A stretch of DNA of 64,000 nt from Eledone cirrhosa (lineage: Eukaryota). Below the pieces are notes generated by a model. It made no database searches and was not told where the DNA came from. It saw only the letters and a program-made list of their open reading frames with translations. The translations under genes were made by a program, and so were the position numbers. How positions within the stretch are numbered: the first letter of the stretch is position 1; the number at the start of each line of letters is the position of its first letter. The stretch spans positions 84,010,001 through 84,074,000 of the forward strand of contig OZ024744.1 in the NCBI GenBank assembly GCA_964016885.1, written 5' to 3'. Shown in pieces: positions 1-64,000 of the stretch.

Positions 1-1020
1 AACCGCCGATTATCTCATATCAAAGACAGCACCGAACATGAAGACGATCCTGTATAAGTTTTTTTACATTCATTTTGACCATATTTAACAAAATTAAACA
101 AAAATTCATCCCTTTCTCCTCCAAAGCCTACCGATCATGTATGGCCGATAAACATCCTGCCTTGCACCCGGTTTTCTCAAACAATTATCGTGTCCCGCGG
201 TGCTCTCTACATTCCCGAGGTGCAACTCAATTGGCATGCCGCATCCACGCCCTGTCAGCCGCCATGCACCCTGCCATTTCGTCATGCCTCATCATGTTGC
301 ATCCCTGGCCTGTCAGCCGCCATCCACTCCCCGACCCTTTCCACTGCCTAGGCATGGCAGTCTTGAGGGACCAAGTTGCATCCGTGCCACCGTCAACCCC
401 TACCCTCTTCCTTGCCTGCTGGCCGTCGTCCAACTGCATCGTTATGCCTCAGCATCCATGCACTGTCAGCCACCATCTCCTCCTCGGCCCTTTCTTTTGC
501 CTGACCGCTGTGCTCCTTCAAGACTCCCATGACTTTCTATGCCGCATCAATTCCTTTCCACCCGCTATAACGTCATCAGCATGGCTTATTGTTGCCCCAT
601 TTGACCACCGATTTTCGCAGGCTAAACACAATACCAACGTGCACGATAGTCCATGGTAAATATTTTAATTACATGTTCATCATGCTAAGCAAAGGATGAA
701 TAGCAACTCTTTCATTTCTCCTGACCTGCCTTTCTGTCAATTATGGCCGAGAAGCATCCTGTGTAGCATCGCGTCTTTTCAAGAGATCAGCGTGCCTTCC
801 ACTGTCCTCACAATTGACTCACAACGCCGCATCTATTCCCTGCGACGCCCCTAAACATCATCAGCATGGCTTATTATTCTGCCGCGTTTAATCGGCCCTC
901 ATTCTAGGGCTTAAACAACAAAACCGCAGGATGATGCTGCGTAAGTCTATTTAAATTAATGGTCAACATGCTCAGCAAAACAATTGTACCAATTCTTCCT
1001 CTTCACCTCCAAGGCCTATC
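1..1020. repeat. Divergent ~290-bp repeat units with nested shorter GC-rich repeats, origin unresolved
   Basis: gccgcatc...tcatcagcatggcttatt...catgct[a/c]agcaaa recurs at ~541-690 and ~826-980; tatggccga..a.catcctg at ~140 and ~742; gcatcc...ctgtcagcc[g/a]ccat at ~241, ~299 and ~452. Confidence 0.5.
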
Positions 1021-1634
1021 CATTACATCTTAGAGGTCGAGGTTCACAATTTCTACGATTTCAATATTGACACAACAGTCCGTCAGGTTTTTCGGCACAT
1101 GTTGCTCCGATAGGAATATCAACGTGATTTTCACTTAATTCGTAAGTGTTCAGTCTTCCGTATGCTTTTATTTTTTATTGATACAACACCGACTACAATC
1201 ATCTAACTTCACTTTGTAGGCTAGACGCGAATCACAAGGAAAACAATCCTCTGATATACAACCCCACCAAATTCTTTGGTCTACCTAGATTTCAATGGCT
1301 ATATCCTTTGCTTTTATACGGTTGTACATTTGACAATGTCGCAAAACATTATTCCACTTGATTCTTACCTTTCAGCTATGAGTTGGGCAGTGCCTTAAAA
1401 TCCCGGTTTATTTGCGTGCAATTTTTTGGTATCTTGTGAATGGAGAATCGAAAACCCTTTTTCTCATAACCTGATACATGCGTTACACATGCACCATGGA
1501 TGTTTGTGGACTATTTTTTCAAAATACCAATATCACAGATTGGAGCACAAAAAGAAACGTTTGTTTTTAATTTATTTCGGTTAAAGCATCCTGCTGGAAT
1601 TTAGCGCAGACCCGTTTACACCCAGCGCCTTATA

Positions 1635-2329
1635 ACCCCGAGTGTAACCGGGTACACCAGCTAGAAAGACAAATGGAAACATTGTTTCCTCGGTCCGATT
1701 TGACGAAAATCGATTTAGTTCCACAACAAATTAACAAACCCTAGACACAATTTTGATCAACTGTTTTTCACCTATAGCAAATTTACCGGGGTAGGTTTTT
1801 AACTACTCAAAGCTACTTCAAAGGTCACGCATTCATATAAAAAATCAATAAAACTGAAGCGAGGTTCGACTTTGCGCAAAAAACAAGGCAAAATTGCACA
1901 TGGGAAAACTTTTTACAGGAACGTCCGATTTTCTTGAAAACTGTCGCAAAAGACTCGCCCTTATGTCACGGTTCAGATAAAGTCCCTTTAATTTCTTCTT
2001 CTGCACATGTGAGCGCGAAAATTGTAAACAAAAAAAAAACTGTGAAAGAATCGTCTTTTTCACCCTGCTTTAAAAATCAACTGAAAATTCAATTTCAAGT
2101 GAATTTGACTTCCGTCAGTCGTGCAAAGAACAATTTCAACGATACACTGTGAACCTACAATTGATCCATTATTTATGCTCAGTTACACACCTAAGTCTAC
2201 TATCCTCTGTTTTTTTCCTTGAGGTTCGAAGGTTTTTGCACCTGTGATGCGCATGAAATAACTTTCACACAATTTAACAACAGAGCATAGATCGATTTAG
2301 ACCCGGGCAACGCCGGGTACTTCTGCTAG
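1635..2329 (+). mobile_element. Helitron-like 3' region with two hairpin+CTAG termini
   Basis: acccgggcaacgccgggtacttctgCTAG|T at 2301-2330 and a related accccgagtgtaaccgggtacaccagCTAG at 1635-1664; a GC hairpin about 10 nt before CTAG is the Helitron 3' signature. Confidence 0.6.
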
Positions 2330-2330
2330 T

Positions 2331-2359
2331 ATCTCTCTCTCTCTCTCTCCCTCTCTCTA

Positions 2360-2406
<47 letters not shown>

Positions 2407-2582
2407 GCATATATATTTGTGGTAAGGTTGCTTGGATGCTTCCATAGGCGGTATGCCGTTTGAGCACTTTATACTCCTTCGGACCAGAGTATAATAGTAT
2501 GGAAAACGAAGAATCAGTGATGTATCGAAATACAATTTATTAACGTATTACAATTGTTTCTCCGTTGAACAGCTCGTTCTCC

Positions 2583-2671
<89 letters not shown>

Positions 2672-2730
2672 AAATATATATATATACATATATATGTGTG
2701 TGTGGGGTGTATATGCACACACACACATAG

Positions 2731-2810
<80 letters not shown>
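2331..2810. repeat. Compound (CT)n/(TA)n/(TG)n/(AG)n microsatellite cluster enclosing a ~170-bp unique insert (2420-2587)
   Basis: Directly visible dinucleotide runs. Confidence 0.9.
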
Positions 2811-2813
<3 letters not shown>

Positions 2814-3300
2814 TTAGGTTTTTGCTTTGAACATAGCTGTATACAAATATGTATTTGAATTTCGTATTTCTAAAGAACTAAAGAAATACGGTATGTTTAT
2901 AAATAAACATTGTAAACTGTATTTCTTTAGAAATATGAAATTCAAATACATATTTGTATATAGCTATGTTCGAAGCTAAAATCTATTTCTATTCTATTAT
3001 AAGTTGAGCCAACTTATACAGCCTCATATGCAAATAAGATTAAGCACCTCATTTACGAAGACGAAGAAACTATATATTTTCGCCTGTTTTTTAAAGTCCA
3101 GCAGTTGCAAGAGCAGGAGTGATCGTTCTGACAAAAACAGTTCGAGTTCGAAATGCACCGACTATTGTTCCCCTTGCTTCTGCTGGACATCGCTGGGTGG
3201 TGTTGGCTGCCAGTGATTTTTGTATAGCTACGTCTTTCTAAATGTTTATTTATAAACATATCGTATTTCTTTAGAAATACTAAATTCAAATACATATTAA
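2811..3300. mobile_element. Foldback/MITE-like inverted repeat
   Basis: gaacatagctgtatacaaatatgtatttgaatttcgtatttctaaaga (~2829-2875) is nearly the reverse complement of tctttagaaatatgaaattcaaatacatatttgtatatagctatgttc (~2923-2970); a third partial arm lies at ~3240-3296. Confidence 0.65.
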
Positions 3301-3306
3301 ATGTTA

Positions 3307-4080
3307 GTGGAGTGTAAGAGCGATGACGTCCTTAGGGAGACTTTCCGGTCCAGTACTCCCGAGGAGTTTTGCCAGTTCGATATACGCCTTACATGATTGA
3401 AAGTGCCGTCAGCTAGACCTGTGTAATCTGCGCGCAAGGTGATGAAACCATCATGCACGCACTCGTCGAGTATCCGAATATTGCTGAACTGTGGGGTTAT
3501 GTCGAGCACTTGCCGTCAGGTGTAGGACAGATCCGAATGTCAACTGAGACATTTGTGAAGATCACCCTGCCGTCTTCCTTTAGAAAAGAAGGACAAGCTG
3601 TTTTTATCTGCCAGGTGACCATGGCGAAAGAGATCGTGTGTTGGACCCATTTAAAAGAGTTGAAGACAGCCATATTCCTCTTCGGCAAAGCCCTGATTAA
3701 CTTTTTCAGATTTCACTTGAAGAGGAAAATTAGGGTGGAGAGGGAAGTGCTGCCTTTCAACCAGTTTCTTGAAAGGTGGGTGAGAGTGGTGAGCATGGTC
3801 CGTGTGAATGGGCCTGCCTTGAGTATACGCCTGTACATTGGAGTAGAAAAACTGGGAGATGACACTTTGCCCTAGCAGACAGGGTGATCGTGGCTTTTGT
3901 GGATTTCTACACGAGTGACTCCTTTGGGGAATTTGTATGTTTGTTTTAAAATGTTTATTTTCTTAGTCTCTGTTATAAATTTTATTTTACACAAAAAAGC
4001 CCACACTGTATGGTCCTGTGCCACTTTGATGTTTTCCTTAACATGAGCCCTGTGTGGCGAATAATGAAATTATCATTATT
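3307..4080 (+). mobile_element. 5'-truncated Tx1-type LINE (ORF2 C-terminus + 3' UTR)
   Basis: ORF 3453-3875 (HALVE...LWGYVE...MAKEIVCWT...FHLKRKIRVERE...ERWV) matches the ORF2 C-terminus of the larger copies; it ends gccctgtgtggcgaataatgaaatt followed by ATT repeats. Confidence 0.85.
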
Positions 4081-4250
4081 AACGCCCCTTTATGATGTGA
4101 TTTCAAATCCCGCCGAGGTTAACTTTGCCTTTCATCCTTACGGGGTCTATAAAATAATATACCAGTAATAATTGCTGGCCTTGTGGGATAATTGCTGGCC
4201 TTGTGCCCAAAATAGAAACAATTATTAATATTATTATTATTATTATTATT
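4081..4250 (+). mobile_element. 5'-truncated tRNA-derived SINE with (ATT)n tail
   Basis: ttcaaatcccgccgaggttaactttgcctttcatccttacggggtc...ataattgctggccttgtg (duplicated)...aatagaaacaattatt. Confidence 0.85.
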
Positions 4251-4478
4251 GGACGCACATGTGTGAAGATGTTACAAGTCTTAGGGGAAAAGGGTTCGTA
4301 ACTTTAAGCTGTTTTAAAGTATAATTTATTGTATTTTCTTGTCGATAACGAAGCATAAGGTACCCACCTTGGTTCCAAGGAAGGGGAAACCTCTCAATAT
4401 TCGGGCTTTAAACCCGAATATTCAGATTTATTTTAAAAAACTCAGAAAAAAAAATCGCTTCTCTATCAAAAATGAAAT

Positions 4479-4556
4479 ATGGAAAATGTCGACCTTAAAA
4501 CAGTAAACAACGTACGTGTCAAAAGTTAAAAAACAACCACTATAGAGCTCACCACA

Positions 4557-4630
<74 letters not shown>

Positions 4631-6483
4631 AGACAAGCCTGTCGCCCATCCCACTGAATACAAAAACAAAACACAAAAGTTAACATCACAACCTTTTGTG
4701 ATAGTAACAGTACCATCTCACAATGACATCACCACCACCGCCGCCACCAGCAACACCGCCTCCACCAACACAACAACAACTCAGATCAACAACGACAATA
4801 ACACCGACAGCCTCAATGTAAACACTGATGGCGGCGGCAACAGCAACAGCAGCAAACAAAAAAACAACAAGAGCAAGAACGACAACACCACCAGCAAGAG
4901 CAACGGAGGTACCACCTTTGCAGCGACAGCACCGAAAACAAAGCGCTTTTTCAATGTAGATATTAGCGATAAGGAGCAGCAGTTGGCCCAGGCGTGGATG
5001 TTAATTAAACGAGAGAAGTCCTGGGCTAAACTGACCATCCCGGAGGTGGAAGTAGCGACCATGTAAAGGAGGACGGTGTACTTTCGATGCATTTCAGTGC
5101 TGACACACAAAGTAGAACTCGCCAGCCAAGCAGAGGTCGAGGCTGCTTTGAGGTGTATCGGAAGTGACATCTAGTATATAGCAAGGGCCAAGCAGTTCTG
5201 TACCATCTCAGTACTGTTCAAAACCGAGGCCCTTGCTATTAAGCACTCGGTGACCCTCTGCAGAACGGAACGCATTATCATGCACCCGTCCCACACGGGC
5301 AAAAGGACAGTAAAGGTCCGCATTCCCAGGATCCCACCAGGAATGTATATATGATGGATCCTGGGATGCGTAATCGAGGAGGGGACAGACACTACTCTCC
5401 TAGATATCAAAAGGACAGAGAGAGAGAAGACTGGTCCGTAATGGATTGTGAGATTCTTCTCCAAATGAAACCAGAGGACATCAACAACATACCGTATTTT
5501 TCCCGCCTGCAAGACGGGACAACAATCCAATTAATCGCTGAGGGAGGAAGGCCGCACTGCTTCGTCTGCGGGGAAGCAACGCATCTGCAATCCTTCTGCC
5601 CTCAGCTAAAAAATGCAGGTGGTTGCAAATCTGCTTTGTTGCCAACGCCAGTGTCAGCACGGAAAGCTGCACCACCACCACCAAAAACAACACCAACAAA
5701 GACACGGGTAACCCCACTAACGTAAAAAAACAGCCGGACCACCACCAGCACCGAAACCAATCCAATGGGAAAACTAGGAAATCTCTCCCACTCCCCTACC
5801 CCTCCAATTATACACATATACAAAACAATAAACGCACACACAGAGACAGATACACTCACAGCCACAGACCCTTTGTCTTCCAGCAGCGAAGCTGAAGGAA
5901 AGCCCAAAAGTGCAAAAAAAAAAGCCCCAACAAAACACAAAAACATACACAACAAAAAATACAGACACAACTAACGCAAACACTTCCCCAATAACATCAG
6001 CACCAACAGCAACATCGACACCACCCCCACAATCCCCGAAACGCAAACAACCTAAACAAACACAAGTACAAATAAACACACAAATACCTGAAATTGCAGA
6101 CACCACACCTACTTCAAACACAGACATACCCGAAACAACATCACCAAAACCATCACCACCACAGTCACCAAAACGAAAACAAATAAAACCACACCAACAA
6201 AATGTTAAAAACTTCGTGCTTGTCAGAAGGGCCAATGATAAACTGATGGCCCTCTTAGCATGAAGCGAGGACGTTCAAACAGGGGGGGGGGGCTTTGAAA
6301 TGAGCACATTTGGCGTGCCAAAACATTTGCTTTTGGTCCGAATGTCGCTCGAGCCTTCATCAAGACGTGGGAACCCCGAATGTGAAACCCACATCGAGAA
6401 TTTTAATGGGCTTCCCAAAAGAAACCCCACCAACCATGGAGGTCGAACCACCCGACCTTCACAAGACCCCGGGAGGTAAGTAA
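4479..6483 (+). pseudogene. Tx1 ORF1 (gag-like nucleic-acid-binding protein), frameshifted
   Basis: Low-complexity T/N N-terminus, TFAA motif, zinc knuckle EGGRPHCFVCGEATHLQSFC (ORF 5351-5725), P/T/K-rich tail; ends ...KTPGGK* at 6481-6483. Confidence 0.8.
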
Positions 6484-6515
6484 ACCTTCCCTCTCTCTTT
6501 TAGCTTGCCAACATG
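6474..6515 (+). promoter_or_regulatory. Conserved ORF1/ORF2 junction: AGGTAAGT + pyrimidine tract + CAAC-ATG (also 34445-34477 on -, 49516-49558, 54076-54120, 61434-61477)
   Basis: Identical 8-mer matching the 5' splice-site consensus overlaps the ORF1 stop in all five copies; function is inferred. Confidence 0.7.
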
Positions 6516-9500
6516 GCCATATTAAGAGTAGGAAGTTTAAATGTTCGCGGCCTGGGTTTACCCTGGAAGCAGGGTCGCCTGCTCAACGACCTCAGGTCGC
6601 TAGAAATGGATGTGATTGCTGTCAGCGAGAATTTCCGACACGCATTAGCCCCCATTTTCGACGAGTATCAGATTTTCGCATCTGTTAGCAGGCCGGGAAT
6701 GGGAGGTGGGGTCGCAGTGCTGTTTAGGAAAGGTCTGGATCTCGAGGTAAGGTCGATCTTCCGGGACCCGGACGGTAAGTTGGTGGTTTTGGATGTGAGC
6801 AGTAGCGAAGGTGGTGCCTTTAGACTGCTGGCCGTCTACGCCCCTACAGGGGCCGGACGACCGGACTTCTTTAGGCGCCTGGAGACCTTTCTGGGTACGT
6901 CTCGCCCTTTACTGTAAGCGGGGGACTGGAACGGCATCTTAGACGCAAACTGGGATTGTGTGGGAGTAGCTGATAAGAGCGGGGGGTGCAAAAGCCTCAA
7001 CCACCTAATCAGCCAGTTCCAACTGTCTGACAGGTATCGACTAGATTTCCCCAATTCGCCAGCATGGATATGTACAAACCGCATGGGGTCATCTAGATCG
7101 TATATAGACAGGATCTTCATTAGGAAAATAGATAAAAATAGTGTAGGCTGCCCACTTTTTAAAACGGTCACCTATTCAGATCACAAATTTGCGATCTGTA
7201 TGGTCCACCTAGATAAAACGCGTAGGTTGGGACCGGGTTACTTGAAGCTGAGCATATCATTTCCGGCACGTAAGGCTTACAGGGACCGAGTCAACAATTA
7301 ATTAAGCAAAAGTTGACTTGGGGGGGGGGGGGGGGATCATCAACAACAGATGGTGGGGGGCTCTCAAAAGAGAGATTAGATTAACTTCGATAGTGTTCAG
7401 CAAAGAACTAGTATTAGAGAAAAATAGAAAGGAGGGGGAGCTGGTAGATAAGTTAGACGAGGCTATTTGTAGTAGCATTGCAACTGACGTGCTAGCGGCG
7501 AGAATGGCATTAGACCATTTCTTCAATGCGAAACACGAAGTTTGCATTGTCAGAGCTAAGGCGCGTGCGCTGAGAAACAAGGGGACCAAAGCTGTTCGAT
7601 GGGCCCGCGTGGCAGAGTAGCAGCGTGGTAATAAAACCACAATTCGGTCTTTGGCGGACCGAGACGGACACGAGATAAGCGATTCCAAGCGGATGTGTGA
7701 GGCCTTTCGCCAGCACTTTTCTCGGTTGTTAGGGGAGAGTGGCGAGTCAGAGAGAGTAGCGGATTTCAGTCCCTACCTTGACGGCTTGCCGTGCATCTCA
7801 ACAGTCGACGCTGAGCGCAGCGAAAGGCCGATTACTTCAGCCGAAATTCAGGACGCTCTTGTCGGCTGCATGAGACGCAAGTCACCCTGTTTGGATGGCC
7901 TGCTCTACGAGCTTTACGTAAATATGCCAGATTTGTTCTCCGATCTCCTCGAAGCACTCTACTGCAACTGACAGCAAAATGGGAGTATTCCCAGTTCTGT
8001 GAGCTGGGGAGTTGTGACGCTGATAAAGAAAGACGAGAATAAGAGGGATACATTAGACAACTTCAGGCCCATAACTTTGCTCAATACAGAGTTTAAGATT
8101 TTGGCCAAGGTGTTAGCAAAGAGATTAGCGCTTGTCGTCGAGGATTTGGTTGGAGAGGCGCAAACTTGCGCAATCCCATTCAGATCCATACACGACAATC
8201 TCCATCTCATGCGATACATCATAGAGAGTGTAGGGTGTAAACCTGGCTTCGGTGGGGCACTGATCAATTTAGATCAATCAAAAGTATTCGATAAGGTCGA
8301 AAATCGGTATCTGGAGTTTGTCCTCAAAGTGGCTGGCTTCGGCCCTGTCTTCAGAAGCTGGATCGCTGCAATGCACAGCGGCACGCGCTCGGTGGTCAAG
8401 GTTAATGGCCACCACTCGGAAGCATTTCGGCTCTCCCGATCGGTCCGTCAAGGGTGCCCTCTCTCTTCCCTTCTGTACGTATTGACTCTCGAGCCTTTAC
8501 TGCGGAAACTGAAGCTGTTGCAGGGCATATCGCTCTAACCGGGACGCGGAAAGGCAGTGTCGGCTTATGCGGATGACATCACCGTGATTGTGTCGGACAC
8601 CTCAGTAATCGAGGTGGTCGGCACCTTATTGAAGGAATATGAAAGGTTGACAGGAGCCAAACTTAACCCAGAAAAGTCGGCGGGGAGGGCTTGTAGCTCG
8701 GAATCTGGGGAGGCAAGCCTATGCCGCCCAAAAGCGTCGTAGGGCGCTGGACGGACGGACCGGTAAAGTTGCTCGGGGTTTGATTCGGACCAGTCCTCCA
8801 GGTGGATAAGAAATGGGATGAGGTAACGAGCAGAGTAGCCAGTCTCACCCAAAAATCGGCTGGGAGGAAGCTATCACTGAAAGGTTGCGCGGATGGGCGA
8901 ACGCGTGCTTCGCGTCCATCATCGACTACGGCCTGACCGTCGTGCCTTGCCCCCGTCCGCGCCTCATAAGTTGGAACGGCTCCTCTTCCAATTCTTGTGG
9001 AGGGGACAATTGGTGAGGCGGTCCATCTGCTGCCAGCACCCTCTACACCGAGGGCTGGTCGTGCTGTGGCTAATGACGCGCCGATATGCGTTGATCTGCG
9101 ACATCTCCCGATATTCTGCCTAAACGGTGATCAGGTGTGGTCGCTGTTTATCAGATGGGCCTTTCCGCAGCTCGTTTCTTTGACTGAGCTGCAGTCCTGG
9201 GTCAAGAAGAAACCGAGACTGGGTGACTGGTACCTGGAATGTTGCCAGGCACTCACAGCCCTCTGCCAAGCGTCGAGTTCTATAGAGGATTAGTGGTGGG
9301 CAAATGCGATTACACACTCGGAGAAGCTTTGGGCCTCGACGAAGTCGAACTGCCCAGTCCGTACCGGAGGACTTTCGAGTCGGGGATGATGGACAATTTC
9401 CAGAAATCCCTCGCTTGGCAGTACTACCGGGGGGCACTGCCGGTTCGGGATAAACTCTACAGGCACGGAAGTGCTGTCAGACGGATCTGCCCAAGATGCG

Positions 9501-9820
9501 CACAGAACGACGAAACCGTTCTGCATGCACTTGTCCTGTGTCCGTGCATTACTAACTTGTGGAGATATGTCGAACAGCTACTGTCGCGTGTGGAACGAAT
9601 CCGGCTATCGGCCGAGTCCATAGTGAAGATCGATCCATCGCGTTCCTTAGGTCAGGAGAAGCAGGAAATTTTTCTCTGTCTGGTGGCAGTTGCGAAAGAG
9701 GTTATATGGTGGACCAGATTAAAAGGACTGAAGACAGACACTTTTCTCTTCGGCCAATCCCTCCTCAACTACTTCAAGTTTCACCTGGAAAGGAAGGTGA
9801 GTGTGGAGAGAGAAGTGCAA
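6513..9820 (+). pseudogene. Tx1 ORF2 (AP endonuclease-reverse transcriptase), disrupted
   Basis: APE motifs SLNVRGL, AVYAP, GDWN, SYIDRIF, YSDHK; RT motifs NFRPITLLNTEFKILAK, LDQSK.FD.V, VRQGCPLS, AYADD; C-terminal CPRC...ETVLHALVLC. Confidence 0.92.
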
Positions 9821-9903
9821 ACCCCACAGTCCCTATCTTTGTATTGTCCCCTACATGTCGGTCCTTGTGGCTAATAAATGAAATCATTATTATTATTATT
9901 ATA

Positions 9904-10120
9904 GGGCGGTGGATTGGCAGTATCGGTAGAAGGTCGGACGCCATGCTTTGACGTATGGAGTTACGGCCCTTGCCATTCTGAGTTCAAATCCCGCCGAGGT
10001 TAACTTTGCCTTTCATCCTTACGGGTCGATAAAATAAAGTACCAGTAATACACTGGGTAATTGCTGGCCTTGTGCCAAAAAGTAGAAACAATTATTATTA
10101 TTGTTATTATTATTATTATA
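9904..10120 (+). mobile_element. Full-length tRNA-derived SINE (Deu/Nin-type central domain) with (ATT)n tail
   Basis: Box A tggcagtatcgg, box B gagttcaaatccc, core gcctttcatccttacgggtcgataaaataaagtaccag, tail gctggccttgtgccaaaaagtagaaacaattatt. Confidence 0.9.
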
Positions 10121-12258
10121 GTTGCATTTATCTTGCTTTATGTTCATACGAGTTATCACCAAGTCACAACCAGTGACCTCAAGAGACAACAAGGTCCGCC
10201 ATGTTCAAGAAAGAACATACATACACAGACATGCATCTTTAGGTGTTTAGACTTGTGATATACTTATATTGACAGACTCTTCCTTAGTATATGGGCAGTT
10301 CCCATTATTACTATCTTTTGTATTTCTCCTATACGCGGGTTTCCTGGGATTTGCGATAAGTAATCATTAGACCCCTTAGGTATCATTCCTAGAGCGCCTA
10401 CAACCACTGGTATTGTTTTAGTTCTCAATTTCCACATTTTTCCAACTTCTATCTCTAGGTCCTTATACTTGCTCAATTTTTAAAATGTTTTTATAGATAA
10501 ATTCTTGTCTATTGGAACCGACATATCAATTAGCAGGCATACCCTCTTTTTAAAGTCTTTTAGTATTAAATCAGGTCTATTTGCATCTATTTTTCGGTCT
10601 GTTTGGATGCTAAAGTTCCACAAGATTGAGATGTGATCTTTTTCAAATATGGGAGGTGGTTGATGCTCCCACCAATTCTTTTGATGGGCAGGTCAAAATG
10701 CTTACACATTATCCAATGTATGTATTGTGCAGCTCTGTCATGCCTGTTTAGGTATTCGGCATAATGGGCTGCATCCATTTTTTATTATGTTGGCTTGGTA
10801 ATTTTTTGTTGGCAGACACTGATCTTGTGCTGATATAATCAGTCCTTCAGTCTCCGATTTCAGTCCAGAGGATGCCAACCACTGATGGGTTAAAATGTTG
10901 TCAACATCAGGATTGTTAGCTCTTTCTGGGTATTTTCCATACAGAGGCTTTTCTTGCCATTTCTTAGCCAGTTTCTGTAGCAGTTCTTTCTTTGCAGTTA
11001 CTTTTACCTGCTTTGCTTTTCTGTGTTTTCCATTTCAGCAGTAAATGGGACTTCTGAAATTTGTAGTCCATTACTGTATCTTTGTGTATCTTTTGTAATG
11101 GAGTATGATCTAATGATGCTTTCGTGTTTCAAAACGAATTTGATCATCCAATCATGTGATTCCCTTAGATATGTAGATAATCCAATTTTTGCAGTTTTCA
11201 ACGCAATATCTAACTGGATTAACCCACGTCCTCCTTCTTTCCTAGGGAGATATATTCTATCTGCATCTGCCTTAGGGTGATGCATTCTGTGCATGGTTAA
11301 GAATTTTCTAATTTTTGTATCAAGCCTACGGATCTCTGTGCTTGACCAGTTGATGACATTGAAACTGTAGGTTACTACTGGTATGGCAAGCGTGTTTATG
11401 GCATCGATCCTATTCCTTGCATTCAATTCCGTTCTTAAGATTGCTCTTACTCTGCGGTAACATTCCTTCCTTATCCTTTCCCTCATTGTTTATGGCTTGA
11501 TTCCGTCTCCTTCACAAACACCTAGATATTTGTAAGTTTCCTTTTCATAAAGTTCTCATATCACATTCCCCCGATCAAGATTAATGTCTGAACTTTTCAG
11601 CAGCTTTCCTCTGGTGAACGTTGCTTTGGCGCATTTATCTAGTCCAAACTCCATTTTAATGTCATCACTGAACTGCTCCACAGTGGATAATAGCCCTTGC
11701 AATTGTTCATCATTTTTTGCAAATAGTTTCAGGTCATCCATGTAGAACAAGTGATTAATGGTTTTGTCGTAGACTTTATATCCATGTTTTGTTTCATTGA
11801 GCGTTTTACTTAATGGTATAAGTGCGATGCAGAATAAAAGCGGTGATAAAGAATCACCCTGAAAAATTCCACAATTAATATTAACTTCTCCAGCTTCCAG
11901 TGATTTTGTTTCACTATTCAAAAGAAGTGTCGTTTTCCATGTCTTCATACTGAATGACAAGATCCCCTGACAACGGGAGATATTTTGAAAATCTCTAAAC
12001 ATTTTTCAATCCAACTGTGTGGCAAACTATCGAATGCTTTTTTATAATCTATCCAAGCAATTGATAGATTTTTGTGTCTATTATGACAATCTTCCAGTAT
12101 CATTTTGTTAACCAAACGCTGATCCTTACAGCCATATGAGCCTCCTTTACACCCTTTCTGCTCATTGGGAAATAGGTCATTTGTTATCAGGTGGTCATAT
12201 GTATATTCAGTTAGGACTGATGTTAACATTTTATTCATTTTATTATACATTTTATACA
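10121..12258 (-). mobile_element. 5'-truncated R4/Dong-type non-LTR retrotransposon (RT + REL endonuclease)
   Basis: EQKGCKGGSYGCKDQ, AWIDYKKAFDSLPH, GIFQGDSLSPLLF, LFYMDDLKLFA, RIYLPRKEGGRGL, KYKDL, VVGALG, IQKIVIMGTAHILRK; closely matches 43284-45420; bounded by (TAA)n. Confidence 0.92.
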
Positions 12259-12274
12259 TTATTATTATTATTAT

Positions 12275-12465
12275 TAGCAGTATCGGTAGAGGGTCGGACG
12301 CCATGCTTTCCAGCATAGGTACGTTCCTTTACGATCTGAGTTCAAATCCCGCCGAGGTTGACTTTGCCTTTCATCCTTACGGGGTTGATAAAATAATGTA
12401 CCAGTAATGAACTGAGTAATTGCTGGCCTTGTGCCTAAAGTAAAAACAATTATTATTATTATTAT
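12275..12465 (+). mobile_element. tRNA-derived SINE with (ATT)n tail
   Basis: Same box A/B, core and tail as the 9904 copy. Confidence 0.88.
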
Positions 12466-12722
12466 TGAGAGAGGGGGCTTGCTCTGGTGGTCACGGTGGC
12501 CGTGGTCTTTTGTGTGGTTTTCGCCACGAGTAACCCTCGGAGATTTCTTCCCTATTGAAGAATTTTTCATTGTTTCAATTTTCATTTTTATTGTTTATAT
12601 ATATATATGTTTCCGTCCTTTTTTTCTTTTTAAAATATTTACACGCACAAAACCCACATCGTACCGTCCTGTGCCGTCTGTAATGTTTTTCTTGATGTCA
12701 GCCCTTGTGGCCAATAAAGAAA

Positions 12723-12778
<56 letters not shown>

Positions 12779-12779
12779 T
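12466..12779 (+). mobile_element. Tx1 3' UTR-only fragment with long (ATT)n tail
   Basis: Matches 57272-57404; ends gcccttgtggccaataaagaaatc(att)n. Confidence 0.85.
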
Positions 12780-12789
12780 GTATTGTAAT

Positions 12790-13260
12790 TAATAATATCC
12801 TTAAAAAGTGTTTTTTACGCTTCATTATAATACGGAGCTGTTTAGTTAGAGTTAGATATATCAGATAGAGATAAAACATATACCAATATTTTAAACTAAA
12901 CTCTAATCTTTGTGTCAACGATCCTGAAGCGATAATAGTAATAAAATACAAAAGATAACGACCGTTGAGTAACAACAACATTTTAAAGATGCACGTAAAC
13001 AAAAGATAGTCTTTTGATTGGCTGTGAGTGTATAACAATATTATACAGGGCTTTGTGGCGTTCGACATTAGGTGTTTTGAAATATTCTGATTTATGTCTA
13101 TGCTGATTATATCTCAATTTTAAATGAATTTCAGTCAAACCAATATAATCTTTAGAAAGTAAATCATTAGCTGTGAATACATTTGCGCAATAAACGGAGG
13201 AATTCTTGGCAGCTGGCATAGCAGTCGTACTCGTCACATTGTTGTGGGGCGGGTGATGCT
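12790..13260 (-). mobile_element. Penelope-like element fragment (GIY-YIG endonuclease remnant)
   Basis: ORF 12983-13237: SVYCANV...YIGLTEIHLKLRYNQH has GIY-YIG spacing with the downstream Arg. Confidence 0.6.
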
Positions 13261-13849
13261 TGTAAAGCTGGTAGCAGTGTTCAGTGCCCCTAAAGCTGTT
13301 GTCACTGTTCCTAATGTTCTACCTCATCACCTCCTCACTCACGCTACTTTTATTGTTGTAATTTTTGTTGCTATTTTTTCTCCCTCCTTTCGGTATTGCT
13401 GTTGTTAATTTTTTCATCATTGATGTAATTGTTCTTCCTGTTGCCGTTCGGCTGATTGTTGTGGTAACAAAACCCATTCCCTATCATCTCTCAACGGAGT
13501 TCCTGATTGCGGTGCTGGCAATGCTAATGACTTTTATTTCTAAGAGAGAGGGGGGAGCATTTGTCGGTGAACATGATGGTGTCATTTTTGCTTTGGCAAG
13601 CAAAGATTTCAAGGCAGATGACAAAATGGGTGTCACCATTGTTTTGGCTGCTAACCATTCAAATATCAAATTTGTTACATTTCTAATGTTAAATAACAGA
13701 AGAATATGAAGGATTAGTAAAAAAAAAAATAGCTACTTGAAGAAAGCAACAAACTGTTCTCTGTCTTCAAGAAAGCCAAGTACAAAACAGATGCTGATCA
13801 CGGTGTATATCAACACAAATACACTAAAAAAGACAAACTACATTAATAA

Positions 13850-16050
13850 AATAACCATATCATTCAGCTAATGTTTAAAAGTGGAATGTATACTTTGAAT
13901 TCGATGCATAAATCATGATAAATGAAACTTGCAAAACTTGACATAACGAAAAACGTATAAACTTAGTATTTGATGAAAATTATAACAATTAAAATAATAT
14001 CCTGAGCCTTATATTCTGTGTTTCGCAAATAAAACCAAAAACATTTAAGTTTAACAGGAAAGAAGTGACTATTTTTATGTGTGTTTTATATCTACTTCCC
14101 ACCAACAAAATGGAAGAAACTGTCATACTCTTATACAAAATTTGGAGAAAGAATTATTATGTTGAAAACCAACAGATTCGCCATCTTAAAATATACTTTC
14201 CCAAAGTCAGTAAATACACCAGAAATTAAAATAGAGTGTTTAAATTGAACAATATATAATAAAAGCATACAGAGAAAAGCCAAAAAGAAAACAATGAATA
14301 ACGTTGAGAACGTAAATCATGGACATACACCAGAAATGTGAAATACAAATAATGTAAAAGAAAATAACACAATAATACATAGAACCTACATACAAAAAGA
14401 AAAAATCGAAAACTCAGAGAAACTAAAATTAAAAAGGAATGTGAGAAAGATTTAAGAATAGAAAAATTCCAAAGATGAAAGTAATGAATACGTATATTTA
14501 AAGGTGTAATATTAAATATGTAATATCATTAGACCTTTCTTAACGATAAAATAATAATAAAAACAGTGCTATTCTAAATTAAATGTACTAACGTCAGTAT
14601 CATCAGATTAAACGAAATAATATATCCAGTGGCCACTAGACCTACAAAGTAAATTCAGTACGTCCTCGGAATTATCACGACCTGAGTAAACAACTTAGCA
14701 AAAGGACATACATAAAAAGAAACGAAAAGAGTTCTCTTTAGTCCTCAACAAAATCTATAGCGAAAAGATAGACAAAGAAAAGTGAAAAAAACAAATTCTT
14801 ACATGTATAAAAATGTAGAACCAGTTACAAAATGGAAATTGAAACAAGAAATTCTCACTAAATCACATAGAATTTGTTGGTATGTAAATTGGCAACAATT
14901 CTATAACAAAGCTGTTCAACTTCAATCAAAAGTGATTTTTCCCCCACAAACTACGTAAAAATAAAATAGAAATAAACGCAACAAGATTAGGAAGAACAGT
15001 AGAATTCAGAATAGGAGAATAAACAATAAATATGTTGGAATTGTTCAAAAGAGTAAATACAGCATCCTAACTAACACGGGTGGATATGATGAGCAGTAAA
15101 ATTATCCCAGAAGCTGCAAACAGATAAACGTTAAGACGTAAGATTCCTAATTTCTGTTGAAAATATTTAAAAGGACCACATGACAGCGAAGTTTAAGAAA
15201 ATATTAATGGATTCGGAGATAACACCTGAGTGGCTCACTAATGAGAAAAGAATTTTAATCAGAAACCCCAAAATAAAAATAATAATAATATGCCATAAAA
15301 ATCTAAAGATCTATAATTTTCCTTCCTAAAACTTACAATATTATTGCAGAAAGAAAAATAAATACCAGTATGAGTGTTGCAAAGGCTCGTACAACTGTAA
15401 AGATCACTTGCTTGTCAACAAAAGCATGACTGAAAATTGTAGAATAAATCGAGTTATGGCTATGGCATATATCGACTACCAGAATTTTTTAAACAGTATT
15501 TGACACGAATGGACTCTGAAAACATTAACTTAGTAAAGTAACATTAATAATAAGCAGGTACATTAAATAGATCAAGACTAAATGTAAATCAATTCTGCAG
15601 CTACATATATAAGAGTGAATTATAATCATTAACCATTCCTCTACTAGAAGATGATATTCTATGTGGGGGTTCTGCTTAGCGTTAACATCCTTAACTAACA
15701 TGTTAAATCCGACTAGACTTGTATACAAATGTTATAGAACAATCAACTATCACTTGTATACAACGATCTCAACTTTCACAATGCGAATGAAACACAACTA
15801 AAAACACTGCTACAAATAGTACACGAATTCATTAATCAGACAAATTGAGAGAGAGAAAGATCATCGCAAATATTGAGAGCTCGCATTTAGATTTGTGATA
15901 TTCGACCACTCATGTATGATTTAAAGTATGATCACACTAGTGAAAGAAGAAAATATGGTCTCAGTATTCTAAACTAAGCATATATATTATTGTCAATATA
16001 TAATCAATATATCGATAACATCTTAATATATTTTACCCTTTGAAACGATC
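13850..16050 (+). mobile_element. Ancient, highly degraded R4/Dong-type LINE
   Basis: ~15375-15520 translates to CKGSYNCKDHLLVNKSM...MAYIDYQ...SI*HEW, homologous to the Dong RT; the upstream part resembles the Dong N-terminal region; boundaries uncertain. Confidence 0.6.
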
Positions 16051-17559
16051 GTAAAACAACGAATTAATTAAGTACTAAACCACATCTTACATGTTTTGAT
16101 TGTTCAACCGCTTAAAAATAATATATATTTTATATGAGTATGTACATGCTTGTTTTACGGGTTTATGTGATAAACACTCCAAACATGCACTGAATTAAGG
16201 ACACATATACAGTGCATATAGTTGATAATATCATATTTTTTATTCAAGCTGATTGTTTACTTCGAAGTATTGTCTTGCTTTTTGATATGCTAATATCGTC
16301 GGTGAAGCTTCAGAATAAACAGTCACCATGAATAATAAATATATGAGGAATACATATCTACTTTTTGCTGTTAAAAAAGTTTAGGGTTAAAGCCCCAGTA
16401 ATACATATATCTTTAAACTGACATGAAATTTATATAAGTGAAATTTCTGACCGAAATATTTCTATAAATTGAATTGGAAGAAAATATTCTTTCCTTTTCT
16501 GATAATTATTTTGTTTTGTTTTTTGTTTTTTGTTTTTTGTATTTTTTTCTTTTTTAAGAATAACAGAAAATATTCCTATCACTTAAAATCAAATCTAGTG
16601 GGAAATTAATTCAAACTATTCTATTGTACTAGAAAAGTTTAGTCCTTCATATTCACTGTCAATGCATTAAAGTATTATTAGTATAACTTCCATTCTATTT
16701 ATACACACTACAAATTATATTGAGACGAAAATAGCTGTGGTCTATAATTTAAATTTTTGGCAATATTCAATGTAGGCTATTAAATTGTTGGTTTTGTACT
16801 CTTTTCTTTATTCATTTCTTGTTGATGTTCCTGTTATTGTTATTTTTACTGTTGAGTGATCGATTCTTTTCTTGCTTTGGTGTTATTTAGCTATTTTTCG
16901 TATAGCCTTTTGTTGGTGTTATTGCAATTGCAGTTAGTCATGGTCAATATTACTGACAAAATAGTTAAAGACTAGCAGTTTTTTATTTTGTTTTATTTTG
17001 TTTTGTTTTTTGAAAACATAGCCCCAGTATTACTAGTAATAATGGTCGCAGTCTTTTGTTGTCTTTGTTCTTGCTCTTAATAAAGAGCATGCATCAGTCA
17101 ACGGCTGCACTTAGTAGTTTGACGAATAAATAAATGGTTTTGCTGATAAATCGAATCGATAAATCGATCCATAGATAAGTTAATAGCTAAACGCAAAACT
17201 GCATAGTTCCAGCTGTAGAATAACTTAATTATATTCCGTTGAAAATCGCAAGCAAAACAAACAAACAAAAATCGAAATATAATAATATAAAGAATCTTTA
17301 ATGATTCTTTCAAGATGACAAGAATTAGATTGGCGTAATATAAAGTTGATATACTATTAAGATCTAAAAGTATATGTGCGATACTATAAGCGTGATATAC
17401 TTTAAGAGTTACTGTAAAAAAAAAATTATATAAAATTATATAAACACACAGACACTGAAATACACATATACACACACTCATTGTATATGTCTGTGTGTGT
17501 GCCAGTGTGTGTGCGTGTGAGTGTGTCAATCTCTTTATATACATAAATATAAGTATAAC

Positions 17560-17855
<296 letters not shown>

Positions 17856-19478
17856 GGTAAATTTAATGTAGATAGACACTTCATTGTGAAAAGAACGAAG
17901 TGAAATCTCTTCCCATTATTCCCACTATACGCAAACACACACAAGAGATTGGCTTTCTGCGTTTTGGAGAATGTTGTTGCCTCATCAGAAACTAATTGAC
18001 ATTATGATTCTGTCTACAGAAGTATACTTCTATTGTATTACTATATATGTCAAGTAGAATTCAGATTAGAGCTGCTCAAATTATAAGTTTATTTTGCATG
18101 ACGTACATTCGTTTGGCAACGCAATTAATTAAATGATAACTATTTATGCAAGAATAAGGTTTATTTTAGAATATGTAAAGCAAGTTTAAATGTAGATACA
18201 TATATATATATATAATAATAATAATAATATTTATAGTTATTTATACACTATATACAACTATAAACAGAAAAGGTCAGTAATTCATTACTACCTTATTACC
18301 AGTAAGAAGAATAGCTCAATGTAAGTACATCAGATGTTTTACAGAGCAGGAATATAAGTTATAAATGATGCACTACTTCTTATTGACTATAAAAAATTTA
18401 ATATAGAAAGAACTAGGAAACAATTACATAAAATTTTCAAAAACTTCAACTTAGGTATTACCTTAAATAAAAACACTAAAAACGTTAACTTCCTTGATGC
18501 TACCCTTTGTCTGGACTCTAAAATATATACACCCTTTCATAAACCAAACGAAAAACTACTTTATGTAGATACCAATTCTAACCACACTAAATTCATATTA
18601 AACTCACTTACTAAAGGAATATCAAATAGAATCTATACTCTATCATATAATGAAACCATATTTAACAGTAATTCCCAATACTATAATGAGGCCTTAGCTA
18701 AATCAGGCAATAAAATGAAATTAAATTTGTACCTATAAAATCACCTAATTACAATATGGCCGTGAGGAAAAAATAATAAAAGTACTAGCTACTCTAACTC
18801 TAATACGAAGGGTAATATCAAACTTAACTCGCACCAGAATAACTGTAGGACAAATAGTATTTGCCCCTTAGGTAAAAATTGCTTAATCAAAGACATCATT
18901 TACTCACGCACAGTCAATACAAACAACTCTTCAAAAACATATATCGGTTCAACTTCGAACTGCTTCAAGACAAGATGTAACTCGCAACTCCACACTTTCA
19001 AAAATCGCAATCTAGCCAACTCCACTTCTTTATCTAACTACATACACTATCTGAAAACTAGGAATAGACCATATACACTTCAATTGGAAGTAATAGATAG
19101 GGCCGTATCGTATAAACCACCGAATAAATTATGTAACCTCTGTCTTCTAGTGACCCGCACTATAATTTATTCTAATCTAAACCACTTAAATAGAAAATCA
19201 GAAATGTTTTCCATGTGCCAACACTACCACCGACACTCTTTCCATAACTTTGAACCTAGCTGCTAGCATATAACAATGTCAGATCTGGATTCCTCACCAC
19301 CATTAACACTTCACCTCTAGTTCTTATCAGCATATAATTACCCCCACAGCATCATACTCTATGATCAGCTCATTCCTCTACTTAACTCCTATTTATCTCA
19401 AACCTTATACTCTACAATAACTATTAGGAATAAACATAAAGATACCACCATTTAATATAACTACTATAGCTTACTTGT

Positions 19479-19867
19479 ATTTTATTCAGTAATGGATAGG
19501 TAATAATATAATGATACCTTTAATGTATTATATGAAAATAAATTGTATTTATAATTAAATGTATAAATTAATAGCATTATATATAAGGGATTCAACTATA
19601 ACATAATATAATGTATATTAATAACTAATTGGACCTGTAAACAACTATACATTTTTTCTATAGTTTAATTATATTTTATTCAGTAATGGATAGATAACAA
19701 TATAATGAGACCTTTAATGTATTATAGGAAAATCGATTGTATTTAAAATTAAATATAAATAAATAGCATTATATAAAAGGGATTCACTTGTAACACAATA
19801 TAATGTATATTAGCACAGGGAATTTAACCAATTGGAGCTGTAAACAACTATACATTTTTTTTCTATT
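19479..19867. repeat. ~195-bp tandem duplication inside the Penelope 3' region
   Basis: tttattcagtaatggatag...ctgtaaacaactatacatttttt occurs twice (~19480 and ~19675). Confidence 0.85.
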
Positions 19868-20589
19868 TTTTCTATCATATACAAATTAATCGCTAATTAC
19901 CACCCCTTTCACATTAGCTCCCCTTAATATAGATCTCAAACTCACTTCCGGAAATTAAACCGTTAGAATAATAACTCCAGAACAACTCGAACCCTGGATA
20001 ACAGTATAATAGGACTAATATACAATCCATAGCTGTAACTAATTATAAACATTGACTTAAATAAAATATGACCAATGTAATGGAAAAGAAAACGATATTA
20101 TTAATACTCTCAACACATGCACATTTGAACATTACAGAAACACTTACCACACTACACCCACCATAAACTCATAATTTTAATACACAAACATCTTTGTCTG
20201 CATGATATGCTTGTAAATCTGTGTTATTGTATGTGATACCTTTGCCATACAGTCATTATATATGCCTAGTAACACTGCTTGTTTCCTACCTAGCTGTCTT
20301 GTATATGCCTAACGCATTTGCATTGTCTATACATTTGCATATGTACTGCTAGTTTTTACGAGTAACTTTCTACCTTAATGCCTCTTTAATTATTATACTA
20401 TTCTCTTGTAATCTCTGTCACATGCATTCCGCTCTGTGCCTCTTTAATTATTATACAATTCGCTTGTAATCTCTGTCTCATCCATTTCACTCTGTAAATA
20501 TGAGACTGTTGATGAGAACAATAATATCCATGTATTTATATGATTGTTCAGTTGAATAAGAAGTTAATTATATGTCCAAACTTTGCTAG

Positions 20590-20636
20590 TGCTCCGATGA
20601 TTCCAAACGAAAGTTTGGAAGAAACGATAGTCAGCA
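20590..20636 (+). ncRNA. Type I minimal hammerhead ribozyme motif (one core substitution)
   Basis: tgct-CCGATGA-ttccaaac(gaaa)gtttggaa-GAAA-cgatag-TC-agca: stem I tgct/agca, perfect 8-bp stem II, short stem III, GUC site; core reads CCGAUGA instead of CUGAUGA. Confidence 0.8.
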
Positions 20637-20675
20637 ATAAAATGTTTTCAACATAGTTTTGATTATTGTGCAATT

Positions 20676-20756
<81 letters not shown>

Positions 20757-21424
20757 ATATATGTATCCAGGGATTTTAATTAGAAGCCTCGCTGTTAAAA
20801 AAATGTACGTCACACAAATTAGAGTGGTCATCTCAGTTATATTTCACGTAATGCCTGACATATATGGCGATATAGAATGGAAAGAAAAACAAAATAATAG
20901 CAACAACGATAATAACAGCATCCATTACTACTAATATTCCATGTAAGTAAAACAAATTTAAATGGATACAGTATGATAGAAGAACAGATAAAAATTAAAT
21001 ATTTCAATAAAATAATACACAGCAAATGTAATGAGCAAAATGATGGATAGGAGAAAAGAATAAAGAGAAAATGGACATGAAAAATCGTTATAAAACAAAT
21101 AAAAAATAAATAAAAATGGCTACCGAAATTACCGAAATGTTTTCATAAACTAAGCAAACTCGGTATGAAAATTACTCAACATTAGGGGTGTTGACGTAGA
21201 AAAAGATGGGATGCTAGATTAATTTCTATTGTCTGTAAAGTGTTGTTATTATACCATAATCCTTTACTCTTTTCTGATTTCTACTTCATATTCTTTATTC
21301 ATTTCTTCTTTTTTTTTTACATCATCTAACACTGTTTTACAAAAGCATCTACTCCGCTTCGTCTAAGTTAATGCCCTTTCTTTTCTCTGCTTCAACATAT
21401 TTCTAATTTTCTGTAACCTGGGCT

Positions 21425-21788
<364 letters not shown>

Positions 21789-21789
21789 C

Positions 21790-23005
21790 CAAGGGCTTAG
21801 TCTTGGCCTTGAATGTTCTGGCAACCAGAACGAGATATATGAGAAAGAATATAGATAAGGAAGACATCCCGGTTGCATGCAGAATATATGGTGAAAGAAA
21901 AGAGATGGTGCTATATGTATTATGGGAGAGGCAAGATTCAAACGGACATGCAAATGAAAAGGATGCGTTACTTAATCGATGTTGCTACTCTTTCTCAAAC
22001 TAGAGCGGTAGGCAAAGAACGCGAGGGAATAGAAAAGTACCAAAACCTGAAATACGAAATACAGAGAAACTGAAACTGTCACAAAGTTGTTAATCATTCC
22101 AATAGAAGCCTGATGTTAAGGATAGCTAACTTCTACTGGAGTAGAGCTGTCAAAGTATCAACAGCAACATAAAATTGATAAATGTGTCCGAACACGGAAG
22201 AGCCGAAGTCCCACTGTCATTGCTTCCATCTCTCTCGCCCTCCCCATCTGTCTGAATTATGAGCAAATAGGGTCCCACGTGCTGCCCACCCCACGGCCCG
22301 GCCGGCGGACAGACTAAAGAAGGCGTTTCATCAGAGGGTAGTAAAGGAGATGTACTGGAAGAGCCATTAGGAACGAAACTGTGCGAAAAATACAACATCG
22401 AAACGCAATGTCAGTAGTACGAACATACTATTCTTGAATCCTGTCTGTTAGCTGAGCAAGTAGATACATTTTGCGATCTTGAGATCAAGACCACAAATAA
22501 AGTCCAACACAATCGCCCTGATATTATTGTAGAAAAAAAAGGGACTCAACTGAATAGTTGGTGGAAGATGATGGATATAAAGTTAAATATCATGAAAGTA
22601 TGGTTTCTAACTCTACATGGCGCTCAGTTCTAATAGTTCTACAAGTTCTGCATAATTATTCATCTTTTCCATTTCCTTTTCAGCCACATTGTAGTCTTGA
22701 GGGATTGCAATATCAATTTTAGTCTATTTTGTTTTTGTTTTTGTTTTTTGTTTTGTTTTTGTTTTGCTTTTATTTTTGTTTTTGTTTTTGTTTTTGTTTT
22801 GACATCAATATCTGGGCGATTGTGTTGGACTTTATTTGTGGTCTTCATCTCGAGATCACAAAACATCTCTACTCCCTTACCTAATAGGCAGGATTAAAGA
22901 AGAGTAGCTTCGTACCACTGACATTTCGTACCGATGTTGCATTTTTCGCACAACACCTAATGGACTCTTTTTGCTATAAGATCATGTCGGATTTTATAAA
23001 GTCTT
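21790..23005. mobile_element. Rearranged R4/Dong-type C-terminal (zinc knuckle/REL) fragments on both strands
   Basis: + strand: LATR...ACRIYGERKE, EKYQNLKYEI and HNRPDII (~22508); - strand: FCDLEMKTTNKVQHNRPDI (ORF 22660-22866). Confidence 0.65.
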
Positions 23006-23009
23006 TTTA

Positions 23010-23200
23010 CTAATTGCTCACTTCCGCAGTGCCACCCTCTGAATACAGGCCCGAAGTCCGCTGTCTTGAGGACTGTTGCCATGAATCGAAAGCTTTTGAT
23101 TGATCTAAGTTGATCAGGTCCCAACCAGTGATAGATCCCTTAACCACCCTCTTTATGATGTATCGCATAAAGTGGAGGTTGTTGGTGAATGGATCAAAGA
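23010..23200 (-). mobile_element. Tx1 RT fragment
   Basis: NNLHFMRYII...LINLDQSKAFD. Confidence 0.75.
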
Positions 23201-23309
23201 ATACACACCCCAAAGACAAAAATGATTAATAAAATAGCAACAATACAAAACAAAACTTAATAATCACGAATAGAAACATTAGTATTACAAAGATAAATAA
23301 TATAATATA

Positions 23310-23484
23310 CGAAGGTCGGCTGAAAAGTTCATAGGCTGACTATGAACGAGTGATGCTAGAGCTGTGAAATGCTACATGCATTAATTTCAAGTCTTCTTAT
23401 TAATAACGATGAAAGATAAACCTCATTTGGTCATTCCATGAGAATGTCTTGATCAACCTATGAACGTTTTTCAGCCGGCCCTCG
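23310..23484. mobile_element. Tc1/mariner-type MITE
   Basis: Terminal inverted repeats cgaaggtcggctgaaaagttcatagg / cctatgaacgtttttcagccggccctcg, flanked by TA on both sides (23308-23309 and 23485-23486). Confidence 0.8.
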
Positions 23485-23489
23485 TATGC

Positions 23490-25935
23490 AGCAGCCGCTG
23501 TGGTTATGAAAGAACGTGGGTATGTCCTAGATCTGCACAAACAAGGATAAGAAAACCCACACAAACATGGAAATCAAAGATTCCCTGCAAAAAAAGATAG
23601 AAAATAAAAGACCTCTTAATCTTAGATGAAATAGGAAATTATACAAGAAAACTAGGAATAGGAAAGGAAATAAAAATACCAAAGAAATATGATATAACAA
23701 TAACAGAATGGGGATTCCTGGAGACTAAAGAATGCCTGAAGCAACAAATACTTGCAAAGGCACAAAGAATCCGGAGATATAAAGAGCGCCAAAGGTGTTT
23801 TGAACAAAACCAGCATTTTCACTCCAACCCAAACGACTCTACCAGGAACTTAATCGGAGCAAAATAGAGGTACAAGTAAAACAAAATGTAGAAGAGTTCT
23901 GGAGAAGATTGTGGGCAGAAGGAGAATGAAAACTATCATGCACAAAACTAGCAAGAACTAATGAACACAGCAGATAAACAACGGTGGTAAGATATTACAA
24001 TAGATGATGTCTAGCACACTGAAAAAAACCCTAGAACCTAACGATACACAACAAGATCCCCAGCTTTTGGTTTAATTATTTAACAGGGACACATGGTGCA
24101 AAAAGTTTAATGGGACAGAGCCAGAAAAATACCTGACTGGGTGACTAAGAAAAAATACCCTGATAACCAAGAACAATGACACAGAAATCTCCAAAAACTA
24201 CAGGCTTTCCTACTTCATACAACACTTTAACAGTAATAATATCGAAGAAATTGCCCAAGCACATAAAAAAAACAAAAAAACACCTGCTTCCAGAACAACA
24301 AAAAGGATGCTGCAGAGTGCCTGTAAAGTCCAGTTACTAATCAATAAAGCCATAAGCGAAAACTATAGACAAAGCTAAAACAAACTCAGCATGGCTTGGA
24401 TTGACTATCAAATGGAGACTGAACAATAGCCATGAATAAAGTAGCATCAATGATAAAAACATTTATCAAGCATGCCATAAGTAAATGGCAAAGAGTTCTG
24501 TAGATAAAAACGAAGGATGGAACTATAAAAACTGAGCCTATCACAATCGACAGAAGTATACTTCATTACTGCTTTTCTGCACTAAACAGAAATGAACTAC
24601 GGTATAAATGCTACCAGAAAAATAACCATCTCCAGTATATGGATGATCTAAAGATGTACACTGCAGACGAGGGACAACTAAAAACACAGCTACAGACAAT
24701 ACATGGATCCACAAAAGAAATTGGCTGGAAATTTGGACTAGAAAAAGCGCCAAGACAATTCGGAAGCGAGGACAATTTGTGAAAAACACTAATATCATGC
24801 TAAATAAAGAAACTGGGATAAAAGAATTTGACCAAACACAGATGTACAAATAATTAGGAATCATTAAACTAGACGGGATTCAACATACAAACGTGAAATA
24901 AATGATTGGAAAGGCCTAAATACAAAGAATAGGGTAATTGGCATCAATACTCTATCGATCCCAGTAATAAGCTACAGTATAAGTATTCTGAACTTAGCCC
25001 GAAAAGACCTAGCAGGAATAGACAGAAAGACGGGGAAAATAATGAGTGCATTTAGAATACACCATCCAAACGAAGAACAAAAGAAAGTTAATACTAATGT
25101 ACACGAAACTTGAGCAAAACAAAAAATTATTTCCTGTCTTCAAAAAAGCCAAAACATTCGAAACAGAAACTGGATTGACAGATAACTGTGAGGAAAATGA
25201 AAACAAAGAAGAAACAACAACAGAAATTGTGAAAAACAAAATCTAAATTGAAACCCAAAATGTCATGTTATAAAGATGGCAAGAAAAACCCTTATATGGT
25301 CAATATACACAGTAACTGCAGAATAAGTAGAGGTCAGGAAGACCTACATTATCTCTGGCTGCCTAAAAAAGGATATATCCACAAACAGGATAGAGTTGAG
25401 ATTTACATACACTGGATGTTATACTAACACTACTAAATACCAACAGAAAAAAAAGCTGGTACAGACACACACAAGAAAAGGTATCAGAAAATCGCGAAGC
25501 AACCATACTCTGCAATATATCAATATACACAAACAAGGAGATCAAAGCAAACCGATCCGATATTATAGTCAAAGACTACAAAAGAAAAAAATGTCTTCTA
25601 ATTGATGTATCAATACTCAGAGATGACAATATATCAACCATGGAAATGAAGAAATTAAGAAAATATAAAGATGTAGAGAAAGAAGCAACCCGAATATGAA
25701 TGATGAAGAGAGAAACAATACCTATAATAATAATAGGTGCTCTGGGAATGAAAAAAAACAAACAAACAAGTAGATACATAACCAAACTGCAGGGACTTAC
25801 AAATATTTACAGCATACAAAAGATAGCACTACTAGGCACTGCACACATATTACGATGAGTACTTTCAATACAATAGAAATGACACTACCAAAAACCACAC
25901 TGCACAGAACTATGCAGTAACGATACTCATAAGAC
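23490..25935 (+). mobile_element. Degraded R4/Dong-type LINE ending at (TAA)n
   Basis: EQQKGC, QLLINKA, SMAWIDY, YMDDLK (~24637), WQEKPLYG, IIGALGM, IQKIALLGTAHILR* followed by a short 3' UTR and taataataa. Confidence 0.8.
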
Positions 25936-26140
25936 TAATAATAATAATAATTGTTTCTACTTTTGGCACAAGGCCAGCAATTATCCCAGTGCATTAATGG
26001 TTCTTTATTTTATCGACCCCGTAAGGATGAAAGGCAAAGTTAACCTTGGCAGATTTTGAATACAGAACGTAAAGGGCCATAACTCTATGCGGCAAAGAAT
26101 GATGTCCGACCCTCTACCGATACAGCCAATCCACCACCCC
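25936..26140 (-). mobile_element. tRNA-derived SINE with apparent target-site duplication
   Basis: Reverse complement of the 9904 SINE; ataagactaataataataat is present on both sides (~25929 and ~26146). Confidence 0.85.
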
Positions 26141-26152
26141 TAAGAATAAGAC

Positions 26153-26356
26153 TAATAATAATAATAATCTTTCTACTTTTGGCACAAGGCCATCAATTAC
26201 TCCAGTGCATTACTGGTACTTTATTTTATCGACTCCGTAAGGATCAAAGACAAAGTTAACTTCGGCGGGTTTTAAGCACAGAACGTAAAGAGCCATAACT
26301 CTATGCTGCAAAGCATGGTGTCTGACGCTCTACCGATACTGCCAAACCAACGCTCT
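26153..26356 (-). mobile_element. tRNA-derived SINE
   Basis: Reverse complement of the same SINE, flanked by (TAA)n. Confidence 0.85.
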
Positions 26357-26673
26357 GATTAATAATAATAATATATCATCATCATAATCACCTACAACCT
26401 CATTTTTGTCGTCCTCAATTGTTGTTATTCGTTTCTAATGCATTTCTTATTTTCTCAGCGACGCGGCAACTTCAGCGTCATCCTCTTCTTCTTCTTTTTC
26501 TTCTTCTTCTTCTTCACTTTCATTATCTGCTAAAATTATATTATTATTTATGTTTTTGTTTTTACTTTTGTTATCCTCATTTCCAAACCCGCCTCTTGCT
26601 TTCTATTATCTCCTTCATCCACGTCGTACTTTCGTAGAGATGGCCCGCTTCTCAATCTCTCTCTCTATCTCCC

Positions 26674-26705
<32 letters not shown>

Positions 26706-26742
26706 GTATATATATATATATACATATTTATGTGAGTGTGAG

Positions 26743-26790
<48 letters not shown>

Positions 26791-27069
26791 TATATACAAA
26801 TATCAATTTTTCTAACTGTCTATCTCCTGCACCAACACCACATTCACACACTCTCTCTATCTCCCTATCTCTACCTCTCTCTTTCTCTATCTCTCTATCT
26901 CTTTCTCTCTCTATCCACCCTCTCTCTTTCTCTCTTTTTCTTTCTTTCTTTCTCACTCTGCCTCTCTCTTTCCTTTTCTCGATTTCTCATTTCCTTCCAA
27001 TAACAATCATCTGTCTAGTTCTGTCAAAAACTTACCAACGATGGCTCCGACACGATAATTAGCAATCGC

Positions 27070-27162
27070 TTTTTTTTTCTTTTTCTTTTTCTTTTTCTTT
27101 TTCTTTTTCTTTTTCTTTTTCTTTTTCTTTTTCTTTTTCTTTTTCTTTTTCTTTTCTCTTTT
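27070..27162. repeat. (TTTTTC)n hexanucleotide repeat
   Basis: Directly visible. Confidence 0.9.
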
Positions 27163-27758
27163 TAAAAATTTATAATTGTTTTTCTTCATTTATTTACTTA
27201 TTTATCTATCGAACTCTTTTTATTTTTTTATTTTTCTCAGTAATTGTTCATTGAATTGTTTTAAAAGACCATTTGTATAGCTTATTCATTTTTTTTTCAA
27301 TTTTCATTTTTGTATTTTTTATTATTTAGCTTCAGTTGCTTGTTTTTTTTTTTAGTTATTATGTAGTGTAGGCTGTTCGTATTATATGTGTTATTATTTA
27401 TTATTTATTTTATATTATTTGGGGGCATAACACCTTTTTTACGTGACCTTTTCTAGGCAAAACGGCAGTCAGATAAATTTTTTGGTAGAAATGTTAAACG
27501 TTCTCTCAGCAGTTGGCAGGATGGTGCCTTATGACAGTAAAAAAATGTATATGTGCATGAGTTCCTGCACATACACACGCACAAACACAAAAAAATATAT
27601 ATACATACATATAGAATGTATATATATATATTTAATATTAAGGATACTATTTATGGTTATGTATATACTAAAACTTTGTATAGTTATATATATTTTAATC
27701 CCTAAACAGTGAAGGTCAGTAATTTATTACTACCTTATTCTATATATATATATTCATA

Positions 27759-28269
27759 TAAGTATGTATACGTACATACATATATGAATATAGACGTACA
27801 GTAGTATATATATATATATACATACATGCACACACATATATAAGCACGTATCGGTCTACCGAACATTTATTATAATGCTCGGTTTGTTTGTTTGTAAACA
27901 AACAAACAGCCCGTATTACGCCATACAGTGTTTAGGCAACCACGTCACCATTTTGTTCAACACAGACACAGGAACGATGTACTAGTTTCAAGCTTATTAG
28001 CTATCGTCAGCATCGTATACCTTCCTGCCAGATGGTTGAACGTCTGAAAGTATATACTTTCCTTATGCATATTAACGGCTAAGCAGCCTAATTTGCATAT
28101 CGTCGTAATTCGGGCTGTTTGTTTGTTTATAAACAAACCGAGCATTATAATAAATGTTCGGTAGACCGATACGTGCATATATATGTGTGTGCATGTATGT
28201 ATATATATATACATACTACTGTACGTCTGTATACATATATGTATGTACGTATACATATATACATACTTA
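27759..28269. mobile_element. Foldback/MITE-like element with ~165-bp inverted arms
   Basis: gcacgtatcggtctaccgaacatttattataatgctcggtttgttt...aaacaaacaaacagcccg (27844-27913) is mirrored at 28110-28177; the arms extend through the flanking TA/CA-rich sequence. Confidence 0.8.
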
Positions 28270-28331
28270 CATTTAAGTAACTGCCGTACTAATAGTGAGA
28301 AATGAAATTTCTTTTCATTCTATTCCATTTA

Positions 28332-28406
<75 letters not shown>

Positions 28407-28483
28407 CTCCGGGAGCTTCCAACAGTAATGGTTGCATTTTTTAAGGGTATGTGAATAATTATTTATAAAACTGATCTATATTG

Positions 28484-28548
28484 TATTTTGTCTGATGAAA
28501 GCACGCCATAATTTAACATGGTGTCCTTGAAATATGTATAATAAAATA
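28484..28548 (+). ncRNA. Type I hammerhead ribozyme motif in a ~185-bp unit between (TA)n tracts
   Basis: tattttgt-CTGATGA-aag.acgccat(aatttaac)atggtgt.ctt-GAAA-tatgta-TA-ataaaata. Confidence 0.65.
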
Positions 28549-28587
28549 AATATGGTTTTATAAATATAATTTCCATTTGTTAATATC

Positions 28588-28663
<76 letters not shown>

Positions 28664-28691
28664 CCTTCAGTCTATCTAACTTCTCATTCTT

Positions 28692-28727
28692 TCTTCTGAT
28701 GAAGGACTAACGTCCGAAACGTTAAGA
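28692..28727 (+). ncRNA. Minimal Penelope-type hammerhead ribozyme motif
   Basis: tctt-CTGATGA-a-ggac(taac)gtcc-GAAA-cg-TT-aaga; palindromic aacgtt stem III. Confidence 0.8.
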
Positions 28728-29069
28728 TACTCTTCCTGCTATTTCAAACGTTAACCTAATATATTCCTTCCATATGCTGTACTGATTGTGTTGTGTTGTT
28801 ATTTCTGTTTACATTTTACATGTATGTATAAATATATATATATATCAAATTTAATATAGGACTAGTATTCAATATAGGATAGTTTCTACAGGATAGAATT
28901 GTTTCATTCGATATATTAAATTTGATGTTTGCACTCTAATAATGTATTGATGAGTACCTTACTTATTGTGGTTACTCCCTATTGAACCCGGGACTCACAC
29001 ACACACGCACACGCACACACACACACGCACACGCACACACACACACGCACACAACTACATATATATACA

Positions 29070-29114
<45 letters not shown>

Positions 29115-29797
29115 GGGAGAGAGAGAGAGCGAGAGAGAGAAGGGGGAGAGAGACTGGCATGTAACACCCATAATTTCAGTCCAAGCTCCTTATATCAAGT
29201 GGGAGGCTGCACAGAAATATTCGTCAAAACCTTGTCTTATATTTGACCTTCAGCTTCTGCAGAAATAGTATGGACAAATTCCTCAACAGTTTTAACTCCA
29301 GCATACATATCTTCAGGAGAGTGAGAGAGACGGCGGGGGAGAGAAAAGTATCAGCCTCTGTATTAATTTGAATTTTATTTATCTACCCAGAAAGGATGAT
29401 TAGAAATGTTGAACTCAGAAAAATTTATACTTTGAGCGCAATAAACCTGAACAGATACCACAAAGTTTTATCCGACGTTTTAATGACTCGCTGGCCATTC
29501 ACTTCACAAGAAAGCATATTGTTCAAAAGATACACTCGTTTGAGAGATACGTATTAAAACATATTTGTAGAAACACATATTCATGGACAAAAAATCCGTA
29601 GAAATGTAAATTGATCGAAAGCGTATGTCATAAGCAAGGTTTAATACTCTTAGAAATAGAGTAGGCTTCGAAACAACGAAATTCTGGATTCATTCTCACT
29701 ACGCTACATATTTAGAAAGTGCCTTCTGCTAAATACATGGGTTAATCAATGTCTTACGTGTGAAATGCAATAGATGGAAACTTCAGATGTCCGTCTC

Positions 29798-29835
<38 letters not shown>

Positions 29836-30159
29836 TTTAGATTGCTGGAGATACAGCAGTTTAATGGAGTTACTTCCCTTCTTACGGAAATGAAAACTAG
29901 CCTCTTCTGCGGAGAATTCAGCAGATTCAAAAATACTTCCACTCACATCATAACCATACCCGAGTATGGTTTGGTAATTGTTCTGACATAAACTCTATAT
30001 CCGACTCATCCTTTGGACTGAGTGCTCTACCAACTTTCGATATAACCTTCTAATGTTGCACTACATTCTATGTGTAGGGAGAGAGAGAGAGAAATAGAGA
30101 AATAAAGAGAAGGGTATAAAAAGAAAAAGACAGTGGGTGAGATACATAAAGAGTTAAAT

Positions 30160-30893
30160 ATATAGATAGATTTCTTTATTAACCACAAGGGCGCAACAAG
30201 AAAGGGGACAATACAAAGACATGCCGGGGATTTTACATACAGTCGTGTAAAAAATATAAAAACAAACAATTTCAACAATCGAAATCCCCAATAGGGGGGA
30301 GGCGTCACAAATGGGTTGTTTAATACCCCGTCGATAGAACAACCCTCAACTCAAGGAGCGTGTTGTGTAAGTGCTCCTTTCTTCCTTTTGCTCTCTTCCT
30401 CAACCCACAGGCTTATAAACAGAGAAGGCCCAATCATTCGGGCCATTTTCGCTTCATTCACCCACCTTTCAGTAAATTTACTGGGGTGCAGTGCCTCTCT
30501 CTCCACCCTGATTCTCCTTCTAAAGTGATACTTAAAGAATGGAATCAATTGTTGTCCGGAGAGAAAGACATCTGTCCTCAGTCCTCTCAACCTCGTCCAC
30601 CATATAACTTCTTTCACCATAGCCACCGTACAGAGGAAAACCGCCTCTCTTTCGTTTTTGAAAGAGTCTGGTGGTTTGATCCTTACTATGGACGCGGCAG
30701 TCAACTGTATTTGTCCCATACGCGACAGCAGTTGTTCTGCATAGTTCCACAGGTCGCTTACGCCCGGGCAGTGTACAATTGCGTGCAGAACTGTTTCAAT
30801 GTCCTGCGCACATCTTGGACACGTCCTCTTGGAAGGATCCCTGCCAGGGCGTCCGTGCCTGTAGATCTTGTCACGAACCGGTAGAGCTCCTCG
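30160..30893 (-). mobile_element. 5'-truncated Tx1 LINE (B1) with TCTA-type tail
   Basis: ORF 30351-30719 is the ORF2 C-terminus; tail is gcccttgtggttaataaagaaatctatcta. Confidence 0.88.
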
Positions 30894-33800
30894 AGATAGG
30901 CAGATAGACAGATAGACAGATAGATAACTTTCTTTTTATTTGCCACCAGGGCATCAAAAATGGGACAAGTACAAAGGGGGGAGTTTACATGCAGAGGCGT
31001 CCACAATATGGAGGAGGCAATAACAAGATATAAAAGTATAAAAATAAAATAAAACATAACAAAATAAATTTCATAACAATATCCTCAATAGGGAGGAGGC
31101 GCCTTGGGGGGTCGCACACACCCCCGAAAAAAAGTGTGCAACCCTTCTCCTCAGGAGCACAGAGACGGTGTGCTCCCTTGGTCTTTCATCTTCCTCACCT
31201 ATAGTCTGATGTAGAGTGAAGGCCCATTCACACGGGCCATTCTCGCCAATTTCATCCATCTTTCATAAAAACGGCTGGGGTGCAGCACCTCTTTCTCTAT
31301 CCTGATCCTTCTTCCGAAATGATATCGGAAGAAACGGACCAGTTGTTGGCCAGAGAGAAAGGTGTCTTACCTCAGTCCTTTCAGACGCGTCCACCATACA
31401 ACCTCTTTCGCCATGGCTATTACGCACAGAAACACCGCCTCTCCTTCGTTTTTGAAGAGGGGAGGCGGCTTGATCGTTACAATAGACTCGGTGGTCAACC
31501 GGATCGGTCCCACCCTTGACAGCAATTGTTCGACATAGCCCCACAGATCAGCAATGCCCGAGCAGTGTACCAATGCGTGTACAACGGTTTCCTCGTGGCA
31601 CACGCATCTGGGACAGATCTTTTTCGAGGGGTCCCTACCCGGGCGCCCGTGTCTGTAGAGCCTTTCTCGAACAGGCAGAGCCCCTCGGTAGCACTGCCAG
31701 GCCAGGGACCTCTGGAAGTTATCCATGCGTCCCGGGCTGAATATCCTAACGAACAGGTTGTCCAGTTCGTCTTCCTCCATGCCTAGGGCTTCTCCGAGGG
31801 CGTCGTCGCACCTGCTAACCACCAGCCCTCTATAGAATGACGAGGTGGATTCTCCACTGACAGCCGGGTCCGCCTGCCAGAGAGCCGTGAGTGCCTGGGC
31901 ACACTCGGTGTGCCAGGCGCCCAGTTTTCTCGGTCTTTGCTTGACCCAGGATTGCAGCTCGGTGAGCGAGACGAGTCTGGGGAAGGCTCGCCTCACAAAC
32001 GGGGCCCACACCGGTTGACTGGTGAGGAATACCTGGAGGTGCCGTAGCCTTAATGCGTGTTTACGTATCATTAGCCACGGCAACCCCAGCCCTCCTTTCT
32101 AAGGGTGTTGACAGCAGATCGATCTCCTCACCATAGGAGCCCGCTTCTTCCAAAGGAATTGGAAGAGTGCACGCTCCATTTTGGCGAGCGTTTCCCTTGG
32201 GCAAGGCACAACGGTCAGGCGGTAGTAGATCACGGACGCTATATAAGTGTTCGCCACCTCTGCCCGACCTTTCAGGGACAGTTTGCACTCGGCCCACTTC
32301 TGGGTCAGTGCAAACACCCTGTTCGTTACCTCACCCCAGTTCTTCTCCACCTGGAGGTCTGGTCCGAACCAGAACCCGAGCAACCTCACCGGGCCCTCCG
32401 TCCAGCACCCGACGACGCCATCCCGGTTCTAACGGGATGCCCTGCAACAACTCCAACTTCCGCAGCAGTGGCTCTAGAGTCATACAGAAGGGAGGAGAGA
32501 GGGCACCCTTGTCGGATGGACCGCGCGATTTCGAACGGCTCCGAGAGGTAGCCGTTCACCTTGACCCTAGAGCAGATGCAGCTGCTATGCATGGTATTGA
32601 TCCAGCCCATGAAAACGGGTCCGAAGCCTGCCGCCGCTAGCACCGCATCCAGGTAACCATGGTCGACCCTATCGAACGCCTTAGATTGATCCAAGATGAT
32701 CAGGGCCCCACCAAAGCCGGGTTCGTTCCCAACCCTCTCTATGATGTATCGCATGAGGTGGATGTTGTCGTGGATGGACCTGGACGGGATAACACATGTC
32801 TGCGCATCTCCCACCAGGTTGCCCACGACAAGCGCCAACCTCTTTGCTAGCACCTTGGCCAAAATCTGTAACTCTGTATTTAGCAGAGTTATGTGCCTGA
32901 AATTATTCATATCGTCCCCCTTGTTCTCGTCCTTCCTCACTAGCGTGACTACGCCCTTGGTTACAGCACAGGGAATTCTCCCGTTCTGTTGCCAGTTGCA
33001 GTAGACCGCCTCGAGGAGATCGGGGAACAAGTCCGGCATAGCTAGATAGTGTACGTATGGAAGACCATCGAGACCCGGGGATTTGCGTTTGCCGCATTGG
33101 CTCAGCACGTCCTCTATCTCAGCGGCTGAAATCAGCTCCTCGCAGGACTTCCCTCCTTGCTCGAGAGACGCGGCAGGCCGTCGAGGTATGGACCGAAGTC
33201 CACATCCCCAACCGGCTCGCCGCCCCTTTCGAACAATCCGGCAAAGTGTTTTTGAAAAGCCTCGCACATCTGCTTAGGCTCAAGGATCACCCGTCCATCC
33301 TGGTCTAGCAAAGACCGGATAGTGGATCTGCTCCCTCTTTTGGCTTCTGTCACGTGGGCCCAGCTAACAGCTTTGGTCCCCTCGTTTCCCAGAGCACTAT
33401 TTTGCTTCGGACGATTCAGCCTTCGTGTTTCGCGTCGAAGAACTGGCCCAGGGCCGTTCTCAACGCTAACACTCTGGCCACGTCGCCGCTTCTAATTGCC
33501 TCTTCTACACTATCTACCAGCTCCCTTTCCTTCCTAGTTCTATTTGAGGCTAACTCCTTACTAAATTCTATAGAGGCTACTCTAATCTCCCTTTTGAGAG
33601 ATCCCCACCACCTGCTGTTGACGATGGCGCCCGTCAACCGCTCCTTAACTAAAGTGCTAATCCGGACCCTGTAAGCCTTACTTGCCGGTAAGGTCAAGTT
33701 GAGCTTCCAGTAACCGGGTCCCTGTCTATGCGTTCTGTTAAGGTTGACCATGCAGCTCACTAACTTGTGGTCTGAATAGCCAACCATGCTCATTTTTGGA

Positions 33801-35706
33801 CAACTTAAAAAGTCCTTATCCTTATTTGTAACTAAGAACCTATCTAGGTTCGACCTAGATGATCCGCTGCGATTTGTCCAAGTCCAGGTTGGCGTAGTCA
33901 GAAAATCTAGTCGATATCTATCGGCCAGGTCAAATCGACCGATTAACCCTTTGAGGCTATTACACCCTTCTCTATCGGGACAAGCCCCTACGTAGTCCCA
34001 ACGTGCATCTAGGATACCATTCCAGTCCCCCACTAATAGCAAGGAGCGGGACGTCCTTAGAAAAGTCTCCAGACGATGGAAGAAGTCCGGCCGCATTGAC
34101 CCGAAAGGGCCGTAGGCGGCTACCAACCTAAACGCTCCGCCTTCACCACTGCCAAGTTCCAGAACCACTAGTGGACCCTCCGGGTCCAAATGTACCGTCT
34201 GTGTTGCGAGACCCAGAATTTTTTGCAGCAGAACGACAACGCCACCCCCACCTCCTAGCTGACAGAGAGATGCGTGCATCTCAAAGTCATCAAAGGTGGG
34301 GGCCAGCTGTCGCATGTTGCTGATCCGGGCCTCGCAAATAACCATCACATCTATACGTTGTAGCCTGAGGTCATATAGAAGCATTGCTTGCTTCCAAGTT
34401 GAGCCCAGGCCACGCGCATTTAAACAGCCTACTCTTAGCATAGCCATGTTGGTGGTGAAGAGAAAAGGCACTTACCTCTCTGCGTCCCGGGTATCGGTTT
34501 GCACAATTTCCATGAGGGTGGGGGATGGGTTGTTGGGTGGGGTGGTGGTTTGTGGAAGTGTAGGGGCATCAGTGTGTTGTATGGTTGGGGTGTTTGGAGT
34601 TGTGTGAAAGTTTGGGGAGGGGGTGGGGTAGTTTTTTTAGGAGGACGCGGTTAATGGGCTCGACGCAGGGGAGGGGGCCCACGTCCTCTTTAAAGTTGTT
34701 TTTTAAAGTTTTATAAGTGTCCTTTGGGGCCTTAATCATTTTGAGGTGGGGGAAATCCCCTGCCTGGGTGAAGTTAGGCTCCTGGGATTTTATTAAATTG
34801 TTGTTGTACACAATGTTTAACAGTTTTTTGTTTCTTGTGTTTATGTATGTGTATGCATGTTTTTGTTTTTTGTGTGGTGTTTTTTTGTTTGCTGTTGTTG
34901 TGTGCTCTTTTGTGTTGGTATCAGTGTTATGTTTTGGGGAGGATTTGTTTTCATTTGTGTCTGAGGTGTGTTTTCTTTTTTTCTTTTGATTGTGTGGAAG
35001 TGCTCCTCCTCGTCTGACGACGAACTAGGGTCATCTTCCGCGTTGTAGGGGAGGGGTATATTTTCGGGTTGTGTTTGCGGTGCGGGTGTTTTGGAAATTG
35101 TTTTTTTTTTTAGTGGGGGGGATGGGTTGGACATTGTTTTGTTTTGGTTTGAGCTGTGGTTGTTGTTTTTGTAGTGGTAGTTGTGGTGATTGTGTTGGTT
35201 GTGCAGTTGTTGGTGGTGCAGGCAGGATTGGGGTTTTCTTATTAAGTTGGGGACAGACAGCCCTCAGGTGACCTCTGGTTCCACAGAGGTAACACGAGGG
35301 CCGCCTACCCTCGACGGTAATGTTGATGAAAATTTGATCATCCAGTATGACGCGTTCAGGGATCTGGGCAATCCTTTCGGGCCTCATTTGAACTACAAGT
35401 TCGAGGCTCGTTCCACTGAACGCGTCATCCGATGCCTTTCCCATGGACACCAGCGTGTCATCATCCAGGTTCAGGAAACCTGTCAAAACCCACCATATGT
35501 CCATAATCGGCAGGATTGTGTGGATTTTTATTTTTTGTGTCCTTCTACCCATATACGTAGGGTAGAAGGTGTACACGGTGGATGTAATTGGTTTGATGGA
35601 CAGTTTCACTGCTGTGTCCCTGTCCTTCATGCGAATGGATAGACTCCCGTAGAGTCTATCCTTCTGAATGAAGGTGATGTCCTTCATGACGTCTTTTAAA
35701 ACCAGC
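30894..35706 (-). mobile_element. Tx1 LINE copy B2, 5'-truncated in ORF1, embedded in (TCTA)n
   Basis: ORF1 knuckle EGRRPSCYLCGTRGHLRAVC; ORF2 from the ATG at 34447 (MAMLRVGCLNARG), GDWNG, YSDHK, LDQSKAFDRVDH, IRQGCPLS, CPRC...ETVVHALVHC; tail aataaaaagaaagttatctatctgtcta. Confidence 0.93.
31199..34447 (-). pseudogene. Tx1 ORF2 (APE-RT), frameshifted
   Basis: ORFs 33416-34471, 32386-33267, 32099-32389 and 31367-32083 are consecutive pieces of one APE-RT protein. Confidence 0.9.
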
Positions 35707-35711
35707 TAGAC

Positions 35712-35770
<59 letters not shown>

Positions 35771-35777
35771 AAGATAA

Positions 35778-35871
<94 letters not shown>
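35707..35871. repeat. (GATA)n tetranucleotide microsatellite
   Basis: About 40 GATA units. Confidence 0.95.
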
Positions 35872-35872
<1 letters not shown>

Positions 35873-35894
35873 TTATGTGATCTATGATTTCATT

Positions 35895-35963
35895 TAGGCA
35901 CAAATGTTTCTCTGGCTCTCTCTTTCGGATTTTCACCGAGACAGGCTCCAGATCGTCAGCCTA
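35895..35963 (-). ncRNA. Hammerhead-like motif with extended stem II and non-canonical G at the cleavage position
   Basis: Minus strand: tagg-CTGACGA-tctgg...ccaga-GAAA-catttg-TG-ccta. Confidence 0.65.
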
Positions 35964-36286
35964 TATTTACTCCATGTTGCACAACCAATACAGAACGAAG
36001 TCAATATTGGCTGACACCATAGTTCATGTAATAGATATCTTTATACCACAACTTATCTCACACAGTAAATACTCTTCCAGTATTCGGTTGTCTTCGCCTT
36101 AATTTGTATCTGTCGATATCTGTGTAAGTTAGTGCTTTAACAAAATCGGATCGATAAAATAAATATCACACTTTAAAAGAATAATTACTAGTGTTGATAT
36201 GATCGACTAAGTCGTGGTGGTGCTCCTGGATGGCTACAGTTAAATGAAGGAAACCAGTATAAGAGCCTAAAATAAATCTGGTTAAA

Positions 36287-36680
36287 AGTGGATTGGCAGT
36301 ATCGGTAGAGAGTCGGACACCATGCTTTGAAGCATAGAGTTACCTCCCTTTATGATCTGAGTTCAAATCCCGCCGAGGTTAACTTTGCCTTTCATCCTTA
36401 CGGGGTCGATAAAATAAAGTACCAGTAATGTACTGGGTAATTGCTGGCCTTGTGTCTAAAATAGAAACAAGTATATATTATACATAGGCGGTGGATTAGC
36501 AGTATCGGTAGAGGGTCGGACGCCATGCTTTGACGCAAAGAGTTACGGCCCCTTCCATTCTGAGTTCAAATCCCGCCGAGGTTAACTTTGCCTTTCATCC
36601 TTACGGGGTCGATAAAATAAAGTACCAGTAATACACTGTGTAATTGCTGGCCTTGTGCCAAAAGTGGAAACAATTATATA
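36287..36680 (+). mobile_element. Two tandem tRNA-derived SINE copies (36287-36472 and 36486-36680)
   Basis: Each has box A, gagttcaaatccc, the gcctttcatccttacggggtcgataaaat core and the gctggccttgtg tail; an older SINE-like fragment precedes them at ~36145-36265. Confidence 0.9.
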
Positions 36681-37504
36681 TTATACATGTGCGTCCAGCA
36701 ATATCAAACAACTAAGTAAATACAAATTTGTGAATTCGTTCAATGATCATGGATACGATTATAATCTTGTCCCTTTGCTAATAGATAGGACAAAAGGTTG
36801 TGAAAAAAATACCTCTATAAATACAGTAATCTTCCTCGTTTAAAGTGTGATGTACAAAACAGCTGCTATTAGAAACAATATATAATCATATAAAATTAAA
36901 GAATTTATTTATTAGTTATTTATTTTCATAGTTTAAATTGAAAACATCGAGAGAAAGTGCAAGAGATCAACACTAAAAGTTTCTTTAATCCCATTGTATT
37001 CTTCATTAAAAGTGAAAGAGAGTATTACAAATATTTTCATTATTAATTGTCCTCGAAAAATACGTATCCCTATTGTTTATTTTCTTTTTTATAGGTTCCT
37101 GACACAGAATGTATCGTTATACTACTAAAACTCTGTGATTACTTGCTTGCTTGGCTTGCTTATGTGCAATGTAATACAGCCAAAATGGCGCATAATGGGA
37201 AAATACATTGAAAAGAAGTTGACCCTGAAATAATGGGAATACAAATGGAATAAACAAGTTTCGCGTTCCCGAGATACGGGGCTTTTCTGGATACCTTCAT
37301 AAACAAAGAGTGAGAACGGTAGAGAGGAAGAGATAGTGGTTGTGACAGAGTAGATTGAAAGAGAGACATGGAGAGAGGGAGAGGAGACAGAGAAGGATAA
37401 TATAAGAGAGAGAGAGCTGGTGGTGTTGTTGTGTATATATATATATATGTGAATGTGTGTGCATATGTGTGTGTTTATGACCAGTGTACATAGATCACAG
37501 ACAC

Positions 37505-37605
<101 letters not shown>

Positions 37606-37924
37606 CACACATTTATATATATACGTACACATCCATAAATATATATGAGCCTTCCAGTCTCATTTCACATGTCTGTGTATATTTTAATTATTTAAAAATT
37701 GAACATGATTTTTTTTTTATATTTTGAAATGAACAATGTGTCATGGGTGGTCTAAAAATGATAAAATGGCAGCATATAAAACATTTGATTACAACTAAAA
37801 CAAAAGCACTGATTCCAAAATCTATTTGAATGGGAAGTTTGTTTTCCTTGCCTTATCAGACAAAATGTAAAAGACGTCACAAAAGAAACTCTTCGTGATC
37901 ATCCTAGTTCCTGATTATTGGTGA

Positions 37925-38360
37925 CTAGCAGAGGTACCCGGCGTTGCTCGGGTATTAAATACCAGTTGTGTATGCGATTTATGTCAATACTTCAGTGCTT
38001 TTGGAAAACTATACTTTTACAAAATCATCGGCTTTTTCCAAAAGGGGGTTCCTGCCCCCCAGCGGTCCCCTACTCAATATGTGCCAATTCTGAGAGTTCA
38101 GATTCATCTGTAGAACAAACGTACCCCATGTGTCAAGTTTTGTGAAAATCGGTTGCGAACTCCAAAAATTATGACGTTTTGTTGCATTGCACTGCAGTGC
38201 TTCAGTCGACTCCAAGGAAGTGGTTAAAGGGGTTATCTACCGGGGGGCCCTATAATCAATATCTGGAAAAATGAAAGTGCCAATGACCATCCGGAGTACA
38301 TAAGTAACCTATGTCTTAAGTTTGGTGAAAATACTGTAGAAATGCATAAGGATTACAAAC
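37925..38360 (-). mobile_element. Non-autonomous Helitron-like element
   Basis: Minus strand ends tacccgagcaacgccgggtacctctgCTAG|T, nearly identical to 2301-2330; internal repeat of aagttt[t/g]gtgaaaat; 5' boundary uncertain. Confidence 0.65.
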
Positions 38361-38469
38361 ACGCGCGCGTGTGTGTGCGTGTGTATTTGTGTGTATGTCC
38401 GTTGGCGCATACGTATGTACTGGCCTAAATCTTCACTATTTGCTTTTACTATTTTAAGGCAAAGTTAAA

Positions 38470-38572
38470 ATCCCGTCGATATTAACTTTGCCTTTCATCC
38501 TTACGAGGTCGATAAAATAAAGTACCAGTAATGTACTGAGTAATGTACTGCCAAAAGTAGAAACAACTATTT
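38470..38572 (+). mobile_element. Partial SINE (core and tail)
   Basis: ttaactttgcctttcatccttacgaggtcgataaaataaagtaccagtaatgtactg...ccaaaagtagaaac. Confidence 0.8.
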
Positions 38573-38959
38573 TAATAACCTCTGTCATTTTCGTTTACAA
38601 TTTTATTTACACCATTCTTAAACTCCGGGGCTGGAAATCATTCGGTTATTTTAAATAGAATATTAGTCTACCGACTCCATTTACACCATAAACTTGGTCT
38701 TGTCTTTGCATGAAATTGTTCTTCATCGGTCCACATAACGACGTATTATCCTCGCTTTTTTTCCGTTCATTACCAGGGAACGTCTTCATGAACCAAAATA
38801 TCATCTTCCTGTTTTCCTTCAGTTGCAACGTTTCTCGAAATATTTAATTCTGCATTCACAGATTAAATTTTTTAGTTTCAGAAGATCCCGTTAATGTTGA
38901 AAGCAGTGATTCTTTGCTTAAACTTTCTTTCTTTCTCGACCCCTCTCCCTTTTTTCTCA

Positions 38960-39020
<61 letters not shown>

Positions 39021-39879
39021 ATACTCCCTCTCTCTCTCTTCCTCTACAGAATGGAGAACAATAAAGAACGCGCAGATCTCTCTCTCTCTCTCTCTCTTAT
39101 ATATGTGTTGTGTGTGTGTGTGATTGAACCAGCGTTCGTCGCCATTCTCTCTATTTGTCTCTCTATCTGATTATCTTGTACCTCTCTCTGTATAACGACC
39201 TGTCTCACCCTCTCTCTCTCTCTACATCTCCCTTTCTCTCTTTAGATGTATATGTATATGTGTGTGTGTGATATATATATATAGAGAGAGAGAGTTGCAA
39301 CATGCATGTAGTTTGATAGATTTTTGAGGGTAGTGAGAATGAATATATAACAGAGCATATAAATATATTTACATTTGAATAACATAACAAATATATTTTA
39401 AATATATACATAAATAACATTACAAATGCCTCGGTAACACTACAAAGGATGATACAATGAAAGATATATTCCTTCAATGCTACAATATTAAAGAAAATGT
39501 AAAGGAAGGGGTGAACAACGGAGCCAACACCAGAGCAAAAGACAGAAACGTCGCGAGGAGTACTGGACAACCTCTCTAATAATGTTTGAGTCAAGCCAGC
39601 ACACTCGCAGCGTTGCCTCGGATGATGGCGAGGCTGATGAGCTGAAATATTGTTTTAAAAGACATTTTAATGGAAATGAAGCAAAATGGAAGCTTAATGT
39701 TGAAACTTCGAACTCATGAATTTTGCAGGTTAAAATTTTGGTGGCCCGAAAACTGATCGCGTATTTTTGTACGCGTAGTTTGTCGTAACGTAAACAAATG
39801 ACACCATAAAAGTGAAATAACTCGTCCCTCATCTCTATTTATACATTTGAACTGAACAATCAATACATTACAAATTCGA

Positions 39880-40111
39880 TTTTTGCACTTGGCGTGGGTC
39901 GATTTGAAAAATCTTTTGACCGATGTTTCCGCCGGACCTTCATCTATAAGTGTAGCTATTTCACCGAAATTTGAACGTAAGGTTTAAGAGGAGATTTGTG
40001 CCGACCGTTTTAGTAGACAGACAGAAAGACAAACAGACAGACAACCTCAGTTTTATATATATAGACTAGCAGAAAACCACCCGGTGGGCGGTTTTCTGCT
40101 AGCAAATCTAG
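39880..40111 (-). mobile_element. Helitron-like 5' end (TCTATATATATAAAA...(GTCT)n) abutting a CTAG-bounded palindrome
   Basis: Minus strand reads tctatatatataaaactgaggttgtctgtctg from 40065; palindrome at 40066-40102. Confidence 0.55.
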
Positions 40112-40385
40112 TGTATATACTGATATTGTTGAGATTTGGATGAGAAATGTTTTCGGCACCACATGTTCACCGTCTCTCGGTGTGTCTTTTATACATGTAT
40201 AAATATATATGTTATCTATACGGTGAAATCTTTGAAATAAATATATGTTAAAACGAAAAAGGAGAAAAAGAGATTAGTGACGGAAATATAAACGTTATGA
40301 TACATAAACGTTATGATATAACGATGGAAATATATAAACGTTTACGATAAAACGATGGAAATAGAAACGTTTATATATAATGATA

Positions 40386-40442
40386 AGCCGAAACACTCGT
40401 AAGCCGAAACACTCGTAAGTCGAAACACTCGTAAAGCGAAAC
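40386..40442. repeat. 16-bp tandem repeat aagccgaaacactcgt x3.5
   Basis: Directly visible. Confidence 0.85.
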
Positions 40443-40599
40443 GTATAAATAAAGATTAATGTAATGAATTTGAAAAGCATAGAGATTTGAAACCGCGTCT
40501 ATTTGTTTCCTTGGCATTTTTTACAGACGGACAGGCAGACAAACAAATAGAGAAATGCGCATTATATATTATAAGTAGACTTGGCATGGTGTCAAGTCA

Positions 40600-40901
40600 G
40601 AACCGCCTCGAACTGGTTACTTCTGGCTTGTGCAAGGTGTCTCTATAGCAACCAGCGATTCCCTCGGCCTCAGTGACCAAAGTTAGTGGAGAGGGGAAGG
40701 TACTGTTTCTATAGCGACAGTGTTTCTCTTGGTAGTACCAAAGTGGAGAAAGGAAGGGGAAGGTAATATTTCTGTAGCACCTACATTTGAGTTTTAGGGA
40801 AGGACAGACAGGCAGACAGACAAACAGAGAAATGCCCATATATTTCTGTGTGTATATATATATATATATATATTTCACACACAGAAATGTATATATATTT
40901 C

Positions 40902-40954
<53 letters not shown>

Positions 40955-41673
40955 CACACACAGAAATGTATATATATTTCTTAGAACAAAATTATTATTA
41001 ATGTTTTGCTGTTCATAACAATTGGAATTGAAAAATTACTTTTGAAATTATTAGTTATTTTACTAATGCTTAGATATGTAAAAATGAAGCAATGTTTCTA
41101 ATAATTGTTTCTACTTTTGGCACAAGGCCAGCAATTACCAGTACATTACTGGTGCTTTATTTTATCGACCCCGTGAGGATGAAAGGCAAAGTTAACCTCG
41201 GCGGTATTTGAACTCAGACCGTAAAGGGACGTAACTCCATGCTATGAAGCATGGTGTCCGACTCTCTACAGATTCTGCCAATCCACCGCCCTAATGTCTG
41301 TACGTAATGAGCGAGTGAGAGGGGAGAGAAAGAAAGGCAGAGGTGAAGTGACGAAGTGACTCTCTCCTCCTCCTCCTCCTCCATCTCCCCATTCGTCACA
41401 GCGATAGAGGGGAGGAATGTTAGTGTGTTACAAAGAGAAAGAGTGAGGGTGAGAAAAACAGACAGACTAAAAGAGAGGGATAGCTGGAGAGAGAGAGAGA
41501 TAGCAACAGATACAGTACAGTAGCTAAGGGATGTATATATATTTCTGTGTGTATATATACATTTCTGTGTGTGTAATATATATATATATATACACACAGA
41601 AATATATATACATTTCTGTGTGTGTATATATATATATATATATATTACACACACTGAAATGTATATATATTTC

Positions 41674-41746
<73 letters not shown>

Positions 41747-42088
41747 CACACACAGAAATGTATATATATTTCTGTGTGTATATATATATATATATTACAC
41801 ACACAGAAATGTATATATATTTCTGTGTGTATATATATATATATATTTCTGTGTGTGTATATATATATATATATATTACACACACAGAAATGTATATATG
41901 TTTCTGTAGCACTCCTCAATTCCCCCTCTCTCCCTCCCGCTATCCCCCTCTTGTAGTCTGTCTCTTTCTTTCACTCTCACTCTCTCACTCTCTCTCTACG
42001 CGTGCACAAAAAACATTCGCACGCGCGCCCGTGTTTCCACTGTCGGACAGACAGACAGAGAAATTGCTGGTTATATATTATAAGGAGA
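40600..42088 (-). mobile_element. Helitron-like non-autonomous element(s) expanded by microsatellites and a SINE insertion; related to 57405-57620
   Basis: 41915-42080 is the reverse complement of 57415-57530; 40655-40703 is the reverse complement of 57572-57619. Confidence 0.6.
41101..41292 (-). mobile_element. tRNA-derived SINE
   Basis: Reverse complement of the 9904 SINE. Confidence 0.88.
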
Positions 42089-43283
42089 TGTATGCAGAAT
42101 CCATTGTTTACCTTAGCCAAAGTTCTATGTTTCTATTCAAAAGTTATCCTGGTTTATTTTGTCAGCTCATTAACATTCTTATTCATGTTTACCGAGAATT
42201 GCAGACCTTATCTTAAACTGGACTACAACCAACTTAGGATTGGTTTTGAATTCGTTGCTCATAAATCTTTCGAGCGTATGTTTCGTACTAACAGTAGTGT
42301 TGACTTTTGTTTCTATTAAACAAGATGGAAAAAGAAAACTGTATTTTAGTCTCATGACTCCATTCAAGAATGATGTAGTCTTTTCTTTATCTTGCTATAT
42401 GATGGTGACATCGTAATCATTAGATCCCAAGTTCAATCTCATCGTATGGATTGTTAGGTAAGTTTTATTTACCAAAACCTTGGGTCAACTCGTGTTAATG
42501 AGTGAAATTGGGTAAGCAGATACTGTTTGGAAACCCGCCGAATAGACTATACTTGTTATTCAAAAAGCTAGCGATGTCACGCACTCTGACAGACTCAATA
42601 TCCTTGAATATTACATTAGCGATACACATTTCTGTGAACTACACGTTAATTTCATGAGCAGGCTTTTCCATAAATAAAACAACTGGAACACTCTTCGACG
42701 AAACTAATGGCCGTCTATTCCTTCCTTCTTTTCTTTCTTCTTTCTTTCCTTTCTTCATTCCTTCTTCCTTCCTTCTTTTTTTTTCTACATGGTGAATGTG
42801 CTTGCATTTATTCCACCGGTTGGTCTTTTTGATACTTTTTTATGAACTGTGGAAAAACGCGCCAAATAGGATGCTGATTCTATATTTCAATGAAGCTTAT
42901 ATCTTTAGAATAATTCATCCTGAATGACAAGATAAAACGTTATCTAATATTCTTGCAGGAAGAGTAGAGAATGAAATCGTCCAAGAAGAGGGTACGAAAA
43001 TAGTCGTATTGAAATTTCGTTCCATTTTTAAATCCCTTCTAAATGTTTATGCTGTGTTATTTCAACAAATGAAATTCAAGCATGTGTTGAACTATGCTAT
43101 TTGAAACATAGTATATAACCTTTTAAGTATTTCGTTTAACCTCGAATATAAATGAACTTTTGAATTTCTGATAATAACTTTTACTTTGTTAAATTATATT
43201 TATTTTCTTATTTGATAAAACGATAACCTAAAAATATGTTTAAAATACATTTCTTCTTCTTCTTAATATTATTATTATTATTA

Positions 43284-46200
43284 CAGTTGCATTTATCTTG
43301 CTTTATACGAGTTATCACCAAGTCACAACCAGTGACGTCAAGAGACAACCAGGTCCGCCATGTTCAAGAAAGAACATACATACTCACACATGCATCTTTA
43401 GTGTTTAGACTTGTGATGTACTTATATTGACAGAATCTTCCTTAGTATATGGGCAGTTCCCATTAGTACTATCTTTTGTATTTCTCCTATACGCGGGTTT
43501 CCTGGGATTTGCGATAAGTAATCATTAGACCCCTTAGGTATCATTCACAGAGCGCCTACAACCACTGGTATTGTTTTAGTTCTCAATTTCCACATTTTTC
43601 CAATTTATATCGTCAGGTCCTTATACTTGCTCAATTTTTCAAATGTTTTTATAGATGCATTCTTGTCTATTGGAACGGACATATCAATTAGCAGGCATAC
43701 CCTCTTTTTAAAGTCCTTCAATATTATATCAGGTCTATTTGCATCTATTTTTCGGTCTGTTTGGATGCTAAAGTTCCACAAGATTGAGATGTGATCTTTT
43801 TCAAGTATGCGAGGTGGTTGATGCTCCCACCAATTCTTTTGATGGGGCAGGTCAAAATGCTTACACATTATCCAATGTATGTATTGTGCAGCTCTGTCAT
43901 GCCTGTTTAGGTATTCGGTTGGAGCTATAGGACTGCACATAGAAATTATATGATCAATAGTCGCTGGTTGTTTTTTGCATACACGGCATAATGGGCTGCA
44001 TCCATTTTTTATTATGTTGGTTTGGTAATTTTTTGTTGGCAGACACTGATCTTGTGCTGATATAATCAGTCCTTCAGTCTCCGATTTCAGTCCAGAGGAT
44101 GCCAACCACTGATGGGTTAAAGTGTTGTCAACATCAGGATTGTTAGCTCGCTCTGGGTATTTTCCATACAGAGGCTTTTCTTGCCATTTCTTAGCCAGTT
44201 TCTGTAGCAGTTCTTTCTTTGCAGTTACTTTTACCTGCTTTGCTTTTTCTGTGTTTTCCATTTCAGCAGTAAATGGGACTTCTGAAATTTGTAGTCCATT
44301 ACTGTATCTTTGTGCATCTTTTGTAATGTAATATGATCTTTTGATGCTTTAGTGTTTCAAAACGAGTTTGATCATCCAATCATGTGATTCCCTTAGATAT
44401 GTAGATAAGCCAATTGTTGCAGTTTTCAACGCAATGTCTAACTGGATTAATCCACGTCCTCCTTCTTTCCTAGGGAGATATATTCTATCTGTATCTGCCT
44501 TAGGGTTATGCATTCTGTGCATGGTCAAGAATCTCTGTGCTTGACCAGTTGATGACATTGTAACTGTAGGTTACTACTGGTATGGCAAGCGTGTTTATGG
44601 CTTCGATCCTATTCCTTGCATTCAATTCCGTTCTTAAGATTGCTCTTACTCTGCGGTAACATTCCTTCCTTATCCTTTCCCTCATTGTCGAGTGCTTGAT
44701 TCCGTCTCCTTCACAAACACCTAGATATTTGTAAGTTTCCTCTTGATCAAGTTCTCTTATCACATTCCCTCGATCAAGATTATTGTCTGAACTTTTCAGC
44801 AGCTTTCCTCTGGTGAACGTTGCTCTGGCGCATTTATCTAGTCCAAACTCCATTTTAATGTCATCACTGAACTGCTTCACACTGGATAATAGCCCTTGCA
44901 ATTGTTCATCATTTTTTGCAAATAGTTTCAGGTCATCCATGTAGAACAAGTGATTAATGGTTTTCTCATAGATTTTATATCCATGCTTTGTTTCATTGAG
45001 CATTTTACTTAATGGTATAAGTGCGATGCAGAATAAAAGCGGTGATAAAGAGTCACCCTGAAAAATTCCACAATTAATATTAACTTCTCCAGCTTCCAGT
45101 GATTTTGTTTCACTATTCAAAAGGAGTGTCGTTTTCCATGTCTTCATACTGAATGACAAAAACCTCCTGACAACGGGGGATATTTTGAAAATCTCTAAAC
45201 ATTTTTCAATCCATGCTTTTTTATAATCTATCCAAGCAATCGATAGATTTTTGTGTCTATTATGACAATCTTCCAGTATCATTTTGTTAACCAGAAGCTG
45301 ATCCTTACAGCCATATGAGCCTCGTTTACACCCTTTCTGCTCAATGGGAAATAGGTCATTTGTTATCAGGTGGTCATATGTGTATTTAGTTAGGACTGAT
45401 GTTAAAATTTTATACATTGTGGTCAAGCAAGTTATCGGTCTGTAATTTTTGGGATTGTTTGTCTCATCATTCTTCGGAAGCAGGAATGTAATGCCGTTAA
45501 CTAGCCATGATGGTATCTTTCTGGCTCCTTAACTATTTCATTGTAAAGTTGGGCTAACAGCTCATGAGACTCTGTGAAGGCATTTATCCAAAAGTTTTGT
45601 ATTTTGTCTTTTCCTGGGGATTTCCATTTGCTGGTTTTTCTTAGAGCCAAGCGCAACTGTTCAACTGTTATATTTTCCCATATTTGTTCCTCAAGGTGAG
45701 CTGTATCTTTCATTTGTCTGTCTGTCCATGGGGCATGTATGTTATGAAATTTTTCTTCGGCCCAGATCTTTTCCCAGAATTCTTGCACTTCCTCCTTGGG
45801 TGGTATTGATTTAGCAGTTATTGTTGACTTACCAATTTTTCTGTAGAAGTTTCTTTGGTTGTTTTTGAACATATTATTGTCCTTATAGAATCTAGATCGT
45901 TTTTCAAAGCGCCTTATACGAGCAGCTTTGGCCGACACTTTTTGCTTGATTATTTCTATCAGCATGTCTATGTCACATGTTGATTTTATACTGTACTTTC
46001 TTTTCAATTTTCTAAGTTTAGTTTGTTTAACATGTTCACCTACTTTATAGTTTGTTAAAATTTCTATGTCAGATCGGAGAAGGTTTATTTGGCGATTGAT
46101 GTTCTCTTGCCAAGTAGATTTCTTATGGGAATTCCTTTGTTTTTTCATCTTCACTCCACATAAGTGAGTGGTGACTTTAGCCGATGCATAATAGAGATGA

Positions 46201-47114
46201 TTTAAATCAGTAATGTTTAGTTTGTTTGTGATGATAATGTTTTTGAGAATTATGTTAGTCTTGTGTATTATCTTTTAGTTCTGTTTGGAGTTCTGGATCT
46301 TAGGGAGGGTGTCTCGTTGCCCCATGTCAGATTCTTTCATTTTCATCCATTCGATCATAATTTCATCCTTCAAGTTGGCAAGTTCATTCTCATTCATTTC
46401 TTTATCATTTACGATCTCATTATTTTCATTTGGAGTTTCATCCTGAGCATGCACTCCCTCCACTTTTTCGATCCTTTCTTTAATTTGTTCTGTTGCCAGT
46501 GATTCCACCCCAACCCTGGGATTCGAAGTGTTACAGTTTACCTCGTTTTCACTGACACATGTTTCATTTTCCCTTCGCTGACTTTGTGCTAATAGCTTGA
46601 TCTGATCAATTTCTATATCAGTTAGTAACTTTTTTCTTACAATATCTCTTCGTATATTGGCTAGTTTGTTACTGTCAATATAGCCTCTGTTTTCGGGATG
46701 TTTCTTTTTCCAGTTGATATATGTCTGTTCTGCATTCGATGTATTTGATGGGTAGTACATGGCAGTGTAGAAAGCCTCAAGTACTTCTTTATTATCTTCC
46801 CTTGACCATTTTTCTCTCTTTTTCTTTGGATTTCTTGGTGGTGAGCATGGAGGGCCAACAGTAGGAGTATTCCGGTTATGGGAGGTCTCCAGCTCCGAAG
46901 TGATGGGAAGGTTTGAACCATTAGCTGATTTTTCGACCACAGTCTGGTTCCTCTCTGAGGGACGCGGCCCTTTTTGACCCGGGTGACGGCCGATCCGGTA
47001 TGAGATTTTATCATTAGACATTGACTTTATTTTGTCGCGTTTTATCCTTATCGGCCAAGGGGTAATCATTTCGTGTTACCACTTCTAGAACGAGTGTCAA
47101 CCAAGACTAGAGGG
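43284..47114 (-). mobile_element. Near full-length R4/Dong-type non-LTR retrotransposon inserted in (TAA)n
   Basis: Single long ORF broken into pieces 46275-47069, 45501-46154, 44506-45426, 44349-44558 and 43605-44261; KWKSPGKD, YMDD RT, CRVC...DHIISMC knuckle, RPDII...DMSVP...KLSKY REL endonuclease; (TAA)n at both ends. Confidence 0.94.

Positions 47115-47171
<57 letters not shown>
47115..47171. repeat. (TTA)n tract shared as 5' flank by Dong (-) and Tx1 (+)
   Basis: Directly visible. Confidence 0.95.
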
Positions 47172-50100
47172 GGCGACCTACGTAGTAAATAGTATCATCG
47201 TCAGCTCCGCAAAGGTTTGTTATTTTCAGTTATTTAAAATTGCCATTTTTGGAAAATTTTTATTGTTAATTGTATATAAGTGCACATACATTGATTTCTG
47301 AAAAGGACACTCAAAAATATTGGGGCCTTGAGCCCAAAATTTAAACTTTTTATAATTATCAAACAAAAAATTTTTCTTTGAAAAATAATGGATGACTCAG
47401 ATTCACTCCTTCCTCACAATCCAACACCTCACACCGACACCACCATTGTAAATATTGTTACGTTTGCCAACACAGGAATTGTAAGCAGTAGCAATATTTT
47501 ACATTTGTCTCAGGCAGACGTTCATTTCCCGCCATTACCAATGACTGCAGGTGTTAAAGCCGCCACCACCGCGACAACCCCACCACCACCACCACAGCGA
47601 CAACTGAAACAAAAGGGAAGATAAAGTAACTTATGATATCGAAATGAATTCAACCAAAATGAACTCTTCCACACCGAACACCACTGACGCCACCACCACC
47701 ACAACTGAAACTAGAATTAACAATAGCAAAAATAACGATAACAACAGCAATAATGAAATTAAGAAAACTACCCTGAGTTTTGCCAGAGTAGCAAAAACGT
47801 GCGAAGCGATCCAGGTAACTCAGGAAGAATTAGACGAAGCCAAAGGAATGGTAAAGAAAGATGGGTACAGGGTCAGTCTCACCCCCCCCCTCCCAAACAC
47901 ACACACACACACCTAATAAAATGGAGCAACGTAGCCTATGCACCGTGTCTTATCGGGCAATAAACATAAAATCGCGCCGAGTAAAACGGGCATCCGAGTC
48001 CCAAATCCAAAAAGTTTTGGGACATGTGTGGGCAAAAAAACCCACATCAGACGTGGGCAGAAGTATGGAACCGTGGACGTGTTCTTTTAAACAGCACAGG
48101 AGGCCAGAGAACACTCCATGTCCCCATTAATAAGTGACGACTTCACACTCATCCCTAGCTATTGTGGCCACAGACTTGTGAAGATCAGGGTGACACACGT
48201 TCCACCGGCCATCGAAATTCCCTGGCTAATGGCTGCCGTCCTCGCCGGCATCGAGGCCAACAAAAAAATAATAGAAATAGCAAAAGAAATGCAGGAGAAC
48301 TGGTCCGGATCTGGGATGGAGCTCCTGATCCAAGCGGACCATAAAAGCATTGAGGAGATCCCAGAGGTAATAGACCTCACTGACGGCAGCCACCTCACCG
48401 TAATCGTCGAGGGCAGAAGACCAAGGTGTGTCGTTTGTGGTGAAGGAACCCACCTAAGGACTTCTACCCTCAGGCTAAAAGGTTGAGGCCATCTCTCTTA
48501 CCCACCCCAGTGACTCAACCATCAACACCACCAGCAGCAGAAATGGCACAACAATTGTAGCAGCAACACCAGAAGCAACTGTAACAGCAACAACCCCAGC
48601 AACAGTAGCAAAACCAACACCACCACCACCCAAGGCCCCAGAACTAGCACCAGCGTCTACACCATCCACCACGCCACAATCAAAACCAACGCCTGTGGAG
48701 GATTTTCCACTCCCCGGCTTATCGCAACTGGAGACAGATTGTGACGACGAGGAGTGGGAAACGGTATCAGGAAAAAATAAAAGAAGAAACCAAAAAAGAA
48801 AAATTCTCTTATCTCACCCTCCAAAAACCAAATACAGAGGGAAACAAATAAATTAGCAAACAGGAAAGTTAAAACAGATATGCCACCATCCACACCAGCA
48901 TCACCAACCCTATCACCACAAACACCAACACCATCACCATCATTAACCCCAACACCACCATCACCAACACCACAAAAGTCACCAAAAAGCGTAACAGAAA
49001 CAAACCCCCAACAAACGCAAACAAAACAAAACAACCAAAACGATACACACTACACAGCATTAAATTTGAACAAGGCGGTGGATTGGCAGTATCAGTAGAG
49101 GGTCGGACGCCATGCTTTGAAGCATAGAGTTACCTCCCTGTATGATCTGAGTTCAAATCCCGCCGAGGTTAACTTTGCCTTTCATCCTTACGGGGTCGAT
49201 AAAATAAATTACCAGTAATGCACTGGGTAATTGATAGCCTTGTGCCAATTATTAAACCAATTATTACTATACATGCAACACAACACCAGCATCACAGAAA
49301 AAGACTACACAACAACCCCAAAATTCACACCACCTCCACACATACAAATCACTCGCATCACACAGAAAACGTACACAACACTAAAACAAAAATTCCCCAA
49401 AGACATCGGAGACTTCGGACAAACACTCTCCAGGAGGATTTATAAGGACATTCTTCCGGAGGAGGCCACAAGCAGTGAAAAGGATGGACAAACCATCCTT
49501 CCTCTACGAGAAGTAAGGTAAGTGGTCTTTCCCATCTTTTCCACTCCATTTCAACATGACCTCACACAGAATAGGCAGCATAAATGCGCGTGGCTTGGGG
49601 TCGTCATGGAAGCTGGGCCACCTGCTCAACGACCTCAAGTCACTAAACATAGATGTAGTGGCCATCAGCCAGACCAGAATCTCCGAAGAACGGGCCTTTG
49701 CACCGATCTTCGGGGGCTACGATGTGTAAGCATCTCCCAGCCGTCCGGGATCGGGGGTAGGAGTTGCTATGCTTTTTCTGAGAAGTTTGGATCTCGCCAT
49801 ACGGGCCATCTTCCTGGACCCATAAGGTAAGTTGGTGGTGCTAGACGTGACCGGCGGAGAGGGGCAAGCTTTCAGGCTAGTGGCCGTCTATGCCCCGACA
49901 GGAGCAGGGCGGCCTGATTTCTTCCCGCATCTGGAGACCTTTCTTGGAACGTCCCGCTCTTTAGTGTTGGTGGGCGACTGGAACTGGATTTTAGATGCAA
50001 GCTGGGACTGTGTGGGATTAGCGGATAGGGGAGGGGGGTGCAAGAGACTCACCAACCTGCTCAGGCGTTTTGAACTGTCTGACAGGTACCGATTTGATTT

Positions 50101-52240
50101 CCCAAATGTGCTAATGTGGTCTTGGACAAATCGCATAGGGCCATCCAGATCATATCTTGATAGAGTATTTTGTAGAGAAATAGATAAATCTAGCATAGGC
50201 TGTCCACAATTCAAGATAGTCAGCTACACGGACCACAAATTCGTGATCTGTGTGCTTGACTTATATAGGGTTCATCGACGAGGACCCGGCTACTGGAAGC
50301 TAAACGCTTACTTACTAGCGCGCAAAGCATACAGAGACCGGATTAGCGAACTAGTTAAGCGGCCGTTGACGGGGGCCATCGTCAAAAACAAGTGGTGGTT
50401 TGCTCTGAAAAGAGCGATTAGAATAGAATCCATTAGGTTTAGTAAGGCTTTAGCAATAGAGAAAAATAGAGCAGAGGGAAAATTAGTTAGAAAGTTAGAC
50501 GAGGCGCTTAGCAAAGTCATCGCGACCGACGTACTTGGGGCGAAATTGGCCCTTGACCAATTCTTCAATGCAAAGCACGAAGGCTGCATTGTCAGAGCTA
50601 GGGTGCGTGCTCTCAGACACGAGGGGACGAAGCCGTTCAAATGGCCCGAGTGGCGGAGGCGCGTCGTGGCAACAAAGCCATGATCCGGTATTTGGTGGAC
50701 CACGACGGGCGCATGCTACTCAATCCCGGGCAAATGTGTGAAGCTTTTCAGCGACACTTCGCTCAGTTGTTCGGGGACAGCGGCGGACCGGGTCGAGGGA
50801 TGGACTTTAGTGTCTACCTCGAAGGACTGCCGCGGCTCTCGGCCACTGAGGCGGAGTGTTGCGAAAAGCCGATAACAACAGCTGAAATACGGGAGGCGAT
50901 GATTGGCTGCACAAGGGGTAAATCGCCTGGTTTGGATGGTCTGCCCTAGGGAATCTACGTACAGATGCCAGACTTGGTCGGAGGCCTCTTGGCGGACGTC
51001 TACTGCAACTGGCAACCGAACGGGAGAATTCCCAGCTCTGTGAGCCGAGGAGCCGTGGCGTTGCTGAGAAAGAATCCGAACAAGGGGGATAACTTAGATA
51101 AATTCAGGCCCATTACTCTGCTAAACACAGAGTTCAAAACTTTGGCCAAGGTGCTAGCAAAGAGGTTAGCGCTGGTCGTTGGTGGTCTGGTGGGAGAGGC
51201 GCAGACATGCGCCATTTCCGACAGATCCATCCCCGTTATCCCCCACCTCATGCGATACATCGTGGAGAGGGTAGCTAGGGAACCTGGCACGGGTGGGTCC
51301 TTGATTAATTTAGATCAGTCGAAAGCTTTCGATAGGGTTGACCATCGTTATCTGGCGGCAGTCCTGAGGGCGGCTGGCTTTGGGCCCGTCTTCAGAGGCT
51401 GGATCGCTGCCATCCACAGCGACATCTGCTCCGTGGTGAGAGTGAACGGTCACCTTTCGGAACCGTTCAACATCATGCGCTCTGTCCGCCAAGGATGTCC
51501 CCTCTCGTCCCTCTTGTACGTATTGACTCTCGAGCCATTACTGCACAAACTGGAGATGTTGAGGGGCGTCCGGCGCGAACCAGGATGCGGAAGATCCGTG
51601 TCAGCATATGCGGACGATATCACCGTAGTGGTGTCGAACGCCAACACATTGAGGCGATCGGCACTACATTAAGAGAATATGAAGCGGTCACAGGAGCAAT
51701 GATCAACCAGGAAAATTCGGTGGGCTTGCAGCTCGGCACCTGGAGAGGCAGGTCCATGCCATCCAACAGCGTCGTTGGGCACTGGACGGACCGGTTAAAT
51801 TGCTAGGAATCTGGTTCGGTACGGATCTCCTGTGGGACAAAAACTGGGACGAGGTGACGAGCAGGGTGGCTTCTCTCACCCAGAAATGGGCAAAGAGGAA
51901 GCTATCCCTGAAAGGTCGAGCGGAGGTGGCTAACGTGTACATCGCGTGTGACATCTACTACCGCCTTACCGTCGTGCCCTGTCCTAAGCTTCGCCTTTGC
52001 TCTTTCGCTTTTTGTGGAAGGGGCGCACTCTGATGGTCAGACGGTCCAACTGCTATCAACACCCACTACATGGAGGGCTGGGGTGCCGTGGCTGATGATG
52101 CGCAGACACGCGCTCAGGCTACGGTATCTCCACGTCTTCCTCGACGGTGATCAAGTGTGGTCACCATTTGCTAGACACGTCTTTCCCCAGCTAGTCTCCT
52201 TGACGGAGCTGCAGTCCTCGGTCAAGCGAAGACCGAGAGG
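47172..52240 (+). mobile_element. Tx1 LINE copy D, 3'-truncated by the next Tx1
   Basis: ORF1 from 47388 (FPPLP, LSFA, EGRRPRCVVCGEGTHLR) to TAA at 49519-49521; ORF2 from the ATG at 49556 (MTSHRIGSINARG), AVYAP, GDWN, SYLDRVF, YTDHK, FRPITLLN, VRQGCPLS, AYADD. Confidence 0.93.
49073..49253 (+). mobile_element. tRNA-derived SINE inserted in Tx1 ORF1
   Basis: Full box A/B and core; absent from the homologous position of copy F (~61175). Confidence 0.9.
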
Positions 52241-52617
52241 GAGAAAAGATGTCTCTCTCCGTCCCTTCTCTAAATGTGGTGTCGCCTCTTTTGCAAGCGA
52301 CGCCATTAAAGGAAAAGAAAAATGTAGTTTCTCGTAGCGTTCTTCATCAAGAGACCGCGCGTACCGTGGAACATTTCTCGACGACGACGACAGCGACGAA
52401 AGATGTGTGCGGTAAATACGGAAAGCCATTTCATTCGTCTGACGTCATGAAGAATAGCAGCAGCAGCCGTAATAACAGCAGCAGCAGCAACAGTGGCGAG
52501 GAAAATACTAGTAGCAGCCGCAACAACATCAGCTGCAGCATAAACAACAACAGCAGCAGCAACCGCAACAACAGCAGCAGCAGCAACAGCAACAACAACA
52601 ACAACACCAACAGCAGC

Positions 52618-52678
<61 letters not shown>

Positions 52679-52695
52679 GCAGCAGCAGCAGCAGC

Positions 52696-52741
<46 letters not shown>

Positions 52742-55700
52742 ACAACAAAGAAAAACCAATCTCGTTTGCAGGTGTCGCAAAGAACCTGGAAACCATCCTT
52801 ATAACAAATGATGAATTACAGGAAGCAAGGAAGATGGTGATGAAAACTGGACAGCGAGAAATCTGCAAGTCAGCGGAAGAATTTCTCGAAACCCAACAGC
52901 ACTGTACGGTCACGTACAGTACAGTAAGCACAAAATCACATAGGGTTGAAAGAGCCTCAGAGGCTGCGTCTGTCCGCGTCTGTCCTCGTCGGAATCGAGC
53001 ACAAAACAACTGTACTGAAAGTACAGAAAAAAGTACGACAAGATTGGATCGGCGCCTCCATTGAGATGTTAATTCAAACCAACCAGGAGTGCATCGAAGC
53101 TAGCACGGATGTGATAGACTTCGATAACGTCACTCAACTTCCCATAAGTGTTGAGGGCAAACGCCCGAAATGCTTTCGCTGTGGATCGAAGACTCACCTC
53201 AGGGCCTTCTGCAACGAGAAGACCCTGAGAAAGAAGAAAACCCCCCTCCTTCCGAAACCGGCTCCTCTTCTACCAGCAACAGGACAGGCGGCAAGCAGGA
53301 ATGATAGGTCCGTGCCACCCATACCCACGCCACGGAAATCAAGAACAGCAGCAGCAGTGGAAGTATTAACAACAACAACAGTAATACCAAATGAAGCTGC
53401 AACAGAGACTCCACTGCAAACATCACCAACAACAAGTGAAAGAGTGGAGCTGGTACCCCTCCCCGACCTCACAGAATCGGACATGGAGTGTGAGGTGGGA
53501 GAGAGACGGCAAAAGGTCGCAAGAAGGCACAAACGCAGAAGCAGCGCATCGTCGCCTTCGGAAGAAATGAAAAAAGGGTTAAGGTTACTGCAAAGAGACT
53601 TACAGCAGCAACACCACCAACACCATCAAAACCCACACTAGCACTACCATCACCACCGGCGGCAACCCCACCGCCAGCAACACCACCAGAAGCACCAACA
53701 TCACAAACACAACAACAAAACACGCACACACAGCAACAACGACAAGAAAATAGCAGAACCACACCCCACCCCCAGAAAAAGAAATGCACAGCAATAAATA
53801 CACACAACAAGAAACTAATGACTTACATAATTGAACACAGACATTTCACAACACGACTACATAATACCAGCACCAATCAAAACACCAACGAACATAAGAG
53901 TGGTAAGAATTTCACAGAAATATTACACAAACATTAAAATGAAATTCCCCAACGCAGTTGGTGATTTCAGAGACCTAGGAGGGACACTCAACCGAAGAGT
54001 ATACTCGGATATACTCACAGAAGAGCCGACGACCAGCCGAGGGGACGGTTCAACGGTCCCTTCACCAGACGATCAAGGTAAGTAATCCTTTCTCACTTGC
54101 CCCGTTCCTCACCCAACATGGCCGTATTCAGGATCGGAAGTGTAAACGTGCGTGGCTTGAGCTCGGTTTGGAAGCAGGGTCACTTGCTTAACGAGCAGAT
54201 CACTAAACATAGATGTGGTGGCCCTCAACGAGATGATAATTTCCGAAACGCAAGCTTTCGCACCGATTTTTGACGGTTACGAGGTGTACGCATCTCTGAG
54301 CCATCCGGTAGGGGGGGGGGGGTTCGGAAAGGGTTGGGTCTCGCCATACGGACCATTTTCCTGGACCCAGAACGTAAGGCGGTGGTGCTGGACGTGAACG
54401 GCACCGAAGGCAACGATTTCAGGCTAGTAGCCGTCAATGCCACGGCAGGGGCAGGACGGCCAGATTTCTTCAGATGTCTAGAGACCTTTCTGGGAACGTC
54501 CCGCCCTTTAGTGTTAGTGGGCGACTGGAACGGTATCTTGGATGCACGTTGGGATTACGTGGGGTTAGTGGATAGGGGAGGAGGTGCAAGAACTTCACCA
54601 ACCTGCTCAGACGGTTTGAACTCTCTGACAGTTATCGACTGGATCACCCGAATGTGCCAATGTGGACATGGACAAACCGCATCGAGTCATACAAATCGTA
54701 TCTAGATAGGGTATTCTGCAGGGAACTAGATAAGGCTAGTATAGGTTGTCCACAATTTAAAATAGTCGACTACACGTACACCAATTTGTGATCTGTGAGA
54801 TCGACATAGACAGACTTCATAGACAAGGACCCGGTTACTGAGAGCTGAACGCGTCTTTCACGGCGCGCAAAGCCTACAGAGACTGGATTAGCGTATTAGT
54901 TAAGCGGGTGTTGACGGGAGCGGTCGTCAAAAACAGGTGGTGGTTTGCTCTGAAAAGGGAAATTAAGTAGAGTCGATTATTTTAGAGGAAAATAGAGTAG
55001 AGGGAGAGCTAGTGAGAAAGCTAGAAGAGGCGTTTAGGACAGGCATCGCAACCGACTTGCTTGCGGCGAGATTGGCACTCGGCCAATTCTTCAACGCAAA
55101 ACACGAATGCTGCGTTGTCAGAGCTAGAGCGCGTGCTCTGAAACACGAGGGGATGAAAGCCGTCCAATGGACCCGGGTGGCAGAGGCGTGACGTGGCAAA
55201 AAAGCCACAATTATGTCTTGGTCTGACCAAAACGGGCGCCATTTGCTCGAACACGAGCAGATGTGTGAGTCTCTTCAGCAGCACTTTGCTGAACTGTTCG
55301 GGAACGGCGGCGGGCCGGGTCTGAGTATGGACTTCAGTGCATACCTCGACTGACTTCCTCGGCTCTCGACGACCGCAGCACAGTGTTGCGAAAAGCCACT
55401 AACAGCCGGTGAAATACGGGAAGCGATGGCTAACAGCACGAGGGGTAAATCGCCGGGTTTGGATGGTCTGCCCTACGAGCTTATGCATTTATGCCAGACT
55501 TGTTCGGTGACCTCTTGGCAGACGTATACTGCAACTGGCAGCAGAACGGGAGCATTCCCAGTTTTGTGAGCCGGGGAACGATGGCGCTGCTGAGAAAAGA
55601 CCCGAACAAGGGGAATGTTATCGATAACTTCAGGCCCATAACTCTGCTAAACGCAGAGTTCAAAATTTTGACCAAGGTGTTAGCGACAAGGTTGCCACTT

Positions 55701-57404
55701 GTCGTCGAGGATCTAGTGGGAGAGACGCAGACATGCGCCATTCCGGACAGATCGATACACGACAACCTCCACCTCATGCGATACATCGTAGAGAGGGTAG
55801 TTAAGGAACCTGGCACGGTTGAGGCCCTGATTAACTTGGATCAACCATCGGTACCTGGCGGCGGTCCTCGAGGCAGCCGGTTTTGGGCACGTTTTCAGGG
55901 GTTGGATCGGTGCGATGTACAGCGACATCTGCTCCGTTGTGAGGGTAAACGGTCACCTGTCGCAGCCGTTCAGCATCATGCGCTCGGTCCACCAGGGTTT
56001 TCCCCTCTCGTCCCATTTGTACGTATTGGCTCTCGAGCCGTTACTGCACAAACTGGGGGCGATGAGAGGCGTCCCACACGAATAAGGATGCGGGAAATCC
56101 GAGTCAGCTTACGCCGACGACTACAGCGTTGTGGTGTCGAGCACCAGACACGTCCAGATGCTCGGCCCCGCTCTCAAGGAATACGAAGCGGTGACAGGGG
56201 CAAAGATAAACCAAGAAAAGTCGGTGGGCTTGCAGCTCGGCACCTGGAGAGGCAAGCCCATGCCGTTCGACAGTATCGTGGGGCATTGGACGGAGGGACC
56301 GGTTAAATTGCTCGGGGTCTGGTTCAGACCGGACCTCCAAATGGAGAAAAACTAGAGCGAGATGACGAGCAGGTGGCCTCCCTCGCCCAGAAATGGACCG
56401 AGAGGAAGCTTTCCCTGAAAGGCCCGGCGGAGGTGGCGAATGCGTACATCGCATCCGTCATCTGCTACAGCCTCACCGTCGTTCTCTCACCGTTCGTCTC
56501 CTTGGCGGAGCTGCAGTCCTGGGTCAGGAAAAGACCGACGGATAGCGCTTGGAAACTGGAATGGCTCCAGGTGCTCACCGTTCTCTGCCAGCTGGGCACC
56601 TGTATCGGTGGAACATCCACCTCGGCGTTCTATAGAGGACTATTAGAGGGGAAGAGCGACGATGTTCTTGGAGAGATCCTGGGCGTCGAAGAAGATCAGC
56701 TGTTTGCTCTCTTCCGGAGAACTTTCAGCCCAGGGCCTATGGATAACTTCCAGAAATCCCTAGCCTGGCAGTGCTACCGGGGAGCGTTGCCGGTTCGAGA
56801 TAAGCTCTACAGACACGGAAGTGCCGTCAGCCGAGCCTGTCCGAAATGCGTGCAGAGCGACGAAACCGTTGTGCACGCACTCGTTCAGTGCCCGAGGATT
56901 GCTGACTTGTGGAGCTCTGTCGAACAGTTGCTGTCGCGTGTAGGACTGATCTGGTTATCGACTGAGTCCATTGTGCAGATTGTCTCGCCGTCTTCCTTCG
57001 AGGAAGAAGGGCATACGGTTTTCATCTGCCTGGTGTCCATGGCGAAAGAGATTGTGTGGCGGACAAGGTTGAAAAGGTTAAAGACAGACACTTTCCTCTT
57101 AGGCGAATCCCTGATTAACTTTGTCAAGTTTCACTTGAAGAGGAAAATCAGGGTGGAGAGGCAAGTGCTGCTTTCTAGCAAGTTTGTTGAAAGGTGGGTG
57201 AATGTAGTGAGAATGGTCCGAGTAAACGGGACCGCTCTGAATATACGCTTGTAGTTTGAGGAATGAAAAAATTGAGAGAGGGCGCTTGCCCTGGTGGTCA
57301 GGGTGGCCGTGGTCTTTTGTGTGGTTTTCGCCAGAAGTAAGCCTCGGAGGTTTCCCCACTATTGGGAAATTTTTCATTGTTTTAATTTTCATTTTTATTG
57401 TTTA
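52241..57404 (+). mobile_element. Tx1 LINE copy E, 3' UTR cut by a Helitron-like insertion
   Basis: ORF1 has poly-N/S, ISFA and EGKRPKCFRCGSKTHLRAFC, stop at 54083-54085; ORF2 runs from the ATG at 54118 (MAVFRIGSVNVRG) to TAG at 57254 with RT and CPKC...ETVVHALVQC motifs. Confidence 0.93.
52454..52748. repeat. (AGC)n/(AAC)n trinucleotide expansion within Tx1 ORF1
   Basis: Directly visible; encodes poly-Ser/Asn. Confidence 0.9.
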
Positions 57405-57915
57405 TCTACTTATATATATAACCAGCAATTTCTCTGTCTGTCTGTCCGACAGTGGAAACACGTGCGTAGAGAGAGAGTGAGAGTGAAAGAAAGAGAGACT
57501 ACAAGAGGGGGATAGCGGGAGGGAGAGAGGGAGAGAGTGAATAGACGCTAAAACACGTGCTACAGAAACATTACCTTCCCCTCTCCACTAACTTTGGTCA
57601 CTGAGTCCGAGGGAATCGCGCTCATTGCGTCATAATGACGTAATGCAGACAGACAGACATACAGACAGATATTATAAGGGCGCAACGTTATATCTATGTA
57701 TCTATCTAAAAAGAAAGACTAAGAATTATATAGAGAGAACGCTAAATCGCCTAATGCGGTCCCTAGGGCATTGAAAATTTGAAATAATTTTTGCTCAAAA
57801 TACTCACAGGACCATAAGTATTACATGTCTAAAGTTTGAAAACAATCGGTTGGATAGGTCTCAAGTTTTAGTGAGCTGACAGACAGACAGACATTCTCTG
57901 TTTTAGGTATATAGA
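57405..57915. mobile_element. Cluster of short Helitron-like pieces in both orientations
   Basis: A|TC start followed by TA run and (GTCT)n at 57405; (GACA)n...tatataga opposite-strand 5' ends at ~57645-57680 and ~57878-57915. Confidence 0.5.
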
Positions 57916-58145
57916 CTAGCAGAAAACAGCCCACGTGTGGTTTTCTGCTAGTCTCTCTATATATAAAACGGTAGATGTCTGTCTGTGTGTGTGTATGATT
58001 TTTATGCATTTCGACATTTCTCTACCGATTTTGATGATTTTTGTTCCAATGTGCTCCAAATTTACCAGGACAGCTCAACACTTGATTATTTTTGCTAAAC
58101 ATTTCTTGCTTCTATGAAAATAAATCGATAAAACTAAATACATGC

Positions 58146-58840
58146 TGTAATCCTCTCTCTTACACGCTTCATTTCTCTCACTACCCTCAATCTCCTCCGC
58201 AACTCTCTTTAAAATGTTACTGCCTCCGTCTCTGAAGGAAAGCGACACAAACTTTGATAACCCTCTCCCTTACACGCTTCATTCCTCTCACTACCCTCAA
58301 TCTCTTCCGCAACTCTCTTTAAAATGTTACTGCCTCCGTCTTTGAAGGAAAGCGACACAAACTTTGATAACCCTCTCTCTTACACGCTTCATTCCTCTCA
58401 CTACCCTCAATCTCCTCTACAACTTTCTTTAAAAGGTTACTGCTTCCGTCTCCATTACAGTTGAGGTACACACTTACATTTTACATCAAATAACAAATAT
58501 TCAAAAGCAAATGATGAATTATAAAACAACAAACGTAACAATAACGACCTTTCTATAATTTAACTGCTTTACTCTCTCTGTCCCTCTTCACTCCCTATAT
58601 GACAACACTGCAGAAAGAGAAACAATGTATATGAACAAATGGAGCATTCCGTATATTCCCCCTCTCTATAATTTAACTGCTTTACTCACTCTGTCGCTCT
58701 TCACTCCCTATATGACAACACTGCAGAGAGAGAAACAGTGTGTATGATCAAATGGACCGTTCCGTATATTCCCTCTCTCTATAATTTAACTGCTTTACTC
58801 TCTCTGTCACTCTTCACTCCCTATATGACAACACTGCAGT
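58146..58840. repeat. Two minisatellite arrays: ~120-bp x2.5 (58146-58452) and ~113-bp x2.7 (58550-58840)
   Basis: ttacacgcttcatt.ctctcactaccctcaatctc occurs three times; tctataatttaactgctttactc...ctatatgacaacactgcag occurs three times. Confidence 0.9.
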
Positions 58841-58909
58841 GGAGCGTTCAGTATTGAGCGTTCCGTATTCATATATAGCTTATCTGGGGCATTTTCAATC
58901 GGCTTATTG

Positions 58910-60053
58910 CAAATAACAACCCGCAAAATAACACTTCATATAACAGATTAATGCTATAGACATATGAATCGGAATGTAACTCGTGAACTTTTTCCTGGGC
59001 AAAATTATTCGAACAGACATGACCTCATTGCCAGAGTGTTCAGACTGAAACTGGCTAAACTCATGGCTTTAATCAAAAAGGTCAGGTATTTGGGGCTGTA
59101 AAATGTGACATGTTCACCGTCGAATGGCAAAAGCGAGGGCTGCCACATGCTCACATTTTGATTTGGTTAGCTGATAAAATCAATTCAAATGCCATAGACA
59201 GCTTCATTTCGGCTGAAATCCCTATCCCAGCAACTGACCAGGAATTACATGACATGGTCAAAGCTAACATGGTCCGTGTGCGTCGGGTCCTAATGAGCAT
59301 CACACGTGTCTGAAAGGGCGGTCGTGCAGTAAGGGATACCCCAAAACATTTGTTGACGAGACTCGGACTGGTGGCGATGGGTACCCCCTGTACAGGCGGA
59401 GAAGGTCCGAGAACGGTGGCTAAACCACAACAGTAAAGGGAGGTCAAGTCGACAATAGATTGGTGGTCCCTTACTGCCACCTTCTCTTGAAGATGTTCAA
59501 CGCCCACATCAACGTTGAGTTTTGCAACTCCGTCTAGTCTATAAAATACATATGCAAATATGTAAATAAGGGCTCTGATGACATCACAGAATACCTGGCG
59601 GGGCGGTACATCAGTAGCAATGAAGCTTTTTGGTGCCTATTTGGTTTCCCCCTACACCAACGGCACCCCGCCATCGTACAGCTTGCGGTACATTTGGAAA
59701 ATGGGCAAAGGACTTACTTCACGGACCAAACCACCGCCAAGCTAGCCGCCGATCCGAAAGAGACCACTCTGACAGGTTTCTTCAAACTTTGCCAGTTCAA
59801 TAGATTTGCGCAAACAATTGTATACTCCCAGGTTACATCCTACTTTCTATGGCCAAAAAACACTTATGTGCGAAGAAAGTCAGGTCAGGCTGTTGAAAGA
59901 CATCCTTGTGTAAAATTTGACAGCTGTCTTGGAAGAGTTTACACTGTGCCCCCAAGTCAGCATGAGTGCTTTCATCTCCGCCTTCTTCTGCATGAAGTTG
60001 TAGGCCCACAAAGTTTTCAGGACCTCCAAATTGTTGATGGAGAAATATGTGAT
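58910..60053 (+). pseudogene. Helitron Rep (HUH rolling-circle initiator) remnant; helicase absent
   Basis: RHDLIARVF, VEWQKRGLPHAHILIW (HUH), ISAEIP, DGYPLYRRR, VDNR.VVPY, AHINVE, IKYICKYVNKG.D, GRYISSNEA, HLENGQ, LGRVYTV, LRLLL, GPQSFQDL. Confidence 0.92.
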
Positions 60054-63000
60054 AATATTGGGGCCTTGAGCCCAAAATTTAAACTTTATATTTATCAAAC
60101 AAAAAATTTCTTAGAAAAATAAAACATGGACGACATTCAGCTACCAAAATCTGCTGACAGCTTTCCTAACAGACTAACATTCCCCCCCCCCCCCCCAACC
60201 ACCACCACCACCACCACCACCACCATTGTAAACCTTGCTACGGTTGCCAAAACTGAAAATATAAGTAATAGCAGTGGCAATTATTTAGATTTGTCACATG
60301 CAGACATGAATTTCCCGCCATTACCAATGTCTATATGTGTTAAATTCACCCCCCCCCCCACCACAATGTCAAAAAGAACAACCAACACCACTGATACCAC
60401 TACCACAACCACCATCACCACTGAAACTAAAAATAAAAATAACAAAAATAACAATAACAACAACAGCAACAACAATAAGAATAACAACAACAACATCAAC
60501 ATCAGCGCAAGACCAAATGTGTCGTTTGCTAAAGCGGTAAACAAAAATGAAACGGTTGAGATAAGACAGGAAGTATTGAATGAAGCCAAGCGAGTGGTAA
60601 AAAAATATGTTTACAGGGTCACACCAATGACTCAACCATCAAAACCAGCAGCAGAAATGGCAGCAACAACTGTAGCAGCAACAACAGAAGCAACTGTAGC
60701 AGCAACAACCCCAGCAACAGTAGCAAAACCAACACCACCACCACCCACCACGCCAGAATTAGCACCAGTGCCTCCACTACCCTCCACGCCACAACCAAAA
60801 CCAACGCCTATGGAGGAATTTCTACTCTCCAAGCTATCGCAACTGGAGCAAATTGTGACAACGAGGAGTGGCAAACTGTATCTGGAAAAAAGAAAAAAAA
60901 GAAACCAAAAAAGAAAAAAATTATCTTCCTTCGCCCTCCAAAAACAAAATGCAGAGCGAAACAAACAAACAAACTAACAAAGATGTTAAGACAGCTATGT
61001 CACCACCCACACCAGCATAACCAGCCCTATCACCACAAACACCAACACCATCACCATCATTAACCCCAACACCATCATCCCCAACACCACAAAAATCATC
61101 AAAAAGCGAAACAGAAACAAACCCACAACAAACGCAAACAAAACAACCAATACACCCTACACAGCATTAAATTTAATCAACAAACAATTATTACACTACA
61201 TCCAACACAACACCAGCATCACAGAAAAAGACTACACAACACCCAGAAAATTCACACAACCCACACATACAAATCACTCGCATCACACAGAAAACATACG
61301 CGACACTAAAAATAAAATTTCCCAAGGACATCGGAGACTTCCGACAAACACTTTCCAGGAAAATTTATGAAGATATCCTTCCTTCACAAGCAATGAGAAG
61401 GAAGGAAAAACGATCCTTCCTCTACGAGAAGTGAGGTAAGTGGTCTTTCCCATCTTTTTCCACTCCTTTTCAACATGACCTTACTCAGAATAGGCAGCAT
61501 AAATGCGCGTGGTATGGAGTCGTCATGGAAGCAGAGCCACCTGCTCAACGACCTCAGGTCACTAAACATAGATGTGGTGGCCATCATCGAGACCAGACTC
61601 TCTGAAGCAAGAGCCTTCGCACCGATCTTCGGCGGCTACGATGTATACGTATCTCCCAGACGTCCAGAATCGGGGGGAGGAGTTGCTGTGCTATTTCGGA
61701 GAGGCTCCAATCTCGCCAAACGGGCAATCTTCCTGGACCCAGAAGGTAAGTTGGTGGTGCTGGACGTGACCAGCGGAGACGGGCAAGCTTTCTTCCGGCG
61801 TCTGGGGAACTTTCTTGGAAAGTTCCACTCTTTAGTGTTAGTGGGCGACTAGAACGGGATCTTAGATGCACGCTGGGAGTGTTTGGGATTAGCGGATAGG
61901 GGAGGAGGGTGTAAAAGCCTCGCAAACCTGCTCGGGCAGTTCAATGTCTGACAGTTACCGTCTGGATTTCCCGAATGTGCCAAAGTAGACATGGACAAGC
62001 CGTATCGGGTCATCCAGCTCTTATCTAGATAGACTATTTTGTAGGGAAATAGATAATTCCAGCATAAACTGTCCACAATACAAAATAGTAGACTACATGG
62101 ATCATAAATTCGTGATCTGTTGACTTAGATAGGCTTCATAGACAGGAACCCGGCTACTGGAAGCTAAACGCGTCATTAACAGCGCGCAAAACCTACAGAG
62201 ACCGGATTAGCGAACTGGTTAAGCGGGTGTTGACGGGGTCCATCGTCAACAACAAATGGTGGTTTGCTCTGAAAAGAGCGATTAGAATAGAGTCCATTAG
62301 GTTTAGTAAAGTTTTAGCAATAGAGAAAAATAGAGCAGAGGGAGAATTAGTTAGAAAATTAGATGAGGCGCTTAGTAAATGTATCGCGATGGACGTACTT
62401 GCGGCGAAATTGGCCCTTGACGAATTCTTCAATGCAAAGCACGAAGGCTGCGTTGTCAGAGCTAAGGTGCGTGCTCTCACACAAGGGGACGAAAGCCGTT
62501 TAATGGGCCCGAGTGGCGGAGGCCCATCGTTTCAACAAAGCCACGATCCGGTCTTTGGTGGACTACGACGGGCGCATGCTACTCGATCCCGGGCAAATAT
62601 GTGAAGCTATTCAGCGACACTTCACACAGCTGTACGGGGGCATCGGCGGGCCGGCCCGAGTGATGGACATTAGTGCCTACCTCGACGGACTGCCGCGGCT
62701 CTCAGCCACTGAGGCAGATTGTTGCGAAAAGCCGATAACAGCCGCTGAAGTACGGGAAGCAATGACTGGCTGCACAAAGGGTAAATCGTCTGGTTTGGAT
62801 GGTCTGCCCTACGAACTTTACGTACACATGCCAGACTTGTTCGAAGGCCTCTTGGCGGACGTCTACTGCAACTGGCAAACGAACGGGAGAATTCCCAGCT
62901 CTGTGAGCCGAGGAGCGGTGGCCCAGCTGAGAAAGGACCGGAACAAGAAGGATAATAGATAAGTTCAGGTCCATAACTCTGCTAAATACAGAGTTCAAGA

Positions 63001-64000
63001 TTTTGGCCAAGGTGCTAGCAAAGGGGTTGGCGCTTGTCGTTGGTGGTCTGGTGGGTGAGGCGCAGACATGCGCCATTCCCGACAGATCCATCCACGACAA
63101 CTTCCACCTCATGCGATACATCGTGGAGAGGGTAGCGAGGGACCCTGGCACGGATGGGTCCTTGATCAATTTAGATCAGTCGAAAGCTTTCGATAGGGTT
63201 GACCATCGTTATCTGGTGGCAGTCCTGAGGGCAGCTGGCTTTGGGTTCGTCTTCAGAGGCTGGATGCACAGCGACATTTGCTCTGTGGTGAGAGTTAACG
63301 GTCACCTTTCGGAACCGTTCAACATCATGCGCTCGGTCCGCCAAGGATGTCCCCTCTCGTCACTCTTGTACGTATTGACTCTCGAGCTATTACTGCACAA
63401 ACTGGAGACGTTGAGGGGCGTCCCGCGCGAACTAGGATGCAGAAGATCCGTGTCAGCATATGCGGACGATGTCACCGTAGTGGTGTCGAACGCCAAACAC
63501 ATTGAGGTGATCAGCACTACACTAAGAGAATACGAAGCGGTGACCAGGAAAAATCGGGCGGCCTGCATCTTGGCACCTGGGGAGGCAGGTCCATGCCGTT
63601 CAACAGCGTCGTCGGGCGCTGGACGGAGGGACTGGTTAAATTGCTAGGTGTCTGGTTCGGTCCGGACCTCCAGACGGACAAAAACTGGGACGAAGTGACG
63701 AGCAGGGTGGCTTCTCTCACCCAGAAATGGGCAAAGAGGAAGCTTACCCTGAAAGGTAGAGTGGAGGTTGCGAATGCGTACATCGCGTCCGTCATCTACT
63801 ATCGCCTGACCATCGTGCCTTGTCCTAAGCCTCCCCTGACTGCGCTGGAGCGTTTGATCTTTCGATTTTTGTCGAAGGGACGCGCTCCGATGGTCAATGC
63901 GGTCCATCTGCTATCAACACCCGCTACGGGAGGGCTGGCCATGCGTGGCTGATGATACGCAGACACGCGCTCAGGCTTCGGTATCTGCACCTCTTCCTCG
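60054..64000 (+). mobile_element. Tx1 LINE copy F (same subfamily as D), runs off the window end
   Basis: ORF1 from 60126 to TAA at 61437-61439 with an internal deletion; ORF2 from 61475 (MTLLRIGSINARG), LDQSKAFDRVDH, VRQGCPLS, AYADD. Confidence 0.93.

Follow-up and report, generated by a model that had tools for sequence, protein, structure and literature searches.

The window, by which we mean the whole 64-kb stretch of DNA analysed, contains five copies of bicistronic LINEs, designated A, B, D, E and F (Table 1). In all five, the motif AGGTAAGT closes ORF1, and the ORF2 that follows matches endonuclease, reverse transcriptase (RT) and zinc finger. The copies in the window are broken; the 3.0-Gb genome also contains intact relatives, and reading frames were taken from those. 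All five motif positions named in a preliminary description of the window were verified. Altogether, AGGTAAGT matched the window eight times, against a mean of 2.32 matches in shuffled sequences, of which 1 in 100 reached eight. The remaining three matches lie at 42456 and, within ORF2 endonuclease coding sequence, at 49825 and 61744.

Several further claims of the preliminary description held on measurement. The ORF2 ATG follows the GT of the motif by 37, 28, 38, 40 and 39 nt in the five copies, within the 28-40 nt first given, and the spacer between them consists of 74-82% pyrimidines, with an AG found solely in the spacer of A. The two registers of the ORF1 stop were confirmed in long open ORF1s of relatives, with an R-stop in B (593-595 aa) and in the D' subfamily (698 aa) and a GK-stop in A'' (636 aa). 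The two sites proposed as splice acceptors are indeed the ORF2 stops of B and E. Other claims had to be revised: D and F are 85% identical over 2.9 kb and form one subfamily, so that the five copies represent four lineages and not five divergent LINEs. Likewise, the ORF1 tails, described as unalignable between subfamilies, are not wholly so: those of D and F share 79% identity in their final 300 nt, and those of D and E align at 48% amino-acid identity.

Table 1. Features of the five LINE copies in the window
Feature	Position	Strand	Remark
Canonical poly(A) hexamer in ORF1 of A	6182..6187	+	294 nt upstream of donor
Donor motif, element A	6474..6481	+	GT at 6476; ORF1 phase 1 (GK-stop), phase from intact relative A'' (636-aa ORF1)
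Spacer of A	6482..6512	+	Pyrimidine-rich; sole window spacer with AG; ORF2 ATG at 6513
ORF2 stop of B	31199..31201	-	Candidate acceptor of the preliminary description; use not seen in retrocopies
Spacer of B	34448..34469	-	Pyrimidine-rich; ORF2 ATG at 34447
Donor motif, element B	34470..34477	-	ORF1 phase 2 (R-stop)
Poly(A) hexamer in ORF1 of B	34789..34794	-	319 nt upstream of donor
Poly(A) hexamer in ORF1 of D	49203..49208	+	315 nt upstream of donor
CAG (49473-49475) and D-type ORF1 tail after it	49473..49517	+	Homologous point is the E-type ORF1 join in the chimeric D' subfamily
Donor motif, element D	49516..49523	+	Phase 2; ORF2 ATG at 49556
Poly(A) hexamer in ORF1 of E	53793..53798	+	285 nt upstream of donor
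Donor motif, element E	54076..54083	+	Phase 1; exon edge 54077 is the end of the E-type ORF1 in D' chimeras; ORF2 ATG at 54118
ORF2 stop of E	57252..57254	+	Candidate acceptor of the preliminary description; ORF2 stop confirmed
Donor motif, element F (D's subfamily)	61434..61441	+	ORF2 ATG at 61475

ORF2 gave Pfam matches to Exo_endo_phos and RVT_1 and one to zf-RVT that stayed under the curated threshold, and its best solved relative was human L1 ORF2p (E 4e-48), followed by R2 (3e-19). ORF1 is a separate upstream frame of 570-731 aa. None of the three ORF1s scanned had a Pfam match, and a CCHC knuckle (CxxCxxxxHxxxxC) could be read in B. At their 3' ends, B-like elements run into TATC repeats, A and D into ATT repeats, and E and T1 into fixed sequences that are not repeats, as expected of a Tx1-like target preference, and no poly(A) tail followed the hexamer at the LINE 3' ends (L068, L323, L339, L325). 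Judged by these features, the elements belong to the L1/Tx1 group of APE-type LINEs, and membership of the Tx1 clade is plausible. The Tx1 elements Kibi, Koshi and Keno likewise have two ORFs with an APE endonuclease, an RT and a C-terminal zinc finger, and insert into microsatellites or fixed targets; unlike here, the accessible text on them mentions no junction donor (PMC4494074, Kojima 2015). Tandem copies of our elements lie about 5.7-5.9 kb apart. One array (G000:C1:423365359-423418069) comprises ten tandem A'' copies at a spacing of about 5.84 kb, by self-adjacent insertion or local amplification.

Some B copies elsewhere in the genome are 5'-truncated inside the spacer (L014, L022 and L024, at -14, -18 and 0 from the ORF2 ATG), and six others start in a cluster at -197 to -236 from that ATG. 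Apart from the five LINEs, the window holds a different RT-encoding element (43605-47075, minus strand) with a partial copy at 10092-12239, the two being 93-94% identical. Upstream of F, a region at about 59500-60100 gave no Pfam match; its translation reads like what we take to be a Helitron-type helicase region. A 556-nt imperfect palindrome at 41434-41989 is 79% identical to its own reverse complement.

Conservation of the donor

Copies were sampled blind to the donor, using a pattern from the ORF2 N-terminus that found 13,539 matches in the genome. From 30 of these matches, further listed matches and neighbouring stretches we drew 70 distinct junctions, forming 17 clusters at 90% identity. 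Donors were scored with a matrix for human-type sites, at a threshold of 7 bits and no more than 65 nt from the ORF2 start. By this measure, 67 of the 70 donor-blind copies had a donor of at least 7 bits, compared with a background of 5-10 of 87-99 windows per element (6-10%) elsewhere in the elements. With a human-type weight matrix, the junction donor also ranked first among the 268-371 GT sites of every full-length element analysed (7/7).

We then compared one copy from each of 13 families, with +1 and +2 fixed by anchoring. G at -1, G at +5 and T at +6 were invariant, -2 was A in 12 families, and +3 and +4 were always purines (A/G); flanking positions reached 31-85%. A fourteenth family (L119), excluded from this comparison, has T at +5. 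Apart from this one family, the donor is complementary to the 5' end of U1 in the manner of a U2-type 5' splice site, wobble at +3/+4 being confined to A and G. Contrary to the preliminary description, the octamer is not fixed genome-wide: there are variants with GTAGGT, GTGAGT, GTAATT or CG preceding the GT, and the D' exon is one that ends in CG.

The position of the donor relative to the reading frame varies. It lies in ORF1 phase 2 in B, D', T1, T7, T10 and T11 (probably also in T12), in phase 1 in A and E, and in phase 0 in T8, where a 611-aa ORF1 reads through the site and ends 36 nt beyond. The ORF1 stop codon is TAA, TAG or TGA depending on the family, and its distance from the donor spans -4 to +36 nt. 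The donor is placed 13-52 nt ahead of the ORF2 start, and most families have a spacer of 24-52 nt with the donor on its 5' side. Donor conservation is independent of frame and acts on nucleotides, its variation fits the pairing tolerance of U1, and the earlier conclusion that the nucleotide motif is conserved rather than the peptide stands. As far as sequence can tell, the motif is a real, selected U1-type element.

T8 has no in-frame ATG where ORF2 begins, but an ATA that shares bases with the ORF1 TAG, which suggests non-AUG reinitiation or a -1 shift. Members of this family (L087, minus strand, ORF2 start near 2277; also L089 and L092) have an open ORF2 of 1,145 codons with the ATA in good start context.

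A more distant relative was found on animal-like contigs in the MAG record CAXXMW01. This LINE family is 40-41% identical in ORF2 and carries, in 37 of 38 loci, a donor just past the ORF1 stop, 13 nt before the ORF2 ATG and without a pyrimidine tract; since the loci overlap and come from a single record, they were counted as one lineage. LINEs at 23-31% identity lacked the motif. Among 80 metagenome loci, the 37 inspected for the junction showed partial matches at the stop only in L238 and L193; the site was absent from other LINEs on contaminant contigs (10/10 inspected), and nothing was found in the viral contigs searched. Since it is present in the 40-41% relative and absent from LINEs at 23-31%, the motif is lineage-wide but no general property of L1-like elements. 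Contigs full of eukaryotic LINEs, most likely due to host contamination, occur in GTDB MAG records that carry bacterial labels (L273-L309 and L312, which are CAXXMW01; L310 and L313-L321).

Donor-edge chimeras between families

An off-register scan of the tails of 131 distinct junctions revealed three inter-family joins, all ending at -1; its remaining rows either matched these joins a second time in overlap or came from indel-interrupted alignments left out of the count. In these three chimeras, the donor exon edge is joined to a CAG in the ORF1 tail of another family, and each of them recurs in the donor-blind samples (L028, L035, L038). D' has an ORF1 that shares 88-93% identity with that of window E and stops being E-type exactly at the exon edge of E. 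Past the join, the next 43 nt (85%) and ORF2 (91-97%) are D-type, starting after the CAG that corresponds to window 49473-49475, and one extra G restores the frame to give the 698-aa ORF1. The D' pattern had 2,398 genome matches, and 99 of the first 100 have the D' form, from which we conclude that the chimera founded a subfamily of about 2,400 copies. In lineage H, a T12-type tail runs to the T12 edge, where the final 23 nt of a B-type tail, those that come after a CAG, take over (15 of 30 loci viewed). Searching from the acceptor side, 13 of 20 matches had the same join and 7 were point mutants. The third chimera joins T12 ORF1 at its edge to the tail of H after another CAG (L377, L379, L381, L414).

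With 12, 12 and 20 nearby AG-ending alternatives, the joint chance of all three joins falling at the donor edge is about 3.5e-4. The joins share a 2-nt AG with the partner, which template switching would favour as well, and LINEs are known to swap 5'UTR/ORF1 modules by template switching. Two of the three events have the same upstream family, and the CAG of D is a poor acceptor, with purine-rich sequence upstream. A local survey of 149 loci gave a background of about 1e-4 junctions per base (42 junctions in 403,556 nt). Two edge deletions, L356 (3-nt overlap, no AG) and L461 (ambiguous), are single copies; they fit this background and add nothing to the case for splicing.

Given where the joins fall, it is likely that splicing now and then exchanges segments between LINE families. 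We further propose, tentatively, that the ORF1-end donor may be a built-in exchange point: tandem read-through RNA would be spliced to the CAG in the ORF1 tail of the next copy, skipping the poly(A) site, and the spliceosome would thereby make new LINE subfamilies, including D'.

Candidate roles of the ORF1-end donor

For the donor itself we favour a reading to which we give an even chance: it may be a U1-binding site on mostly unspliced RNA that the spliceosome occasionally uses. U1 snRNP would bind the ORF1-end donor of a full-length RNA that retrotransposes unspliced, and bound U1 would carry transcription into ORF2 by preventing the RNA from being terminated or polyadenylated early, in analogy to EVD. 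Occasional use by the spliceosome would join the ORF1 of one family to the tail and ORF2 of a tandem neighbour, either through read-through splicing in tandem arrays or through an RT jump onto a 5' exon released by the first step. With TIA-1-type factors, a pyrimidine run downstream of a donor aids U1 recruitment, and the run past the GT could assist in this way.

The distribution of poly(A) hexamers bears on what U1 might protect. Of 67 copies, 36 have a hexamer in ORF1 that precedes the donor by 270-360 nt, resembling HIV, where a poly(A) site lies upstream of the major donor. It shifts column and frame within a stretch rich in N, K and I and does not sit at a homologous column; the hexamer of A may be a by-product of N/K/I codons, and four outgroup ORF1s had none. 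In ORF2, five of six elements lack a canonical hexamer, leaving little obvious downstream site for U1 to protect, and the sequence scan found no ORF2 hexamer common to more than 3 of 13 families.

The donor of EVD, a Ty1/Copia element of Arabidopsis, is conserved, and U1 protects the unspliced full-length RNA that is required for mobilisation (PMC5580714, Oberlin 2017). In both systems a U1-type donor is conserved near the end of the structural-protein region. According to the accessible text of the same source, however, EVD belongs to the LTR elements and has a single gag-pol ORF with a defined intron and acceptor, whose splicing creates the GAG stop, whereas these LINEs are bicistronic and have an ORF1 stop of their own and a donor in any phase. 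By analogy, their donor would work most like that of Copia/EVD, but a Copia-type arrangement combines a conserved intron and acceptor with a coupled early 3' end, and the sequence scan of 13 families revealed no conserved acceptor besides AGs derived from coding sequence.

A 5' splice site also blocks Restrictor without splicing (PMC12211998, Mimoso 2025). This likeness, a strong donor aiding elongation without being spliced, fits the donor-like sites that B, T8, A'', T1 and the outgroup carry close to the start of their 5'UTRs; however, the effect is described, in the text available, for the initially transcribed region, and the junction donor lies about 2 kb into the RNA. No spliced copies were matched for the 5'UTR donor of B, out of an uncounted copy total. 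The 5'UTRs look intron-like (L068:1918-2133; L323, L326, L087, L285, L293, L294), several with a pyrimidine-rich, acceptor-like CAG before the ORF1 ATG. The ORF2 stop doubles as a donor in B (9.3 bits) and a similar site lies near the outgroup stop, but this is not general. Past the ORF2 stop, the outgroup (L278:4624-4690; L274, L273, L277) has a second donor followed by a pyrimidine run and an AG. Evasion of HUSH was considered as a role and rejected, since HUSH protection is described as independent of a 5' splice site (PMC8770142).

Human L1 RNA contains donors too, and its spliced forms (SpIREs) can retrotranspose (PMC5860796, Larson 2018). The donor studied there lies in the 5'UTR and is attributed to a RUNX3 site, and the spliced copies are, in the accessible text, dead ends. 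The donor described here, by contrast, closes ORF1, and one of its edge chimeras became a subfamily of about 2,400 copies. Among the edge matches viewed, we found no SpIRE-like copies missing an intron within one element at the junction donor.

A regulated, Copia-like splice may instead produce an ORF1-only subgenomic RNA via an acceptor in ORF2 or the 3'UTR, perhaps with an early 3' end, and so raise ORF1p over ORF2p. By analogy with the plant Ty1/Copia precedent (PMC5580714) we regard this as possible but rather unlikely. It would employ the strongest donor of the element, good 3'UTR acceptors exist in D' (8.9 bits), the outgroup (9.3) and T10 (7.1), and joining to the ORF2 stop would preserve the ORF1 end in B. 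Apart from the missing conserved acceptor, however, ORF1 is already the first cistron, and the ORF2 stop, which the preliminary description had offered as acceptor, proved a poor candidate: it is TAA in D-type families, and none of eight candidate retrocopies of the B family was spliced to it (forward-strand matches only).

To find retrocopies of spliced RNA, we looked for ORF1 ends with something other than xT next to them, a search that misses exons with T as second base. The junction was intact in 876 B copies versus 4 altered and in 2,143 D/D' copies versus 41 altered, and no spliced copy was seen among the altered edges (B, 0/4; D/D', 0/30 viewed of 41). For T12, 30 of 32 altered edges were viewed; 12 were point or small changes and 18 were chimera matches, two matches lay in one element, and there was no within-element splice. 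A and T8 each gave 0/2 spliced copies, T1 gave no matches, and the 19 edge matches of T7 included one ambiguous 129-nt deletion. Across B, D/D', A, T1, T8 and T7, the changed edges viewed amounted to point changes and small indels, plus two deletions found once each. Thus no ORF1-only retrocopy was present among the viewed edge matches of B, D, T12, A, T1, T8 and T7, and joins of ORF1 to the 3'UTR exactly at the AG, which the preliminary description had suggested looking for, did not turn up in them either. This argues only weakly against an ORF1-only RNA, because a transcript that lacks ORF2 or the 3' tail would seldom be retrotransposed.

In fission-yeast telomerase RNA, the spliceosome performs the first step only. 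If it did so here, ORF1 and ORF2 would end up on separate RNAs, the 3' end of the ORF1 RNA would be free, and RT jumps onto this end would give chimeras. We consider this improbable, even if it would account for edge joins with short overlaps, for the poor acceptor of D, for L356 and for the three B copies that start inside the spacer. Most families have their ORF1 stop past the exon edge, which would leave the released piece stopless, and the spacer is short for a branch point. Moreover, L356 is expected by chance, and the 5' ends of B also cluster near -200; none that aligned starts at the GT, and no 5'-truncation hot spot at the donor was seen among B copies.

It seems just as improbable that the motif is an ORF2 translation signal for termination-reinitiation that merely resembles a donor. 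Its place 13-52 nt before the ORF2 start would suit such a signal, and the stop-start overlap of T8 is much like that of SART1 (PMC3894237), a source that calls LINE ORF2 initiation unresolved. SART1, however, has no spacer in the text available, unlike most families here. Further, the variation of the motif obeys U1 wobble while its distance from the stop does not stay constant (-4 to +36 nt), similar sites occur in 5'UTRs and after ORF2, and chimera breaks fall at the exon edge.

We think it very unlikely that the motif is a functionless inherited accident, a stop codon beside G bases, and the chimeras ordinary template switches. Every stop codon is T-R-R, the families in this genome trace to one ancestor in the tree, and LINEs at 23-31% identity do without the motif; but it persists where the stop moves away (T8, outgroup), tops the GT sites in 7/7 elements and outlasts its flanks.

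Removal of a short intron over the spacer, fusing ORF1 to ORF2 as the preliminary description had entertained, is largely refuted: T12 and A'' do have good acceptors 36-37 nt downstream, that of T12 in frame, but most spacers contain no AG, the donor lies in phase 0, 1 or 2 or, in the outgroup, after the stop, and the B, D/D' and T12 edges gave no such retrocopy; among about 3,000 B and D copies no ORF1-ORF2 fusion retrocopy was found, which argues against a fusion RNA because such an RNA would carry ORF2 in cis.

The open literature that we searched listed no conserved donor where ORF1 of a LINE ends. The donor described here bears on how two ORFs are expressed from one intronless LINE RNA and on how 5'UTR/ORF1 modules are swapped. 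As it is frame-independent and common to elements with 41% ORF2 identity, a part played by U1 in LINE transcription could be tested at one nucleotide, and many copies have an intact ORF2, making a reporter or retrotransposition assay practical. If the donor is an exchange point, the product would be a complete bicistronic hybrid that combines a new promoter and ORF1 with the ORF2 of a neighbour, and the donor-edge chimeras would preserve in the genome, in a form that can be dated, the possible origin of subfamilies through the spliceosome.

Follow-up and report, generated by a model that had tools for sequence, protein, structure and literature searches.

A predicted terminal hairpin common to an octopod SINE and Tx1-like LINEs suggests a SINE-Tx1 partnership

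In the L1 clade, stringent 3' tails are known from maize, sorghum and Chlamydomonas (PMC3472496, PMC3747384). Among more than 800 L1-clade LINEs, a 2013 review counts only three SINEs with L1-derived tails, all from plants or algae, and it leaves undecided if stringent RNA recognition is ancestral in this clade (PMC3747384). For zebrafish L2, the available portion of an experimental study reports that stems can be swapped and loops cannot (PMC4176376; the "Tx1" strings in that portion are names of mutant proteins and not the element). Mobilisation of a SINE by Tx1 has already been proposed for the crocodilian SINEU, where the available text bases it on target sharing (PMC4494074). Octopus annotations contain a SINE class called "tRNA-Deu", and the accessible parts of the octopus literature name no LINE partner for this class or for the octopus SINEs OK, OR1 and OR2 (PMC8967140, PMC13282606). 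In Octopus vulgaris, about 12% of the genome consists of SINEs, for which the accessible texts name no partner. OK, OR1 and OR2 are tRNA-SINEs that were reportedly described by Ohshima and Okada in 1994. The SINE analysed here may be one of these three or belong to the "tRNA-Deu" octopus class. In the open literature that our search covered, we found neither an octopus SINE-Tx1 pair nor an animal SINE with a Tx1-derived tail; a record of such a pair may already exist in Repbase, Dfam or subscription papers.

The window, that is, the whole repeat-rich stretch of 64 kb of Eledone cirrhosa DNA that was analysed, contains ten copies of a SINE, where 0.2 matches are expected by chance. The element is about 186 nt long, short, non-coding and dispersed, and its copies have a common 3' end. 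They are 4-15% off their majority sequence, with a mean identity between copies of 86%, and three are clearly 5'-truncated. A copy of about 187 nt (9904..10090, +) lies directly behind the 3' tail of copy A of the Tx1-like LINEs described below. A 5'-truncated copy (4077..4220, +), in which the hairpin region is partly duplicated, sits between the tail of the Tx1 fragment C' and the 5' end of Tx1 A, and a slightly 5'-truncated one (12276..12448, +) has (ATT)n on both sides. Two SINEs of different sub-variants stand head to tail at 36288..36672 (+), the second at 36487-36672; we regard this pair as two insertions because each member is closest to a different dispersed copy. Where a decayed R4-like element has its 3' (AAT)n, another head-to-tail pair (25952..26353, -) is found in opposite orientation to this element. 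The remaining copies are a 5'-truncated one with the hairpin deleted (38463..38565, +), one without a clean duplication (41106..41291, -) and one nested in Tx1 copy B (49074..49259, +), in which the outer stem pair is broken (A-C) and no clean duplication is seen.

Stretches resembling an A box (~9914) and a B box (~9980) were recognised in the SINE by eye, against a consensus. ARAGORN detected no tRNAs, and Rfam returned no tRNA match at E up to 1; none of its matches reached the gathering score, and most of them placed miRNA models on microsatellites. The core is possibly of the Deu/Nin type, a label that was given in the first-pass annotation of this DNA. In the portions of published supplements that were searched, core motifs had no match. 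An older SINE-like element at ~36060-36287 (+), which is single-copy in the window, has about 17 nt of core in common with the main SINE; its 3' region is different, and it thus possibly has another partner.

The window also contains several decayed APE-type LINEs, with ORF2 pieces that carry Exo_endo_phos, RVT_1 and zf-RVT and are collinear with homologues of 1150 aa. Copy A (4251..9885, +) is near-full-length and decayed, with an ORF1 knuckle, endonuclease, RT and zf-RVT; it has (ATT)n at both ends, and most of its 3'UTR is deleted. The 5'-truncated copy of family C (12467..12724, +) consists of 3'UTR only, between (ATT)6 and (ATT)18, and C' is a 3' fragment with an approximate 5' boundary (3351..4071, +). 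Copies D (30928..35706, -), within a (CTAT)n array, and D' (30170..30893, -), which ends in CTATCTAT, are both 5'-truncated and stand in tandem. Family B is not represented by any 3' end in the window. Smaller R4-like and Tx1-like fragments occur at 15366-15759 (+) and 22807-23186 (-), and long (ACT)n and (AAC)n runs within Tx1 ORF1 regions (4557-4630, 52543-52748 and 60441-60501) encode poly-Thr or poly-Asn. An ORF at 18766-19263 (+) resembles what is presumably a Penelope-type GIY-YIG endonuclease, for which Pfam gives no support in this ORF. Two adjacent tandem repeats (58148-58452 and 58548-58839) have units of 110 and 113 bp, with about 2.7 copies each.

The RT of the Tx1-like LINEs is nearest to L1 ORF2p among solved structures (E 2e-19 versus 2e-14 for R2), in a match list from which CR1, RTE and L2 references are absent, and an assignment to the L1 clade is supported. 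Within this clade, the elements likely represent the Tx1 group, as judged from their CCHC ORF1 (with weak Pfam scores) and from their microsatellite targeting. The CCHC knuckle is visible in ORF1, and Pfam reports it at E 0.017-0.12, under the curated cut-offs, in two of three knuckle-bearing pieces. Fish homologues of this ORF1 have ZCCHC3-type RNA-binding domains, and the accessible part of an earlier study ties ORF1s of that type to Tx1 (PMC5203782). The closest homologues are unnamed or hypothetical proteins; among the named homologues of the LINE proteins, one from Argonauta hians comes nearest, with 56-67% identity. Tx1 paralogues are 85-91% identical, and RT regions across families 71-79%. 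The last 28 nt of the five Tx1 copies are 63-86% identical, compared to 42-55% for the upstream 3'UTR (four copies).

It had been proposed from a first reading of the sequence that the tail of the SINE mimics that of Tx1. Both quoted ends exist, at 10066-10090 in the SINE and at 12701-12724 in Tx1, with (ATT)n after each. In the copy at 10066, five A's follow the hairpin where four had been quoted, and the copy at 36649 reads GTGGAAAC. In total, the window holds five Tx1-like 3' ends. Their loops lie at 12704, 9864 and 4050 (+) and at 30189 and 30949 (-), and the last four ends are the similar ones that had been noticed near 9861, 4046 and, on the minus strand, 30170 and 30930. In this order, tail-free ungapped identity to the SINE majority amounts to 16, 14, 12, 15 and 15 of 24 nt. 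With a gapped, end-anchored alignment of the last 30 nt, the score of the SINE against the five Tx1 ends was reached in 0, 0, 4, 0 and 0 of 2000 shuffles, a null for which three of nine SINE copies were used. We furthermore built a tail-free profile of the SINE ends from nine copies, leaving out copy 38463 because its hairpin is absent. Among 127,405 sites, this profile ranks the Tx1 ends 5, 9, 448, 11 and 7, where the end at rank 448 has a loop that is one base longer; since the five ends are homologous, they are not independent tests. The per-site p for four of the five is 5e-6 to 3e-5, based on 100 block-shuffled windows. With the reverse Tx1 profile, the nine SINE ends rank 1, 2, 4, 8, 9, 10, 14, 40 and 141 among 127,649 sites.

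When the profile was slid along the SINE, positive scores against the Tx1 ends were found in the terminal windows only. We observed no homology between SINE and Tx1 above the hairpin: over the 40 nt upstream, the two agree at 5-12 positions, and the likeness is limited to the last ~25 nt. From the shuffles, the profiles, the sliding and the upstream comparison, we conclude that the likeness between SINE and Tx1 is real, terminal and only about 24 nt long. At about 60% identity, the SINE tail is further from the Tx1 ends than these are from each other (63-86%); thus, its capture likely dates far back or involved a family outside the window. The bivalve SINE-LINE pairs in the available part of a recent report share 35-61 bp at 72-95% identity, and compared to these the match seen here (12-16 of 24 nt) is shorter and less identical (PMC11481361). 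A stretch at 35873-35900 (-), upstream of a (CTAT)n array, resembles a hybrid of the SINE and Tx1 ends and has a 13-nt exact match to the Tx1 A end (E 0.4); it is probably a chance match or a decayed end.

The part of the sequence that is common to the SINE and Tx1 includes a predicted hairpin, in which a stem of 3 bp carries a CUUGU loop, some 15 nt upstream of the tail. In the SINE it reads GGC-CTTGT-GCC (10066..10076, +), and in Tx1 C, the best 3'-end match to the SINE with 16 of 24 nt, it reads GCC-CTTGT-GGC and is followed by AATAAA (12701..12711, +). The two differences between these hairpins are both partners of one pair, which is G-C in the SINE and C-G in Tx1. The remaining Tx1 ends vary on the same theme, with a U-G middle pair in A (9861-9871, +), a 6-nt loop in C' (4047-4058, +), the loop CTGGT in D (30952-30942, -) and a G-U outer pair in D' (30192-30182, -). 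From an alignment of eight SINE and five Tx1 ends, RNAalifold predicts, unprompted, exactly these three hairpin pairs. Across the 12 distinct rows of this 13-row alignment, from which the SINEs 49074 (outer pair broken) and 38463 (hairpin deleted) were excluded, 36 of 36 stem cells pair, compared to 6-53% in slid controls. G-U variants of the stem occur in one SINE and two Tx1 copies. When two substitutions are placed at random in the 11-mer, 1.8% of cases give a Watson-Crick compensatory pair and in 30% the stem stays intact; the compensatory swap between SINE and Tx1 is a single event. A covariance model trained on both the SINE and the Tx1 groups, with tail bases included, is for that reason not an independent test; across the window it detected no new 3' ends beyond two held-out SINEs and two sites in Tx1 5'UTRs (E 0.17 and 0.25).

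The hairpin could also be a bystander. Tx1 might be the partner with a relaxed recognition, in which pairing of the AUU tail suffices and the shared 24 nt are a relic or a 3'-processing signal. The weak folding fits such a relaxed mode, as the z-scores of six 3' ends range from -1.6 to +0.8 and are no better than those of shuffles. Among the SINE copies, the hairpin probability spreads from 0.00 to 0.93 because an alternative hairpin competes. The SINE 38463 exists without a hairpin, which may have been lost after insertion, and the Tx1 hairpin is followed by AATAAA-like text that would suit a processing signal. SINEU has moreover been attributed to Tx1-Mar without a shared tail being found, as far as the available text goes (PMC4494074). 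However, loop and pairing are retained in the SINE whereas the AATAAA is not, and 15 of 15 stem cells are paired in the Tx1 copies, although RT identity between their families is 71-79%. We thus judge relaxed recognition to be rather improbable and prefer a recognised hairpin.

Compared to these Tx1-based readings, precedent points elsewhere. All partners of Deu and Nin SINEs in the available table of the 2013 review are CR1, L2, Crack or RSg-1 (PMC3747384), and those of bivalve SINEs, in the accessible part of the report, are CR1, CR1-Zenon, L2 and Nimb (PMC11481361). For O. vulgaris, the available text gives 633 LINE consensus sequences, including 176 RTE and 169 CR1, some of them recently active (PMC13282606). 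The real partner could thus be a CR1, L2 or RTE family outside the window, with the Tx1 likeness due to chance or an old relic and the co-occurrence due to a preference for (ATT)n. In the window, tblastn and profile HMMs detected only Tx1-like and R4-like pieces of LINEs, a search that short or decayed CR1 or RTE pieces could escape, and there are no CR1, RTE or L2 ends with which the SINE could be compared. By our own arithmetic, the number of hits expected by chance among 633 LINE consensus sequences is about 0.04 for the best score and about 0.2 for the weakest of the four good ones. Against a partner from these clades, the match between SINE and Tx1 is end-anchored, in register with the tail and compensatory, and we consider such a partner unlikely.

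The best match to the SINE end in the window lies in a 5'UTR. A hairpin of Tx1 family B at 47316..47346 (+), some 60 nt ahead of the start codon of ORF1, matches the SINE end at 18 of 24 nt and scores 22.4 bits, which none of 100 shuffled windows reaches (maximum 17.4). A second copy of this hairpin (60054..60084, +) marks the position where the homology of the two B copies begins, as if reverse transcription had stopped there. That B copy interrupts a fragment at 59538-60053 (+), which we take to be a Helitron-like helicase; the fragment has no Pfam hit and there is no microsatellite at the junction. A conserved hairpin 60-70 nt before ORF1 is present in both A and B, and that of A (4397-4423, +) is stronger, with a longer, perfect 10-bp stem (z -5.4) and a different loop. 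These findings raise the possibility that the SINE tail derives from or mimics the 5'UTR hairpin, or that the UTR captured a SINE end, with the 3' likeness being secondary; crocodilian Tx1 families, in the accessible part of the report, have 5' heads in common with SINEU (PMC4494074). We rejected the B 5'UTR as a decayed whole SINE, as it aligns to the SINE no better than shuffles do once the last 35 nt are left out (-0.9 versus a mean of -0.8). This also argues against a 5'UTR origin of the tail, as do the longer stem and different loop of the homologous hairpin in family A and the preferred fold in B, which has an 8-nt loop. Such an origin is very unlikely in our view. The 5'UTR match points to Tx1 rather than another clade and at the same time loosens the specificity for the 3' end. 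Speculatively, octopod Tx1 may have kept a stringent, loop-based recognition with a signal at both RNA ends, where the SINE tail is a minimal 24-nt mimic and targets have changed while the hairpin was kept. As doubtful as that is the associated division of labour, in which the 3' hairpin would license reverse transcription and the look-alike 5'UTR hairpin sits just before ORF1.

The LINEs that share the microsatellites of the SINE served as negative controls. Three R4/Dong-like elements occur in the window ("Dong" is the name from the first-pass annotation), and their best-preserved RT is nearest to R2. One, 5'-truncated, has an unrelated 3' end and opposite polarity (10120..12240, -), one is near-full-length with (TAA)n at both ends (43282..47115, -), and the third is a decayed R4-like element (23730-25936, +). 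That such an element mobilises the SINE could be suspected from their sharing of microsatellites: a Dong-like element sits in opposite orientation within the (ATT)n run at 10091..10119 (+), which comprises SINE tail and target. The Dong 3'UTR furthermore has a GAC-CTTGTT-GTC stretch about 75 nt from its end, and Dong-R4 is abundant and active in O. vulgaris. Yet the annotation was right that Dong differs in its 3' end and polarity, since the sense strand reads (TAA)n in all three R4-like elements and (ATT)n in the SINE and the ATT-associated Tx1 copies. The score of the SINE against the two Dong ends and the third R4-like end was reached in 674, 1612 and 1176 of 2000 shuffles, which is background. 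Against the SINE profile, these ends score -24 to -27 bits, and within the final 280 nt of the two Dong copies no profile hit exceeds -10.6 bits. We therefore rejected Dong as the partner on polarity and end score; polarity largely refutes it, and we find it scarcely conceivable.

The shared (ATT)n itself turned out to be weaker evidence than had been claimed. Among the Tx1 ends, (ATT)n follows at 12724, at 9885 and, loosely and in degenerate form, at 4071, but at 30170 and 30928 the ends continue into repeats of the (CTAT)n type. At least three ATT units are present at the 3' end in five of ten SINE copies but not in the other five, which run into short ATTAT-like sequence that begins the duplication where one is visible. 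Two of five Tx1 ends run into (CTAT)n, so that the tail is largely target microsatellite and its repeat unit varies with the Tx1 family; we therefore rejected the shared (ATT)n as evidence of a common RNA tail. The Tx1 families have specific preferences, with A and C in (ATT)n and D in (CTAT)n, and of the two B copies one starts after (ATT)n and the other within Helitron-like sequence. Family D, with its two tandem copies (30170-35872, -), targets (CTAT)n yet keeps the terminal hairpin. An (ATT)18 run at 47116-47171 is common to the 5' ends of a Dong-like element (-) and of Tx1 B (+), which stand back to back. At 3351-12778, a single (ATT)n holds a pile-up of Tx1, SINE, Tx1, SINE, reversed Dong, SINE and Tx1, and its six Tx1 and SINE copies all have the same orientation. 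This nested order is unusable for inferring concurrent activity because insertions into duplicated (ATT)n cannot be ordered. The single nesting that fixes an order is the SINE inside Tx1 B (49074), where the paralogous empty site looks like the final 11 nt of the SINE itself.

Target site duplications that include unique sequence were found for three of ten SINE copies. The SINE at 36487-36672 has a 16-bp duplication with one mismatch, SINE 38463 has one of 10 bp, and for the second SINE of the 25952..26353 pair the duplication comprises 8 bp of unique sequence and at most 15 bp of ATT. Tx1 D (30928..35706) is flanked by an exact 14-bp duplication in the (CTAT)n array. In random flanks, duplications of at least 16 bp occur in 0.4% and of at least 10 bp in 1.6%. 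CR1 and L2 make short duplications. According to the accessible part of a comparative study, duplications of the L1 clade are mostly 7-18 bp and those of animal RTE mostly not above 13, so that the 16-bp duplication is long for an animal RTE partner (PMC6007223). The observed lengths fit the L1-clade range better than that of animal RTE, from few informative sites (three SINE, one Tx1).

We consider it likely that the SINE is copied by a Tx1-like ORF2 protein that recognises the predicted 3-bp hairpin with the CUUGU loop about 15 nt from the RNA end. What the DNA presents is a sequence match, its terminal position, a compensatory stem difference, a shared (ATT)n polarity and duplications of similar length. 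Because an end of about 24 bases and the predicted hairpin are shared, the SINE likely borrows the Tx1 enzyme via a specific RNA signal and not via plain poly(A). The earlier inference that a Tx1/L1-clade RT reads a specific 3' RNA element thus gains from the hairpin with its compensatory pair, the conserved Tx1 termini and the compatible duplications, but loses some of its footing with the weaker (ATT)n. Mechanistically, the SINE would be transcribed by Pol III, and ORF2p would bind the loop on a short stem, which the protein would have to stabilise. At an ATT-rich site, the APE endonuclease would then nick the strand that reads (AAT)n. A few AUU bases at the end of the RNA would pair with the primer so that reverse transcription can begin, and second-strand cleavage about 10-16 bp away would produce the duplication. 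As Tx1 families keep the hairpin and differ in their target microsatellite, the likely partner is a family that targets ATT, for example C or one related to it. The 11-nt element would allow loop and stem to be mutated separately. If our reading is true, an animal Tx1 terminal hairpin copied by a SINE would support stringent recognition as the ancestral state in the L1 clade.

Lastly, we compared this pair to the known systems, as far as the accessible parts of the respective reports describe them. Like the crocodilian SINEU and Tx1-Mar, it would combine a Tx1-attributed SINE with a possibly shared target preference, tandem SINEs sandwiching a duplication and possibly overlapping ages (PMC4494074). 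SINEU carries a U1/U2 head and ends in poly(A), and in the available text no LINE with the 3' end of SINEU-1 was found and the link is target sharing; in the octopod SINE, by contrast, the link is a shared terminal sequence with a predicted hairpin, and the target is a microsatellite (PMC4494074). The insertion of each Tx1 family into a particular microsatellite resembles Kibi, Koshi and the crocodilian Tx1 that target (TTCC)n/(TTTC)n, but the octopod targets are (ATT)n and (CTAT)n, and for those other families the available text describes no SINE partner (PMC4494074). As in zebrafish ZfL2-1 and ZfL2-2, the identity of the loop is kept, the stem would be exchangeable and a terminal repeat follows (PMC4176376). 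The same loop on a different stem would fit what the zebrafish L2 stem-swap experiments predict, by analogy; ZfL2 belongs to the L2 clade and was demonstrated by experiment, whereas the octopod case is L1/Tx1-like and predicted only (PMC4176376). New with respect to the first reading is the predicted hairpin with a compensatory stem swap that is common to a SINE and Tx1. Its closest counterparts are the pairs of maize ZmSINE2/3 with LINE1-1_ZM and of Chlamydomonas SINEX-3_CR with L1-1_CR, in which a conserved L1-clade 3' end with a compensatory hairpin is likewise shared with a SINE (PMC3472496, PMC3747384). These pairs are from plants and algae and have 50-80 nt of homology and different loops (PMC3472496, PMC3747384), whereas the octopod pair is from an animal, involves a Tx1-like LINE, extends over about 24 nt and targets microsatellites.
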